A stretch of DNA of 64,000 nt, taken from the NCBI GenBank assembly GCA_002269645.1, contig NIVC01000505.1, positions 1 through 64,000 on the forward strand, read 5' to 3'. The translations under genes were made by a program, and so were the position numbers. This DNA is from Macrostomum lignano (taxonomy: Eukaryota). Shown piece by piece: positions 1 through 64,000 of the stretch. The stretch's first letter is position 1. Every line of letters begins with the position of its first letter. A model generated the notes under the pieces. The model was not told where the DNA came from and did not search any database. It saw only the letters and a program-made list of their open reading frames with translations.

Positions 1-506
1 CTCTGACACTCATGTGTGATCAAGTGTCCAGGTTCGACTAGGCTTGAGCACTGAAATTGAACTTAAGCTGATCCTCTGTACACCTAGTTCGAGTGCGTGC
101 ATGGCTAAGGCTGTACTTATCCGTGTTATTGTGCGTTATCAGGAGTCAGCATCTCATAAACAAATCCTGAGGGATCTTAAGAATAAGAATAAGTTCACAC
201 AATATGAATCAGTTTACTTCTCTGTTGAATGCATAGTATCGAAACTTGTCCGACACAAGTACGCCTTTCTAATAGGAAAATGTAATAAAATAACTTCTAC
301 ATGTATAGAAGCTACAAGCCTAAATAATGATCGATGATAGCTTGTATTGATGCATTGAAGCAAGTTAAGCTACCATGTAAAGGCGAAAGGCGCAATGAAC
401 TTCTTAATTCCCAGAGATTTCCGCCTGCGAAAAGCGAATTGAAGCAACTTGGCTTGCACGAGTGTCTATGGCCATTATTTCAGCCCCTTACCTACTACGC
501 AACGTC

Positions 507-683
507 ATTGTTTAGCAATTTGACGATCATTATTCACATTTTTAATGCAGAACAATTCATTACTACAAACAATGCATTGTCTGTAGGATCGTCAAACAGA
601 AAAAACAATGCAAAGAATCAGCGGTCGCAGTGCGCTCGCCAGACAATCGTTGTCACGCACTGGGACCGCTGATTATTTATCCA
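507..683 (+). repeat. Dispersed ~175-bp repeat with terminal hairpin (copy 1)
   Basis: Near-identical reverse-complement copy at ~26078-26245. Arms aatcagcggtcgcagtgcg (616-634) and cgcactgggaccgctgatt (656-674) pair with 1 mismatch. Confidence 0.85.
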
Positions 684-1974
684 TTGTTCCACACTTTTTA
701 TCACGCCTCAATTTGCTGCTTTGAGAGTTATTTGACCAATAGACGACTGAAATGTGTCTTAGTTTGACCATAGACAACACTGTGATGAGTGCTGATTTCG
801 TTTGCGTCTTGAAAGAAATCAGGAAAGCGGGTAGTACGAGTGAAAGCTACTTGTCTTGTCAAAAAAACTATGGCTGGTGCATCTCGTCGAACAGCCCCGC
901 TTATTAATTGGAAAAATCTTCTTGTCAACGACTGAAGAACCGTGCGACCTATGCTTCAGTGGAGGTGACACAGGAGATGTGGGTGAAGCATGGTAAGCAT
1001 AATAAGTCAACATTGTAAGTAAATTAGTGGCTATACTATGGTTATATAGAAACGGTGAATTTTTTACAATGTCCATTAAACTGCAGGTCGGATAGATTCG
1101 AAACGCGCAGTTCGCTTCTTCGAGAACTGGCACTTCAAGGATTGCACGTTTCAGTTTTAATGAGCAACTTCTGATGAACAGTCCATGACTACTACTGCGT
1201 TGTTTTTGTGCTTAATGTGCGCGTTTTCCATTGTTTGGTGGCTAAAATGTCTTGACTATCCTTTTTTCTTCTCAATGTATTCCAGAATGCCATGTAGACT
1301 GTTTGCGAACAATATTCCCTTATGTCAGATAATAAATGCATAGTTAACTAATCGTCTATGGTTCAAACGCCTGCTAAAGCTGAACTAATGGCCAGTTGAA
1401 TTTGTCATTGCGCCAGGCTGTGTCCAGACAATGCAAACGTCGATCAGATTCTGGCTCCCTCCCACTCCTTTCCTTCACCCCCTATCGAAGTCGCATAAGG
1501 CAAACTTCCGTGTCCACTAACGGTTAGAACCTCCGATAGATATAGATGTATTTGATGTCTCTCAACGTTTTAGTCTGTATCTATAGTCTGTCTACACTGA
1601 ATAAAAATAGCTATCCTACCTATAGATTCCACCTAGAAACCATCAAAGAGAATGCACCAATGCCTGGCCTTTAATCCCCGAACATCTGAGGTACTAGTCT
1701 ACCCAAACGTCACTTCCCAGCAGGGAATAAGCATCCATTCGAAAAAGCTCCAGGTCCCAAAATGTAGCCACTTGAATGGCAGTTCCTCGGGCCCATTAGG
1801 CTTCGCTAACTACCCAGCGGTAAACCGGGTTTCGAATGGGACTAGCGGGACAAAACTTGACGAAACGCATTCGCGCACGAATATAGAAATATGAAGCCGA
1901 GATTGATACATTAGATTGTGACAGTGCTTTTGTGGTATTTCTAAATTATGTTATCGACAGAATTAACTACTTAC

Positions 1975-3485
1975 CAGAGCCGACACTGAGCACTGTGCCT
2001 CCTGCTGTAGCAGTATTGCTGAGATGATGCATAGGTAATGGTTTTCTTGGTAGATTGCTCTGCATTTCTTGTTGCTGAAGTTTCTGCTGCTGCTGTTGTT
2101 GTTGCTGTTGCTGCTGCTGCTGCTGCTGCTGGATATGATGATGCTGACTATGATTCTGCGGCGGTGGAGGCAGTGGCGGCGTGGCAAATCCAGCGTCCAA
2201 CAGTTGCTCACTGCTGAAACTTCTTGGAGCCGATGACGACTGCTGAAGAGGTGGCAGTTTCACCGTCATTGGTGGCGCTATCTTTTTCGGATCCTCCAGC
2301 TGGTGAACAGAAAGTTGCTGCTTTTGGTTCTGTTGATTCTGCCCTTGCTGAGTTGCTTTTGGCGGAGGCTGTGGCAACTCGCCAGCAAAGATGTAGTAGC
2401 ACTGCTCCGAGAACGAGGCCTTGTTGACCGTGTGGCGGATGAGTCCCGACCGCAGCAGCTGGCAGGCGAGCTTCTTTGCCTGTCGTCGATCGCGAAATCC
2501 GTCAACGTGTAGCAGCAAACCAGTCGACCAGTTCGCCGCCGATAAAGGCAGAGGGAATGCGGATCTTCAACCAGACTCGATCGCGCACCTCCAGCCCGCT
2601 GTCTGGCTGTCGAAGTGCGCGCACAATTTCACCGCAGTCGGATTGCACACTTAGAGCAGGAATTCTAGCCGAATGATGCAACGCCGCCTGCTGTTGAAGA
2701 GACAAATTTTTTGGCCGTTCAACTTGCCCACTGCCGGCGATACGGGCGGCGGCAGCTGCAGCAGCGGCGGCAGATGCCGCATTGGCAGCAGCCGCAGCAG
2801 CTGAAGCGGCGGCCGCAAGTCTCGCGCTGGAGGAGCTGGACGAGCTCGACAAGGATCGACTCCTCGCTGCGACAGCAGGTCCGCCCGGTGGAAGAGCAAA
2901 CGGAAGCGACTGCTGCAGTGGGTCGCCAATCAGCGATCGAACGTCATCGTCAGCTTCGTGACGAAGGTGGCTGGCATCGGTCCCGACGTTGGCTGCAGTA
3001 GCCATGGACTGTGGCGGGGTTGCTGTAGCTCCTGGCATCAGGATCACATCTGGGTCGACTAGGGCTTCAGCTTCACGGACAGCATTGGTGTGCAGGATCC
3101 AAGCACGCGGATCTATTGGTCGGACTGGTTCCTCCTGTGAGACGCGCAGGTACTGGCGACAGTTCCAGGACTTGGCTACGGTAAGGCTAATTGGCCCCGC
3201 TCGTTGTACCTGTTCTCGTAGCACACGAACAGCGTCGTCGTTCTCCATTCGATCGAACGGTATGCCGTTGACTTCAAGGATCAGGTCGCCGGGTTGAATT
3301 CGACCGTCCTTGTGAACCGCGCCGCCTTTCATGATGCTGCCAACGTAGATGCCACCGTCGGCGCCTCGGCGGCTAGCCTGACCTACTATGCTGATGCCGA
3401 GGAATTGCATTGACTCCATGTCCAGGGTTACGGTGATCACGTTCAGCGATAGTGAGGACTCTGTGATGCTGCTGAATGAGGATGC
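1975..3485 (-). CDS. DVL: Dishevelled exon encoding PDZ and DEP domains, with a 1-nt frameshift at ~2517-2519
   Basis: [36 protein letters not shown]...[22 protein letters not shown]...[10 protein letters not shown]...[11 protein letters not shown] is the Dvl [15 protein letters not shown] and [26 protein letters not shown] / [15 protein letters not shown]...[18 protein letters not shown] is the Dvl DEP. Acceptor ttgcag|GCA at 3486/3485, donor G|gtaagt at 1975/1974. Confidence 0.95.
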
Positions 3486-3754
3486 CTGCAATTACAATTC
3501 AGTCTGTTACCTAGTCTAGTCTATTACCTATGGATCTAGTCTTTTTACTAATCAGTCACCCGTACGGCTCGTATTCATTCGAGATATTGTCCCTTTTGTT
3601 GAGAAATTTTAAAATGATTGCATTTTAAATGTCACTTTGAGGGGCCTGAATGAATCTCGTTGGGCAGTTGATCCACGATATTTGCATGAGTGAAAAGCAC
3701 TGTATAGCAATAAAACTTCTACTACGAGCTACATGTAGTAGTTAACACTCAGTG

Positions 3755-4604
3755 CAGGGGCGTCGCCACCTGGGGACAGAGGGGGGGGGGACATGTCCCC
3801 CCCAGTAAAAGCAACTCCAATTTGTGACCCGATGTGGAAATCAATAATTTTGTTTCAGGGCAACAAACGGAGTGTCCGTGGCGCCAAAATGAGTGCCTGT
3901 CTGTGGCGTCAAAATGAGTGCCTGTCTGTGGCGTCAAAATGAGTGCCTGTCTGTGGCGCCAAAATGAATGCCTGTCTGTGGCGCCAAAATTAATGCCTGT
4001 CTGTGGCACCAAAATGAGTGCCTGTCTGTGGCGCCAAAATGAGTGCCTGTCTGTGGCGCCAAAATGAATGCCTGTCTGTGGCGCCAAAATGAGTGCCTGT
4101 CTGTGGCGCCAAAATGAGAGGCGCCAAAATGAGTGCCTGTCTGTGGCTTCAAAATGAATGCCTGTCTGTGGCGCCAAAATGAATGCCTGTCTGTGGCGCC
4201 AAAATGAATGCCTGTCTGTGGCGCCAAAATGAATGCCTGTCTGTGGCACCAAAATGAGTGCCTGTCTGTGGCGCCAAAATGAATGCCTGTCTGTGGCGCC
4301 AAAATGAGTGCCTGTCTGTGGCGCCAAAATGAGAGGCGCCAAAATGAGTGCCTGTCTGTGGCGTCAAAATGAATGCCTGTCTGTGGCGCCAAAATTAATG
4401 CCTGTCTGTGGCGCCAAAATGAGTGCCTGTCTGTGGCGCCAAAATGAGAGGCGCCAAAATGAGTGCCTGTCTGTAGCGCCAAAATGAGCGCTGAAAACAC
4501 CGATTCGCAAAAAAATGAACTTGTAGGAGTCTAGTCATGTACAGTGTACATGTGAATATCTTGGCTTTGTCGTTCCCCCACCATCATAAAATCCTTGGCG
4601 ACGC
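3755..4604 (-). mobile_element. Non-autonomous element (MITE-like) with an internal 25-bp minisatellite (copy 1)
   Basis: Ends caggggcgtcgcca (3755) and tggcgacgc (4604), with a GGGGGACATGTCCCCC palindrome. Both unique flanks and the repeat array match 51205-52289 in opposite orientation. Confidence 0.75.
3880..4490. repeat. 25-bp tandem minisatellite GGCGCCAAAATGAGTGCCTGTCTGT (~24 copies)
   Basis: Directly visible head-to-tail units with point variants and no spacers. Confidence 0.97.
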
Positions 4605-4607
4605 ATA

Positions 4608-4911
4608 GAGGTCTGCAAACTTTTTACTTCTCAAGGGCTAGATAAAGAATCCAGCTCATGGCTGACGGTCAGATGGGAGAGGAAAGTAGAAGAGAAGACG
4701 AGAGAGGGGATTAGAGAGAAGATAAGAGGCAAGGCGAGAAAAGATGAAAGGTGAGGGAAAAGGATAGAGAAGAGAGGAGATAGAAGAAAGAGGAGAGAGT
4801 AGAGAGCTGAAAAGAAACAGGCCAAATTGTTATTGTGAAGTTTTAAAGGACCTGCTGGCTGGATAGAGGGGCTTCACAGGCCGCATGTGCTTTGCGTGTT
4901 GGAGTTTGCCG
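4608..4911 (+). mobile_element. hAT/Charlie-type MITE with GA-rich core (copy A)
   Basis: Left end agaggtctgcaaactttt...aagggctaga and right end gccgcatgtg...ggagtttgccg. The subterminal block ttattgtgaagttttaaagg is shared with 55005-55595, 59410-59706, 61640-61762 and, more loosely, 62706-62930. Confidence 0.65.
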
Positions 4912-5405
4912 AGAAATGGTCTCTAGCCTAAAAAACTAGTCTTGTTTCTTTTTATTATTTTTAATTTGCTTCAAAAGGTGCATTGATTTTAAGTGCTGCA
5001 GGCCTCCCTCGTGATTGCAATCTCAATGTCCGAGGGGGGCCGTTCTGTTTCGGGCATAACAATTCCAATAGGAGAGGCAGGCCAAGGGTTGCAGACAGAG
5101 TGGACAACCGGCTGCAGCGTATGAAGGCGGGGGATGGCAAAGCGCATTTGGAAATTGCAGACGTCAAAAATGCCAGTCTGTCTGCTTCTGCGTTTGTGTA
5201 TTGCTCGATCTAGCATTGGAACGTTGGGTCAGTTGGCCTATCTTCCTACGAGAAAAATATTAATAGATAGAGGGATGTATACATGTACCTAGATACACAG
5301 TACTCTGCTACAATCTAATACAACAGGTTGTCTTTTTTCTATAGTAGATATGTAGGTTTTCACTTTAATGTTGCTTTTGCATGCTGATTTTTTGTGGGTT
5401 ACGCC

Positions 5406-7170
<1,765 letters not shown>

Positions 7171-7193
7171 GAGTAGCAGCAGAGTAGACTCAC

Positions 7194-7281
7194 CCTACTA
7201 ATCCTGGGGGCCCGTCGCTGCCGCTGTCGAAACTTGTGAAAATAATTCGCCGACATTGTCGTTGCTGTTGTTGTGCTAAAC
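7194..7281 (-). CDS. DVL: Dishevelled 88-nt exon (basic region, RFSTTTATTMSANYFHKFRQRQRRAPRISR)
   Basis: Acceptor ttaacgcag|G and donor AGG|gtgagt. Phases (2 in, 0 out) link the SSDLDTTSFFDSEDEAESSR exon to the ASSFSSIT exon, matching the Dvl RFSS...basic...RASSFSSIT layout. Confidence 0.9.
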
Positions 7282-8428
7282 CTGCGTTAAGAGATTTGGT
7301 TTTTTGAGTTTATAGTCCAGGTGTTTCGCAGGTTTTGAGCATTTTATAGTACTTGTAAGGACCGCTTGAAGTTAGGATTGTCTCAGGACCGAACACTTAC
7401 TTCAAGGTCAAAGTTAGGTTAAAAATTCACTATATTTTTAACACTAGATAACATTGTCAACATATTTGCTTCAAAGTTTCGAATATGCGTGTTTACCCAG
7501 CATGTCTGATCGATTCGTGTTGATTTACAACTTAAAACCTACATGTAATTCAAACATGTCGGAAGTGGGAAAAGCAAAGATGCAGTGTCTTCTAATTGAA
7601 GAATGACCTACCACAAGCTTGGGACGAGAAAGCTTTGACGTTAACAATACGGAAAAAGGAGATCGCTGAAAGAATCAAGAATGAAGATCATTTTGCTTCA
7701 GTTCTGTGCGTTCGACCGTCTCCAGTAAGCGTTTGTCCTAAATTTAACCTTCATGTGATCATCGTAATCGCAGAACTTAAGAGATGAATCGTACATACAT
7801 GAAGTGCTTAAAATGTAGAGTGCTACGTTCTGATACAGCCGTACTCATAACTTTTTGATCCATGAGTACGGGTTACTACTCCTAGGAAGAAAAATAGCAT
7901 TTTGGCGCGAGTTGACTAGAAACTTAAAGCCGTTTCATACCACAAGCGTAAAATTTCGAAAAAAAGGTTTTTCTCTATTTATTCCTATCCCAGAGAAAAC
8001 GGCCATGCATCATTCGAGCCATAAATTTCCAGGCCACAGCCCAAAAATTTTGTTTTGCCCAACGCAAACCGGCCTACTTGCTGTGCCTGCTAAAAGCGAA
8101 ATTGCCCACTCCTCTCTATGTTTATATACTGCACTGACGGCCTCCTCTCCACTGCTGCTGTAAATTTAACTTTCTCCCCAATTCATTTCTTAACTGAAAA
8201 AGCAACACCCCATCTAACTATCTCGTAGCTGCCTTGAAAAGCTGTAGCAAAAGGTACTGTACTGATATCTTTAAAACGGTTACTTTTCCTGGTTTATGAA
8301 GGCTAGAAGTTTATACCCATATTGTTATAGTATAAACTGTTAGTAGCCACATGCAGACGGATGATATAATCTTATACTTTCTAAGATTTACATTAAAATT
8401 TTCTAATTGAGATAAAAAATATGCGCAC

Positions 8429-9030
8429 CTGGATGATTCAGCTTCATCTTCCGAATCAAAGAAGCTGGTGGTGTCAAGATCGCTGCTTAGTATTGATCCG
8501 GCTGTTTCGTACAGCTGCTGCTGTTGCTGGCGCCCGCCTTGCAGCTGCAGGCCGCCAACCCGAGGTCTGTGATTGGGCACGAATGCGTGGTACAGGTGCG
8601 CTAGACGATCTGGTCGAATAAACTGCGGCTTTCTATGCTGACCCATCAACAGTCTGCGATTGCTTGATGAAGCTTGCTGCTGCTGCTGCTGCTGCTGCTT
8701 TTGCTGTTGCTGCTTTTGCTGCAGAAGCAGTCGCGACTGAGACTTTTGTGGCTGCTGCTGCTGTTGCTGCTGCTGCTGTCTCTGTTGCGTCCATGTAACG
8801 AGCGGCTGCCTAGCATTCGACTTTTGAAAACTGGAAAACGGTTCGCTAGACTGTCTACTGTGCTCAGCGCCCGAGCTGGTCGCAGCCACCGATGCGCCAA
8901 CTAAATTGCGATCTCCGTTGCTTCCGGTAGCTCCCGGTCTGATTGAGGCGCCATTGCTTGCGCCTCCTCCGCTGGCCACTTGTTGCTGTGAGACACTGTG
9001 AGACAGAGGCAGCCCGGTCTGATGATTCAT
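8429..9030 (-). CDS. DVL: Dishevelled exon (Q-rich linker ending in SSDLDTTSFFDSEDEAESSR); 5' boundary uncertain
   Basis: SSDLDTTSFFDSEDE matches the conserved Dvl SSELESSSF.DSDED motif. Donor AG|gtgcgc at 8429/8428 is phase-compatible with the 7281 acceptor. Confidence 0.85.
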
Positions 9031-11841
9031 CTATTGACGCGCTTAATGACTCGGTTCCAATCAAGCTTCGATTTCAGTCGCTAATATTTGTCCTTAGCTC
9101 GAGATAGATTCAGCAAAAAACTGCATTCTGCTTCATAATATCTTTTGGCCTGAGAGGGGAAGTGGAGAAAGCAGGGAGACGGCTGGCTGGACTGATTTTG
9201 TTTGGTCTATTCGACCTGACTGGCTAGGGATATCATTGCTTCCCTCTCATTCATCCCCAGTTACAGACCTTGGTCCTATCGCAGCCAGTCAGCCAGTAGC
9301 TCAATGCCGCATCCCATGCAGCTTCATAACCCTTCCCCGCCGGCCCAACGGTGCCTCATCAAGAGAGGATACCCCAAGAGTAATTAACAGCCGGTAGGGT
9401 GCCCTGTCTGTGCACGCGCAGACGGATTTCAGACCCCTTGCCCAGCCTTCTTTCGCAGTAGTCATATACAGTGCCATTTCCTGCGCTGGAATCGGTTAGA
9501 GGCCGCGGAGATGGAGCCAGCTGCAACCTGTTATCCAACGACAGGCTGAAATAAGCGAAGGATGCAGTAGACAGAAAAACAGTGGAAGAGGTATGAGTGG
9601 GGGAGTAAAAGAAATAATGAGAGGAACTAAGCAAGAATCTACCTCTTCCTGGTCATAAAACACTGCACGAAAAACATTTGTTTGTGGCTCCTTAGTGTTG
9701 GCTCAGGCCTTTGACTTGACCGAAACTAAAAAAGCTTCTCCTCGACCTCTATTGTTATCAAATTGTAAACAGATTTATGTTGCAAAATGCCTAGATTTCG
9801 TATTCCTAAGGCAACGATAGTACTGCACACATGAAGTAAAATAATCTAGAGATTAGCCGAGAGAGCTTATTCTTTCCCAGTTTAGCCTGAGCAAATTTTG
9901 CTACTATCGTAGTGACCAATCTAATGAAATAGAAAATATTGGAGTAGTTATTATAGTTTGTCGCTAAGCTATAGAGGCTTCCTTGCCATCTGCCGCAAAT
10001 CAAAGGTGACAGTCGACCCTCAGTCAGCGAGGAGGCAAGCGGTTTGGCACATTTCACTGAATCAGTGGCTTAACCAGTGCCCTCGCAGAACAAAAAAGTC
10101 GTTTGACGAGAAAGCATGAAGACTTTGCTTTTATTCGATTCTAACAGCTTCTTTAACAACTTTAACCGATATTTACCCTACGCGGGAAACTTTAATACTT
10201 CTGTGCGACTCGAGGAACAGGAGAGGCCAGTCTGTTTTTTTTGTGCTGCTTTGCTCCTAGTTTTCCACAACCTTTTAATTGACCTGGTCAAGTCTTTTAG
10301 AATTGGTAATTTCTTGAACCAGCTAGTTGTTAAGAGCCATTCGGTTTCCTTCCGGGATTTATTTTAATGCGTTTTAAAACAAACCGGAAGCAGTTACTTA
10401 TGTTAGAACGGAAAAAATATTCCAGTAAAATTAGGTACTGTAAAACATCGATACTAGCAAGTTTTCTTCACCTTTCAGTCTTCAAGTAGTTGTTCAAAAC
10501 TTTTCCAATGAAAACTGCATTCTGAGTATAACAAAAACTTGGAAAAGCCTAGGCCTGGTGCGAGCGTAAATTGCTGAACAATTTTGCACCTGATGCGCTT
10601 CGCCGGCTGGGGCTAAGGAGGTGTTGCCAGCTAATTTTCACCGTTCCTTTTTCTTCCCAATAGCGCTTAGTTTTCAACGCTAACAGGCTGCGGAAATTCC
10701 TTTGTAACCTGGAGCTTGAAGCAGAGAGAGAGAAAGGCAGATAGACTACGCATCCATCCCTGTATCCCTACCTATCTGCCAATTATCTCCTCTGCTTTTG
10801 CGTGCAGTGCACACAGCGGGAAGTCCCAATGTAACCGAGTTGAAAGCGCAGCTTTGTGGAAATTTGCGAAACAGGAAACGAGCAAGAAATCGTGAAACAG
10901 TGTTGCTAAGATAGAAGAGTGGTCAAAGTGCAGTGATTTTTTTAAATGAAATAAAGTGTAAACTGTTACAGGGTGATGACAAAATGCTTGAGAGACCAGC
11001 TGAGGATGTCCAGCAGTTGAGGTTCATGCCCACTGGCTTAATCAACGAAACTGAAGGAATTCGCAACAGGGTTACGACAGTCACCTGGTGCCACCTGTTG
11101 AAGGTCCACAAGCTTCGCCTGGGTGAAGACCAGTGACCAACGAAGTCAGAGCTGATTCATACACATGTGGTCGACGTGCTGATGAAATTTGGAGTCTTGG
11201 CAAGGCTGCACTGAGGCGCAGTGCTGATTGGCACACAGAGGTTTATTGAATTCACTGACGCTTTCGGGAAAAATCCGACCTTCTGGCACAATCGTCGAAT
11301 ACCTCGACGGTCCAGAGGGCTGGCGACTTGATTCTTGTTTGAGAAGGTGCGCAAAAAATTGTTCGTGCTCTTTTTAAATTTCGTGTGCCTGCGTTGCTGT
11401 TTATTCGACAATCGTCAGGGTGGGCAATCCCCCCTCCCTGACGATAATCTCCAGCGATTATAAAGCATTGTGAGTCTTCAATCTCTTATTCAAAAAAGGT
11501 GTTACCACAGAATTGAACGCCTGGAAACTTTGATGCGGACTTGTTGCAGGGCTGGGCCACCCTCACCCTGCAGTCTGTTGATACAAATTTGAACAAAAAA
11601 GTTTTTTACTGTAATGTACGGTTGATGAACAGTACGAGCAATTTCCTTTTGCAAAGAGTTCAAACAAAATGCAAACAAAAGTGCAAGAGCAAGCACATCC
11701 GGCAGATTGCTGCCTTCCTGGTTACAGATTGATTGACAAACTGAATGCTTTCTCTTGGCTACATGCATATATTGCTTGGATTTCAACAGCAGCAACAGCA
11801 ACAGATTTATTTTGATCTTCATCGCTCGAAACTAAAGGAGA

Positions 11842-12298
11842 ATGAGTACTATTGAAAAAAATTTATTTCTAATTTTCTCTGTTGCACTCACAGAAGCAGC
11901 CGCATACCTCACAGCCACAGTCGTGAACCCGCACACAGTTCTGCCATCTGACTGTCCCAGCTTGAAGTACATCCCATCCAAGCAATCTCTGCTGATTGAC
12001 TCGTCCGTCAGCAGTGAAGTCGTCAATGTTATAAATCTAGCGTCGAAGGCAGAATGCTTGATGGCCTGTCGAATTCGAGCATGCTCTGCTGTCGTTGTCT
12101 TTGAGACCAGCAGCTTTTGCCAACTCTTGATTGTCAACGATGCGTCAAAAAACGCTGGCCCAGCCGAGAGTCACAAGCAACGTCGGTTAGGCTTCGAAAT
12201 TGGAGCCAAAATATGGAAGGTTGGAAATTTTGACGCCATCATTCGAGACAGACAGTTTAACATTTCGAAAGTTGTCAACAGTACGGTCACTTTTAGCA
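11842..12298 (+). CDS. Exon 1 of a secreted PAN/Apple + glycine-rich protein (signal peptide, PAN-like domain)
   Basis: Hydrophobic N-terminus (NLFLIFSVALTEAAA) and PAN-like Cys pattern ECLMAC...CSAVVVF....CQL. Donor A|gtaagt at 12298/12299. Confidence 0.7.
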
Positions 12299-12847
12299 GT
12301 AAGTGGAGTCTTAAAATATTATTTGATTTTTCTACATTTATTTTCTAATCTATAATCATAAGTAAATTGCAAGCAAAATCCATACAGGACTAGAGTATAG
12401 TGCTATTATATATTAATGCTCTACCGGTAAACAACATTACTTCCAAGCATTTCTGAAAATTGTAACGCTAAGTGGATTTTGTTCGAAAAGTTTTTTTACG
12501 TTTGAGTATTGAAATTTCAGAGTGACGCCAAGGGATCATTCAAAATTATAATTCAATTAAAATTCATTTTCAAGCCTACGTCCCTGAGTTCTACGCACTG
12601 AGCATGTTGACAGAGAAGATTTTACTCGATTAGTTACTCTCGAATAATGCAAGCATCAAATTCAGTGCCGGAATGACTACGCCGGAGTAAGGCTACCGAC
12701 AAAACCGACTGAAATCAAAAACTTTTTGAACTAGAAGCCCCAAGACATCTATTGCAGTTTGATGATCCAGAGCTTTACTGAGTGTTGAATTTCGTTGATT
12801 AAGCTAACAGTTTTTTTAGAAATTAAATATTCTTATTTTTTATTTAG

Positions 12848-13168
12848 ATTCCAGCGTTGGCCGCCGAGGCTTTGTGCAGCGCGTCCAATTTGAACTGGCC
12901 GGTTGCTATCGAATTGAAATTTCTGGCGCCAGAGGCGGAGGGTCAGATTGTTGCGGCAAGATCGGGGGTAACGGTTCCGCCATCGCTGGAAGCTTCGTTA
13001 TTGGTGCTGGCACAGCTTTGAGTGTCGTTGTTGGACAGGCGGGCACCACCGCGACAAGCGACTCTGCTAGCGGCGGAGGCGGCGGCGGCAGCTTTGTGTA
13101 CCGAGCAAACGACAGCGGATTGCTGATGGCGGCCGGCGGTGGCGGCGGTGCCTCGTCTATGTTTGATG
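12848..13168 (+). CDS. Exon 2: ALK/LTK-type glycine-rich domain, first part
   Basis: Acceptor tttag|AT is phase-matched to exon 1. GCYRIEISGARGG...GGNGSAIAGSF...LSVVVGQAG...GGGGGGSFVY...LLMAAGGGGGA is the ALK/LTK Gly-rich pattern. The 3' boundary is uncertain (G|gaaagt). Confidence 0.75.
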
Positions 13169-13808
13169 GAAAGTTTCTTTGGGTCTTTACTTTACTGGGG
13201 TCTTCGCTTTTTTCCATACTGTTTAGCTACGGAGATTGAATGAGAGCTGAGAAATCCTGCTTTAAATTAAAACAGTGTTTTAAAAAAGCTCGAGGTTTTT
13301 CACTTGAAAAAAATGTGACGAGCTTGGTGTAGCTTTTATGATTCTGCCTCTACAGACAGCCATCAGATACTACGAGCTAGATGCTAGATCGTCGTTAGTT
13401 TTAGCAACCAGTGATGAAATAATAGCAAAATCGACTGTAGCACACATTGCTGACAGCATATTTTATCGTCACTTAAGTGTTACAATAAAAGCCTAGTGCA
13501 AGCATAAACCATCTTTGAATACAGACCGCCTGTGAACTCTAAAAAGACGCTACGGCACTCTGTAATGAACTATAGGTCTTTACAGCTTGCAACAATGTTG
13601 TGCGTAAGATCAAGTGAAGCCACAGAAAACGTCACAAAAACGTTTTCTCAATTTTATGTCATTCTTTTTCACTGATTTTGACGGTCAAAAAACGTCGAAA
13701 CTTCAAGAGGACTATAAACAGTATTTGAAATTTTGCTAGTAAAAATATTGCAAAAGGTGCTAAAATCACTCGTCTCAAATAAAAAAATTTGTCATCTCAA
13801 AACTCTAG

Positions 13809-14317
13809 GCTTGAACGCTCTACACAAAGTCTACGGCAGCAACTCGTACGGTGGCATCAGCAACTCTTCGACTATACTAACCACGGGATTCGGTGGCAAC
13901 CTTGGGAGTCCCGGATACAACAATCCAAGCGCTACACCAAACGACCAGTTCCATGGCGGCTGTGGCGCCGGCTGGCTTGGTACGGCACACAATCCAAGGA
14001 GAAGCTCCAGCGACGGTGATAGTGGCGGCAGTCTGGCCAAAGGCTGGACTGGTGGTGTCTCTGGAGACGGCAACATCGGTGACGGCGGCTTCGGCGGCGG
14101 CGGCGGTAGCGGTGGCTTCGACAAGCCTAGCAAGTACGGAGCAGCCGGCGGCGGTGGTGGTTTCAGCGGAGGCGGGGCCGGGGTGAACAATATCGAGGCC
14201 GGAGGCGGCGGCGGCTCCTACTGCGGTGGTAGCCGCTGCGAGTTCGCTGAGGCTTCGCCCACAGAACATGGTCAAGTTGTGCTACAGCTTCTGACTCCGT
14301 TTGTGGATACTTGCTAG
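13809..14317 (+). CDS. Exon 3: ALK/LTK-type glycine-rich domain, C-terminal part; no TM or kinase
   Basis: Acceptor ctctag|GC. Reads GGCGAGW...GGFGGGGGSG...GGGGGFSGGGAG...AGGGGGSYC...HGQVVLQLL, then stop. Confidence 0.75.
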
Positions 14318-15234
14318 TTGGAAATTGAAGGTTTAGAATTCGCTTGCAAAACAAAAATTACTATAAAACACACTCAACCAGCATATATTCTAATCGACCT
14401 TTTCTGTTTATCACGTTTATACGAGTAAAGCTAACGATGATCCCAGTTGTTGACTGTCTCTAGTCTTTATCTCTGTCTCTTTTTTCAGCAAGTATTTATT
14501 AGAACATACTTCTACCGGTAACTATATGCATTCGGCTGGAGAAGTTAATGAGTCTTACATGTGTTTTACGAGGAACGTACCATAAACAGCGCAATAGTGG
14601 CTATTCTGTATTTATCAAACAATATAATTCAGATTGTAAGAAATAGACATTCTGGTCAGCTAATTCAAAACTAACTCGTACAAGTTTCTGATTTTTAAAG
14701 TTAATAAAATTAAAAACCAGCGGCTTTAGGGAAGTTGACAAATTTTGTTTTAACAAAACCATTTTTACATCCAAATAGCCACTACGAAACAAAGAAGCCC
14801 AAAATAGACTTCTTTGCGATTACTCTTTTAGTAGCAAGAAAAGCTTAATGGACTTCAAAACTTAACTTGATATGGTCCGAGATTCTGTATAAAAATCTAA
14901 TATCATCCAACTTTCGATTTGAATTTTTACTTTGAAATGTTAAATATATAATTTGCTGACGGAACTGGGACAAGGCTAAAAACTAATATACTTATATCTT
15001 ATGCTAATGGCTTTGTGCTAGAATACAGCTTCAGCTTCCATGAAAACAACAACACAGCAACAAAGTACACTGGATAGTCTCTAGTGTCACAGGGCGCGTC
15101 TCAAGGCCAGGGTGCGAACATAGGCTGCTCCCCCGGCAGAGTCCGGGGCGCCAGCGTCAGCCAGCAGACAGTCGACGAAATGCCGAGTGCGCGCCTGTCC
15201 TCGCCGGTAGGGTGCCTGCATCGTCAGCGGCAGC

Positions 15235-16400
15235 GTTAGCCATCAGAATTTCATGAAAAGCAAATTATGAGGCAACTGAGTGCAGTTCAGGGTCAGCTGT
15301 TTGCTGTCATTAAGTTTATTTTTAAGAGGTACTTACCGCTCCTTCTGGACACACATGGACTAAAGGCTTATCATGCAAAGACTCTGATGTTCTTTATGCT
15401 TGAGAAGCACAGAACTAGTTAGTACCTTAGCTTGGAAGTTCCAAAATTTGATCGTTCTACTAAAAGAGGCACTAGACATGATGGTGTCATAATGGACTCA
15501 AGCAGCTTACCTGATGAGTGCATGCCGCACTTTTTAACTTCTGACGTTCCATTCTACTTTAAGAATGCTGGAATCGGCCGTGACTTTGACAACACAAAAA
15601 CGAGGGTTCGAGACCGACTTAGCGAGCTTTGAAGAGATGTCAGTGAAGTGGTCGAGCAGCTAAGAAAACTCGTGAGACCGCTGCAGTCAGAGAAATTTTA
15701 CTTTTAGCCATTCACTCTGCTTCCACTGAGGACTTTATTTGATGTCGCTCAGATCAGAGAAGCAACTGATGAGGAGGAGCACTATTTAAAGTACGCTGAT
15801 GTATACAGGTTGGTCAACAATTGTATTAGTGAATTGCAGTCAGAGTCAAACAACAGAGACACTCTTCTAGATGCAAAGTCTCGTTGTTGGAGGCAGCTGA
15901 ATCTTTTGCACTCGCTGCAGTGGTGCCAGTGCGCCACCCTATGCTTGACCGCAATTGCGCATCTCAAATTTGGAGAATTTGAGCAGGCTGTGAACTTGTT
16001 AAAACAGCTTCAGATGCAGGATATTACACTAGGCTTGATGCCAAATGAAACTAAATGGATTCAATGGACAAGTCTACCCACTGAATCAGACTGGGCGTGG
16101 AGATTCTGCCTTCCTTGTGACTGTCCGCCTCTCTTCCCTTACCTACCTGAGTTTACTCAGACTCTGTTGACAGCGAGGTTATTGCAGCCTCGCTCCTCCC
16201 ATCTGTACGTGAACTTCCGCTGCCTGAGCTGGAGTCTTCAAGCGGAACTGCTGCACGATTGCTCACCGATCAATTTTGACCCGTGGTTGGATGAGTTGAA
16301 AGAAGACCCAGACTTGGAGGAGCTGCTCACTCTTGCCCACTAAAGCGACTGCCGCGACCACGTAGAGTTCTGTGTAGCGACAGATGACAGAGATCGGAGA
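15235..16400 (+). pseudogene. cGAS/Mab-21-like (cGLR) pseudogene, paralogue of the 26660-28086 exon
   Basis: Colinear with the intact paralogue: HEKQIMRQLSAVQGQLFAVIKFIFK...GLKAYHAKTLMFFMLEK; ECMPHFL...YFKNAG; PFTLLPL; DWAWRFCLP; HLYVNFRCLSWSLQAELL; EDPDLEELLTLAH*SDC. In-frame stops at ~15420, 15630, ~15705 and 16341, plus small indels. No GS/DxD exon seen. Confidence 0.85.
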
Positions 16401-17923
16401 TTAAAAACGCGTCGCCATGGACACTCAGGACTTTGAAAAGATTAAAAAGGCCAGTGAAAGACTAGAGAGGATCTACTGCACCCGTTTTTGACAAAGCACA
16501 AATGCTTTGGCACTTTTGACACTGCAATACCAAGGTTTTGACACTTTTACTCATAGGTGTGTTAGGAAATTGAAATTAGCTAATTGCTAATTTTGTCAAG
16601 GACTGAACGAGACTATTCGTGTATGTGTTTATGTTCTTTTACATATCCGATTGTAACTTTATTTTGTAAAATTTGATGGACAATTTTCATTTTAATATGA
16701 CCCATGATTTGTAAATTTTTCATTACTAAATGCTGCTGTGGCAAAGATGGGACAAAATACCGTACATAAAGTTGTAGCTCATTATGCTAGGGTACTTTAT
16801 ATTCTTTGTTTGCTATAGAACATATATATTAGTAGTAGCCTAAAATGTGATTGCCAATAAAATTTGACTTCCGAAAATTTAGGTTAGGGTTTATGTTAAG
16901 GTTATGGCTTGCACTAAGACCATCAGTCGATTTTTTGGCAGTCAATAATTAGTTTTTATGATTCCAATACTTGAATAAAATTTTAAGTCCTATGTCAATT
17001 GTTAGAATAAATGACAAATAATAATATTAATAAATAATAATAGCTGTCGATAATTTCCAAGCAGTCTTAACGTGGAGAAAGAATCTCACCAGCTAATCAT
17101 GATGAAGATTCATTATACTGGATTTTCACGAAACAGAGAGTTTGGTATAGTCGTGGATATGCACACTCTATTGTACCTCGTAGGCCAAAAAGGTATATGG
17201 ATCCACGAGTGAGCTAATTTTAATTCAAGCATTTTCATTTCTCTTTGGTCCCCCCTTTTTATGCTGATTTTATAAATGCCACACCAGTAGATCAATTTAA
17301 AAGCAATCAGATCAGACCTGGTTTGAAAATCGGTAAATAGCCCGGCCGGAAAATTTCATGCGCTGTGTGGTGCAATATTTTACTTTTATCAACGCAAGAA
17401 AAGTCTCGTTATTTAGTTTTAAAAGCCCCGCTTGCTTTGGACGTACAAGCATTACTACTTACAGTAGAATCTTGCTAGTGGTGTGTAATTTTTAGTTTTC
17501 TACTCACAAGTTAATTTATAGAAACTGCAAGATCTTATCACTGATCGAACTCAGCAACAACAACAGCAACATGATTCACAAGGCAGATTCCTGGTCGGTT
17601 GGCGTTAGAAAGCAGTGAGCAGGCAAGGCATTTGCGCGCCTGCCCTCGCCGAAGCGGTACCTGTAACGCAGCAGCAGCAACTGTTGCACTGGCTTTAAGC
17701 AGCACTGTACACTGTAATTTTGTAATGCATTTCTGTCCAGCCTCTGTTTCTGAAAACGGTTCTATTTAGGGTAGACAGGTATGTACGCTCTTACTTCACG
17801 TATGAGATACTAGTATAGTGAGAGACTTAAATAGGCATATAAAAGCCCGAGACGACCCACTTTTTATTCTACTTTTCTCACCCGCCTGATAGCTAGCAGC
17901 AGCTTTCTTGAAACAATTCGAGC

Positions 17924-19374
17924 ATGGCCTACCAAATTTCGATGCAAAAATCGCTCGCGGCAGCTGCCATTCGAGCCAAAGACTCGCGTCGACTTCTACC
18001 GATCTGCCAAGAGATGAAGTCGAATTTCATTCTCACTATCGACCGTTTCGAACAGTCGGTGGCTCACCATATTGCGTGCTTGCCTAAAAACTGTCTCTGC
18101 TGCCTTGAGGCTCTTACTTCTAGGCTTGGACCCGACTGCCTCACCTGCTTGAACAAATTAAACAATACTCCGGTGCATCTAGCCGCTCTATACCAAGACG
18201 AGTCGTGGATGAGGTTTGCCCACCAACTCGTTGGAAGTGACTGCTTCTATCAGACGGGCAACAACGGTCGCAACGCTTTTCACAATGCCGCCTTAAATGA
18301 AGTGACAAATTCTGTTCTTAAGTGGCTTGTTGAGCAATGCGGTGTCGATTGTTTATCTGTTCGCGACCAATTCGGCAATACTCCAATACATCTCGCCGCT
18401 TTGAAGCAGGATGAGGATTCATTGCATCTCTTCCAGACAATCCTAGGATGCGACTGCTTTAGTCAGTCTAATAGCAGCAACCAGAATGCTGTTCACTTTG
18501 CTGCTATGAATGTACGGCAAAGTTCTTCCCTCAAAATGTTGGTCTCACTTCTTGGTTCGTCCTGCTTATTGACTAAAGACTCAAATGATGCGACCCCTGT
18601 CCATTTGGCTGCTCAATATCAAGATGTGGACTCGCTCCGCTTCATCTTCAATTCATTGGATTGCTCAGCATTCAATCTCGTCGATGTTAGCGGAAAGACT
18701 TTGGCCGACTATGCGCAAGAAAACACTCTGCACGGGGAGCAGATACTGCAGTTAATCGTTGAAATAAAGGAAACACAGTCGGAGCAGCAGTCCGAACCGA
18801 TACAAGAGATGGCCTGCTTGCAAATGCAGAAGCAAACGGAGCAGCAGCAGCAAGAAGAACAGCAGCAAGAAAAACAGGAGGAGCAGCAGGAGCAGAAACA
18901 GGATGAGCAGCAGGAGCAAAAACAGGAGGAGCAGCAGGAGCAGAAACAGGAGGAGCAGCAGGAGCAAAAACAGGAGGAGCAGCAGGAGCAAAAACAGGAG
19001 GAGCAGCAGGAGCAAAAACAGGAGGAGCAGCAGGAGCAGAAACAGGAGGAGCAGCAGGAGCAGGAGCAAAAACAGCAGGAGCAGCAGCAGGAGCAAAAAC
19101 AGGATGAGCAGCAGGAGCAAAAACAGGAGGAGCAGCAGGAGCAGAAACAGGAGGAGCAGCAGGAGCAAAAACAGGAGGAGCAGCAGGAGCAGGAGCAAAA
19201 ACAGGAGGAGCAGCAGGAGCAGAAACAGGAGGAGCAGCAGGAGCAGGAGCAAAAACAGCAGGAGCAGCAGCAGGAGCAAAAACAAGAGGAGCAGCAGGAG
19301 CAGAAACAGGAGGAGCAGCAATATGAAGCCAAAGAAGACCGGAGTCCTGCGTCCAATCGGAACTCCTTAGTTAG
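17924..19374 (+). CDS. Exon 1 of an ankyrin-repeat / Q-E-repeat / Ser-Thr kinase gene
   Basis: About 6 ankyrin repeats (NNTPVHLAA, GRNAFHNAA, GNTPIHLAA, NQNAVHFAA, DATPVHLAA, GKTLADYA), then a KQEEQQEQ repeat. Donor AG|gtttgt at 19374/19375 is phase-matched to 19517. Confidence 0.85.
18839..19320 (+). repeat. Coding 24-bp tandem repeat (KQEEQQEQ)n, ~20 units
   Basis: Visible AAACAGGAGGAGCAGCAGGAGCA(A/G) units within the 17924 reading frame. Confidence 0.95.
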
Positions 19375-19516
19375 GTTTGTACTCGTATTTGGTGTGTACT
19401 GAAAATGCAACCAATAACGCATATTACAGATGCGTTACAAGTTCAGAAGAAAATTTGCTGTAAATAAGTTTTTTCATGAACAAGCCTAAATAATTCCGTT
19501 TTACATATTTATTCAG

Positions 19517-19907
19517 ACGCAAGCTTCCACTGGACCCAGATTTCACGAATTGGGACTTCCTCTACGACGACGAAGGCAATAAGCAACAAATTGGCGAAGG
19601 CGGATTCGGCCAGGTGTTCAAAGTCTTCACCGACAAGCGGCAAACTGTGGCCGTCAAGATTGTTCAGCTGGAAATTGTGGGCAACCTGAAGCTTCTAGAC
19701 CAAGCGGTTGAACAGGAGAACGCGGAGATTGCTGTTCTGAGAAGCATTCGGCATCCAAACATTCTGAAGTTTCTCAAGTCTCAGCGCACCAGGAACCACA
19801 AGTTGTGCATCTTTACAGAGCTCATCGCCGGCCATAGTCTCACTGATCTGATGCGACGTCAGCGGAAACCGTTTGATGAATGCGCCATCAGGGATTTTTC
19901 TATGCAG
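19517..19907 (+). CDS. Exon 2: kinase N-lobe
   Basis: Acceptor attcag|A. Contains IGEGGFGQVFK, VAVK, EIAVLRSIRHPNILKF and IFTELIAGHSL. Donor CAG|gtgggt. Confidence 0.92.
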
Positions 19908-20262
19908 GTGGGTATCATACTAAAAATATGAATTAGCATTCTCGGAGAGTGGCGAATAGTAAACGCGTTAGGGATTCGATTCGGTGGTTAATTTGCTTTC
20001 AAATTAGCAAATTTGGAATCCACCCGTGGCTACGGGCTACGAAGGCTACGAAGTTTTTACCTTTTTACGGATTTGAGCGAAAATGGGGGCCTTGCCGTTT
20101 AAAACAGTGTGTACAGTATAACGGTTGCTGCGCCTAAGGATGTACGCGTCATTATCATCTGGCTGTGGGCATCTCCTGCAAGCTAGATGTAGTTATCTAA
20201 ACTGTCTTCTAAAGCATAAATCCTTGCTCTACTTTTAAAACTATTACACTGTAAATTTACAG

Positions 20263-20742
20263 ATTTGCATCGCTCTCAACTACCTGCACAGTCGTAATCC
20301 CGTGACGCTGCACCGGGACATCAAGTGCAGCAATATCATGCTGAGTAATAAAGGCATCATTAAACTGATCGATTTCGGCCTCGCCAAGGAGATCTTTCAC
20401 AGCATTGGTAGCACTAAAAGTCTCAGCGGCACCGTCAACTTCATGGCTCCAGAGCTGTTCAACGAGGAAGGCAAAACTGTGTACTCACCCAAATCGGACG
20501 TATGGGCGTTTGGCTGCACAATATACGAAATGCTAACGATGGAGCCGCCAAACTCAGAGCTGGGTTGGCAGCAAGTCGGATTCCGAATCCAGAAAAATCC
20601 TATGCCAGATCTCCCAAATGGTGTCTCCGACAGTCTGAGGGATTTTTACCGTCGCTGCGTTGTGAGGAATCCTAAGAGTCGAGCTGATACCGACGAACTT
20701 CTGGAGCACATGTTTCTACCTAAGGTAGATTGCCAGCGATAA
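20263..20742 (+). CDS. Exon 3: kinase C-lobe (STE/MAP3K-like)
   Basis: Acceptor tttacag|ATT. Contains [25 protein letters not shown] and SDVWAFGCT. Joined CDS 1451+391+480 = 2322 nt, in frame (773 aa). Confidence 0.92.
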
Positions 20743-21074
20743 AGGACAAGTAGCTACGTTTACAAGTATAATGGAGGCCGTTTGAACTTAAAAGTTTTAA
20801 CAATCAACTAAAATGGTCTATTGTCCGTAGCCAATATTATTATTTTTGCTGAAAATTTTCTACAGTTTATCATTTTGTGAACATTTTTTTATGTACTAAT
20901 GTTTATTTACTTTTTTGTTAAATCTTTTTTAAGTAGCTGGTCTTAGTGTCGTTAAACGCAAAATAGCTATATATTTTTCTCGACCATTGTTGCTTAGACA
21001 AGTCCAACGTTACCACTGTAGCTATTATAAAATGATTCAAATGTTTTTTTTTGATAGATTCTGAAACTTCCAGT

Positions 21075-21076
<2 letters not shown>

Positions 21077-21127
<51 letters not shown>

Positions 21128-21140
21128 CCTCCCTCTCTCT
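21077..21140. repeat. (CT)n microsatellite
   Basis: Directly visible. Confidence 0.95.
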
Positions 21141-22164
21141 ATCTCTTTCTTGCTAGAAAAGAGCATGAAAGATAAGAATCGCAAGCTAAGGAGCTCCAGA
21201 ACAATAATGGAGTCTGTTTGGCTGTTGCTTCTATTATGCATTCGGTTTGTTTTGTATTTCAACGGTATGCCGAACCGTGCGCACTACTAGTACCAGGTAT
21301 CATGCAAACTCCTATAGCTACGTGGCTATGCCAGATTGTTGCAATGCTTCGGGCCGGGGTCTTGGATTCACAGGACAAAACTTTATTTAGACAGCCATTA
21401 AATCCGTCAAAGGCTTCTTTCGCGACTACAGCTTCTTATTGTTGCATGAGAGGCTACAATACGTTTTGTACGCCAGAGTTTTGGTCTAGAAGCCAAATTT
21501 CAAGACATTAGATATAGCTCATTTGCTTGCTACACCAATGCTACTTTTAGTAGTCTGTGTTGAATTCGATCTAAACAACATTCGTGTTTAGTTATAGTAT
21601 ATTAGGAATGTTAATTAACACACTAAAATCAATATATTGCTCAATATAACACTCAATATAATGCTAATTCTTTACTGCTATAATATAATAAAATATAATG
21701 CTAACTATATTCTACCATTTAGAAAAGAAAAATTTTACTTCTTGCAAATGTCATCAGAAGCGTAATATTATTTCTGGACTAGATAATCTACGATCATGTT
21801 CAAGCAAATGTAACATGCACTACAGTTGAAGACACTAAAACAGAATCATTTTTTAAATAGCGAAAATAGAACACTCACAAAAGTCAGAGATACTAAGGTA
21901 TCTCTTATATCTCAGAGGTAAGGTATAATAACTAACTGTGTCGCTCACGAAAAATGCAGAACCATTTAATTTTCTTCTTTATCCTGTTTTGCCCACTCCA
22001 GACTGGCGCAGACTCGAATTTTATTGAAAAATAAAATCTGCTAATTACATCGACAAGCTGTAAGATATTACACATACAGTTATACGCTCGTATGAGGAAA
22101 TAAGTGTACCCATTCTACGAGCGTATAGATGTTGCGAGCAGCTAGCTCGTACAGGTCCTATAGC

Positions 22165-22315
22165 TAAGAGAGGACACCGCGAGAGAGACGAGCAGCTAGG
22201 TAGAATTTGAAAGGTAGAAAAATCAGCTAATCTGCATGGAGATTAAACTAATCCGTCGCCACCAACCCGTACGAATTGAGTTTTCTGATTTGAAGGGGCT
22301 GCCCTGCCAACTACA
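22165..22315 (+). repeat. Diverged dispersed repeat shared with ~32840-33000
   Basis: gagagga...gcgagaga...agaattt..aaggtag...gctaatc.gc...agatta.actaa.ccg.cgccacca.c...gaaggggct aligns between the two sites. Confidence 0.6.
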
Positions 22316-23504
22316 TGTACAATAGTGTCTTTCAGCTGTCAATCTCAAACGCATGTGGACTCCAACCTTTAGCTTAGCTGCACGTCTGAGCTCGCGTTGA
22401 GCTCGCAAAGAAATAAAGTAAAACAAATTATCTGAGTTGCCTTCTCACTATACTCAAGTTGACCCAGAGTGAACAAGCTACTGCGTCTCTTACTCTCTTA
22501 GTACAAAACGCTGGATTTCTTCCTAAAAAAATTCAGCTCATGAAAACAAGCAAGCAAAGAGCAACACCCAATCAAAGTACAGAAGCAGTGCCACATAAAA
22601 GAGTACTCTCAGTTAAGCGGGTTCAAGTAGCCTCTTTTCCAACCAATCAGATGCTAGAGACTGCCAGTGATCAAGGAATCCTAAGCACCAGACAGGTCAC
22701 TGAAGATGGTGTCTTCCAGTTTTATGTCGCTAAACGGGGAGGCGACGTCACGATTCCGTCACGATTCCCCAGAAGGGAAATCAGCAAGTTGGGGAAGGGG
22801 ATCGCGGGGTTCTCCAGCCAGTCTTTCATGTAGTTAATCCAAATATGTATCAAGAAGCCTAAGGGATTTTGCAAAATCAAGGACTACCAGACTAGAATTG
22901 TTCCTAGTGGTCCTTGTGCAAAATACTAGCTAGAATTTCGAATTTGCGAACTACATTTCTACATGTACTAGAATCCAGAATTAATGCAGAAACAGTGCAG
23001 AAATTTAAATAATTTTGCCTATGTATGTGTACATCGAAAGCGCGCATAATTTTAATGTGACATTTTCTGTATTCAAATTTTATCGATCATGACACTGGCA
23101 GAGTTTTCGATTGCAGCTATTAGTAATACGACGTTGAATGCGCTAACTAAATAAAAATGATAAAGATCAAATGTTAAATATTATTAAGTTCCTTTCGTCA
23201 TTAAGTCATTATGAACTTTTCCTTTTGCTGAAACAGCGGCGTACTGAAGCCCGGAGGAGTAACTGCGTAGTTACGGCGAAGTTACCGCGGAGTAACCACT
23301 GAATTACCTTGGATTTACCTGGGAATTACCTCGATTTTACGCATATTTCTTATAAATTGTCAGGGTGGGCTCTAAAGCTTTATACTCGTACAAGCAGGCT
23401 CGGTTTTAATCTACCTGCAAGTGTCCAAGCTTACAATTATTTGCAAACCAAGTCTCCTTTTTGTTTGGCACAGCTGCTACGACTGTAGCACACGCGGTGA
23501 GTAG

Positions 23505-24281
23505 TTGCATATACGACACGCTTCGATTAAACTTCATACGTTCGTAAATAAAGTGCCTGAAAACCTGACAAGTGCGCTTGACGATTGTCCAAAAGGAGTG
23601 GATGCCTTTCTGATTGTCCTGAGATACGATGTCAGGGCGACTGAGGAAGAACTAAATGCTGCCAATGATGCAGTAAAATGTTTTGGCCCAAAAGCCTTTA
23701 AAAGAGCGATCATTGTCTTCACGCATTGTGAAAAGCTTAATGGCGACAAGAGAGGCTTTCAAGAATATCTGAAAAATAAACTATGCCCTGCGATTCCCAA
23801 GTTCAGAGAGCTGCTGTCGAAAGTGGGCGATAGGGTCACCATGCTGAGTAATGACAAGAGCGCTGCCAACTTCGAGTTAAGACAGCAGCAGATCAATGAC
23901 CTGTTAGAACTAATCGATGAAGTTGCACAGCACAACAAAAAGCGCTTCAAAAAAACGGATCAGGAAACTGAGTCAGATGCGCAAAACCAGATGGTGATGA
24001 TTTCTGACGCTCTTCGCCAGACCCAGCAACTGCAAGTGGCACAGCAGTCGCAGATCCAACAAATGCAACAAATGTTGATGATTAAGATGATGCTGGAAAT
24101 GCACGCTCGTGAGTTCGGTATGGCAATGGAGGTACAACGCATGAGAATGCGAGAAACATTGGAACAGGAGCTAAGAAATCAAAGGTTGGAAATGCAATAT
24201 CAGCAACGAAGGGAAATCGAAGTCCACGTACATGAAAGAGAGAGAGAGAGGGCGACTGCTCTATTCTATAATCGATTTTAG
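23505..24281 (+). CDS. AIG1/GIMAP-family GTPase-like ORF (C-terminal half of the G domain + Q/E/R-rich coiled coil); P-loop not found
   Basis: CPKGVDAFLIVLRYDVRATEEE...FGPKAFKRAIIVFTHCEKL...FRELLSKVGDRV...QINDLLELIDEV matches the AIG1 C-terminal half. A degenerate IYDT (G3-like) lies in another frame at ~23510. Confidence 0.7.
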   Translation: MHIRHASIKLHTFVNKVPENLTSALDDCPKGVDAFLIVLRYDVRATEEELNAANDAVKCFGPKAFKRAIIVFTHCEKLNGDKRGFQEYLKNKLCPAIPKFRELLSKVGDRVTMLSNDKSAANFELRQQQINDLLELIDEVAQHNKKRFKKTDQETESDAQNQMVMISDALRQTQQLQVAQQSQIQQMQQMLMIKMMLEMHAREFGMAMEVQRMRMRETLEQELRNQRLEMQYQQRREIEVHVHERERERATALFYNRF

Positions 24282-26077
24282 AAGACTAAAGATCGACTTC
24301 ATTTAAAAGTCCAAAGTCACAATTTCTAAACAGCCCTAAATCATATATTTTTCAGGTGATTCAAAAGTAGTCGGACGTATACTCGATTGCACTTTTCCAG
24401 CCCTTTGTCTATTTTAGTATTTTCATCTAGTGAAGCGATGTTTACCTTATCGCTGCATCCCTTCTGTACTGATTGTAATGAAACGTTAATAAAAGTGTCA
24501 CCCCATTGTAGTGTAACCCAGTAGCGGATTTACGTTTTACGATTTTTACCATATGTATCTATAAATAGAAGAATTAATCACATTAAGATCTAAATGATTC
24601 CACTGGTAGTAATTTCTTTTATTGTGATTAATGTGTGATTTTTATTTATCATAATCATTTAAATAACTTTGTTATCTCGAATTTATATTCATGGAAGCGT
24701 TAACCTGATTTTATACTAGCTGTTTTACAGACTCAAGGCTTGCCTCGCCAAACTAAATAGCTAGTCTGAGTCATTACAGGAATTAAAGGAAAAGTTACGT
24801 TTCTATATTGACTTTTAATGACGCTGCGCAGACAAACTATTGAAAAGGAGAAGACGCTTTGATTTTTCTCAAATTTATTTGAGTGACATATCTCCCGATA
24901 ACATCTAATCTAGTAGCTGTCGCTAAAGTGTGACGGGGTTGACTTAGTTGTGAAATGGTGATTGTTTTTACTGTCAGTAGACTAATACGTAAATGTATCC
25001 TATTATGTGTAACTTGTGTGTACATTCTTACAATCGGCTTTTATATATCAGCAAGTGATAAATTTCTAGCCAATCGATTATCTTGCCCAGCGCCCACGTA
25101 AACTATCAACCAATCATAATTCGCTGCTACTATCTATCGCTTTGGTCTTTTTTTAATAACTTGTTTTCTCGTCGCTACTCTAAGAAACTTGGCCTACTCA
25201 GCAAGCTAATTATAATCACTTTCTTGGACAGCTAAATTCATATATATTCTGCTATATTCGTTTTTGAGTGCCAAGGTCTGCTACTCTGCGACAGATTTAA
25301 TACATCACAAAAGTATGCATTCAAATAAAAATTGTCTAGTTACTTGTAACAGTTTGTTTAAATCACGCAAATAGAAAGCAGTAGAATTACATGTACATGT
25401 ACGAACTAAATGGAATATATTCGTGAATAAATAAGAACCACTTCAGTAATATCAATTCAATAGCAGAATCAAATTAAACATACTGCACAGTCAATTAAAG
25501 CGATTAGCTTCAAGATTATAAACAATCAGTAATCCACAGATAATATAACCCTAGATATAGTTACTCTTGTTTAGATTTTTGCAACTATACTCTTTGGTTA
25601 GTAGCGTGAACGAACATGGATGCCTCAAACGATCTAAAAATAGGTAGCAAAAGTGATGTATTGTCGTTTTCGTGTCAGCTTAGTCACGAAATCACCCCTT
25701 ACCATGTAAGGTTTCAAAATCTAAGTTGAGTGCAATCCCATTTATGGTCAAAACGAAGGAACTTGAGGGCTTAAGAGTTGGAGCTTTAATAACAGGTTGA
25801 TAACTGTTTCATTTATAAGCAAAACACCTGTATGACAACAACTCCATAGCAGTGCCTTGCGTCAAAATTCATTTTTGGAGCAACTAGCATTTTTTCTGGC
25901 CATGCGCACGCTGATGCTCACCCAAAGAGTAGACACTTTTTTGAGCCATAGACTATACCACAAAAATGGTTTAACTCAATGCAGAGTGAAATATCTAGTG
26001 TTTTATTATCTGTGGTATAATCATCCATGAATTCGAATTACTGTAAACGATTAGCCAAGTAAAAGTATGAAGCCACA

Positions 26078-26245
26078 CTGGATAAATAATCAGCGGTCCC
26101 AGTGCGTGACAACGATTGTCTGGCGACCGCCGATTCTTTGCATTGTTTTTCTGTTTGACGATCCTACAGACAATGCATTGTTTGTAGTAATATATTGTTC
26201 TGCATTAAAAATGTGAATAATGATCGTCAAATTGCTAAACAATGC
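26078..26245 (-). repeat. Dispersed ~175-bp repeat (copy 2, inverted relative to 507-683)
   Basis: Reverse complement matches 507-683, except for an internal deletion that removes most of one hairpin arm. Confidence 0.85.
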
Positions 26246-26659
26246 GAGTGAATGCTCCATGATCTCATTATACGAGCGTAGTAGCCGTCTATGTTTTGGT
26301 ACGTCTTTGTGGGTCTTAGATTGTCTTTTAAATGTTTTGTTGTGTCCTCGTAGAGTCCCTCGTGATGTGTCAGTGTTTCTTGATGTGTCTTTGTAGTGTG
26401 TCTTTATGCGTTTTAGTGTGTCCTGAATGTGTTTTGGTTTAGGTGTTCAGATTTTTCATGTCCTGAAAGCAATTGGAGCTAAAAGGCTGACAGTCCAAAT
26501 AAATTCAGAAAATTTTTTGTTGATTCTATAAAGTTTCTAGACTTCTAACTGCACTTTACTGCAGCTGTATATTTAAACGATATCGAAATTATTAGCAGAA
26601 AAGTTCGTATTTTTTAAGCTTGATAAATCTCAAGCCGTACGAGCGTGCGTGACATCAAA

Positions 26660-28086
26660 CTACAGACTGTCACATTGAATTTCCAACTCACTGCTGACGT
26701 TTGACTTCTCAGCCTGAAGCATCTCAAGCTTTTTCGCAATAACCTCGAGTTTTTTTCGATCCCGAATAGTCATCGAAAGGCTGCCGTCCTTCTCCCTAAT
26801 GGTAGCTTGTTCCAAACTGAACTGGAGATGCTCCGGACAGTCACTGTAATGAGCCAGGACTAGCAGCTCTTCTAGATCGGCGTCTTCTTGCATCTCATCG
26901 TACCAATCTTGAACGTTGTAATCGTTTTTCTGAAGCAGCTCAGCTTGCAGGCTCCAGCCAATGCAACGGAAATTAAAGTACAAATGTGAGGCCCCAGCAG
27001 CTGAAAGCCTTGCTGAGATGAGAGAACCAGTGATGGCCGGTAAGAAGTGAAACTGAGCCTCTTTTAGGCTGGGAATGCAGAATCTCCAGGCCCAATCGGG
27101 ACCACGATCGTCAAGCAGGCTTGCTGTAAGGCTTCCACTTGAACTCCACGCTCTTTGCACCCTATGACTGACAAGTTGTTGCGCTAACCTGGCTGCTTCA
27201 GCTCGATTTGACTGTCTTAACAGGGCTATTATTGTCAGGCACATCCGCGTACATTGAAATACCTCTGGTAGTGAATTTAGCCTAGAAAGTAGAAGGTCGA
27301 TTAGACAAGTTTCTGATTGAAGATCATGGATGCACCTTTGAACTGTTCGATAGGCTTTTAAGAGCTTTGTCGTGCTGGTTGGATCTACGTTGGAGACTGA
27401 GTTTGGCTGACCGGTCAGTGGCAGCAGAGTGAACGGGTGAAAGAAGAAGCAATTTGAAGTGAGCGTATCGACATGATTTCGGATGGAATCGACAACAAGG
27501 TTTACGTCATTTCGCAGCTTCGACAAGAAACGTCTAACTTTTGATTTAGTAGAATTAAAGTCTCCACAAGTTGTGCCAGCATTCTTAAAGTAAAGTGAAA
27601 CGTTTTCCATAAAGAAGTGCGGCATGCAAACGTCCCGAGAATGGCTCCAATCAAGAAACTGAAGCATGAGATCCAGAGACTCCTTGAGCAAGGTAACAAT
27701 GTTGAAGCTTTGCCAAGCAGTAGTATCAGAGCTATACTTCTCCATCATAAAGAAAAGCAAGGTTTTTGCGTGATAGGTTTTCAGCCCTCGCGTATTGAAT
27801 TCTTTTGGTAGCTGATGCTTAAATATGAATTTGAGGAGAATGAACAATTGGCCTTGAATTGAGTTCAAGCTCCTCATAATTTGCTTCTCGTGCAGGCTGA
27901 AGCTAATCCTCAATTCGTTTGATTTATTGGGTCTATAAGCTCTGACTAGATGCACATTGACTGGCTGAGGGATGATTAACTGACGAATTTTCTCTTCGCA
28001 AAGGCTGCTACAGCATGGAAACGCTTGGCATGTGTCCTGGGCTGGTCGAACGCCGCATCCGTCAATTCTCACAGCCGGATTGCCAC
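26660..28086 (-). CDS. Exon 3 of repeat-ankyrin-cGLR: Mab-21/cGAS C-lobe and helical C-terminal extension
   Basis: Acceptor aacttcag|GT (phase 1). QDTCQA is the candidate third acidic residue. VHLV...ELRISFSLHEK...GQLFILLKFIFK...LKTYHAKTLLF...CMPHFF is the Mab-21 signature. Confidence 0.88.
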
Positions 28087-29208
28087 CTGAAGTTAGCAGA
28101 TTGCATTTAATTTTATACGATTTTCAGCGCACGGGTGGGTGTATTTTGATGCCTGACTTTGTTTTCAGATAAAATTAAAATTAACAGAAGCTCACAGAAG
28201 GCACGATAAAATAAGAAAACAGCCATGGTATAGTGTGCTAATTTAAATTGAACAACAATACTTTTAGTTGTCGGTTTGAGATCCTTCACAAATTATTTTC
28301 TATAGCTATCTCCAAAGTGGGAGCGTATAACTCGTTATTTGTGTATTATTTTGCCGCCAGCTGTTTATTTAATCTATGCTCTTGATCTCTAACTGTAATT
28401 TCATGTGTTTTATTTGCTCCATGGCCCGACCAAGAAGTTATGAGCAGCAGGCAATCCCGAATATCTCTTTAGTTCTTCTTTGACTTCGAAAGGTACGAAA
28501 TATGCGAGTACAAACTGTCAGTCTCTCGGTTTTTAATTGTCAACAACCGAAGGACAGAATTTTCTCAGTTTTTTGTTTTAAATTTTCGGTTTTCACGCAC
28601 CAGGTTAAAATTTAATGTACCGATCGACTTCTGGTTGCAAATTAAGCTAGTAGCTACGAGCTACAAGTAAGCGGTTTCCTTCAATGTTGTTTAAGAAGTT
28701 TCTTCGACATAAACAACTGAATTACGAGTAGAAATAAGCTAGACTTTTCTCTTAGAAAGTTTTCGTAGAGCTGGAGGCCGATAAGGAACGTATACTCCTC
28801 AGAACCTTAAAAAATGTAAATCTACAACCAGAGAACGGATAAATTCGGTCAAAAAAACTTGCATTGAAAACACCCGATATATAGTGGCCTAGTAGTTCAG
28901 TTGTCTATGCGGGTAAGCAAGCAAAGTTTCGCTGAAGTTTAATTTAGTCGTTACACAAAGTAAATTTTTGTGAAATTTTTGCACATAAAAACTGTATTTT
29001 TTACGCTTTCACTTATTTAGTTTGATAAACTTTGGATAAAGCACGTACGACGTACTTGCTTCATTTTCACTCACAGTTCTCGAGTACAGTGTCATTTTAA
29101 TCAAGTTTTCTGGGTAGTTCGAAAGTGACTTAACTTTCTTTCGTTTTATGTCGATACAATCGAAATCTTGAACTTTCAAAGACAATTCTGAATTGAGTTC
29201 GAACTTAC

Positions 29209-29570
29209 CAACGATAGTTGATACTTGTGTATGACCATCCACCAATGTTAGTCTAGCGACGCCTGCGCATTTACAGCCGCCTTCAAGATGGAATAATTCG
29301 TCACCAGCAATTACGGTCCAGTCGATGTCAGAGTCTGACGCTATTTTTCCATTCAAATGTTTTAAACTGAAGCCCCAGCCTTCAGAGTAGCTTCCAGTCA
29401 TGTATCGTGATTCCTGCGTGAATGCCTGAACTAATTCTTCCAGCGAATCAGCAACCTCATGTTGAAAATGTACCCTGGTGAGCTTGAAGCCAGCATTGTT
29501 GAGCAGACGATGCAGATCTTCGCTCAGTCTCTCATCAACTTGTTGTTCCTCAGCTAGAAGTTTCGCGAAT
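29209..29570 (-). CDS. Exon 2 of repeat-ankyrin-cGLR: nucleotidyltransferase catalytic motif
   Basis: Acceptor ttcttaag|A and donor G|gtaagt. Open throughout: FAKLLAEEQ...YMTGSYSEGWG...DSDIDWTV, i.e. GS...DxD. Confidence 0.88.
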
Positions 29571-29812
29571 CTTAAGAATAGAGCAAAAATGAAAATTGAG
29601 TTTCAAATCAAGTTAACCCTGTAATACCGCAAAATTCTATTTAAAACTGAATAGAATACACACTTACTTTGGTTGAGTAACTTGTAACTCAGTTTCTTGT
29701 CTGTACTGCTTCCTTTCGTCTGTAATCCTATGGAAGAAATGAGGATATTCGAAACATTGCAGCACTTTAAATTGCCTATAATTATTGTTGATTTAATCAA
29801 GGTTTAACTTAC

Positions 29813-31983
29813 AACGCAATCGAACCAATATGATGTTGAAGTTTTTCAAGCACATCAAAATGTTGGAATTGTTCAGCCAACTGAGCACAGCTCTGTCCGT
29901 TCCGGTCACGATGTTCGATGTCTGATCTGCTATCGATCAACGCCATGGCAACTCGAATATGACCAGCAATGCAGGCTCGAGACAACGCAGTCCTACCGAA
30001 CTCGTCCTGAACACTTACCGATGCGCCTTGAGCGAGTAGATGCTCTGCTAATTCGCACTGTCCAGAATCTGCGGCTAGCATTAGCGACGTGCTGCTCGAA
30101 TCGATCGGTTCGTCAATTTGTTTCAAGTGTTGCAGCAGGTTAAATACTATTGGAACGTAGCCATCCGAGATGCACTTGGCCATAACTGGTGCAGGAATTT
30201 TATTCTCATTTGAGCAGCTTATTGCGCTGCGCACTAAATCGTGCAGCATCCTGTCTTCAAAAATGAATTCGCAATTTTCGGGACTGAAAATCTGCTTTAT
30301 TTTGTTTCGACCAGCGAATTGTAGAATGCCTAAAACAAAATTCCAATGGCCATGCGAGATTGCAACCTTTACGACCTCAATGCAGCAAAGGTTTTTGCTA
30401 GCTTCGCAACTAATAACTAGAAGCAAACGTTTGACCACTTCAATTTGGCTTCTTGCTGCAGCGACTTTAGCTGCCTCTGTGCAGAGCTTCTCTTTAGCCG
30501 TTTGGTCTGAAACTTCTTGCACCATGCTGATCACCATATCCCACGAGCGCTGCCGGGTGGCCGTCTCGACCAAGCGAATCCAGCAGGCGTCCCTGGTGCT
30601 TGGTTCACTGATGTTCCTAGCAGCAGCCTGAGCTTGCTCCCAGCTGGGCCGAGTGTATCTAGCTGCAATCATTGCCAAGTCGGCGCTGCATTGATCCTTC
30701 AGTGGAAGTTCGCTGATTGTTGTCCTGGCTAGGTTAGCCATCTCCCAGTTGCAGTTATGGGCTGCTGCTTTGGCGGATTCAATGCAGGTGAATATAACAA
30801 TGCCTTTGTCTTTTATTTCCGCTAGAAAATAATTAAATTCAGCTGACGCGCCCCAACAAGCGGCAAACTCTGCAGCGCTGCTGCAGGCATGGCTTCGAAC
30901 CGATTGATCTGCTATCAGACCCGCTGTGTACTTACTCGTCTTCCAGTCTCCTACAGAAGCAGCAGATTTCATGATTCCAGAGCAGCACTCATCTTTCAGA
31001 TTTGTGTCAGAAATACTTTTGAGTTGCTGCCTAATAAATTCTGGTTTACTAAACTCGGAAGCGGATCTGGTCAAAATGGAAACGCGTAGTTCTTCCTGTA
31101 GACGTTGATCAGAAATTGTTGGTAATAATTGGTGCACAACATTCCGATGGCCTTGAGATGCTGCGGCTTTAATAGAGTTACTGCAGCATTGGTCCTTATG
31201 ATTAGGATCCGAGATGATGCTCAGAATGCTGGACACAACTTCGGCATAGCCTTGACTAGCAACATAGGAACAAATCTTATTACAGCAATCGAGCCTCACG
31301 TTCTCATCAACTATGGATTTAACGAGGCCAATAACTGTAGTCCACTGGCTCTGGAACTTCGCCGGCCATTCAATGTCCTCGAGGCGAATGTCACTTGATT
31401 TCTCCTTGTCAGTCAATAAGTTAACGTACGCAGCCATCTTGTCACGACAGTGTGACGCCGCTGATGCGGCCGCTTTGCGACAAAATTCATCTCTGGCGTT
31501 CGGATCGGACATGAGGTGGACTAGATTAGTGACTAAGCTCCAGCGATCTTTCTCGCTTGCAGACATTGCTGCAATAATGCACACGGAATCCCGAATTTTC
31601 AAATCTGAAACGAGTTTAACAACTCTCAAGGCCGTTCTTTTCTCGCCCCACTTGGCTGCCCGTTGAGCCAATTCAGAGACGCACTGCAGCTTCAGGTCTT
31701 CATTTTGAATGATCGTTATTACGCGAATGGCCACGGCCCATTGGCAATTTATGGCTAGCGTTCTAACCGCGACTGCGCAACGATGATTTCTCGTACTTCT
31801 ATTGTCGATAGCTACTAAGAACTGGGCCATAGATTCCCAGCGACAGTTCCGTTGCGAAATAACTATCAGCTCTAGTAGAAACTCGTCCATATCTTCAGCG
31901 TTCAGTTTCTGATTGACTGACAAAACATTGACAAACTGTCTAGCCATGAAAGCGTCTCCGTTTTCAGCTGCGGATCGAGCCAT
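29813..31983 (-). CDS. Exon 1 of repeat-ankyrin-cGLR: ~15 helical 33-aa repeats + 3-4 ankyrin repeats
   Basis: Repeats ISD...kD.CC..aa..AA..G.W..v..l, then TSLMLAADSGQCELAEHLLAQGASVSVQDEFGRTALSRACIAGH...DRNGQSCAQLA. The ORF's stop lies inside the donor TT|gtaagt (29813/29812), phase-matched to exon 2. Confidence 0.85.
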
Positions 31984-32839
31984 TTGACATCAGGCGAGCT
32001 GAAGGTCGTCTCGAGATCCAAACAGGTCAATAAGTCGGACTATCGTTGGCATGATAAATGTGCAGCGATTTTTAGCGGAAGCTTGCCGTAACAGCCAAAT
32101 ATTTCTGCTTTGCCTCGAATACGTCTCGCCCCGCGATCTATTTGTATTAGTTGGAACATTACAAAAGGTGCGTTTGCGGCTTACCATTGAGCCGTTACTA
32201 CCGATTTCCTCAAATAAAATCTAGACTGTTGCAGAGTATGCTGGGTGTGTTACTGCCTCTGATTTTTGACGAGCGACACACTATATCGTTCTTTTTTACA
32301 TTGCAAAGAGCTAAATTATCATGCCACGGAAATGCGGCCATAACTGTAGACTACTCGTGTGCATGTACAGGGGTAAAGTAGCAAAAATACGTACTGCTCA
32401 ATTAAAGCATGACGTACACAGCATTCTAAGACCACTGCAGAGAACTTGTGCTGATAGAAACACTGTCGACACAGATAAAAATTTGGTCTGTATTTTTACT
32501 CCAAATGCGACTTCTTGATTTGTATAAGTTGATTGAACTTGCAGACACAAATTGAAAGATACATGGTACACTTTTACATGTAGCCGCATGGTGGCACTTC
32601 ATGCGATCACCATTAGTTACCCAGCGTCACCCCAGATACATGTAATTTACATGTACACGAGCTAACTCATATTACGTACTGCATATACGTACCCCCGAAT
32701 TATTCTTTCCTAGAAACAACAAGTAAATGTAAGTTCACATGAAACTGTACCTATATATGGACTATATACATTGTACAGTACAGTTATATCAGTCAATATA
32801 TCTACATGTATGGTGATGCTTGATCTGTGGGCGAGCAGT

Positions 32840-33000
32840 CTAGGTCCAATGGGTAAAGAGAGGGACGGCGAGACAAGCAGGGAGAATTTTTAAGGTAGAG
32901 CTAATCCGCAGATTAACTAACCCGCCGCCACCAGCCAGTGCACCGGCTCACCAAACCGGAGCTTTCGAAATCGGGCTTCCGACTAGAAGGGGCTTTGCAC
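32840..33000 (+). repeat. Diverged dispersed repeat shared with ~22165-22315
   Basis: See the 22165-22315 entry. Confidence 0.6.
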
Positions 33001-34195
33001 TTACCAGCCAACGAGTGTCTTTTTGCTATCAATCTCGAAGTCATAGCCGATGATAAGGGACACCGCTGGGACTCGATCGTATTGGCCATGCAGGTACAGA
33101 TGGGACTTGTGCAGGGGATTCTTGCAGTGGCGACACTATGGGGTAGCTACATGTACTTTTACATTGCTAAATAAACTAAATTACTTTTGGCCTTCAACGC
33201 GCGAACCAGCCTCTCGTAGCGCTGATGATAGACTAACTCGAACTTTAGAGATGTTGCTGCGGGCTGACTAATTTTGCCCGAGCAGATTTAGGTTTATATG
33301 TATCCCCCAGTTGCACTGGTGCAGCAGTCTATGGTTTAATTGTTTATTTCATTTATTTGCACTGGAACTGAGTGCAAATAAATGATAACTGATGGATACA
33401 TCAAATATTCCCCATTTATACCCCTTTTGGCCGCGCCGAATAAGTCTACATGTATGGTCCAATTTAAAAGACGTTTATCTGTCCCGGCCAAATAAATGAT
33501 TCAACTAAATAAGACAAACGAATGAGCCACAAGAAAGTACTCAAACAAATACATGTACAAGCAACAGATTATAAAAGTGAGTCAATGGGTCCTAACAGAT
33601 CAACTCAATCAAAGTAGACAATCAACCCGCACAACTCCACATTGACCCCCCCCCCAAATCACAGAACTCACCAGTTGTCGTCGACATCACTACCAATCAC
33701 ACCTTCAGACCAGAGTTTCTCTTAGGACGTCGGCTCTCATTGAATTCCCCGTCCTTCCAGAGGCTCCATGGCTTTCCATGGTTGAACAAGTAGTATTGCA
33801 GCATGCTGAAAATAATCCTTCAACATAGAAGTGCCATAGCGATCACCACATTAATTTAGGATCTCTAAGATAAAACACTTAAGAACGTTGAGTAGTTGAG
33901 ATCGCGCTTGCTCAAACTCGGAGCGGGTTGCGGGTGCCAATGGCAAGTCACTAAAGACAGCTTCGACTTCAGCAAGACTAAGTGATTTAAAGCAGATAAC
34001 TCGAAAATGTCACAGAAAAGGTTTAGTAGAGACATTTTTAGTCTAATGGATAGAGACAACTACTCACTCTTAAATACCCAACACAGTCGTTTTTGTGAAC
34101 GGCATCAAATCAGCACTTCTCTATGGTTAAAATTTACAATGTTAATATAGCCAAACGGGTTATAAATTAATATTATTTCTGTTTATTTTAGTCTA

Positions 34196-35935
34196 CCGGG
34201 TACGCAAAAAGTATCTGGACACTTGCATGTGTTGCAGAGAAGGACAGATAAATATGCACGTGTTGTACCCAAAATCAATGAATTTTCACATCGCAACTTA
34301 ATGCAACAAATTGTCGTAGCTCGTTTTTCAGCAAAGTGGCCAACGCAACAGGTCGGTCTATTTTCACCTGGAAAGGTTATAATGGCTTAATTAAAGGTAG
34401 ATGACGTAAATCGCGAAATTTCAAGCTCGTGTTCCATTTAACAACGTAAAAACGAATTTTTCTAAAATGCGAACAAGAGAAACGTAACGCGGGCATTGAG
34501 CAACAAAAGTGAAACTTAATTTAAAGAAGCGGTCGCTTTTTCTAACAGAGTTCAAGATCGTCAGACTTCCTCGAATCAATCACCTGGCCCACTTGCTGCC
34601 ATGTGCTGCTCAAATGGTTCCAACAAGCGGCTCTGCATGCCAGACTCGATTTAATCCACGATTGGAGAACCTCCTTGGGCAATCACCTTCTCAAGACGAC
34701 CACGAAACGCTTTGCAGCATCTCACCAGATATTCCGGAGTCAGCTCTGATTCCCAAGCCTCATGAATGGCAGATCTCAGCGAGTCCAGGGACGTGTGGAA
34801 GCTTCTGCAGGCCCGCTTGTCAACCTGGTTCCAGATCGAAAAATCCAGGGGATTTAGATCAGGTGAGTAGGCTGGCCAGTCCTCCTTCAGCCAGACGCGC
34901 TTGCGCCCGAAGTGAGCGCTGAGCCAGGCCTGCACGTCATTGCGAGTGTGTGCTGGAGCCGAGTCCTGCTGGAAGCGAAAGTTCCAGCCATCTGCAAAAC
35001 TGCCATCCGGCCGCACCTTGTCGGGATAGTTACTGCGAATCCAGTGCAGCACTTTCTGGAGCACATCAAGGTACCCGTCTCCATTCAATCGGTACCCCTT
35101 GTCAAAAAATATTGGCTGCATTTTCTTGCCATCAGAAGCGACGAGGCCGAAGACCATGATGGTTGCTGGGTGCTTCATCTGTGGCGAGTTGAAGGCGTCC
35201 CGCTCCTCACTGCTCCTGGCCAGCACGCGCGAAGAGCTGCGATTCCGGTAGGGTGTCTGCGTGAAGTTCTTTTCATCCGTGAAGAAGATGACTTCAACTC
35301 CGGGAGAGGCCTTGAGGTCATTCAGGAGCCTCCGTGACCGTTGAACCCGAAGCCCCAGCTGATCCGCGTTCAGCATGGGGATCTCCCTCTGCACGAAGCT
35401 CCTGACGCCCATCTCGAAATGCATTGCGGACATTGCTCTCATGCACTCCTTCCTCTCGGGCAATTTGCCTCATCGTCTTCGTTGGGTCTTCTGCCCGCTT
35501 GGCTTCGAGGTTGGCCATGAAGTCTGGTGTCCGGACTGTCCGCGGCCGTCCCGATTTCTCCTTCGGTTCCAGGCTGTCGCCAGAATCCAGCAGCTTCTTC
35601 CAATCACCGACGGTGCTCTTACCTACTGAGTACTTCTCAGCACACATTCGCACGCTCATTCCAGAAGTCAAGTCGGTAGCGACGCTTCTTGAGATCCAAG
35701 GAATAGCTTGCCATTTTGTGACAACTTGGGGTGGCAAATCCGCGGATTGAAAACGAAGCTTTCGAAATAAAAGGATGAACAGCATGAGTCCATTTTGCAT
35801 ATCAGGGTTAAAATTCCAGGCAGAAGTTGGGCCATAGACATATTATACAAATGATGCTTTAAATTGCCGGAGTATGTCAAACTCTCGGAAAGCAAGGCCA
35901 ACAAGATTTTGTCCGGATACCTTTTGCGCACGAGG
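34196..35935 (-). mobile_element. Tc1/mariner-superfamily DNA transposon (maT-like), defective
   Basis: Imperfect 26-bp TIRs CCGGGTACGCAAAAAGTATCTGGACA (34196, preceded by TA) vs CCTCGTGCGCAAAAGGTATCCGGACA (reverse complement, ending 35935), 21/26 identical. Encloses a transposase. Confidence 0.9.
34651..35714 (-). pseudogene. Mariner-type DDD transposase with two frameshifts
   Basis: MASYSLDLKK (ATG 35714), then a shift to HTH regions ...SGRPRTVRT...MRQIARE. A second shift near 35415 leads to the catalytic FFTDEK / FQQDSAPAH / YSPDLNPLDFSIW. Confidence 0.88.
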
Positions 35936-36545
35936 CTTCGCCTCGGTCAAGAAACGAGTCCTCTGCTTTTGCTTCAGACTACAGAAATAAATAACTTTCA
36001 TTTAACTGAGTGTAATCATAGACTATTTTATTTACCTGTATATGTATCGAGCACAAAAAGGCACACCCCTTTAAATGGAATAAAATAAAATAGAAAAGCA
36101 AAAGCTGCTGAGAGGGCATCAGCCGAACAAGTTAGAGAACAAGTTGTCAAAACAGACTTGTAACAAGAGGTCGCATGATTTACTTCTCGAGCCGCTTGGC
36201 AAATCTAGAGTGTATAAAATTACATATCTCTAGCACCGATTTTGCAATATTGGCAGTTCCACTAACTGATTTGATAGATTGATCGACTGAGAACTGCCTT
36301 TCCATTGGTCCACTGTGACCGGGGCCTGCTAATTTAGCTCCTCATCTGAGCCATCAGCGAAAAAGAAATAAATCCGATAAAAATAACTGTCCGATCAGGG
36401 ACAACTAAAACACTCGGGACGCGAAACGAGCAAAATCATGGTGAAAAAATTTGGGGGCTCGTTTAAGTCTATGGGCGCCCAGTTTTTCATCCATTAAAAT
36501 CATGATCAAACTGTTTTCCAAACATTTTTTGTAATTTTTAAATAA

Positions 36546-38262
36546 CAGCCGGCGCTGAACCTGGCCGGCGACACCCCGGAGGAGCGCAGGAATGAATTGC
36601 GCGACTTCTTCACTGGCGTCGTGAGCGCGCCCGCGTCGCCGCTGCCTGCCAGTTTTGCGCTTCCTCTGGACACGCCGCTCCTAGCTGAGGAGGACTTTTG
36701 CACCAGCCCGGTCACCACGGAGGACGTTGTGCTGTTCGCTCAGAAAACATCAGGCGAAAAGGCGCTCGGCCCCGACGAAGTTCCGGTCGAAGCGCTGCGG
36801 CTCCGCTGTGTGGCCTCCCAGTCCACAGGTGTCATGAACCGCATGCTCGCCGGCGCCCCTGCGCCCACCGAGTGGACCGTCTCGCAAATCGTGCCGATCC
36901 CAAAGAAGGCAGGGACAACGCGGAAAGAAGACCACCGTAACATCTCGCTGATGTCCTGCACCGCGAAGCTTTTCAACCGGCTGCTGCTCGATCGCCTGCA
37001 GTCGGTGCCGGACCTATACCTGTGGTACGAGCAGAACGGATTCTGGCCCCAACGCGGTACAGTGACCCAGATCCTGCACTCGGTCGTGTCATCGAGGAGG
37101 CGCGCATCCACCAGTCTACGCTGATCATTGTCTTCGTTGACTTTCGAAAGGCGTTTGACTCGTGTTGAGAACCGCGCTTCTCTTTGTCCTTCGAGCCTAC
37201 CGGGTACCCCAGCAGCTAATCGACGCTATCATGGCGATGTATTGCGACACTCGAGCTGCTAGCTGTGGTGACGGCGGACGGCCTGTCTGACCTGTTCGAC
37301 ACTTTGTCAGGAGTTCTGCAGGGCGACACGCTGTCGCCCTTCCTCTTCGTGCTGCTGCTGGACTGGGTGCTTCGGACCGCACTCCCTTAATTCGGCTGAC
37401 GACGGCTTCTTGCTGCGCAGACGTATCGGTCGCCGCCACGGCGAAAAGCGCCTGAGCGTGTTTGGCTACGCCGACGACCTCGCCCTCCTGTCCTCGTCCG
37501 TTGAAGGCGCCCAGCGCCAGATCGACAGGCTGGTTGAGGTGGCATCGAGCGTCGGTCTGGTTGTCAACACGCTGAAGGCCGAGGTGCGGACTGTGCCGGC
37601 CGACATCACAGCGGACCTGACGTTCCGCGGCGCAGACGGGCAGACGACCAGGCTCGCACGCAGCCAGCGGTTCACCTACCTCGATAGTCTGGTGCCTCAC
37701 GTGGAGGAAGACCTCTGGCGGCGCAGAGGACTTGCCTGGGCGGCCTTCCGTTCGATCCGAGCCATCCTCCAGTCCGAAGCGCTGTCGACCGCCAGAGGGC
37801 TCGGCTGTGACAGGCGGTGGTCGAAACCGTCCTGCTCTACTACGCCGAGACGTCGACGCTAACGGCTACGCTAGAGTGGCAGCTGGACTCGGCACACTCA
37901 AGGCTGCTCCGTGCGGCCTTTCGAGCTGACGAGAGCGTCGGGACCGAGGCCCTGTACGATCGGGCCGAGCTGCAGCGCCCGTCCACCATCCTGCGCCGGC
38001 GGCGACTTCAACTGGCGGGCCACGTGTTCCGAGCCGAGGGCTACTGCCCCCAACCTGTTAAGGACGTTCTGCTGCTCACCTTGCAGGGGCCCGTTCAGGC
38101 GGGGTCAGGCCCAACGTGGATACGTGGACTGCCTCCTACGCAACGCCGGGGCGCCCGACACTTTCGTCCGCTCTAAGGCTCTGCGGCGCGCCATCTGACG
38201 CACCTTGCTCTAACTGTGAACTTGCATGCGGGTCTGCATACTTTGTTGTTTGTTGTTGTTGT
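36546..38262 (+). mobile_element. 5'-truncated, frameshifted non-LTR retrotransposon (RTE-like reverse transcriptase)
   Basis: KALGPDEVP, IVPIPKK, RNISLMSCTAKLFNR, FVDFRKAFDS, GVLQGDTLSPFLF, GYADD and RRRRLQLAGHV are spread over different frames. (GTT)n-like 3' tail at ~38243-38262. Confidence 0.88.
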
Positions 38263-39433
38263 GGCGTACAATTGTAACGGCATTAGGAATAGTTCATGGC
38301 TGCTTCATACATTTATCTTTAATGAACTTTGAATAAAATTATATGGCCAAAAATTGAATAAACGGAATTAAGGACACTCAAGTAGTCTACGTGAGTAGTC
38401 CTTGCGATATGTGGTATATTCGGACTTAACTTTAGGACATGTCCGGTTTGCAACATTAAAAAGTAAAGCAAAGTTGCATTTAAAGCATATTTGCTTGAGA
38501 TGAAACGAAAAAAAGTTTATACTTTTTGCTTTGACATATATTTTTTAATTTTTTATTACGTCCTTTAAGGTAAATAGCTGCCTTTTGACTTTAATACTGC
38601 TGCACATATTCAATTAACTAAATTAATCTGTGTTTTTTATTTCTACGAACGACCGTTAAAATGTACTCAATCATCATCAAAGTCAAAGAAATTCTCAGGA
38701 TTGTTGTAGCAACATAGCGAACATATTTTCTCGACGCACCAGTGGTCTAGAATGGTTTTAAGTGTCTTAAATTTTAAAGTTTTTTTATTAGCCTCTAGCC
38801 ATATAACCATGATCATGGACATTGGCCTGGCCCCATGGCCTGGGCATGCAATCATGCCATTCATGGTCATGGTCATGGATGTCGATGAGGAATGTTAATA
38901 ATCCATAATAAATTTATTTCTATGTTCCAAGAGTTGGGCGTAATAATTTGTAAATAATTTGTCGAGATAAATGTACATCTATCTGCCTTTATATTTTGGC
39001 TTAGGGCCTAACTCTTAAGTCCTACCTAATTAGTGTAGTTCATTAGACAAGTATAGTACATGCTCAAAAATGCATTGCATTCTGTCAATTTGTCTAGGTG
39101 TTTTGTGGTATACAGTACATTGAGTATAGTACAGGTGCCATGGCATCCTGGCTTTCATTTTGGCATCCTGGATTTGGACCAATAATGCCAAATTGACACC
39201 CTGTTTTTCTAAGAGCAATGTCAGCTTATAAAACCTATTAGAAATTAAATTATCAAGAACTAGGCCACCCTACTCCCAAATCTTACATATATGCCAGAAA
39301 ATTCTAGTATACAATAGATGCAAAAAATGATTTGCATAATATAGGCTATGTCATATGGAATAGTCTATTGGAAAATTGTGCTACTGTGCCAAAGCTGGTG
39401 TATTGCATAGCTTACAAAAGACCAAAATTTTGT

Positions 39434-39521
39434 AATGCAAGATAGGGTCCCTTATTGTCACAATGCAAAAAAGGGTCCCTTGTTGTCACAATGCAAGAAA
39501 GGGTCCTTTATTGTCACAATG
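39434..39521. repeat. ~28-bp tandem repeat, 3 copies (atgcaaga.agggtccctt.ttgtcaca)
   Basis: Directly visible. Confidence 0.8.
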
Positions 39522-39704
39522 CCTTTCTAATAATGTCAAGCATATATATTAATCTGTTTATTAGCATAAACTTAAATTTATAGTGTAGGGGGTCACTTTT
39601 TCTAGCATACTATGTTATAGATTTGTGAATAAGTGAAACTATGAAAGCAATGAGTTAGTAATAGTATTGACAACTTCATTGTCTTGTCTTTATAAATGAT
39701 GATG

Positions 39705-41389
39705 GGGTAATTCCACGAGATGACGGTCGTTGGGTTGGAGCAAATAATAATCAGTAATCATACAAAAGACAAACTAAATTGCGACTTTGTGAGTTCTATA
39801 TTTATGGGCGTGACCTCTAGATTGAGATGAGATACATTTTAAAGTCATTTGTCTTACTGTGTTGATTTAGCAGAGAAACTTTCAATGACAGTCATTTTTG
39901 GTGAAAGTTTATATATCCAACTTTATAACTTAAGTTTAAGATTCCTGTGAATCAGGCAAGTTTTTGTCTCAATTGATCATTAATTGTAGTAAACAATAGC
40001 TAGATGAATGGTTACAAACAATTATTACATTTTAGTAGATAACTTTAACTGTGTTGCACATTTTTTCTTAAATGACGGTCGTTGACTGACGGTCGTTTGT
40101 TTCAAAAAAACGACCTTCAGTTTTAAAAAAGTGTATTAGGATTCTCTATTTTAGATACAATCTTGGTTAAAAGATTGTTTATAATCCATAGTTGTTCATA
40201 TAAAAACTATAACTTGCTTGTCTAACCATAAAATTTATTATACCTGTTTCACATTTCAGATCAAACGTACTTATGCACCTTCAACAAAAACATCACTTCA
40301 TGATTGCACAACTCAACATATGATCATAAAGATGGACAGTCCTAATCTATTCAAGAATTCAAAGAATAGAATATAACAATTAACAAAACCAAAGGCAAAT
40401 ACAGATTATTTGTTAGGCAATAAGCAGTAGCACCAATGGATAGTAAAAACTTGAGTCTAGTTAGACTACTTATGCTGAAGATTAGGGCATGTGTTAAGGT
40501 GCATTGCAAACTAAAGTGGAGAGTTCTAGGTGCATGGTTAGTAATTGGAACAACCTTTTTAATAGTGCAGGTTGAAAATGATTTTAAGGTATCAAACAAG
40601 TAATTGACAGTATACATTTTTAATAAAAGACTTGAATTCCACTATATTTTTCTTTACAATCAAAACTGTAAAAACTTTGAAAGAGAAATTGAATAAGTAA
40701 TTCACATTAAAAAAAGACATGACTTTAGAATATCAGTAAATTCAGTTTTTTGTATAAAATTTAGGAATAAATGATAGCAATTCAGGTTTTATAAAGATCA
40801 ACAAATTTCAGAATACCAGAAAATGATGGTCGTTAGGTAACTTTGCAGGGTTTTTTTAGCATGTTACACTTATCATAAACTAACAAAAATGACTATAAAC
40901 TTAAATATAGGCTCAGAAAATATTTTAGCAAAAAATTATCAACTTATAAACCTCTTGAAAATTAGTACAACAACTTTTTGTAAAAAAAATGATGGTCATT
41001 TTTAACACTTAAAAAAGGGAAGTCAAACTTTTTGAAATAAAAAATTATGATAGATAGAACTATATTAGATCATAAAACTTTATAATTTCAGTCTTTAGAT
41101 ATAAGAAAGAAAGATTTTTATTATCTATGCACTTGATGCATTATGTTTATTAACTTTTTTTCTTATTGAAAACTAGATTAAACTTTTTATAATGTCCCGC
41201 GGGACATTTAAAATCTTGCAAGGGTACTATGATCAAAACAAAATATATATACCTTGAGGTAGATAAATGTGTATGAAACTACATAAAAATGAAACTATAC
41301 ATAATTATATGCAAAATGAAATATTCACATTTGCAAATAATTTTTAAAAAAATTTCTATACCTTTGATGACCCTATCATGGAATAACCC
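39705..41389. mobile_element. Non-autonomous TIR element with 4-bp TSD (Sola2-like)
   Basis: TIRs GGGTAATTCCACGA and (reverse complement) GGGTTATTCCATGA, flanked on both sides by GATG (39701-39704, 41390-41393). Internal repeated GA(C/T)GGTCGTT motifs. No transposase ORF. Confidence 0.6.
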
Positions 41390-42799
41390 GATGAACAATA
41401 GGTGTTGTATCTTATATCTAAAGCTGAGCTACTTAAGTAGGCAAATCAATCAATCAACTGGCTAGCTAGGTTTAATGTATATCTCCTCTTAGATAGCTGA
41501 CAACTTAAATGTAGGACTTATATGATGGGACTTATATGATTAATATAACATCAGCTTTAGCCTTAAAACTTTACTTTTAGTTTAGGCTATCCTAGTTTAA
41601 TATTGACCATTACTATTAATATAGTATTAATAGGCCCTATCATAATTTAGTATCCCTTCTAGGCTCTTAGTCTCCCTAGGCATACATGCCCAACCTCAAA
41701 ATTTCACCTGTCTGGTGCAACTTAGTTTTGTCCAGATTTGTGACTTACCTATGCACCACCACACTAAAAGACTAGGGGGTAGCATGCATTGCATGCTTGT
41801 GCTTATTGAAAAATGGAAATACCTCATTTCTCTTCTCTTTTCCTACCTTCAGTCTCTTTCCCGATTGATTTATCATTCACTTATTCACTTATGCAGTACT
41901 AAACTGCACTGTAGCCTATACCCTGTAAGCTATACTCCCTACATACTGTACTGTATGTCTGGCAAACTAACTTGTATATATACACTCATGCACTCATATA
42001 TATAGGTGTACATTCTTTGAGTCATTATATACTTCACTTAAAGATAGACCTGCACCTGACTATATATTGAATCTTGCATATGAATAGGATGAAAATGGCC
42101 ATGAAGACTATTCCATCAACTAGTGTCCCCTTTCTGCAGCTGAAGAGCAAAAGCCATTGCTCTTTACACTATGGAAACTTGGTCATGTAACTCCTAGAGA
42201 AGTTAATGATTGTTGTGGTGTGCATTGGATATTAGAAGAAAATTTACTAGCAATCTTAAGTGCAGCCTGGGGGATCAGGTGATGGTGCAGCTGCAGCACA
42301 TTCAAGGGAACTAGAAGCACCACCATCCCAATGTTCAGCAAGCTCACACAGAGAGGGACTGTTAATGGCAGTGCAAAATCCAGAGGTTGTTGCTTCTAAT
42401 AGAGATCTATCTATGCAGAATGCAAAAAATTGAAATTCATAGTGCAGATGCAACGACATTACTCTTCTCAAGTAATGTCAGCTGAAAAAGAAGCTGTTTT
42501 TGAAATAAAGAAGAAACTAGAAGTCTTAAGACAGAATTTGTACGACGGCGCATTGCTCATGCTGAATCTATTGCTATAGAATCTTGATTATCAACTGATG
42601 CTGGTACTGAAGCGGGGATCCAACCACAACACAGCCATTCATTTGGACTCAGATTCGGAGTTTGAGACTGATGGCCAAAGAATCCTCCGAGAGTCCTCCG
42701 AGAAAAATATATATTTGTAGTTTATCAAAAAGGATTTTGATGAAGTTCAGTCTCATGAAGAGATTTTGATAGAGTTCATTTTTACGGAGAGGATTTCAA

Positions 42800-43560
42800 T
42801 GGATTTGGCACATTAAATGAGTCAGAGAAGAGAAAGTATAGAGAAGAGTGAACAAATAGAGGAGAGATGATAGAAAAGAGAGTAGATATGAGAGAGGACA
42901 GATTAGAGATGACAGATGGGAGAGAAAAGAGGAGTAAAGTAGGAATGAAGAGGGAGAAACAAGAGAAGAGGAGAGAGGAGATGAGAGGGGAGTTATGAGA
43001 TAGCAGAGAGGAGACAGGAGAGATGAGAGAAGAAAGGAGGGATAAGAGCATACAGCTGAAATAAAAGAGAGGAGAGAGATGAAAGATCAGAGATGAGAGA
43101 GTTAAAAGAAGAAAGTAGTGAGGAGAAAGAAAGAAGGTAAAGGTAAGAGTGCAGAGAGGACAGATGAAAGATGCAATGAGAAAAGATATGATTAAGAAAA
43201 TAAGAGAGAGAAAAGATTAGAGATTATAGAAGAGAAAAGACAAAGGGGAGAAGATAGAATCAAGATAGTAGAAAGGAAGCAAGAAAGATGGGAGATAAGA
43301 AAGGAGAGGGCATAGGAGATATGATAAACAAGAGCAGAGAGGAGAGAGAAAAGAGAAGAGAGAGGGTATAGGAGAGACGATAGATAAGTAAGTAGAGATG
43401 AGATATGAGAGAGGAGAGAAGAGGGGAGAAATAAGAGAGAAGAGAGGAGACAGGAAAGGATACAGACAAAACACGAGGGAGAAGAGATAAATAAAGAGGT
43501 AGAGTGGAGGAAGAAGAAAAGAGTAACGCGAGAATGCAGAGAAGAGACATGAGAGTCTGA
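42800..43560. repeat. GA-rich low-complexity tract
   Basis: Purine-biased AGAG/AGAAG sequence. Source of the spurious L/S-rich minus-strand ORFs. Confidence 0.9.
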
Positions 43561-43666
43561 GTCTGGACAATGGAAGTCAGTTTTTGCAAACAGGGAAAAC
43601 AAAATATGGTATTTGAAAGGCTTTACAGAGGATTTTAAGACGATTTAGAATATGGGATTCAAGACA

Positions 43667-43915
43667 ACTTAGTTTCTCTCGATTGTGACTTAGTTCCTCC
43701 TGATTGCGACTTAGTTCCTCCCAATTGCAACTTAGTTCTTCCTGATTGCAACTTAGTTCCTCCCAATTGCGACTTAGTTCCTCCTGATTGCGACTTAGTT
43801 CCTCCCGATTGCAACTTAGTTCCTCCCGATTGCGACTTAGTTCTTCCTGATTGTGACTTAGTTCCTCCCGATTGCAACTTAGTTCTTCCTGATTGTGACT
43901 TAGTTCCTCCTGATT
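43667..43915. repeat. 21-bp tandem minisatellite (ACTTAGTTCCTCCYGATTGYR), ~12 copies
   Basis: Directly visible. Confidence 0.95.
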
Positions 43916-44729
43916 AGTTCCTCTATTCTCTTTTCTTCTCTTTCTCTTTCTCTCTCCTCTTTCCCCTCTTTTTTTCTTCCTCCTTTCTTTTCCTTTTCTC
44001 TTCCTCTCCTTTTTTTCTTTCCCCAATTTTTCGTTTTCCAATTTTCGATTTTGCGACTTACCTTGGCTGGCGGCCATTTCACCCGTCCGGTTCAGATGGG
44101 TTGGACGGGTGTTGGGCATGTATGTCCCTAGGTATAGGCCTTATACTAAATGTCTAAAATCCAATATTTTTAATATTATATAGTTTAAAAAGGAATTTTC
44201 TTTACTTCTAGTTCTAACTTTTTTATGTCACCTAACATCTTGGTTTTCATTTTGGTATCCACAGACAGACAGACAAACAGACACAGACAGAAAGAAAGAC
44301 AGACAGACAGAGATAGACATAGTTTTAGACCTAGGATAAATTAGTCAATGCTTGCTAAAACAAATGTTTAACCTCTATATATATCAGCAAAAAGAATTAA
44401 AATTTTGCCAAAATATAAAAAATATATCAATTTCAATAAAATATTCAGTGAGCTATTCAATATAAATTTTTAGTGAGTTTATTTTAAAGTTAAGTGTTAT
44501 AAAAATATTAATAATAAAGTAATGGTTAGACTAGATCTCTTGATCTCAATTGCAGATTTATGATTTTAAAAATGCATTTTTATTTAGCTATAACAGTTTC
44601 TTACAATATTTTAACAAAAGACACCTACAATTTAAGAATATTTTCACTCTAATAAGATTTCTAAAAATGTTTACAAACTTTTTACATTAAGTGTATGTTA
44701 ATTTGAATCTTAATAGAATTGATATCATC

Positions 44730-46218
44730 TAGAGGTCAGATGGGATTGAAGTCATTTTGTGGAATTAGGATTGGGAATAATTTTTTCATGGGTTTTGTTC
44801 AGGATTGGGGATTTAGGAATTAGGATCAGGTCTTTTAGTGTACTATTGTTCATTACTTATATTTAATGTATTTTGTTATACTATATAAATGTTGTAGGGC
44901 TTAGTTCTTTCCTCTAAATTATGCTACCAATTTGTTGCAGAGGAAACTTCTCTCTATGAAAATCCCACCTGCTGATATCAAAGTTGTGATAGAGTTTAAT
45001 TCTCTTTCTTCTATGTTTCTTAGAACCAGTTATCCACTTATCTCTATTACGTTTCTAGGTAGCATCTAATATTTTATTCTGATAGCATCTAATGTATGGC
45101 TTAAGTGGTTTAGTATTGGTCCATGAGTTAGTCCAATTGGTGTTACTGAGACTTCAGGGTCACAACGCAACTCTCTAGTATATCTCTGCAAATTAGTCCC
45201 CAACTCTTTCTCTTAGCAAGTTTCTTAGAACTGTTTCTCAGCTTTCCAAATGAATAAGTTGCTCTTAACTTCAAGGTCTCTAAGGATTTGTAGATTGAAC
45301 TGCTATTAGCTTTGATTGCAATGAGTGCTCACAGACACATAGCCAGTTGATTTTATTTGGCTGCAAAATTGCTCCCATATGTATCCCAAAATTTCCCAAT
45401 ACAATTAACAAAAAATATTTCCCCAATTTATTTTGTGTATTAAAAGAAATGATTTACTGTATTATAACAAATATTTGGTGTATTCAAACAAACTAATATT
45501 TAGTGTCTTGTGTAGATTTAATTTCTAAGAAAGGTACAATATTATTCAAGCATTATTCTTACATTGATTAGAAAGGTAAAATATTCAAATAGCACAATTA
45601 CATAAATATTAGAAATATTTTGTATATTCTATATATCATTGTTTTGTTATAAATAATAGGGAAAATTTACGATAAACAGTGGCCAGCTGCAAGGCAAACC
45701 AAATAAATCCATTCCAATGTTTCTCTATTGTTTTCAAACTCACTTTTACCATTACTCAGGCTATTTCTCTAGATTTATCTGTATTGGAAAAGAAACTTAT
45801 AATCAGCCTCAAGAGTAATTGCTCTTGTGTTACTTATTTTGAGTAGTAGATAGCAACTTAGAAATAGCCTGAAAATTGGGAGAATTCACTCCATTCTCAA
45901 AGAACAGGAACTCTAGATTTCGAATCTAGGAAATTGCCTTAGAAGGCAGTAAGAGCAGTAAACTTACTAGAGTGTAAGCTGTGACCCTCTGATCCTGGTA
46001 AGTTGTAACACCTGGACTGAGAGAAAACCCACAATAGGAGAGAGCCAACAAGCCAATAAAATGCATTCAAGTAATAAATTTGCATTCTAGAAATTTCAAA
46101 TCAAAAGATCTGTTCCCAATTTCCATTTTTTAATGTTAAAATGCTGATCCCATGGAAATCAATTTTCCTCAGAATCTAAAGACTTTAGGATTAGGATCAG
46201 GATCACATCTAACCTCTA
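44730..46218. mobile_element. Non-autonomous hAT element with 8-bp TSD
   Basis: TIRs TAGAGGTCAGATGGGAT and (reverse complement) TAGAGGTTAGATGTGAT. Identical 8-bp flanks ATATCATC at 44722-44729 and 46219-46226. No transposase. Confidence 0.8.
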
Positions 46219-46484
46219 ATATCATCTTGACAGAGCTAATTTCAAATTTGAAATTTGATTTAAAAATTTGATGTTGTCCAACCCCTTGTATAGAAATACT
46301 AGGTTTCTTGCTCTTTCCACTGGCTACTTCATGGAGGTTTTTTTCCAACTGTCTTGATTTTTTTCTGCAAGTCCATTTATTCATATTGATTGATTGTTGC
46401 TCATGCCAATGTTGCTTAACTTGCTATCTATTGGTATAGGCTTGTAAAAGTTATTTATTAAATTTAGTCTAAATTTAATTTATA

Positions 46485-46695
46485 TATTGTGTCTCTTTTC
46501 AGCTCTCTTCTCTCCTCACGATCATCTTTCCCATCTCTTCTTTCCTCTCCTCATCTTCTCTCATATCTTCTCTCTTATCTTTCTCATCTCTTCTCTCTTT
46601 TCCTCATCTCAATCTCTTCTCTCTTCTCATCTCATCTCACCCATCTCCTCTCCTTTCATCTCTTATCTAATCTAATCTCTCTTCTTTTTTTTCTA
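46485..46695. repeat. CT-rich low-complexity tract
   Basis: Directly visible. Confidence 0.85.
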
Positions 46696-47958
46696 GGACC
46701 TTGAGGTAAAAAAAGTTTACCAGCATGTCTGCCATACAGAAACATGTGCATCTTAGTTTTCTAGATACTTTGTTGAACAAAGACTTTATATACCAGAGCT
46801 GGAAATAGAAGTCAAATTAAGTCTGTATTTTTCAGTAACTTAGTCTGGTCATGGTTCATATTTTAATTTGGGCTTTTTCTGCCTCCTGCCAGCGCGTGCG
46901 CCCGCCTTGTTGACTGGGGCGTCTGACTGCCAACCAGGCCTTAACAGGACCAGCTGTGATTCATTCATCTCGTGATAATTAGCTTAGAGGCATTATATTG
47001 GATTCTGGTGCACTGGGGGCACAAAGAGAAATTGGCTATGGTCTTCTCTCTTTAGCTTTCATCGGGTTTTTGTAGAGGCATATAGTGGGGGATGGATTTT
47101 CTAGTCTAGCGGGATTTCCTTTTCGTGTCTTTTTCTAGGGGCTGGCTCCCATATATTTCATTTCCTCTAGTTTGGCCTGTCTTGGCTTGGTTGCCATGCT
47201 AAACTGATAGGGTGCAGTCCTATCCACCTGGTGCTGGGAGTTCTGACAGTCTCCTGAAAGATTATGGGCCGATTCTGGACTGGTTGAAGACAGAGTTATT
47301 CCATTCTTTCTATCCTTAAAGGCGGAACTTAAACCTTTTATCCCCTAAACACCCACTCGTGTATTTGGCATCTGGTATGGTAGGTTCCAACCCCATATTT
47401 TTCTACTCGCTTGCTAACCACCCCACCCCCGAATCTCTTTCTGTCAGGTCAATTATCGACCTGCTAATAACCTGAATTATTCATTATGAAAAATGGCTGC
47501 TTGTGTCTTCATGCCTAGACTAGGATCATTTTCAGAATGCTTATGTATGTGGCTTTTGTATCATTGGGCATTAGCTAGTCATTTTTATATACTGGACAAC
47601 ATATCGGTAGTTTATTAGAACTGTCCCGTTGCAATTTTTGAAGTTCCTTTCTATCTTTCCTCGTTTCTACTTTTTTAAAGAAATTCCAAGATTCGTATAT
47701 ATAAAGTGGGCACTTTCTGTTAAGTGGGTTTTTGTTTATTTAGGCCACTTGGCCTTTTCTTGATTCAAAGTACTTACAATGAACGCTTTTTACATAACGA
47801 CGAAAGGAAAGCTGTTTTAAGTGTCTTATAATCTGAACTCTGTACTTCTATTTCTGACCTCATATTTTTTCACTTCTTTTGCGTTCAAATTTTTAGCCCA
47901 GCTGTTTTCTTCAAACTACAAATTTGGATTCAGGTAGTCGTAATAGAATTCTAGAAGC

Positions 47959-48990
47959 CTCATTATGATTCATGTCAGCTCATTAGGGTTTATGTCAACT
48001 CATTAGAATTTATGTCAGCTCATTAGGGTTTATGTCAACTCATTAGGATTCATTTCAGCTCATTAAGGTTTATGTCAACTCATTAGGATTCATGTCAGCT
48101 CATTAAGGTTTATGTCAACTCATTGGGATTCATGTCAGCTCATTGGGGTTAATGTCAATTCATTAGGGTTTATGTCAACTGATTGGGATTCATGTCAGCT
48201 CATTAGGGTTCATGTCAACTTATTAGGGCTCATGTCAGCTCATTATGCTTTATGTCAACTCATTAGGATTCAGGTAGACTCATTAGAATTCAGGTAGACT
48301 CATTAGGATTTAGGTAGACTCAATAGGATTCGGGTAGACTCATTAGGTTTAAGGTAGACTCATTAGGATTAAGGTAGACTCATTAGGATTCAGGTAGACT
48401 CATTAGGATTTAGGTAGACTCAATAGGATTCGGGTAGACTCATTAGGTTTAAGGTAGACTCATTAGGATAAAGGTAGACTCATTAGGATTCAGGTAGACT
48501 CATTAGGATTTAGGTAGACTCAATAGGATTCGGGTAGACTCATTAGGTTTAAGGTAGACTCATTAGGATTCAGGTAGACTTATTAGGATTCAGGTAGACT
48601 CAATAGGATTCGGGTAGACTCATTAGGTTTAAGGTAGACTCATTAGGATTCAGTTAGATTCACTAGGATTCCCGTAAGCTCACTAGAATTCATGTCAACT
48701 CAGAAGAAATATGGTAGACTCATTAGGATTCAGGTGGACTCATTAGGATTCAGGTAGACTCATTAAGATTCAGGTAGACTCATTAGGATTCAGGTAGAAT
48801 CATTAGAATTCAGGTAGAATCATTAGAATTCAGGTAGACTCATTAGGATTCAGGTAGACTCATTAGGATTCAGGTAGAATCATTAGAATTCAGGTAGAAT
48901 CATTAGAATTCAGGTAGACTCATTAGGATTCAGGTAGACTCATTAGGATTCAGGTAGACTCATTAGGATTCAGGTAGACTCATTGGGATT
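47959..48990. repeat. 20-bp satellite array (~50 units) with two unit types and higher-order structure
   Basis: CTCATTAGG(A/G)TT-CATGTCAG/TATGTCAA units switch to CTCATTAGGATTCAGGTAGA near 48270. Confidence 0.95.
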
Positions 48991-51204
48991 CTGATGTTAA
49001 TTTCATTGGAGTTTTTCCGGTGGCAACTTTAGACTTTTTATTAAAATAGTAATGACGCTAAAAGTTGAGTTTTTTATGGGTGTTTTTTACTGACCTACTC
49101 GGTCTAGTCAGCCAGTGGCCTGTCTGCGCCTTCCTTTAGGCATATTTTTCTTTCAAAGCGAAGCAATAGCAAGACTTGTTTGACTTGCTTGCAATTGTTT
49201 ATGGTTTACTGTGTTGAAACTATAGTAAGGTTGACATAAACACATGATCAGTTGTGTCAGCGGGTTAGGGTTAGGGTTTATCTTTGTTGTTGGTCGGGTT
49301 TTTTGAATAAGCAGGAAGGCTAGGAATTTGCTTGTTTATAAAACTGACTTTGATTTTCATATTTAAATAATGTCAACACTGGTTGGTAGGTCACTGAAGA
49401 TGGCCTTGTGTGATAAGCGAATTATTGATAAACGATGAATTGAAAAGTATTGCTTGGAAATTTGCTTCTTGTGCCATTTTGTTGCGTTCATTAGACTGTC
49501 GTTTTGTACTTTTATTGCTGCTTTAGGGAAATTTGAAAAAAACACATTTACTTGCTTCTTCAGCTTCACTCCATGAATAATTATTGCATGGTTCCCGGGA
49601 AGTGTTATGTTTTGCATTGTGTGTGTGCGTGAGTGGTATTGTATTATAATTGTTGCTAAAAGAAGTGTTGAAAAGCCTGCGGGGGTGGGGTGGGGTCTGG
49701 GGCAAGCCTCACTCAAGCCGACAGGAAACTTGCAACAAAAATGCAAATGGCAATTGCTTTAAGGCAAGTTCTGGCTGGGGTTTATGAAGCAGGCAAGGGC
49801 AGGCCCACTCGATTTGGTGTTCCTTGTGAGGAGTTTGAAATGGAAGTGAAAAAGCAGAACGGGAGAGACAGAGAGAGAGAGAGTCAGAGAGTGTATAAGA
49901 TGGTCTGGCCATTGCTTTTGAACGCAATCCCGCCAACCAATCAGCCGTCGAGTCTAGGGCTGCACGGATAGAGAGCAGAGTCAAGAGAGGGTTATGTTGG
50001 GTTGGGGACAGCCACCCATCCTCCTTTCGGATCGGGTTTTACGTATATGTTCAATAACGTTTGGAGAGCTTTATTATATGAGGCTTGCTGGAAATAGTTT
50101 TGCCCTAGGCTGTAGCAAAATGCAACTTTAGGAAGATTCGTTCATAAAGTTGCATATATTATTTTGCTTTATAAAAAGAACTCTGTTTCATTTGCTTCTG
50201 TATTGACTAATTTCTGGAACTGAATTAAATTCTTCTTGATAAACTTGCAGCATTGTTGCCAACTTGTCACGCAAATCAATTTTTAATCTTTGGTGCGCAA
50301 CTATATTTGCCTGGAAGAAGTTCTCTTTTTAAATTGAATCTGTGGGAAAGAAGTTAAATATTGAATCGACCAGGTAAGTTTACTGTTTGTGTTTATTAAC
50401 ACTACATTTCTATTGTCTTAATAGATTGCTATTGTGAAGTTTCAAAGGAGTTTTGAGAAATAGTAGAACTACATGTATGCCTTGTTTAGCTTTTGACCTT
50501 GTCGACTCGTCGAGGTTTTTTGCTTTCAGCCTTGATTCGAATTTCTAGTGAATTTCTTTGGCTTTCTGAAGCCTATTTCTGCTTCAGGAATTATGTATAT
50601 AATATATTCGGGAAATTGGAAGGGCTGCTTCTGCTTCTGTAGAACTGATCATTCGCTCTGATATCGCTTTGTTCTCACTACCACCCCCCCCCCCCCGAAG
50701 CCCCTCCTTAGACGCCCCTTCCAGAAGCGGTGTGTGCTGCTACTTCTCTTAAGCCCTCCCCTCCCCCCTCTCTCTCCGTCCCAGTCTCTCCTTCCCCTCT
50801 CTTTTCTGCTTCCCACAAGCTGATTGCCAGAACCAGCTGGCTATCCGTATTTTTGCTTGCCTCATCATCAAGGCCAGCAGCCTTGCTTCCCATTCTCTCT
50901 TATAGGCTTTATATAACCTTCTGAACCTTCTGGGTATCAACGGTGCCGTCTGTCTGCAATATTAATTTTTCACCCCTTATTTCTCTCTAAGCTATAATCT
51001 CTGTAGCTTTAATCTAGTAGGAAATCTTGCAGATTATCGAAAAGAGCAAGAAGAACTGACACGGGGATTCTATTCTTTTCACTCTCTCTCTCTTTCTCTG
51101 GACTCTGTAAGAATCTAATTCGAACACTTTCTTTCTCTTTGGCATGGCTAACAGAAAAGGGTTTGAAGACCACTTTTGAAATATGAGATTGAGCTTTATG
51201 AGAC

Positions 51205-52289
51205 GCGTCGTCATGCATTTTTTGGTGGGGGGGGGGGAACCAAGCCAAGAAAATTCTGCATGTACATTATTCTCAGATTCAGTGTTGTTAGCACTCATTT
51301 TGGCGCCGCAGACGACAGGCACTCATTTTGGCGCCGCAGACGACAGGCACTCATTTTGGCGCCGCAGACAGGCACTCATTTTGGCGCCTCAGGCAGGCAC
51401 TCATTTTGGCGCCGCGGGCAGGCACTCATTTTGGCGCCGCGGGCAGGCACTCATTTTGGCACCGCAGGCAGGCACTCATTTTGGCGCCGCAGGCAGGCAC
51501 TCATTTTGGCGCCGCAGGCAGGCACTCATTTTGGCGCCGCAGACAGGCACTCATTTTGGCGCCTCAGGCAGGCACTCATTTTGGCGCCGCGGGCAGGCAC
51601 TCATTTTGGCGCCTCAGGCAGGCACTCATTTTGGCGCCGCAGGCAGGCACTCATTTTGGCGCCGCAGGCAGGCACTCATTTTGGCGCCGCAGGCAGGCAC
51701 TCATTTTGGCGCCGCAGGCAGGCACTCATTTTGGCGCCGCAGGCAGGCACTCATTTTGGCGCCGCAGACAGGCACTCATTTTGGCGCCTCAGGCAGGCAC
51801 TCATTTTGGCGCCGCGGGCAGGCACTCATTTTGGCGCCGCGGGCAGGCACTCATTTTGGCACCGCAGGCAGGCACTCATTTTGGCGCCGCAGGCAGGCAC
51901 TCATTTTGGCGCCGCAGGCAGGCACTCATTTTGGCGCCGCAGGCAGGCACTCATTTTGGCGCCGCAGGCAGGCACTCATTTTGGCGCCGCAGACAGGCAC
52001 TCATTTTGGCGCCGCAGGCAGGCACTCATTTTGGCGCCGCAGGCAGGCACTCATTTTGGCGCCGCAGGCAGGCACTCATTTTGGCGCCGCAGGCAGGCAC
52101 TCATTTTGGCGCCGCAGGCAGGCACTCATTTTGGCGCTGCAGGCGCAATATTTTGGCGCCCTGAAGCAAAACTATTGATTTCCACAACGGGTCACAAATT
52201 TAGTGTGGGGGGGGGGACAAAGCTTTGTCAACAGAATCAACCAGCTGTTACTGAAGGGGGGACATGTCCCCCCCCCCAGTGGCGGTGCG
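51205..52289 (+). mobile_element. Non-autonomous element with internal 25-bp minisatellite (copy 2)
   Basis: Same ends as 3755-4604, inverted: gcgtcg...ggtggggg..gaac..aagccaaga and gccctgaa.caaaa.tattgatttccaca.cgggtcacaaatt...GGGGGACATGTCCCCC. Array unit GGCACTCATTTTGGCGCCGCAGGCA (~34 copies, ~51290-52150). Confidence 0.75.
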
Positions 52290-53984
52290 TCAGAGCTTTA
52301 TAATGCCTAATATTTAACCTTCCAATTCGTTTTCTTTAAACCCATCATCTTTCTTTTAATTCCCACGATTATTTAAATCAATAACTTTTATTTGAAGATG
52401 TGCCGACAAAGGTTTTTAGTTTAGACAGGGTCAGTTTCTCTCATAACAGAATGGCGCCACTGTCAAGTCTGTCTTTATATAAAATTAATCATTTTCAGTA
52501 GTAGATAGTAAAGTTTGACAACCATTTATAATGTCTACTGCGGCTGACTTGGCTGCTTCTGTGTTCTGTCATTTTATATGCAGTGTTTGCCTTACGTTTT
52601 TCTCTCTCTCTCTCACGGGGTCTGGATATGAATAGGCTTAGACTGAGATGAGCCTACTTGGTGGGAAAGAGAAAGTCAATTGTCATTTTACTTTCTGGCC
52701 TAGTAAGAAAAACCGAAACTTATAGCCCTCTGTGGCTATAGGCTATGCATCCTATACATCGAAGTGAAGAGAGAGAGAAAAAGACGTTAAAAACGACGCG
52801 AAGTAGAAAAAAGTAGGTTCCATTGATCCGTTCAACGAACTTCGTCGTACAGGCGTGTGTTTACTAGTAAGGTTTTCTCCATCTACTAGAGGCAGGCCCT
52901 GCTGCGGTCCAATGCCAAACACTGCTAGGGCTGTGGTTTGAAATCCCATGACCGCAGTAAACTTGCTTCCAAGAAGCGGTTCCTTCCTTGAAAATTGACT
53001 GAACAACCTCCCTGTACGCACGCATATAAGCTGACGGCGAGAATGTCACTGGTTGGATGGACGGTTTTTTACCTTTTCGACTTGACAGTCAGATTAGAAA
53101 ATGGGCCACGGTGGACTGGAAGCTAGAAATTGGGAAATTAACTTGTTTTTTATTAGAGGCAGGGGCATGTGTGCACCCTGGCACACTTTAAGCGACATTG
53201 TCGCATAACCGGCAAGAGGCATATTACTGCCCATTCTGCCGACTCCTCTGAGCAGGCACACAAGCGCGCGGATACGTACGCAGGCACACACTGGAAAGTA
53301 ATCAGTAAAGTCACTTCATTGAGCATAAGTGAAATTCCAAAAAAGAATCAATTTGCATTTAATCTTGATGCAACTTCCAAGAAGATTTCGCAATGTTCAG
53401 ACGCGAGCTTCCAATCCAACACGGTGCCATTTTTTAGAAGTCCCTGGTTCGGTTTCAATATTTCCTCGCATCAGCTGTCGAAACGGGTGACATATTGGAT
53501 GCTTTTAGGCTACCTTTGCATTGTACGTCGCAGATGCTGAAAGGTGTGAAAAGAAGTTTCTTTCATCAGTTAGAATTTTGTAATTTTAAAAGAGGCCGTT
53601 AAACCAGCTACCATTGCATCTACATGTATGTGTGCCTACGTACCTACCTACCTACGCAATACTTAGTTAGCCCTTGCATGTAATGGCTTAAAACTGCGGG
53701 GCACACAGGCGTAACCTACAGTGAAACACTCTCAAGTTCAAGTAAAAGCAAAAGTTTCCATATAAAGCTTTCCTTTCGTCTTTTCGATTTCTACATATAG
53801 CTGCTGACGGTATTTTTTCGATTTCGCCTCTCTGACTGTAACTACGCATTTTGTCGCTCAGTTGTGCGTGGTGTGTGGCATCGCTCCGAAAGCGAAGTTA
53901 ACCCTCGAACTCTCAGTTCAGTGGCTTTTTGGGGTAGTGTGCTGCTGTTGTGTGTGTACACTGATTGAATTTGTCAGTCACCCA

Positions 53985-54095
53985 CTCACTCAAGTCAGCC
54001 AGTCAGTCAGTCAGTCATTCAGTCAGTCAGTCAGTCAGTCACTCAAGTCAGCCAGTCAGTCAGTCAGTCAGTCAGTCAGTCAGTCACCCACTCAC

Positions 54096-54136
<41 letters not shown>

Positions 54137-54145
54137 CAATCAGTT
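53985..54145. repeat. (CAGT)n/(CAAT)n tetranucleotide microsatellite
   Basis: Directly visible. Confidence 0.92.
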
Positions 54146-55004
54146 CCTCAGTGATTAACACTCGGTCACTGTGTCACTCAGACGATAATTTTCTCAGTCA
54201 CTATACTGAATACATTAACAGAATAAAGTATGTAAAACCAGAAAACTAAAAGAGATTTTCTCCCTAAAAGCAGAAGTCTCGCAACATTTTCAGGCAATCG
54301 AGCGCTTGATTAAAGTTTGCTACATAAAGGTCGCGTTACTTGCTTAGTCAATTCGGTACAGTACAGAAAAAGGCCAGCATTGGGGGGGGGGGTTGAAACA
54401 GGAATCACAGGCAAGTCTCTCCCCTGCTGTAGGGCCATTAAAACTGCTGTACTGCCTGCTTATAGAGACTTGCAGCTCCAGTTTTTGGCCATCAGGTTTC
54501 CTGGCACAGGAATGGCTGGGAGGGCTCGATCTGAGAGGTGCAGTGAAATCTGCAGTGGTATTTTTTAATAGTATCAATTTTATTGCTTCTTCTACTGCTT
54601 GCCCGTGTGCTGTTAGCCATCTTTTAGTCTAGCAGAGTTTAAAATTTTTTATCTTTCCTATATCGCAGCATACAAGCATAAATAACTGTCAGTAATTAAA
54701 AGCAGGAAGTCTGCTTTAAAGTGTGATAAGAATTCTTCTAGTTAGTGGTTTCTTTTTATGGCTGGCCGGGTAAATGATAATACAATACTTCCTTTTAGTT
54801 GTTGGCTTAGTCACACCCTGACTGGCTTGACTGGCACATGACTTGCAACACCCTGAGAGCTGTCAAATGAATTGACAGTGTTCAATTTCTACACTTGAGC
54901 CGCCACGCAACCCCCTGACACCAGCATATACAAACTAGCCGTGTGTGAGCTTGTGCACAGTAATTCACAATAGCGCTTTTGTTCGACTGGGTTTTTAGAT
55001 AATC

Positions 55005-55595
55005 AATTTAACCAGCCCGCGAAGCCTCTCTCTATGCAGCCCTCGGCTTCTTTGAAACTTTACAATAGCAATCCACCCCGCTCAGGGTTAGTGTCTCTTC
55101 TCAGCTGTCTTCTCTCCTCTCTCCTCCCTATTCTCTCCTGTCTATTCTCTTCTCTTCTCTCCCCTCTTCTCTCCTCTCTCCTCCCTATTCTCTCCTGTCT
55201 ATTCTCTTCTCTTCTCTCTAGTCTCCTCTCTTCTCTATCACCCTTCTTCTCTCCTCTTTACTTTCTGACTCTCATTTCTCCTCTCTAATCTCTCTTCGCT
55301 TCTCTTCTCTTCTCTCCCCTCTTCTCTCCCCTCTCCTCCCTATTCTCTCCTGTCTATTCTCTTCTCTTCTCTCTAGTCTCCTCTCTTCTCTATCACCCTT
55401 CTTCTCTCCCTTTACTTTCTGACTCTCATCTCTCCTCTCTAATCTCTCTTCTCTTCTCTTCTCTTCTCTCCCCTCTTCTCTCGTCCTCTTTTCTCTCCTA
55501 TCTAATCTCCCCTCTTTTCTACTCTCCCCCTTCTTCTCTTCTCTATTCCCTGTCCTCTCATCTGGCCCTTGGAATAAAAAAGGAAAGCCGACCCT
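55005..55595 (-). mobile_element. hAT/Charlie-type MITE with CT/GA-rich core (copy E)
   Basis: ttctttgaaactttacaatagcaatcca...gtgtctcttctcagc and the end tctggcccttgg...aaagccgaccc are reverse complements of the 59410-59706 ends. Confidence 0.7.
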
Positions 55596-56177
55596 CGAAT
55601 GAAGGTATAAGAAATGCCATGAAGGAAAGACTTGGTCCACTGATTGGCAAATCTTGGCTGAAATAATATCATTCATTCTCTTCATAATTAGTTTTGATTG
55701 TGCTACATGCAGTATCAACATTATCTTCAACGGGATGACGTAATCAATAGGCCATATAAGAATGGCTTACTTGCAGTTAGTTTCTTTACTCAGCGTTCAA
55801 CGGAGTCTGTATCGGTATCTGCTTTCCGATTCTTTATTTTTAGATTTCGTTTTCTAGATAGAAGAATTTTGCAGCAATCAGCAAGCGTTCGACACTCAGC
55901 AACAATTTAAAAAGGGACCGCCCAGTCTCTCTCTCCGCTTCATCATTCTTTCCTACAATCCAATTTCGACCCAAGCGATATCTGCTGTATCTGTTCCTTT
56001 CTGCGGCTCGGCATCTTTGATTGCGTAATCAAACCAGTTTTTGTGCCTGTCTGCTTCTGCTAGGCCTGCCTCTTTATTGTAACCATATGACTGCCTGCTG
56101 ACGGCGTCTGTGCAACACCTACATGATGGGTGGCAGCTGTCTGCTTTTTCTTGTATCTGCCACTTCTAGCCTAGCCT

Positions 56178-57385
56178 TGTCCCTGTCTGAATCTGTCCTC
56201 TGCCTAGCTGTTGTGTCTCAGTGTCTGTCTGAATCTGTCCTCTGCCCTAGCTGTTGTGTCTCAGTGTCTGTCTGAATCTGTCCTCTGCCCTAGCTGTTGT
56301 GTCTCAGTGTCTGTCTGAATCTGTCCTCTGCCCTAGCTGTTGTGTCTCAGTGTCTGTCTGAATCTGTCCTCTGTCTAGCTGTTGTGTCTCAGTGTCTGTC
56401 TGAATCTGTCCTCTGCCGAGCTGTTGTGTCTCAGTGTCTGCCTGAATCTGTCCTCTGTCTAGCTGTTGTGTCTCAGTGTCTGCCTGAATCTGTCCTCTGT
56501 CTAGCTGTTGTGTCTCAGTGTCTGCCTGAATCTGTCCTCTGTCTAGCTGTTGTGTCTCAGTGTCTGCCTGAATCTGTCCTCTGTCTAGCTGTTGTGTCTC
56601 AGTGTCTGCCTGAATCTGTCCTCTGCCCTAGCCGTTGTGTCTCAGTGTCTGCCTGAATCTGTCCTCTGTCTAGCTGTTGTGTCTCAGTGTCTGCCTGAAT
56701 CTGTCCTCTGTCTAGCTGTTGTGTCTCAGTGTCTGTCTGAATCTGTCCTCTGCCGAGCTGTTGTGTCTCAGTGTCTGCCTGAATCTGTCCTCTGCCGAGC
56801 TGTTGTGTCTCAGTGTCTGTCTGAATCTGTCCTCTGCTTAGCTGTTGTGTCTCAGTGTCTGTCTGAATCTGTCCTCTGCTTAGCTGTTGTGTCTCAGTGT
56901 CTGCCTGAATCTGTCCTCTGCCCTAGCCGTTGTGTCTCAGTGTCTGTCTGAATCTGTCCTCTGCCTAGCTGTTGTGTCTCAGTGTCTGCCTGAATCTGTC
57001 CTCTGTCTAGCTGTTGTGTCTCAGTGTCTGTCTGAATCTGTCCTCTGCCTAGCTGTTGTGTCTCAGTGTCTGCCTGAATCTGTCCTCTGTCTAGCTGTTG
57101 TGTCTCAGTGTCTGCCTGAATCTGTCCTCTGCCGAGCTGTTGTGTCTCAGTGTCTGTCTGAATCTGTCCTCTGCCTAGCTGTTGTGTCTCAGTGTCTGTC
57201 TGAATCTGTCCTCTGCCTAGCTGTTGTATCTCAGTGTCTGTCTGAATCTGTCCTCTGCTTAGCTGTTGTGTCTCAGTGTCTGTCTGAATCTGTCCTCTGC
57301 CTAGCTGTTGTATTTCAGTGTCTGTCTGAATCTGTCCTCTGCCGAGCTGTTGTGTCTCAGTGTCTGCCTGAATCTGTCCTCTGCC
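56178..57385. repeat. 42-bp tandem minisatellite (CTAGCTGTTGTGTCTCAGTGTCTGYCTGAATCTGTCCTCTGY), ~28 copies
   Basis: Directly visible. Gives repetitive ORFs LAVVSQCLSESVLC. Confidence 0.97.
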
Positions 57386-58029
57386 TTCACACGCTAGATA
57401 TGACAATCTTACTACATTTTGACATAAATTATAATTTCTCTAAAAAGTTGGCATTGATTGGTGTTTTAATTTTTCATTCCAATCAACTATCCTCTTTAAT
57501 CATTTGGATCGCCTGTCTTTATCATTTTTTCGTGCTACTAATTAGCGTCAAAGTTTTCACGCTGGGCCCTAAGACCTAAGGCAGAGATTGGGTGGTAGGC
57601 AGGGCCTGCTTGACCTAGTCATCATGGCCATGCAGTGAAGGGTAGCTGGGGTATCCCTCCCTACATAGGCTTGTTTTAACAAGGTGATAAAAATTTGGTT
57701 GCGCAGTTCAGGTGCTTCATGATGACCCTCTATCTCTGTCCGTCTGTCTGTCTGTCTGCAGTGGTGTCGCCGGGTTTTAAGGAGGCTGGTGAGGCTGGCT
57801 AAGACGGTTTTTGGTTACTGGGCCTGCGCAAGGGTTTGAACTGACTGAATTCATACTTGGCTTGTTTGCGCGACGCGTAGATGGTCCATCTTTCTTCACA
57901 CCGCCTAGTTGCTTAGACTAGGCTAACGCTTGAATGCATAAATAATGTGTGTGTGTCAGACTGGTTGCTTGGGCGCTATTATTCTATATGCAAGACTGGT
58001 TCGTTGCCTCTGCTTGCAGTTGTCAAGAG

Positions 58030-58054
58030 CTGTCTGTCCGTCCGTTTGTCTATG

Positions 58055-58105
<51 letters not shown>

Positions 58106-58110
58106 GTGTG

Positions 58111-58145
<35 letters not shown>

Positions 58146-58158
58146 GTGTGTGTGTGTG

Positions 58159-58193
<35 letters not shown>

Positions 58194-58198
58194 GTGTG

Positions 58199-58280
<82 letters not shown>
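58030..58280. repeat. (TGTC)n/(TG)n microsatellite
   Basis: Directly visible. Confidence 0.95.
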
Positions 58281-58281
<1 letters not shown>

Positions 58282-59071
58282 ATGTATGTATCTATCTATG
58301 TATAGAAATATAATTAACTGCATTTCGTCCTATATTTTTATTATATGTTCTACTCTCTAAATTAACAACTTTATATTTTTCTTTGCGTTGCGTTGCTCGC
58401 CAAAGTTTTTATTTCTGTAATAGAACTTTATATTACAGTTTTACAATATTATACAGGGTGTACCAGTGTACTGATTTAGAGGAATGTTGCAAATGTATAT
58501 ATATGGCGTTTGTGTGTGTGTGTGTGCGCACGTGCAGTATAATGTGTCTCTTGGGGAAAAATTCCCAGTAAATCCCTGGATGGTGATTCTTTTTTTCTGT
58601 TTTTACTATTAGTCAGGCAGGAAGCTGTCTGCTGGTGGGGTATCGCGGACCGGCCAAGGGCTTGGCTGTAAAAAATTGGGAGAAAAAACCGGGAATTCTC
58701 CGTGGTTATAACCAAGTTTCATCTATATTGCCATAATTTCTAGAGGCCTGCAGCAGCAGGATGTGGGATCGCTTGGGGACCAGAGATTCCCAGCAGCACC
58801 CGCCATCTGTCTGCGACTTCTTCTCCTGTCCAGGCTGTGTTATTCCTTTCGCCTCGTGCTTTCCTCTTCATCTCTACCCTCTCGTCCTCGAAGCACCATT
58901 CGGGCCTCTGTGTTTCCTCCTTCTTCCTTCTTTCTGATTACTGCGGCAGATGCCACCTTACCTATGCCTTATAGATATAACTCTTTGCTTGGTTGGTCAG
59001 ATCAGATCGATAATTGGGCTAGATTTTGGGCTCGTTGATGTTGAAGAGATTTCTGGTCACGATTCTGCTTA

Positions 59072-59360
59072 TTAGTAGAATCCCTAAATTTTTGAAATAT
59101 AGTAGAATCCCTAAATTTTTGAAACATAGTAGAATCCCTAAATTTTTGAAATATAGTAGAATCCCTAAATTTTTGAAATATAGTAGAATCCCTAAATTTT
59201 TGAAATATAGTAGAATCCCTAAATTTTTGAAATATAGTAGAATCCCTAAATTTTTGAAATATAGTAGAATCCCTAAATTTTTGAAATATAGTAGAATCCC
59301 TAAATTTTTGAAATATAGTAGAATCCCTAAATTTTTGAAATATAGTAGAATCCCTAAATT
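59072..59360. repeat. 27-bp near-perfect tandem repeat (TAGTAGAATCCCTAAATTTTTGAAATA), ~10.5 copies
   Basis: Directly visible. Nearly identical units suggest a recent expansion. Confidence 0.97.
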
Positions 59361-59409
59361 TAAAACTTTGTGGTTTCCTGTAACTCTGTATAGGGCATTT
59401 GCAAAGTTC

Positions 59410-59706
59410 AGAAGGTCGGCTAACTTTTTACCGCAAGGGCCAGATTGAAGAGGAAATCAGAGAAGGGATGAGAGATAAAAGAAGAGAGTGAAAGAGGGGA
59501 GGGTAGAGGGGAGAGAAGAGAGGAGAGGGGAGAGTGGGAAAGATGAGAGAGCAGAGGGGAGAGAGGAGGGTAGGCGAGAGAAGAGAGAAGACAGAAGAGA
59601 GCTGAGAAGAGACACAAGCCTTAAGCGGGCTGGATTGCTATTGTGAAATTTCAAAGAACCCGAGTGCCAGATAGAGGCTTTGCTGGCCAGAGTTTGCCGT
59701 CACCTG
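59410..59706 (+). mobile_element. hAT/Charlie-type MITE with GA-rich core (copy B)
   Basis: Left end cagaaggtcggctaacttttt...aagggccaga resembles the Charlie-type CAGGGGTCGGCAAACTTTTT...AAGGGCCAGA end. Right end gagtttgccgtcacctg. Confidence 0.7.
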
Positions 59707-60779
59707 CTCTAGCTAATTTAAAGTCTTGTGACGTTTCGGGATTCTTAGATACACACTAAAACACATCAGGTCACACTAATACCGCAAAATCGCATCAGTA
59801 CCTTACAGTGTAGTAATATACTTATTTGAAGTTTTTTAGATCTAGTTACCCGACGCAATAATTCTATAGAGATGTTGGCTGAGATTGCTTTAGATAAGTA
59901 TAGTCGGGTGTTTTCTATTCCATGTATCAATACCTAATTCCCATTAAAACTTTTTCTTCCTTTCCAAGGCCATTTGTTACAGTGTACGGTATAGAAGCAT
60001 GCGACATAATTTATTAGCATTGGAACAACTAAAAATTATGACTAAACGAGAGACTGGCATCGCTCTTTGTCACGTGATGCAGGGGTTTCATCGTGACCCG
60101 ACCAGCTGTTCCAGGGTTCTCTCCGAATAGCGGCTCGCTTTTTGAGTTCGAGTTTGAGTAATCGACTTAAGAGGTGGGAGAAAGAGACTCCCCTCGGGGG
60201 TTTTTAGGCTTGAAATATCCCCCATGTTAATGGGAAGATGGGTTAGGAAGGAATGAAGGAGTCTTTGTTCCTTAAAAGATTCTCTGCTAGTTGGACAAAG
60301 AGCATGAAAAATGAGCTTGAGTTTCTTTAGATCTTGCTGCAATTGAGATTATCCATCAATTTTTCAGTTTTGACTTTTTCGCTTGGGTCTCTGGGTTGGA
60401 ATTTTTAGTGACTGATTGGAGCCAAATGAAGTCTTGTCATTCACATCCCCCTTTTTCAGGATTCGTGTTAATTAATTATTTATTTAAAATCTGATTTTTC
60501 TGGGAGGGTCACGTTCGCGCGCGTGGGGCAATGGGGTGTCAAACGTTTCTTTTTTTGGGGGGGGGGCTTCTAACGAAGACTATAATCATGTTTTATCTAG
60601 GAAGTGATTAAGCTTTGTTTGCTCTTTGTTCTGTGTCTAATTTTGTGCATGGTATGGAGGTACTGATTTTTCCACAGGGTGCTGACCTGCTAGTCAGGTT
60701 GTCAATATCCAATGTACGAAATAATTTAATATTGTATTAATAAATTTCTGCGTGTTTCTTGCGTGTGTGTAAAGATTAA

Positions 60780-61762
60780 GATGAGAGGAGAGATGGGATG
60801 AGATGAGATGAGATGAGAGGAGAGGACAAGAGAGAAGAGAGAGGAGAGGAGAGAAGGGAGAGGAGAGAACGGAAACAAGAGGATAGGATATGAGAGAAGG
60901 GAGAGAAGAGAAGAGAAGGAAGAGGATAGGATAGGAGAGAAGGGAGAGGAGAGAAGAGAAGGAAGAGGATAGGATAGGAGAGAAGGGAGAGGAGAGAAGA
61001 GAAGGAAGAGGATAGGATAGGAGAGAAGGGAGAGGAGAGAACGGAAACAAGAGGATAGGATATGAGAGAAGGGAGAGAAGAGAAGAGAAGGAAGAGGATA
61101 GGATAGGAGAGAAGGGATAGGAGAGAAGAGAAGGAAGAGGATAGGATAGGAGAGAAGGGAGAGGAGAGAACGGAAACAAGAGGATAGGATATGAGAGAAG
61201 GGAGAGAAGAGAAGAGAAGGAAGAGGATAGGATATGAGAGAAGGGAGAGAAGAGAAGAGAAGGAAGAGGATAGGATATGAGAGAAGGGAGAGGAGAGAAG
61301 AGAAGGAAGAGGATAGGATAGGAGAGAAGGGAGAGGAGAGAAGAGAAGGAAGAGGATAGGAGAGAAGGGAGAGGAGAGAAGAGAAGGAAGAGGATAGGAT
61401 AGGAGAGAAGGGAGAGAAGAGAAGAGAAGGAAGAGGATAGGATAGGAGAGAAGGGAGAGGAGAGAAGAGAAGGAAGAGGATAGGATATGAGAGAAGGGAG
61501 AGAAGAGAAGAGAAGAAAGAGGATAGGATAGGAGAGAAGGGAGAGGAGAGAACAGAAGGAAGAGGATAGGATAGGAGAGAAGGGAGAGGAGAGAAGAGAA
61601 AAGAAGAATCGAGAAGAAAGGAGATTAGAGAAGATAGCTAAAAAGACACAAACCTTAAGCGGGTCGGATTGCTATTGTAAACCTTCAAAGGAACCTGGGG
61701 GCCAGATAGGGAGGCTTCTCAGGACGCATGTGGCCTGCGGGCCGGAGTTTGGCGTCCCCTGG
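60780..61762 (+). mobile_element. Greatly expanded GA-rich core plus right end of the same hAT/Charlie-type MITE (copy C)
   Basis: Complex GAGGATAGGATAGGAGAGAAGGGAGAGGAGAGAAGAGAAGGAA repeat, followed by the family block and ggacgcatgtggcctgcgggccggagtttggcgtcccctg. Left end not located. Confidence 0.65.
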
Positions 61763-62705
61763 TGTAGATGTACAAGTATGCTTTGTGTAATGTTGAGTTA
61801 TCTCTAGCCTACTCTAACTTAGTCCACCCAATGCTATTTTGCCTATATTGTGCTCAAGCTAAAAGGCGAGAAAGATGACTAAAGTTAGGCGAGATGAGAG
61901 GAAAGAGATGTCGGAAGCGCATTTTCTCTCTGTGAAGCTTCATCAACTGATGGATTATTGATTTATTGACAGTTCATTTCCACTCCTCTTCTCTCTGCCC
62001 CGTCTTATAGTGTGAGTATGCATATAAATCTATAGTAGCAAATATATATGCATACTGTATTATTAATTCATCATCATAAAAACTCCTCTATAGTATATAG
62101 TACGCCTGCGACTTTAAAAAAACACCCTTTATCTATCTTGACTCTCTTAGTAATTAAGTAAGCCCTGCATGAGTTCTCATCCACTGTGTCCTCAGCGTCA
62201 CCCCTCATCATAAAGCCTGGCACATCGCGTTTCCTGTCGTCTATATAGTGCTGCTAGTGACTGCTAATAGTTTGGATTGCAACTGACTGGGTTAATAGAG
62301 CAAGGCATTGAGTAGAGAGCTGTGATTGCACTGTGTCATTGCTGCACAGATTTCTGGTGTTGACCTCGGCTGAACGAATGACTCAACGATATCCAAACCA
62401 ACAGGGCTTTGTCTGATACCAGTAATTTTGCGATTTGTCAGAGATTTAATTGTTGTTCTGATGCTTACTTTTTTAATTCTCTTTGTTTGTCTCCCTAATC
62501 ACTGGGGAAATGGGCGTCTGATTGTCTCTGTCTGTTAGGCTTTTAGTGAAATATATAACCATTCATGCATGCAACAAACAAAGCATTTGAATTTTTTAAA
62601 TCAATCTCACTTTTTTAAAAAGCAGCTCGCTTTTTTATGTGCTTTCTCTTAGACACTGGGGTTCTATTGATATCTGTCTATTTTGTCTACTAAGTCAATC
62701 TACTG

Positions 62706-62930
62706 CAGGGGTCCTCCGGCCCGCTTACGGTTAGGGTCTTCTCTCTAATCTCCTGTCCTCTCTCATCTCCCCTCCCCCTTCTCTTCTCTCTTTGCTCCTC
62801 TCCCCTCCAGCCTCTCTCCCTTCCTCTCTCCTCTCCTCTCTCATCTTGCCTATCTCCTCTTCTTTCTTCCCTCCTCTCTCGTCTCTTTTCTCCCCTTTTC
62901 TCTCTATCGCTCTGGCCAACTGTTTTTCGA
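62706..62930 (-). mobile_element. Truncated hAT/Charlie-type MITE with CT-rich core (copy D)
   Basis: Starts caggggtcctccggcccgc, then a CT-rich core and ctctggcc. Confidence 0.5.
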
Positions 62931-62984
62931 CAGCTTCTATATTTAGCCCTTTAGTTAATTTTTCCCGATCCCCCCCCTAATCTA

Positions 62985-63895
62985 CTGTCTACTTCTCCTG
63001 TCTACTAAGTCAATAATCTACTGTCCACCTCTCCTGTCTACTAAGACAATAATCTACTGTCTGCTCTCCTGTCTACTAGTCAATAATCTACTGTCCACCT
63101 CTCCTGTCTACTAAGTCAATAATCTACTGTCTACCTCTCCTGTCTACTAAGTCAATAATCTACTGTCCACCTCTCCTGTCTACTAAGACAATAATCTACT
63201 GTCTGCCTCTCCTTTCTACTAAGTCAGTAATCTACTGTCTACCTCTCCTGTCTACTAAGTCAATTATCTTCTGTCTGCTCTCCTGTCTACTAGTCAATAA
63301 TCTACTGTCTGCCTCTCCTGTCTACTAAGTCAATAATCTACTGTCTACCTCTCCTGTCTACTAAGTCAATAATCTACTGTCTACCTCTCCTTTCTTACGC
63401 CAATAATCTACTGTCTGCCTCTACTGTCTAGTATGCCAATAATCTACTGTCTGCCTTTCCTGTCTACTAAGTCAATAATCTACTGTCTACCTCTCCTTTC
63501 TTACGCCAATAATCTACTGTCTGCCTCTACTGTCTAGTATGCCAATAATCTACTGTCTACCTCTCCTGTCTACTAAGTCAATAATCTACTGTCTACCTCT
63601 CCTGTCTACTAAGTCAATAATCTACTGTCTACCTCTCCTGTCTACTAAGTCAATAATCTACTGTCTGCCTCTCCTTTCTTATGCCAATAATCTGCTGTCT
63701 GCCTCTACTGTCTACTATGCCAATAATCTACTGTCTACCTCTCCGACTCTCCTGTCTACTAAGTACATCTAGTGTCTACCTCTCCTGTCTACTAAGTACA
63801 TCTAGTGTCTACCTCTCCTGTCTACTAAGTACATCTAGTGTCTACCTCTCCTGTCTACTAAGTCAATCCACTGTCTACCTCTCCTATCTACTAAG
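62985..63895. repeat. ~36-bp tandem minisatellite (CTACTAAGTCAATAATCTACTGTCTACCTCTCCTGT), ~25 copies
   Basis: Directly visible, with variant units toward the 3' end. Confidence 0.95.
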
Positions 63896-64000
63896 TCTGC
63901 CCTAGTTCAATCTTCAGTGTAACCTTATAATTTATTTCTATACTTCCTCTTCAGTCGGGCGGGCACCTTACAAAATAGTTCCTTTTGCACTCATTTTCCT

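What the first reader, a model, noticed from the sequence alone, without database searches (positions are those of the whole stretch)
26660..31983. Hidden 1319-aa cGAS-like receptor fused to a long helical-repeat/ankyrin N-terminus
Seen: three ORFs the track lists separately are joined by canonical, phase-compatible introns. These are TT|gtaagt (29813) to ttcttaag|A (29570), and G|gtaagt (29209) to cttcag|GT (28086). Exons of 2171+362+1427 = 3960 nt form an uninterrupted 1319-aa frame. Order: ~15 x 33-aa repeats, 3-4 ankyrins, GSYSEG...DSDID, QDTCQA, Mab-21 helical lobe (RISFSLHEK, TYHAKT, MPHFF), and a helical tail. Established: cGAS/Mab-21-fold cGLRs use a GS...DxD...D triad to make cyclic dinucleotide second messengers in animal innate immunity. 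Inference: this enzyme may be gated by a large repeat solenoid acting as ligand sensor or autoinhibitor, rather than by direct nucleic-acid binding alone. That would be an NLR-like logic for a cGAS-fold enzyme. I cannot tell whether the architecture is already described.
Basis: partly seen in the sequence, partly recalled or inferred. Interest (0 to 1): 0.88.

Follow-up and report, generated by a model that had tools for sequence, protein, structure and literature searches.

The report
Flatworm ankyrin-repeat cGAS-like receptor gene
The three reading frames really do splice into one 1319-residue protein, a long ankyrin-repeat arm joined to a cGAS-like signalling enzyme. This design is already catalogued in the flatworm Macrostomum lignano, so this is a new family member, not a new kind of receptor.

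Summary
On the minus strand, exons 31983-29813, 29570-29209 and 28086-26660 join through GTAAGT...AG introns into an open 3960-nt, 1319-aa frame.

About 35 Macrostomum lignano proteins (44-55% identical) align without a break across both junctions. Intron 2 lies at the same aligned glycine codon and in the same phase as in an M. lignano gene.

The protein has four parts:
- About 16 degenerate 33-aa repeats. These are divergent ankyrin repeats, not a separate repeat type.
- Three to four canonical ankyrin repeats.
- A Mab21/cGAS-fold nucleotidyltransferase with G783-S784, D805-x-D807 and D862 intact.
- A family-specific C-terminal domain of about 250 aa.

The architecture is not new. Li et al. 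2023 list ANK-cGLR fusions, including M. lignano homologues. They screened five M. lignano constructs that begin downstream of the ankyrin region. None was labelled among their 15 active enzymes.

The idea that the solenoid gates the enzyme is plausible but untested. No NLR domain is present.

Verdict: a real, intact, probably functional gene and a new member of a known but functionally uncharacterised subfamily. A 5'-truncated pseudogene copy lies at 15.2-16.4 kb.

The parts
29813..31983 (-). Exon 1 (aa 1 to the second base of codon 724). It runs from the start ATG at 31983-31981 to the donor TT|GTAAGT. It encodes the whole ankyrin-type solenoid.
   Evidence: An in-frame TGA lies 9 nt upstream of the ATG. 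The N-terminus has the same style as M. lignano N-termini.
30319..31911 (-). About 16 degenerate 33-aa repeats (aa ~25-555) with consensus x-S-D-x-x-x-K-D-x-C-C-x-x-x-A-x-x-A-A-x-x-G-x-x-x-V-V-x-x-L-L. These are divergent ankyrin-type repeats.
   Evidence: Periodicity at 33/66/99. In-phase HMM copies. Mean pairwise identity is 19%. Pfam Ank_2 scores 23.1 bits here but 100 and 63 bits for the same repeat in P0044 and P0039.
29824..30183 (-). Canonical ankyrin block (aa ~601-720): one degenerate repeat plus three clear ones.
   Evidence: Pfam Ank_2 at aa 634-717, E 2.9e-17. AF2 shows four helix pairs. Foldseek matches DARPins with TMt 0.85 and rmsd 1.5.
29571..29812 (-). Intron 1 (242 nt, phase 2), GTAAGT...TTAAG.
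   Evidence: The M. lignano P0010 gene has phase-2 introns in the same variable linker.
29209..29570 (-). Exon 2 (aa 724-845). It encodes the spine helices, beta1 with the G783-S784 loop, and beta2 with D805-I-D807.
   Evidence: The conserved segment aa 725-780 has no ATG of its own, so it must be spliced to an upstream exon.
29390..29395 (-). Codons for G783-S784, the NTase 'hG[GS]' motif directly after beta1.
   Evidence: Invariant in A3. Aligned to the GS of molluscan cGLRs by hhalign. Follows AF2 strand 778-782.
29321..29329 (-). Codons for D805-I806-D807, the metal-binding [DE]h[DE] motif at the start of beta2.
   Evidence: D805 is invariant and D807 is at least 90% conserved in A3. Aligned to the SD.D motif of molluscan cGLRs.
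28087..29208 (-). Intron 2 (1122 nt, phase 1), GTAAGT...CTAACTTCAG.
   Evidence: Same aligned Gly codon and same phase as the last intron of M. lignano P0010.
26660..28086 (-). Exon 3 (aa 845-1319 plus the TAG stop at 26662-26660). It encodes the third catalytic Asp, the Mab21 C-lobe and the C-terminal domain.
28034..28036 (-). Codon for D862, the candidate third catalytic acid, at the first residue of a central beta-strand (RPAQ-D-TC).
   Evidence: AF2 strand 862-870. Conserved in most but not all family members. Aligned to the third-Asp region of molluscan cGLRs.
27590..27820 (-). Mab-21_C (HhH/H2TH-like) helical lobe, aa 934-1010, containing GLKTYHAKTLLF.
   Evidence: Pfam PF20266 scores 27.4 bits against a cut-off of 24.1. 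PDB sequence hits to cGAS and cGLR1 cover this region.
26663..27409 (-). Family-specific C-terminal domain (aa ~1071-1319): helical hairpins, a small beta-sheet and a long terminal helix. Conserved DWAWRFC, HLYxNFRC and D(P/A)DLEELL motifs.
   Evidence: Conserved in M. lignano. AF2 pLDDT is mostly 80-95, and pTM is 0.84 for NTase plus tail. No Pfam family matches and no PDB match covers it.
15222..16376 (+). A second, dead copy: a 5'-truncated pseudogene of the same family. It covers only the C-lobe and tail and lacks the catalytic half.
   Evidence: tblastn gives 61% identity to P0010 aa 353-729. At least 5 in-frame stops.

Best explanation
This is a single, intact three-exon gene of a macrostomid-type flatworm. 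It encodes an ankyrin-repeat cGAS-like receptor (ANK-cGLR).

Shown: the protein consists of an N-terminal solenoid of about 20 ankyrin-type repeats (16 degenerate plus 3-4 canonical), a short linker, a bilobed Mab21/cGAS nucleotidyltransferase with the GS, DxD and third-Asp motifs intact, and a conserved C-terminal domain of about 250 aa that the model packs against the enzyme. It belongs to a very large family that so far appears confined to Macrostomum.

Inferred mechanism: the enzyme core makes a nucleotide second messenger (a cyclic di- or oligonucleotide) from NTPs once it is activated. The ankyrin solenoid, possibly together with the C-terminal domain, acts as the regulatory or recognition module. 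It would bind a protein or other non-nucleic-acid ligand, or tether or autoinhibit the enzyme, so that activity is licensed by something other than plain dsDNA or dsRNA binding.
For: Gene model:
- The frame is open and the splice sites are canonical.
- Alignment with 26 M. lignano proteins is continuous across both junctions.
- Intron position and phase are conserved.
- The conserved helix segment aa 725-780 has no start codon of its own.

Fold and family:
- Pfam Mab-21_C scores above its cut-off.
- A family profile against PDB sequences returns cGAS (E 4e-6) and cGLR1 (E 7e-6) ahead of MAB21L1 (E 0.03).
- AF2 gives pLDDT 82 and pTM 0.84.
- Foldseek top hits are cGAS, MAB21L1, MB21D2 and Sp-cGLR1.
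- hhalign against molluscan cGLRs gives probability 98.2% and E 4e-14, with the GS, DxD and third-D columns aligned.

Active site:
- G783, S784 and D805 are invariant, D807 is at least 90% conserved, and D862 is present.
- The motifs sit at beta1/loop, beta2 and a central strand of the model.

Repeats are ankyrin-type.

Family size: 215 cluster representatives at E<1e-3 and 91 at E<1e-10. All 18 strong hits looked up (E at or below 2e-11) were M. lignano. The two weakest looked up (E about 4e-10 and 1e-7) were a tube worm and a bacterial metagenome bin.

Repeat arrays vary in number between paralogues. Some are recently amplified: P0044 repeats are 66% identical on average, and up to 97%.

Indirect support for regulation by something other than dsDNA/dsRNA:
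- The NTase core pI is 7.7, not strongly basic.
- Five M. lignano constructs that begin downstream of the ankyrin region were screened with dsDNA plus polyI:C. None is labelled among the 15 active enzymes in Li et al. Table S3.
Against: - There is no transcript evidence for this locus.
- No enzymatic data exist for any family member. 'Not labelled active' is not the same as 'inactive'.
- The sequence match to cGAS and cGLR covers only the C-lobe. The N-lobe match rests on profile-profile and fold comparison, with moderate TM scores (0.45-0.57) and high rmsd.
- D862 is replaced in some paralogues (P0033, P0041), so part of the family may be catalytically dead.
- The N-terminal repeats of this particular protein are degenerate (19% mutual identity, below the Pfam cut-off). 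That fits a structural arm as well as it fits a specific sensor.
- Whether the genome has STING or any other receptor for the product was not tested.
Confidence: 0.6

Rival explanations
1. A catalytically silent Mab21-type scaffold. Like MAB21L1 or MiD49/51, the NTase fold would be kept as a nucleotide-binding or purely structural module, and the protein would act as an ankyrin-based adaptor without making a second messenger.
For: Foldseek scores MAB21L1, MB21D2 and MiD51 almost as well as cGAS. No M. lignano construct is labelled among the active enzymes in the published screen. The third acidic residue is not universal in the family.
Against: This protein keeps GS, DxD and D862, and the first two are invariant or nearly so across divergent paralogues. 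That is not expected for a dead fold. According to Li et al., Mab21L1-3 lack a predicted functional active site. The sequence profile ranks cGAS and cGLR1 well above MAB21L1.
Confidence: 0.2
2. A nucleic-acid-activated cGLR like cGAS or Sp-cGLR1. The ankyrin array would serve only for localisation or oligomerisation and would not sense a ligand.
For: dsDNA and dsRNA are the only cGLR ligands known so far. Some paralogue cores are basic, with pI up to 9.2.
Against: The core pI here is 7.7 and the NTase plus tail is 6.4. The M. lignano constructs were not labelled active with dsDNA plus polyI:C. The C-terminal domain is modelled packed against the enzyme (pTM 0.84), but whether it covers the groove could not be checked.
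Confidence: 0.15
3. Two separate genes (an ankyrin-repeat gene ending at 29809 and a downstream NTase gene), or a decaying pseudogene, with the open spliced frame being coincidental.
For: The unspliced exon-1 frame does end in TAA at 29811-29809. A dead paralogue exists 10 kb away. There is no transcript data.
Against: The same ANK-linker-NTase order occurs in dozens of M. lignano gene models. Intron 2 is conserved in position and phase. The conserved aa 725-780 segment lacks any start codon. The 3960-nt frame is stop-free, whereas the true pseudogene has accumulated at least 5 stops in 1.2 kb.
Confidence: 0.05

Closest known systems
ANK-cGLR fusions of Macrostomum lignano, e.g. PAA68676.1 / BOX15_Mlig016402g1 (= P0012) and PAA62074.1 (= P0044); catalogued in Li et al. 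2023, Tables S2 and S3
   Same: Same domain order: 33-aa ankyrin-type repeats, canonical ANK, linker, Mab21 NTase, conserved C-terminal domain. Identity over NTase plus tail is 44-55%. The same GS / DSDID / RPAQD motifs are present. One intron is shared in position and phase.
   Different: No hit exceeds 55% identity, so this is a different species or an unannotated, divergent paralogue. The repeat array is longer than in most relatives (about 16 plus 4) and much more degenerate: 19% mutual identity against 66% in P0044. It lacks the 18-aa mini-exon in the linker.
Stylophora pistillata cGLRs, including ANK- and death-domain-fused ones, and Sp-cGLR1 (PDB 8GJY)
   Same: Animal cGLR fold. 8GJY is the best or second-best PDB sequence hit and a Foldseek hit. 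Li et al. report ANK fusion for three coral cGLRs.
   Different: Sequence identity is only about 16%. Sp-cGLR1 is a stand-alone dsRNA sensor. The flatworm C-terminal domain has no counterpart there.
Vertebrate cGAS
   Same: Bilobed Mab21 NTase with GS, [DE]x[DE] and a third Asp. Top Foldseek and profile hits.
   Different: There is no basic disordered N-terminus. A His/Cys cluster lies in the N-lobe insertion (H818, C823, C825, C869, C870), not at the place where I recall cGAS has its zinc thumb. The core pI is near neutral. The protein carries an ankyrin solenoid and an extra C-terminal domain.
MAB21L1 / MB21D2 / MiD51 (Mab21-fold proteins without a demonstrated second-messenger product)
   Same: Same fold, with Foldseek E-values from 5e-6 to 4e-3.
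   Different: According to Li et al., Mab21L1-3 lack a predicted functional active site. This protein keeps all the motifs.
NLR/STAND receptors with repeat sensors (functional analogy only); RNase L, whose ankyrin repeats bind 2-5A (from general knowledge)
   Same: A repeat solenoid joined to a signalling module. Repeat number varies between paralogues, and in some M. lignano paralogues the repeats are recently amplified.
   Different: There is no NACHT, NB-ARC or STAND ATPase. No evidence shows that the solenoid binds a ligand.

Membership tests
cGAS-like receptors (cGLR; Mab21-fold CD-NTases of animals) | Bilobed Mab21/cGAS nucleotidyltransferase fold | tested here: met
   Pfam Mab-21_C scores 27.4 bits against a cut-off of 24.1. 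AF2 gives pLDDT 82 and pTM 0.84. All 32 Foldseek PDB hits with E<=1e-3 are cGAS, MAB21L1, MB21D2 or Sp-cGLR1, with TMt 0.36-0.57. Profile against PDB sequences: cGAS E 4e-6.
cGAS-like receptors (cGLR) | Active-site motifs: hG[GS] after beta1, [DE]h[DE] on beta2, and a third acidic residue on a central strand | tested here: met
   G783-S784, D805-I-D807 and D862 are present. They are invariant or nearly invariant in the family, except D862, which is only mostly conserved. hhalign places them in the same columns as in molluscan cGLRs (probability 98.2%). They lie at the expected secondary-structure elements. Their 3-D convergence could not be measured because no coordinates were available.
cGAS-like receptors (cGLR) | Synthesis of a nucleotide second messenger on ligand recognition | not testable with these tools
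   This needs biochemistry. The published screen of five M. lignano homologues, as constructs beginning downstream of the ankyrin region, did not label any as active.
cGAS-like receptors (cGLR) | A cognate receptor (STING or other) in the same genome | not tested
   The window has no STING-like ORF among those scanned. The genome is not available, and literature searches gave nothing on Macrostomum STING.
ANK-cGLR fusion subclass (Li et al. 2023, Fig. 1C / S2A) | Ankyrin repeats and the cGLR NTase on one polypeptide | tested here: met
   Ank_2 at aa 634-717, E 2.9e-17. The spliced frame, continuous homologue alignment and conserved intron support a single polypeptide. Homologues are listed with Ank_2 in Table S2. 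Transcript proof is lacking for this locus.
Ankyrin repeat (for the N-terminal 33-aa units) | 33-residue helix-turn-helix repeat recognised by ankyrin profiles | tested here: inconclusive
   The period of 33 is clear. In the window protein Ank_2 reaches only 23.1 bits against a cut-off of 27.3 (E 1e-4). The homologous repeat in P0044 and P0039 scores 100 and 63 bits. No structure model of this part was made.
NLR / STAND receptors | Central NACHT or NB-ARC ATPase | tested here: not met
   The Pfam scan of the full protein shows no NTPase domain. 'NLR-like' is only an analogy.

The most novel reading that the evidence does not exclude
The ankyrin solenoid, with the family-specific C-terminal domain, would be the actual pattern- or effector-recognition module that licenses cGLR catalysis. 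This would be a repeat-gated, non-nucleic-acid-sensing cGLR. It would have diversified by repeat amplification into a very large receptor repertoire in macrostomid flatworms, within a phylum in which most members are reported to lack cGLRs. Some paralogues would be wired directly to caspase domains. That would explain why the published M. lignano constructs lacking the ankyrin region were not labelled active.
Probability: 0.25. Interest if true: 0.75.

Novelty: new member of a known kind. Interest (0 to 1): 0.35.

Why it matters
cGLRs are now seen as a major family of animal pattern-recognition receptors. Only dsDNA and dsRNA are known as ligands, and many family members appear inactive in vitro. 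Li et al. attribute this to unknown ligands.

The repeat-fused cGLRs (ANK, TPR) are the most obvious candidates for sensing something other than nucleic acid, and none has been characterised.

This locus adds a complete, intact ANK-cGLR with an unusually long repeat arm from a second macrostomid-type genome. Comparison with M. lignano shows which parts are constrained: the active-site motifs, the His/Cys cluster and the C-terminal domain. It also shows which parts are free to vary: the number and sequence of the repeats. That is useful for designing constructs.

On its own the locus is not a discovery of a new architecture.

Tried and rejected
1. The full-length protein as a query in the word-indexed search was swamped by generic ankyrin proteins. 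No self or family hit came back, and one of three searches was wasted.
2. The N-terminal 622 aa alone found nothing at E<=0.01. This is probably a limit of candidate selection, because tblastn of P0039 against the window aligns the arrays at 25% identity over 731 aa (E 5e-40 in that small search).
3. Foldseek with the model that included the ankyrin block returned only DARPins. A second model without the block was needed.
4. A single-sequence phmmer search against PDB gave only a marginal cGLR1 hit (E 0.024). A family profile was needed.
The source species therefore remains unidentified. I infer 'macrostomid-type flatworm' only because every strong hit looked up is M. lignano and none exceeds 61% identity.
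6. I searched for downstream ANK-caspase exons like those of P0048 and P0049. None is in the window.
7. Literature searches for Macrostomum with cGAS or STING found nothing beyond Li et al..
8. The two-genes and pseudogene readings were considered and rejected (see the rival explanations).
9. No Pfam family matches the C-terminal domain, and no PDB fold match covers it.

Full report

Yes. On the minus strand the three ORFs that a bacterial-style ORF list reports separately are 29809..31983 (724 aa), 29009..29401 and 26660..28072.

- Exon 1 (31983..29813) ends TT|GTAAGT.
- Exon 2 (29570..29209) follows ttcttaAG| and ends G|GTAAGT.
- Exon 3 (28086..26660) follows ctaacttcAG|.

The lengths 2171 + 362 + 1427 = 3960 nt translate into one stop-free 1319-aa protein. 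An in-frame TGA lies 9 nt upstream of the first ATG.

**2. Is the splicing more than a plausible reading?**

Three independent lines say so.

- Homologue alignment. A search with aa 725-1319 returned 35 proteins, all from the flatworm Macrostomum lignano. They are 44-55% identical over 94-97% of the query, and most carry Ank plus Mab-21_C Pfam domains. In the multiple alignment both exon junctions (aa 724/725 and 844/845) lie inside continuously aligned blocks.
- No independent start. The conserved segment encoded at the 5' end of exon 2 (aa 725-780, LSEDLHRLLNNAGF...) contains no ATG. The first Met of that ORF is M781, directly before the GS motif. An independent NTase gene starting there would lose conserved helices.
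- Conserved introns. I fetched the M. lignano gene for P0010 (NIVC01000085.1) and reconstructed its exons. Its last intron splits a Gly codon in phase 1 at ...TAGAG|SQPAV.... The window gene's intron 2 splits the aligned Gly845 in phase 1 at ...STIVG|GNPAV.... The linker introns are phase 2 in both genes. M. lignano has an extra 54-nt mini-exon.

There is no transcript evidence for this locus itself.

**3. What is the N-terminal part?**

BLOSUM autocorrelation over aa 1-620 peaks at lags 33, 66 and 99. An HMM built from six clear units finds in-phase copies from aa 91 to 555. A 33-residue register laid from aa 25 gives about 16 units.

The units are degenerate, with 19% mean mutual identity.

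They are not a separate class of 'helical repeats'. Pfam ankyrin models hit them in register but below threshold (Ank_2 23.1 bits against 27.3). The same repeat (KRDQCCIxAAxSAAxxGxxxVVKFLV) in the M. lignano relatives P0044 and P0039 scores Ank_2 at 100 and 63 bits. Li et al.'s Table S2 also annotates that region of PAA68676.1 as Ank_2.

A canonical ankyrin block follows at aa ~601-720. Pfam gives E 2.9e-17. The AF2 model shows four helix pairs, and Foldseek matches DARPins at rmsd 1.5 A.

The N-terminal arm is therefore about 20 ankyrin-type repeats.

**4. What is the enzyme part?**

- Pfam Mab-21_C is above its curated cut-off.
- A 10-sequence family profile searched against PDB sequences returns only cGAS (best E 4.4e-6) and cGLR1 of S. 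pistillata (6.6e-6). MAB21L1 follows at 0.03.
- An AF2 model of aa 725-1319 has pLDDT 82 and pTM 0.84.
- All 32 Foldseek hits in the PDB with E<=1e-3 are cGAS, MAB21L1, MB21D2 or Sp-cGLR1. MiD51 and a bacterial CD-NTase follow. TM scores normalised to the target are 0.45-0.57 for the full-length alignments.

The fold is secure. The superposition is only moderate, and the fold alone does not separate active cGLRs from inactive Mab21 proteins.

The active-site evidence is as follows. G783-S784 follows the first strand of the model. D805-I-D807 opens the second strand. D862 opens a central strand. G783, S784 and D805 are invariant and D807 is at least 90% conserved among divergent paralogues. D862 is present in most of them.

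Profile-profile comparison with five molluscan cGLRs taken from Li et al.'s Table S3 gives probability 98.2% and E 4e-14 over 278 columns. The GS, D.D and third-Asp columns are aligned.

Model coordinates were not exposed, so I could not measure the geometry.

**5. The C-terminal 250 residues**

Residues ~1071-1319 are conserved in the family, with DWAWRFC, HLYxNFRC..WSLQAELL and DxDLEELL motifs. They are confidently modelled as helical hairpins, a small sheet and a long terminal helix. They match no Pfam family, and no PDB fold match covers them. Their role is unknown.

**6. Family and taxon**

An exhaustive HMMER scan of 1.84 billion cluster representatives found 215 hits at E<1e-3 and 91 at E<1e-10. 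I looked up 20 of them. All 18 strong ones are M. lignano. The two weakest are a tube worm and a bacterial metagenome bin.

No hit exceeds 55% identity to the intact gene, or 61% to the pseudogene. The window is therefore not represented in the annotated M. lignano proteome. It most likely comes from a related macrostomid. This is an inference, and the species was not identified.

Paralogues differ widely in repeat number. Some arrays are recently amplified: P0044 units are 66% identical on average and up to 97%.

**7. Comparison with what is known**

Li et al. 2023 (bioRxiv 10.1101/2023.02.22.529553; my recollection is that it later appeared in Cell) state several relevant points.

- 87% of cGLRs are stand-alone enzymes, but some are fused to TPR or ankyrin repeats (Fig. 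1C, S2A).
- Their domain table lists several M. lignano PAA accessions with Ank_2.
- Their 140-protein screen includes five M. lignano proteins as constructs that begin downstream of the ankyrin region (rows 89-93). One is PAA68676.1, which is P0012 here. Another, PAA93208.1, looks by eye nearly identical to P0017.
- In those rows the column naming an active enzyme is empty. It is filled for Sp-cGLR1 and Cv-cGLR1.

The architecture is therefore already catalogued and homologues have been expressed. No function, ligand or product is known. 'Not labelled active' is not proof of inactivity.

**8. Mechanism**

Shown: one polypeptide joins an ankyrin solenoid to a cGAS-fold enzyme with intact catalytic motifs, and the family is large and fast-diversifying.

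Inferred: the core makes a nucleotide second messenger, and the ankyrin arm, possibly with the C-terminal domain, controls when.

Weak indirect support for a ligand other than nucleic acid:
- The core pI is near neutral (7.7), and the NTase plus tail is 6.4. Li et al. associate high pI with nucleic-acid sensing.
- The published M. lignano constructs lacking the ankyrin region were not labelled active with dsDNA plus polyI:C.

'NLR-like' is only an analogy, since no STAND ATPase is present.

The main rival is a catalytically silent Mab21 scaffold, which I put at about 0.2. A plain nucleic-acid sensor with a tethering arm is about 0.15. Two separate genes or a pseudogene is about 0.05.

**9. Verdict**

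The finding is real and correctly identified. It is a new member of a known, already catalogued subclass (ANK-cGLR), not a new architecture. Its value is as a comparative data point and a good candidate for the first functional test of a repeat-fused cGLR. Interest is 0.35.

Noticed in passing
window 15222-16376 (+): A 5'-truncated pseudogene of the same cGLR family. It covers only the C-lobe and C-terminal domain and is 61% identical to M. lignano P0010 aa 353-729. It has at least five in-frame stops and no catalytic half upstream.
   Followed up: yes
window 23505-24281 (+): An ORF with an AIG1/GIMAP-type GTPase domain (Pfam E 1.3e-19), about 2.4 kb from the 3' end of the cGLR gene. From general knowledge this is another gene type often linked to immunity, so the neighbourhood may be an immune-gene cluster.
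   Followed up: partly
window 17924-19402 (+): A 492-aa ORF with ankyrin repeats (Ank_2, E 5e-23) followed by a long (QEEQQEQK)n low-complexity tail. It shows no detectable relation to the cGLR's ankyrin arm.
   Followed up: partly
window 34651-35463 (-): A DDE_3 transposase-like ORF (28.4 bits, just under Pfam's 28.6 cut-off). It is probably a Tc1/mariner-type element remnant, about 2.7 kb upstream of the cGLR start.
   Followed up: no
window 2502-3491 and 8311-9030 (-); 12874-14317 (+): Exons of a Dishevelled gene (PDZ, start of DEP, Dishevelled-specific domain), and ORFs with an ALK/LTK glycine-rich domain. These are ordinary metazoan genes and confirm an animal origin for the window.
   Followed up: partly
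M. lignano proteins P0048 (PAA59752.1), P0201 (PAA80948.1), P0049 (PAA93319.1), P0045: Some annotated family members continue past the cGLR C-terminal domain into more ankyrin repeats and a caspase domain (Peptidase_C14, 90-96 bits). P0045 carries WSC and RING domains. If these are not merged gene models, they are cGLR-caspase fusions. I did not find them in the held text of Li et al.'s tables, though one file was cut. No such exons exist in the window.
   Followed up: partly
window 29284-29299 and 27998-28030 (-); aa H818, C823, C825, C864, C869, C870, C874: A His/Cys cluster in the insertion between beta2 and the D862 strand (H-x4-C-x-C ... CC). H818, C823, C825 and C870 are invariant and C869 is at least 90% conserved across ten divergent paralogues. 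It may be a zinc site, in a different place from where I recall the cGAS zinc thumb lies. The geometry was not checked.
   Followed up: no
window 4001-8000, 60001-64000: Blocks of extreme GC skew: +0.37 to +0.55 at 4-8 kb, +0.52 at 60-62 kb and -0.38 at 62-64 kb. Overlapping long ORFs on both strands at 5289-7256 suggest simple or low-complexity repeats.
   Followed up: no
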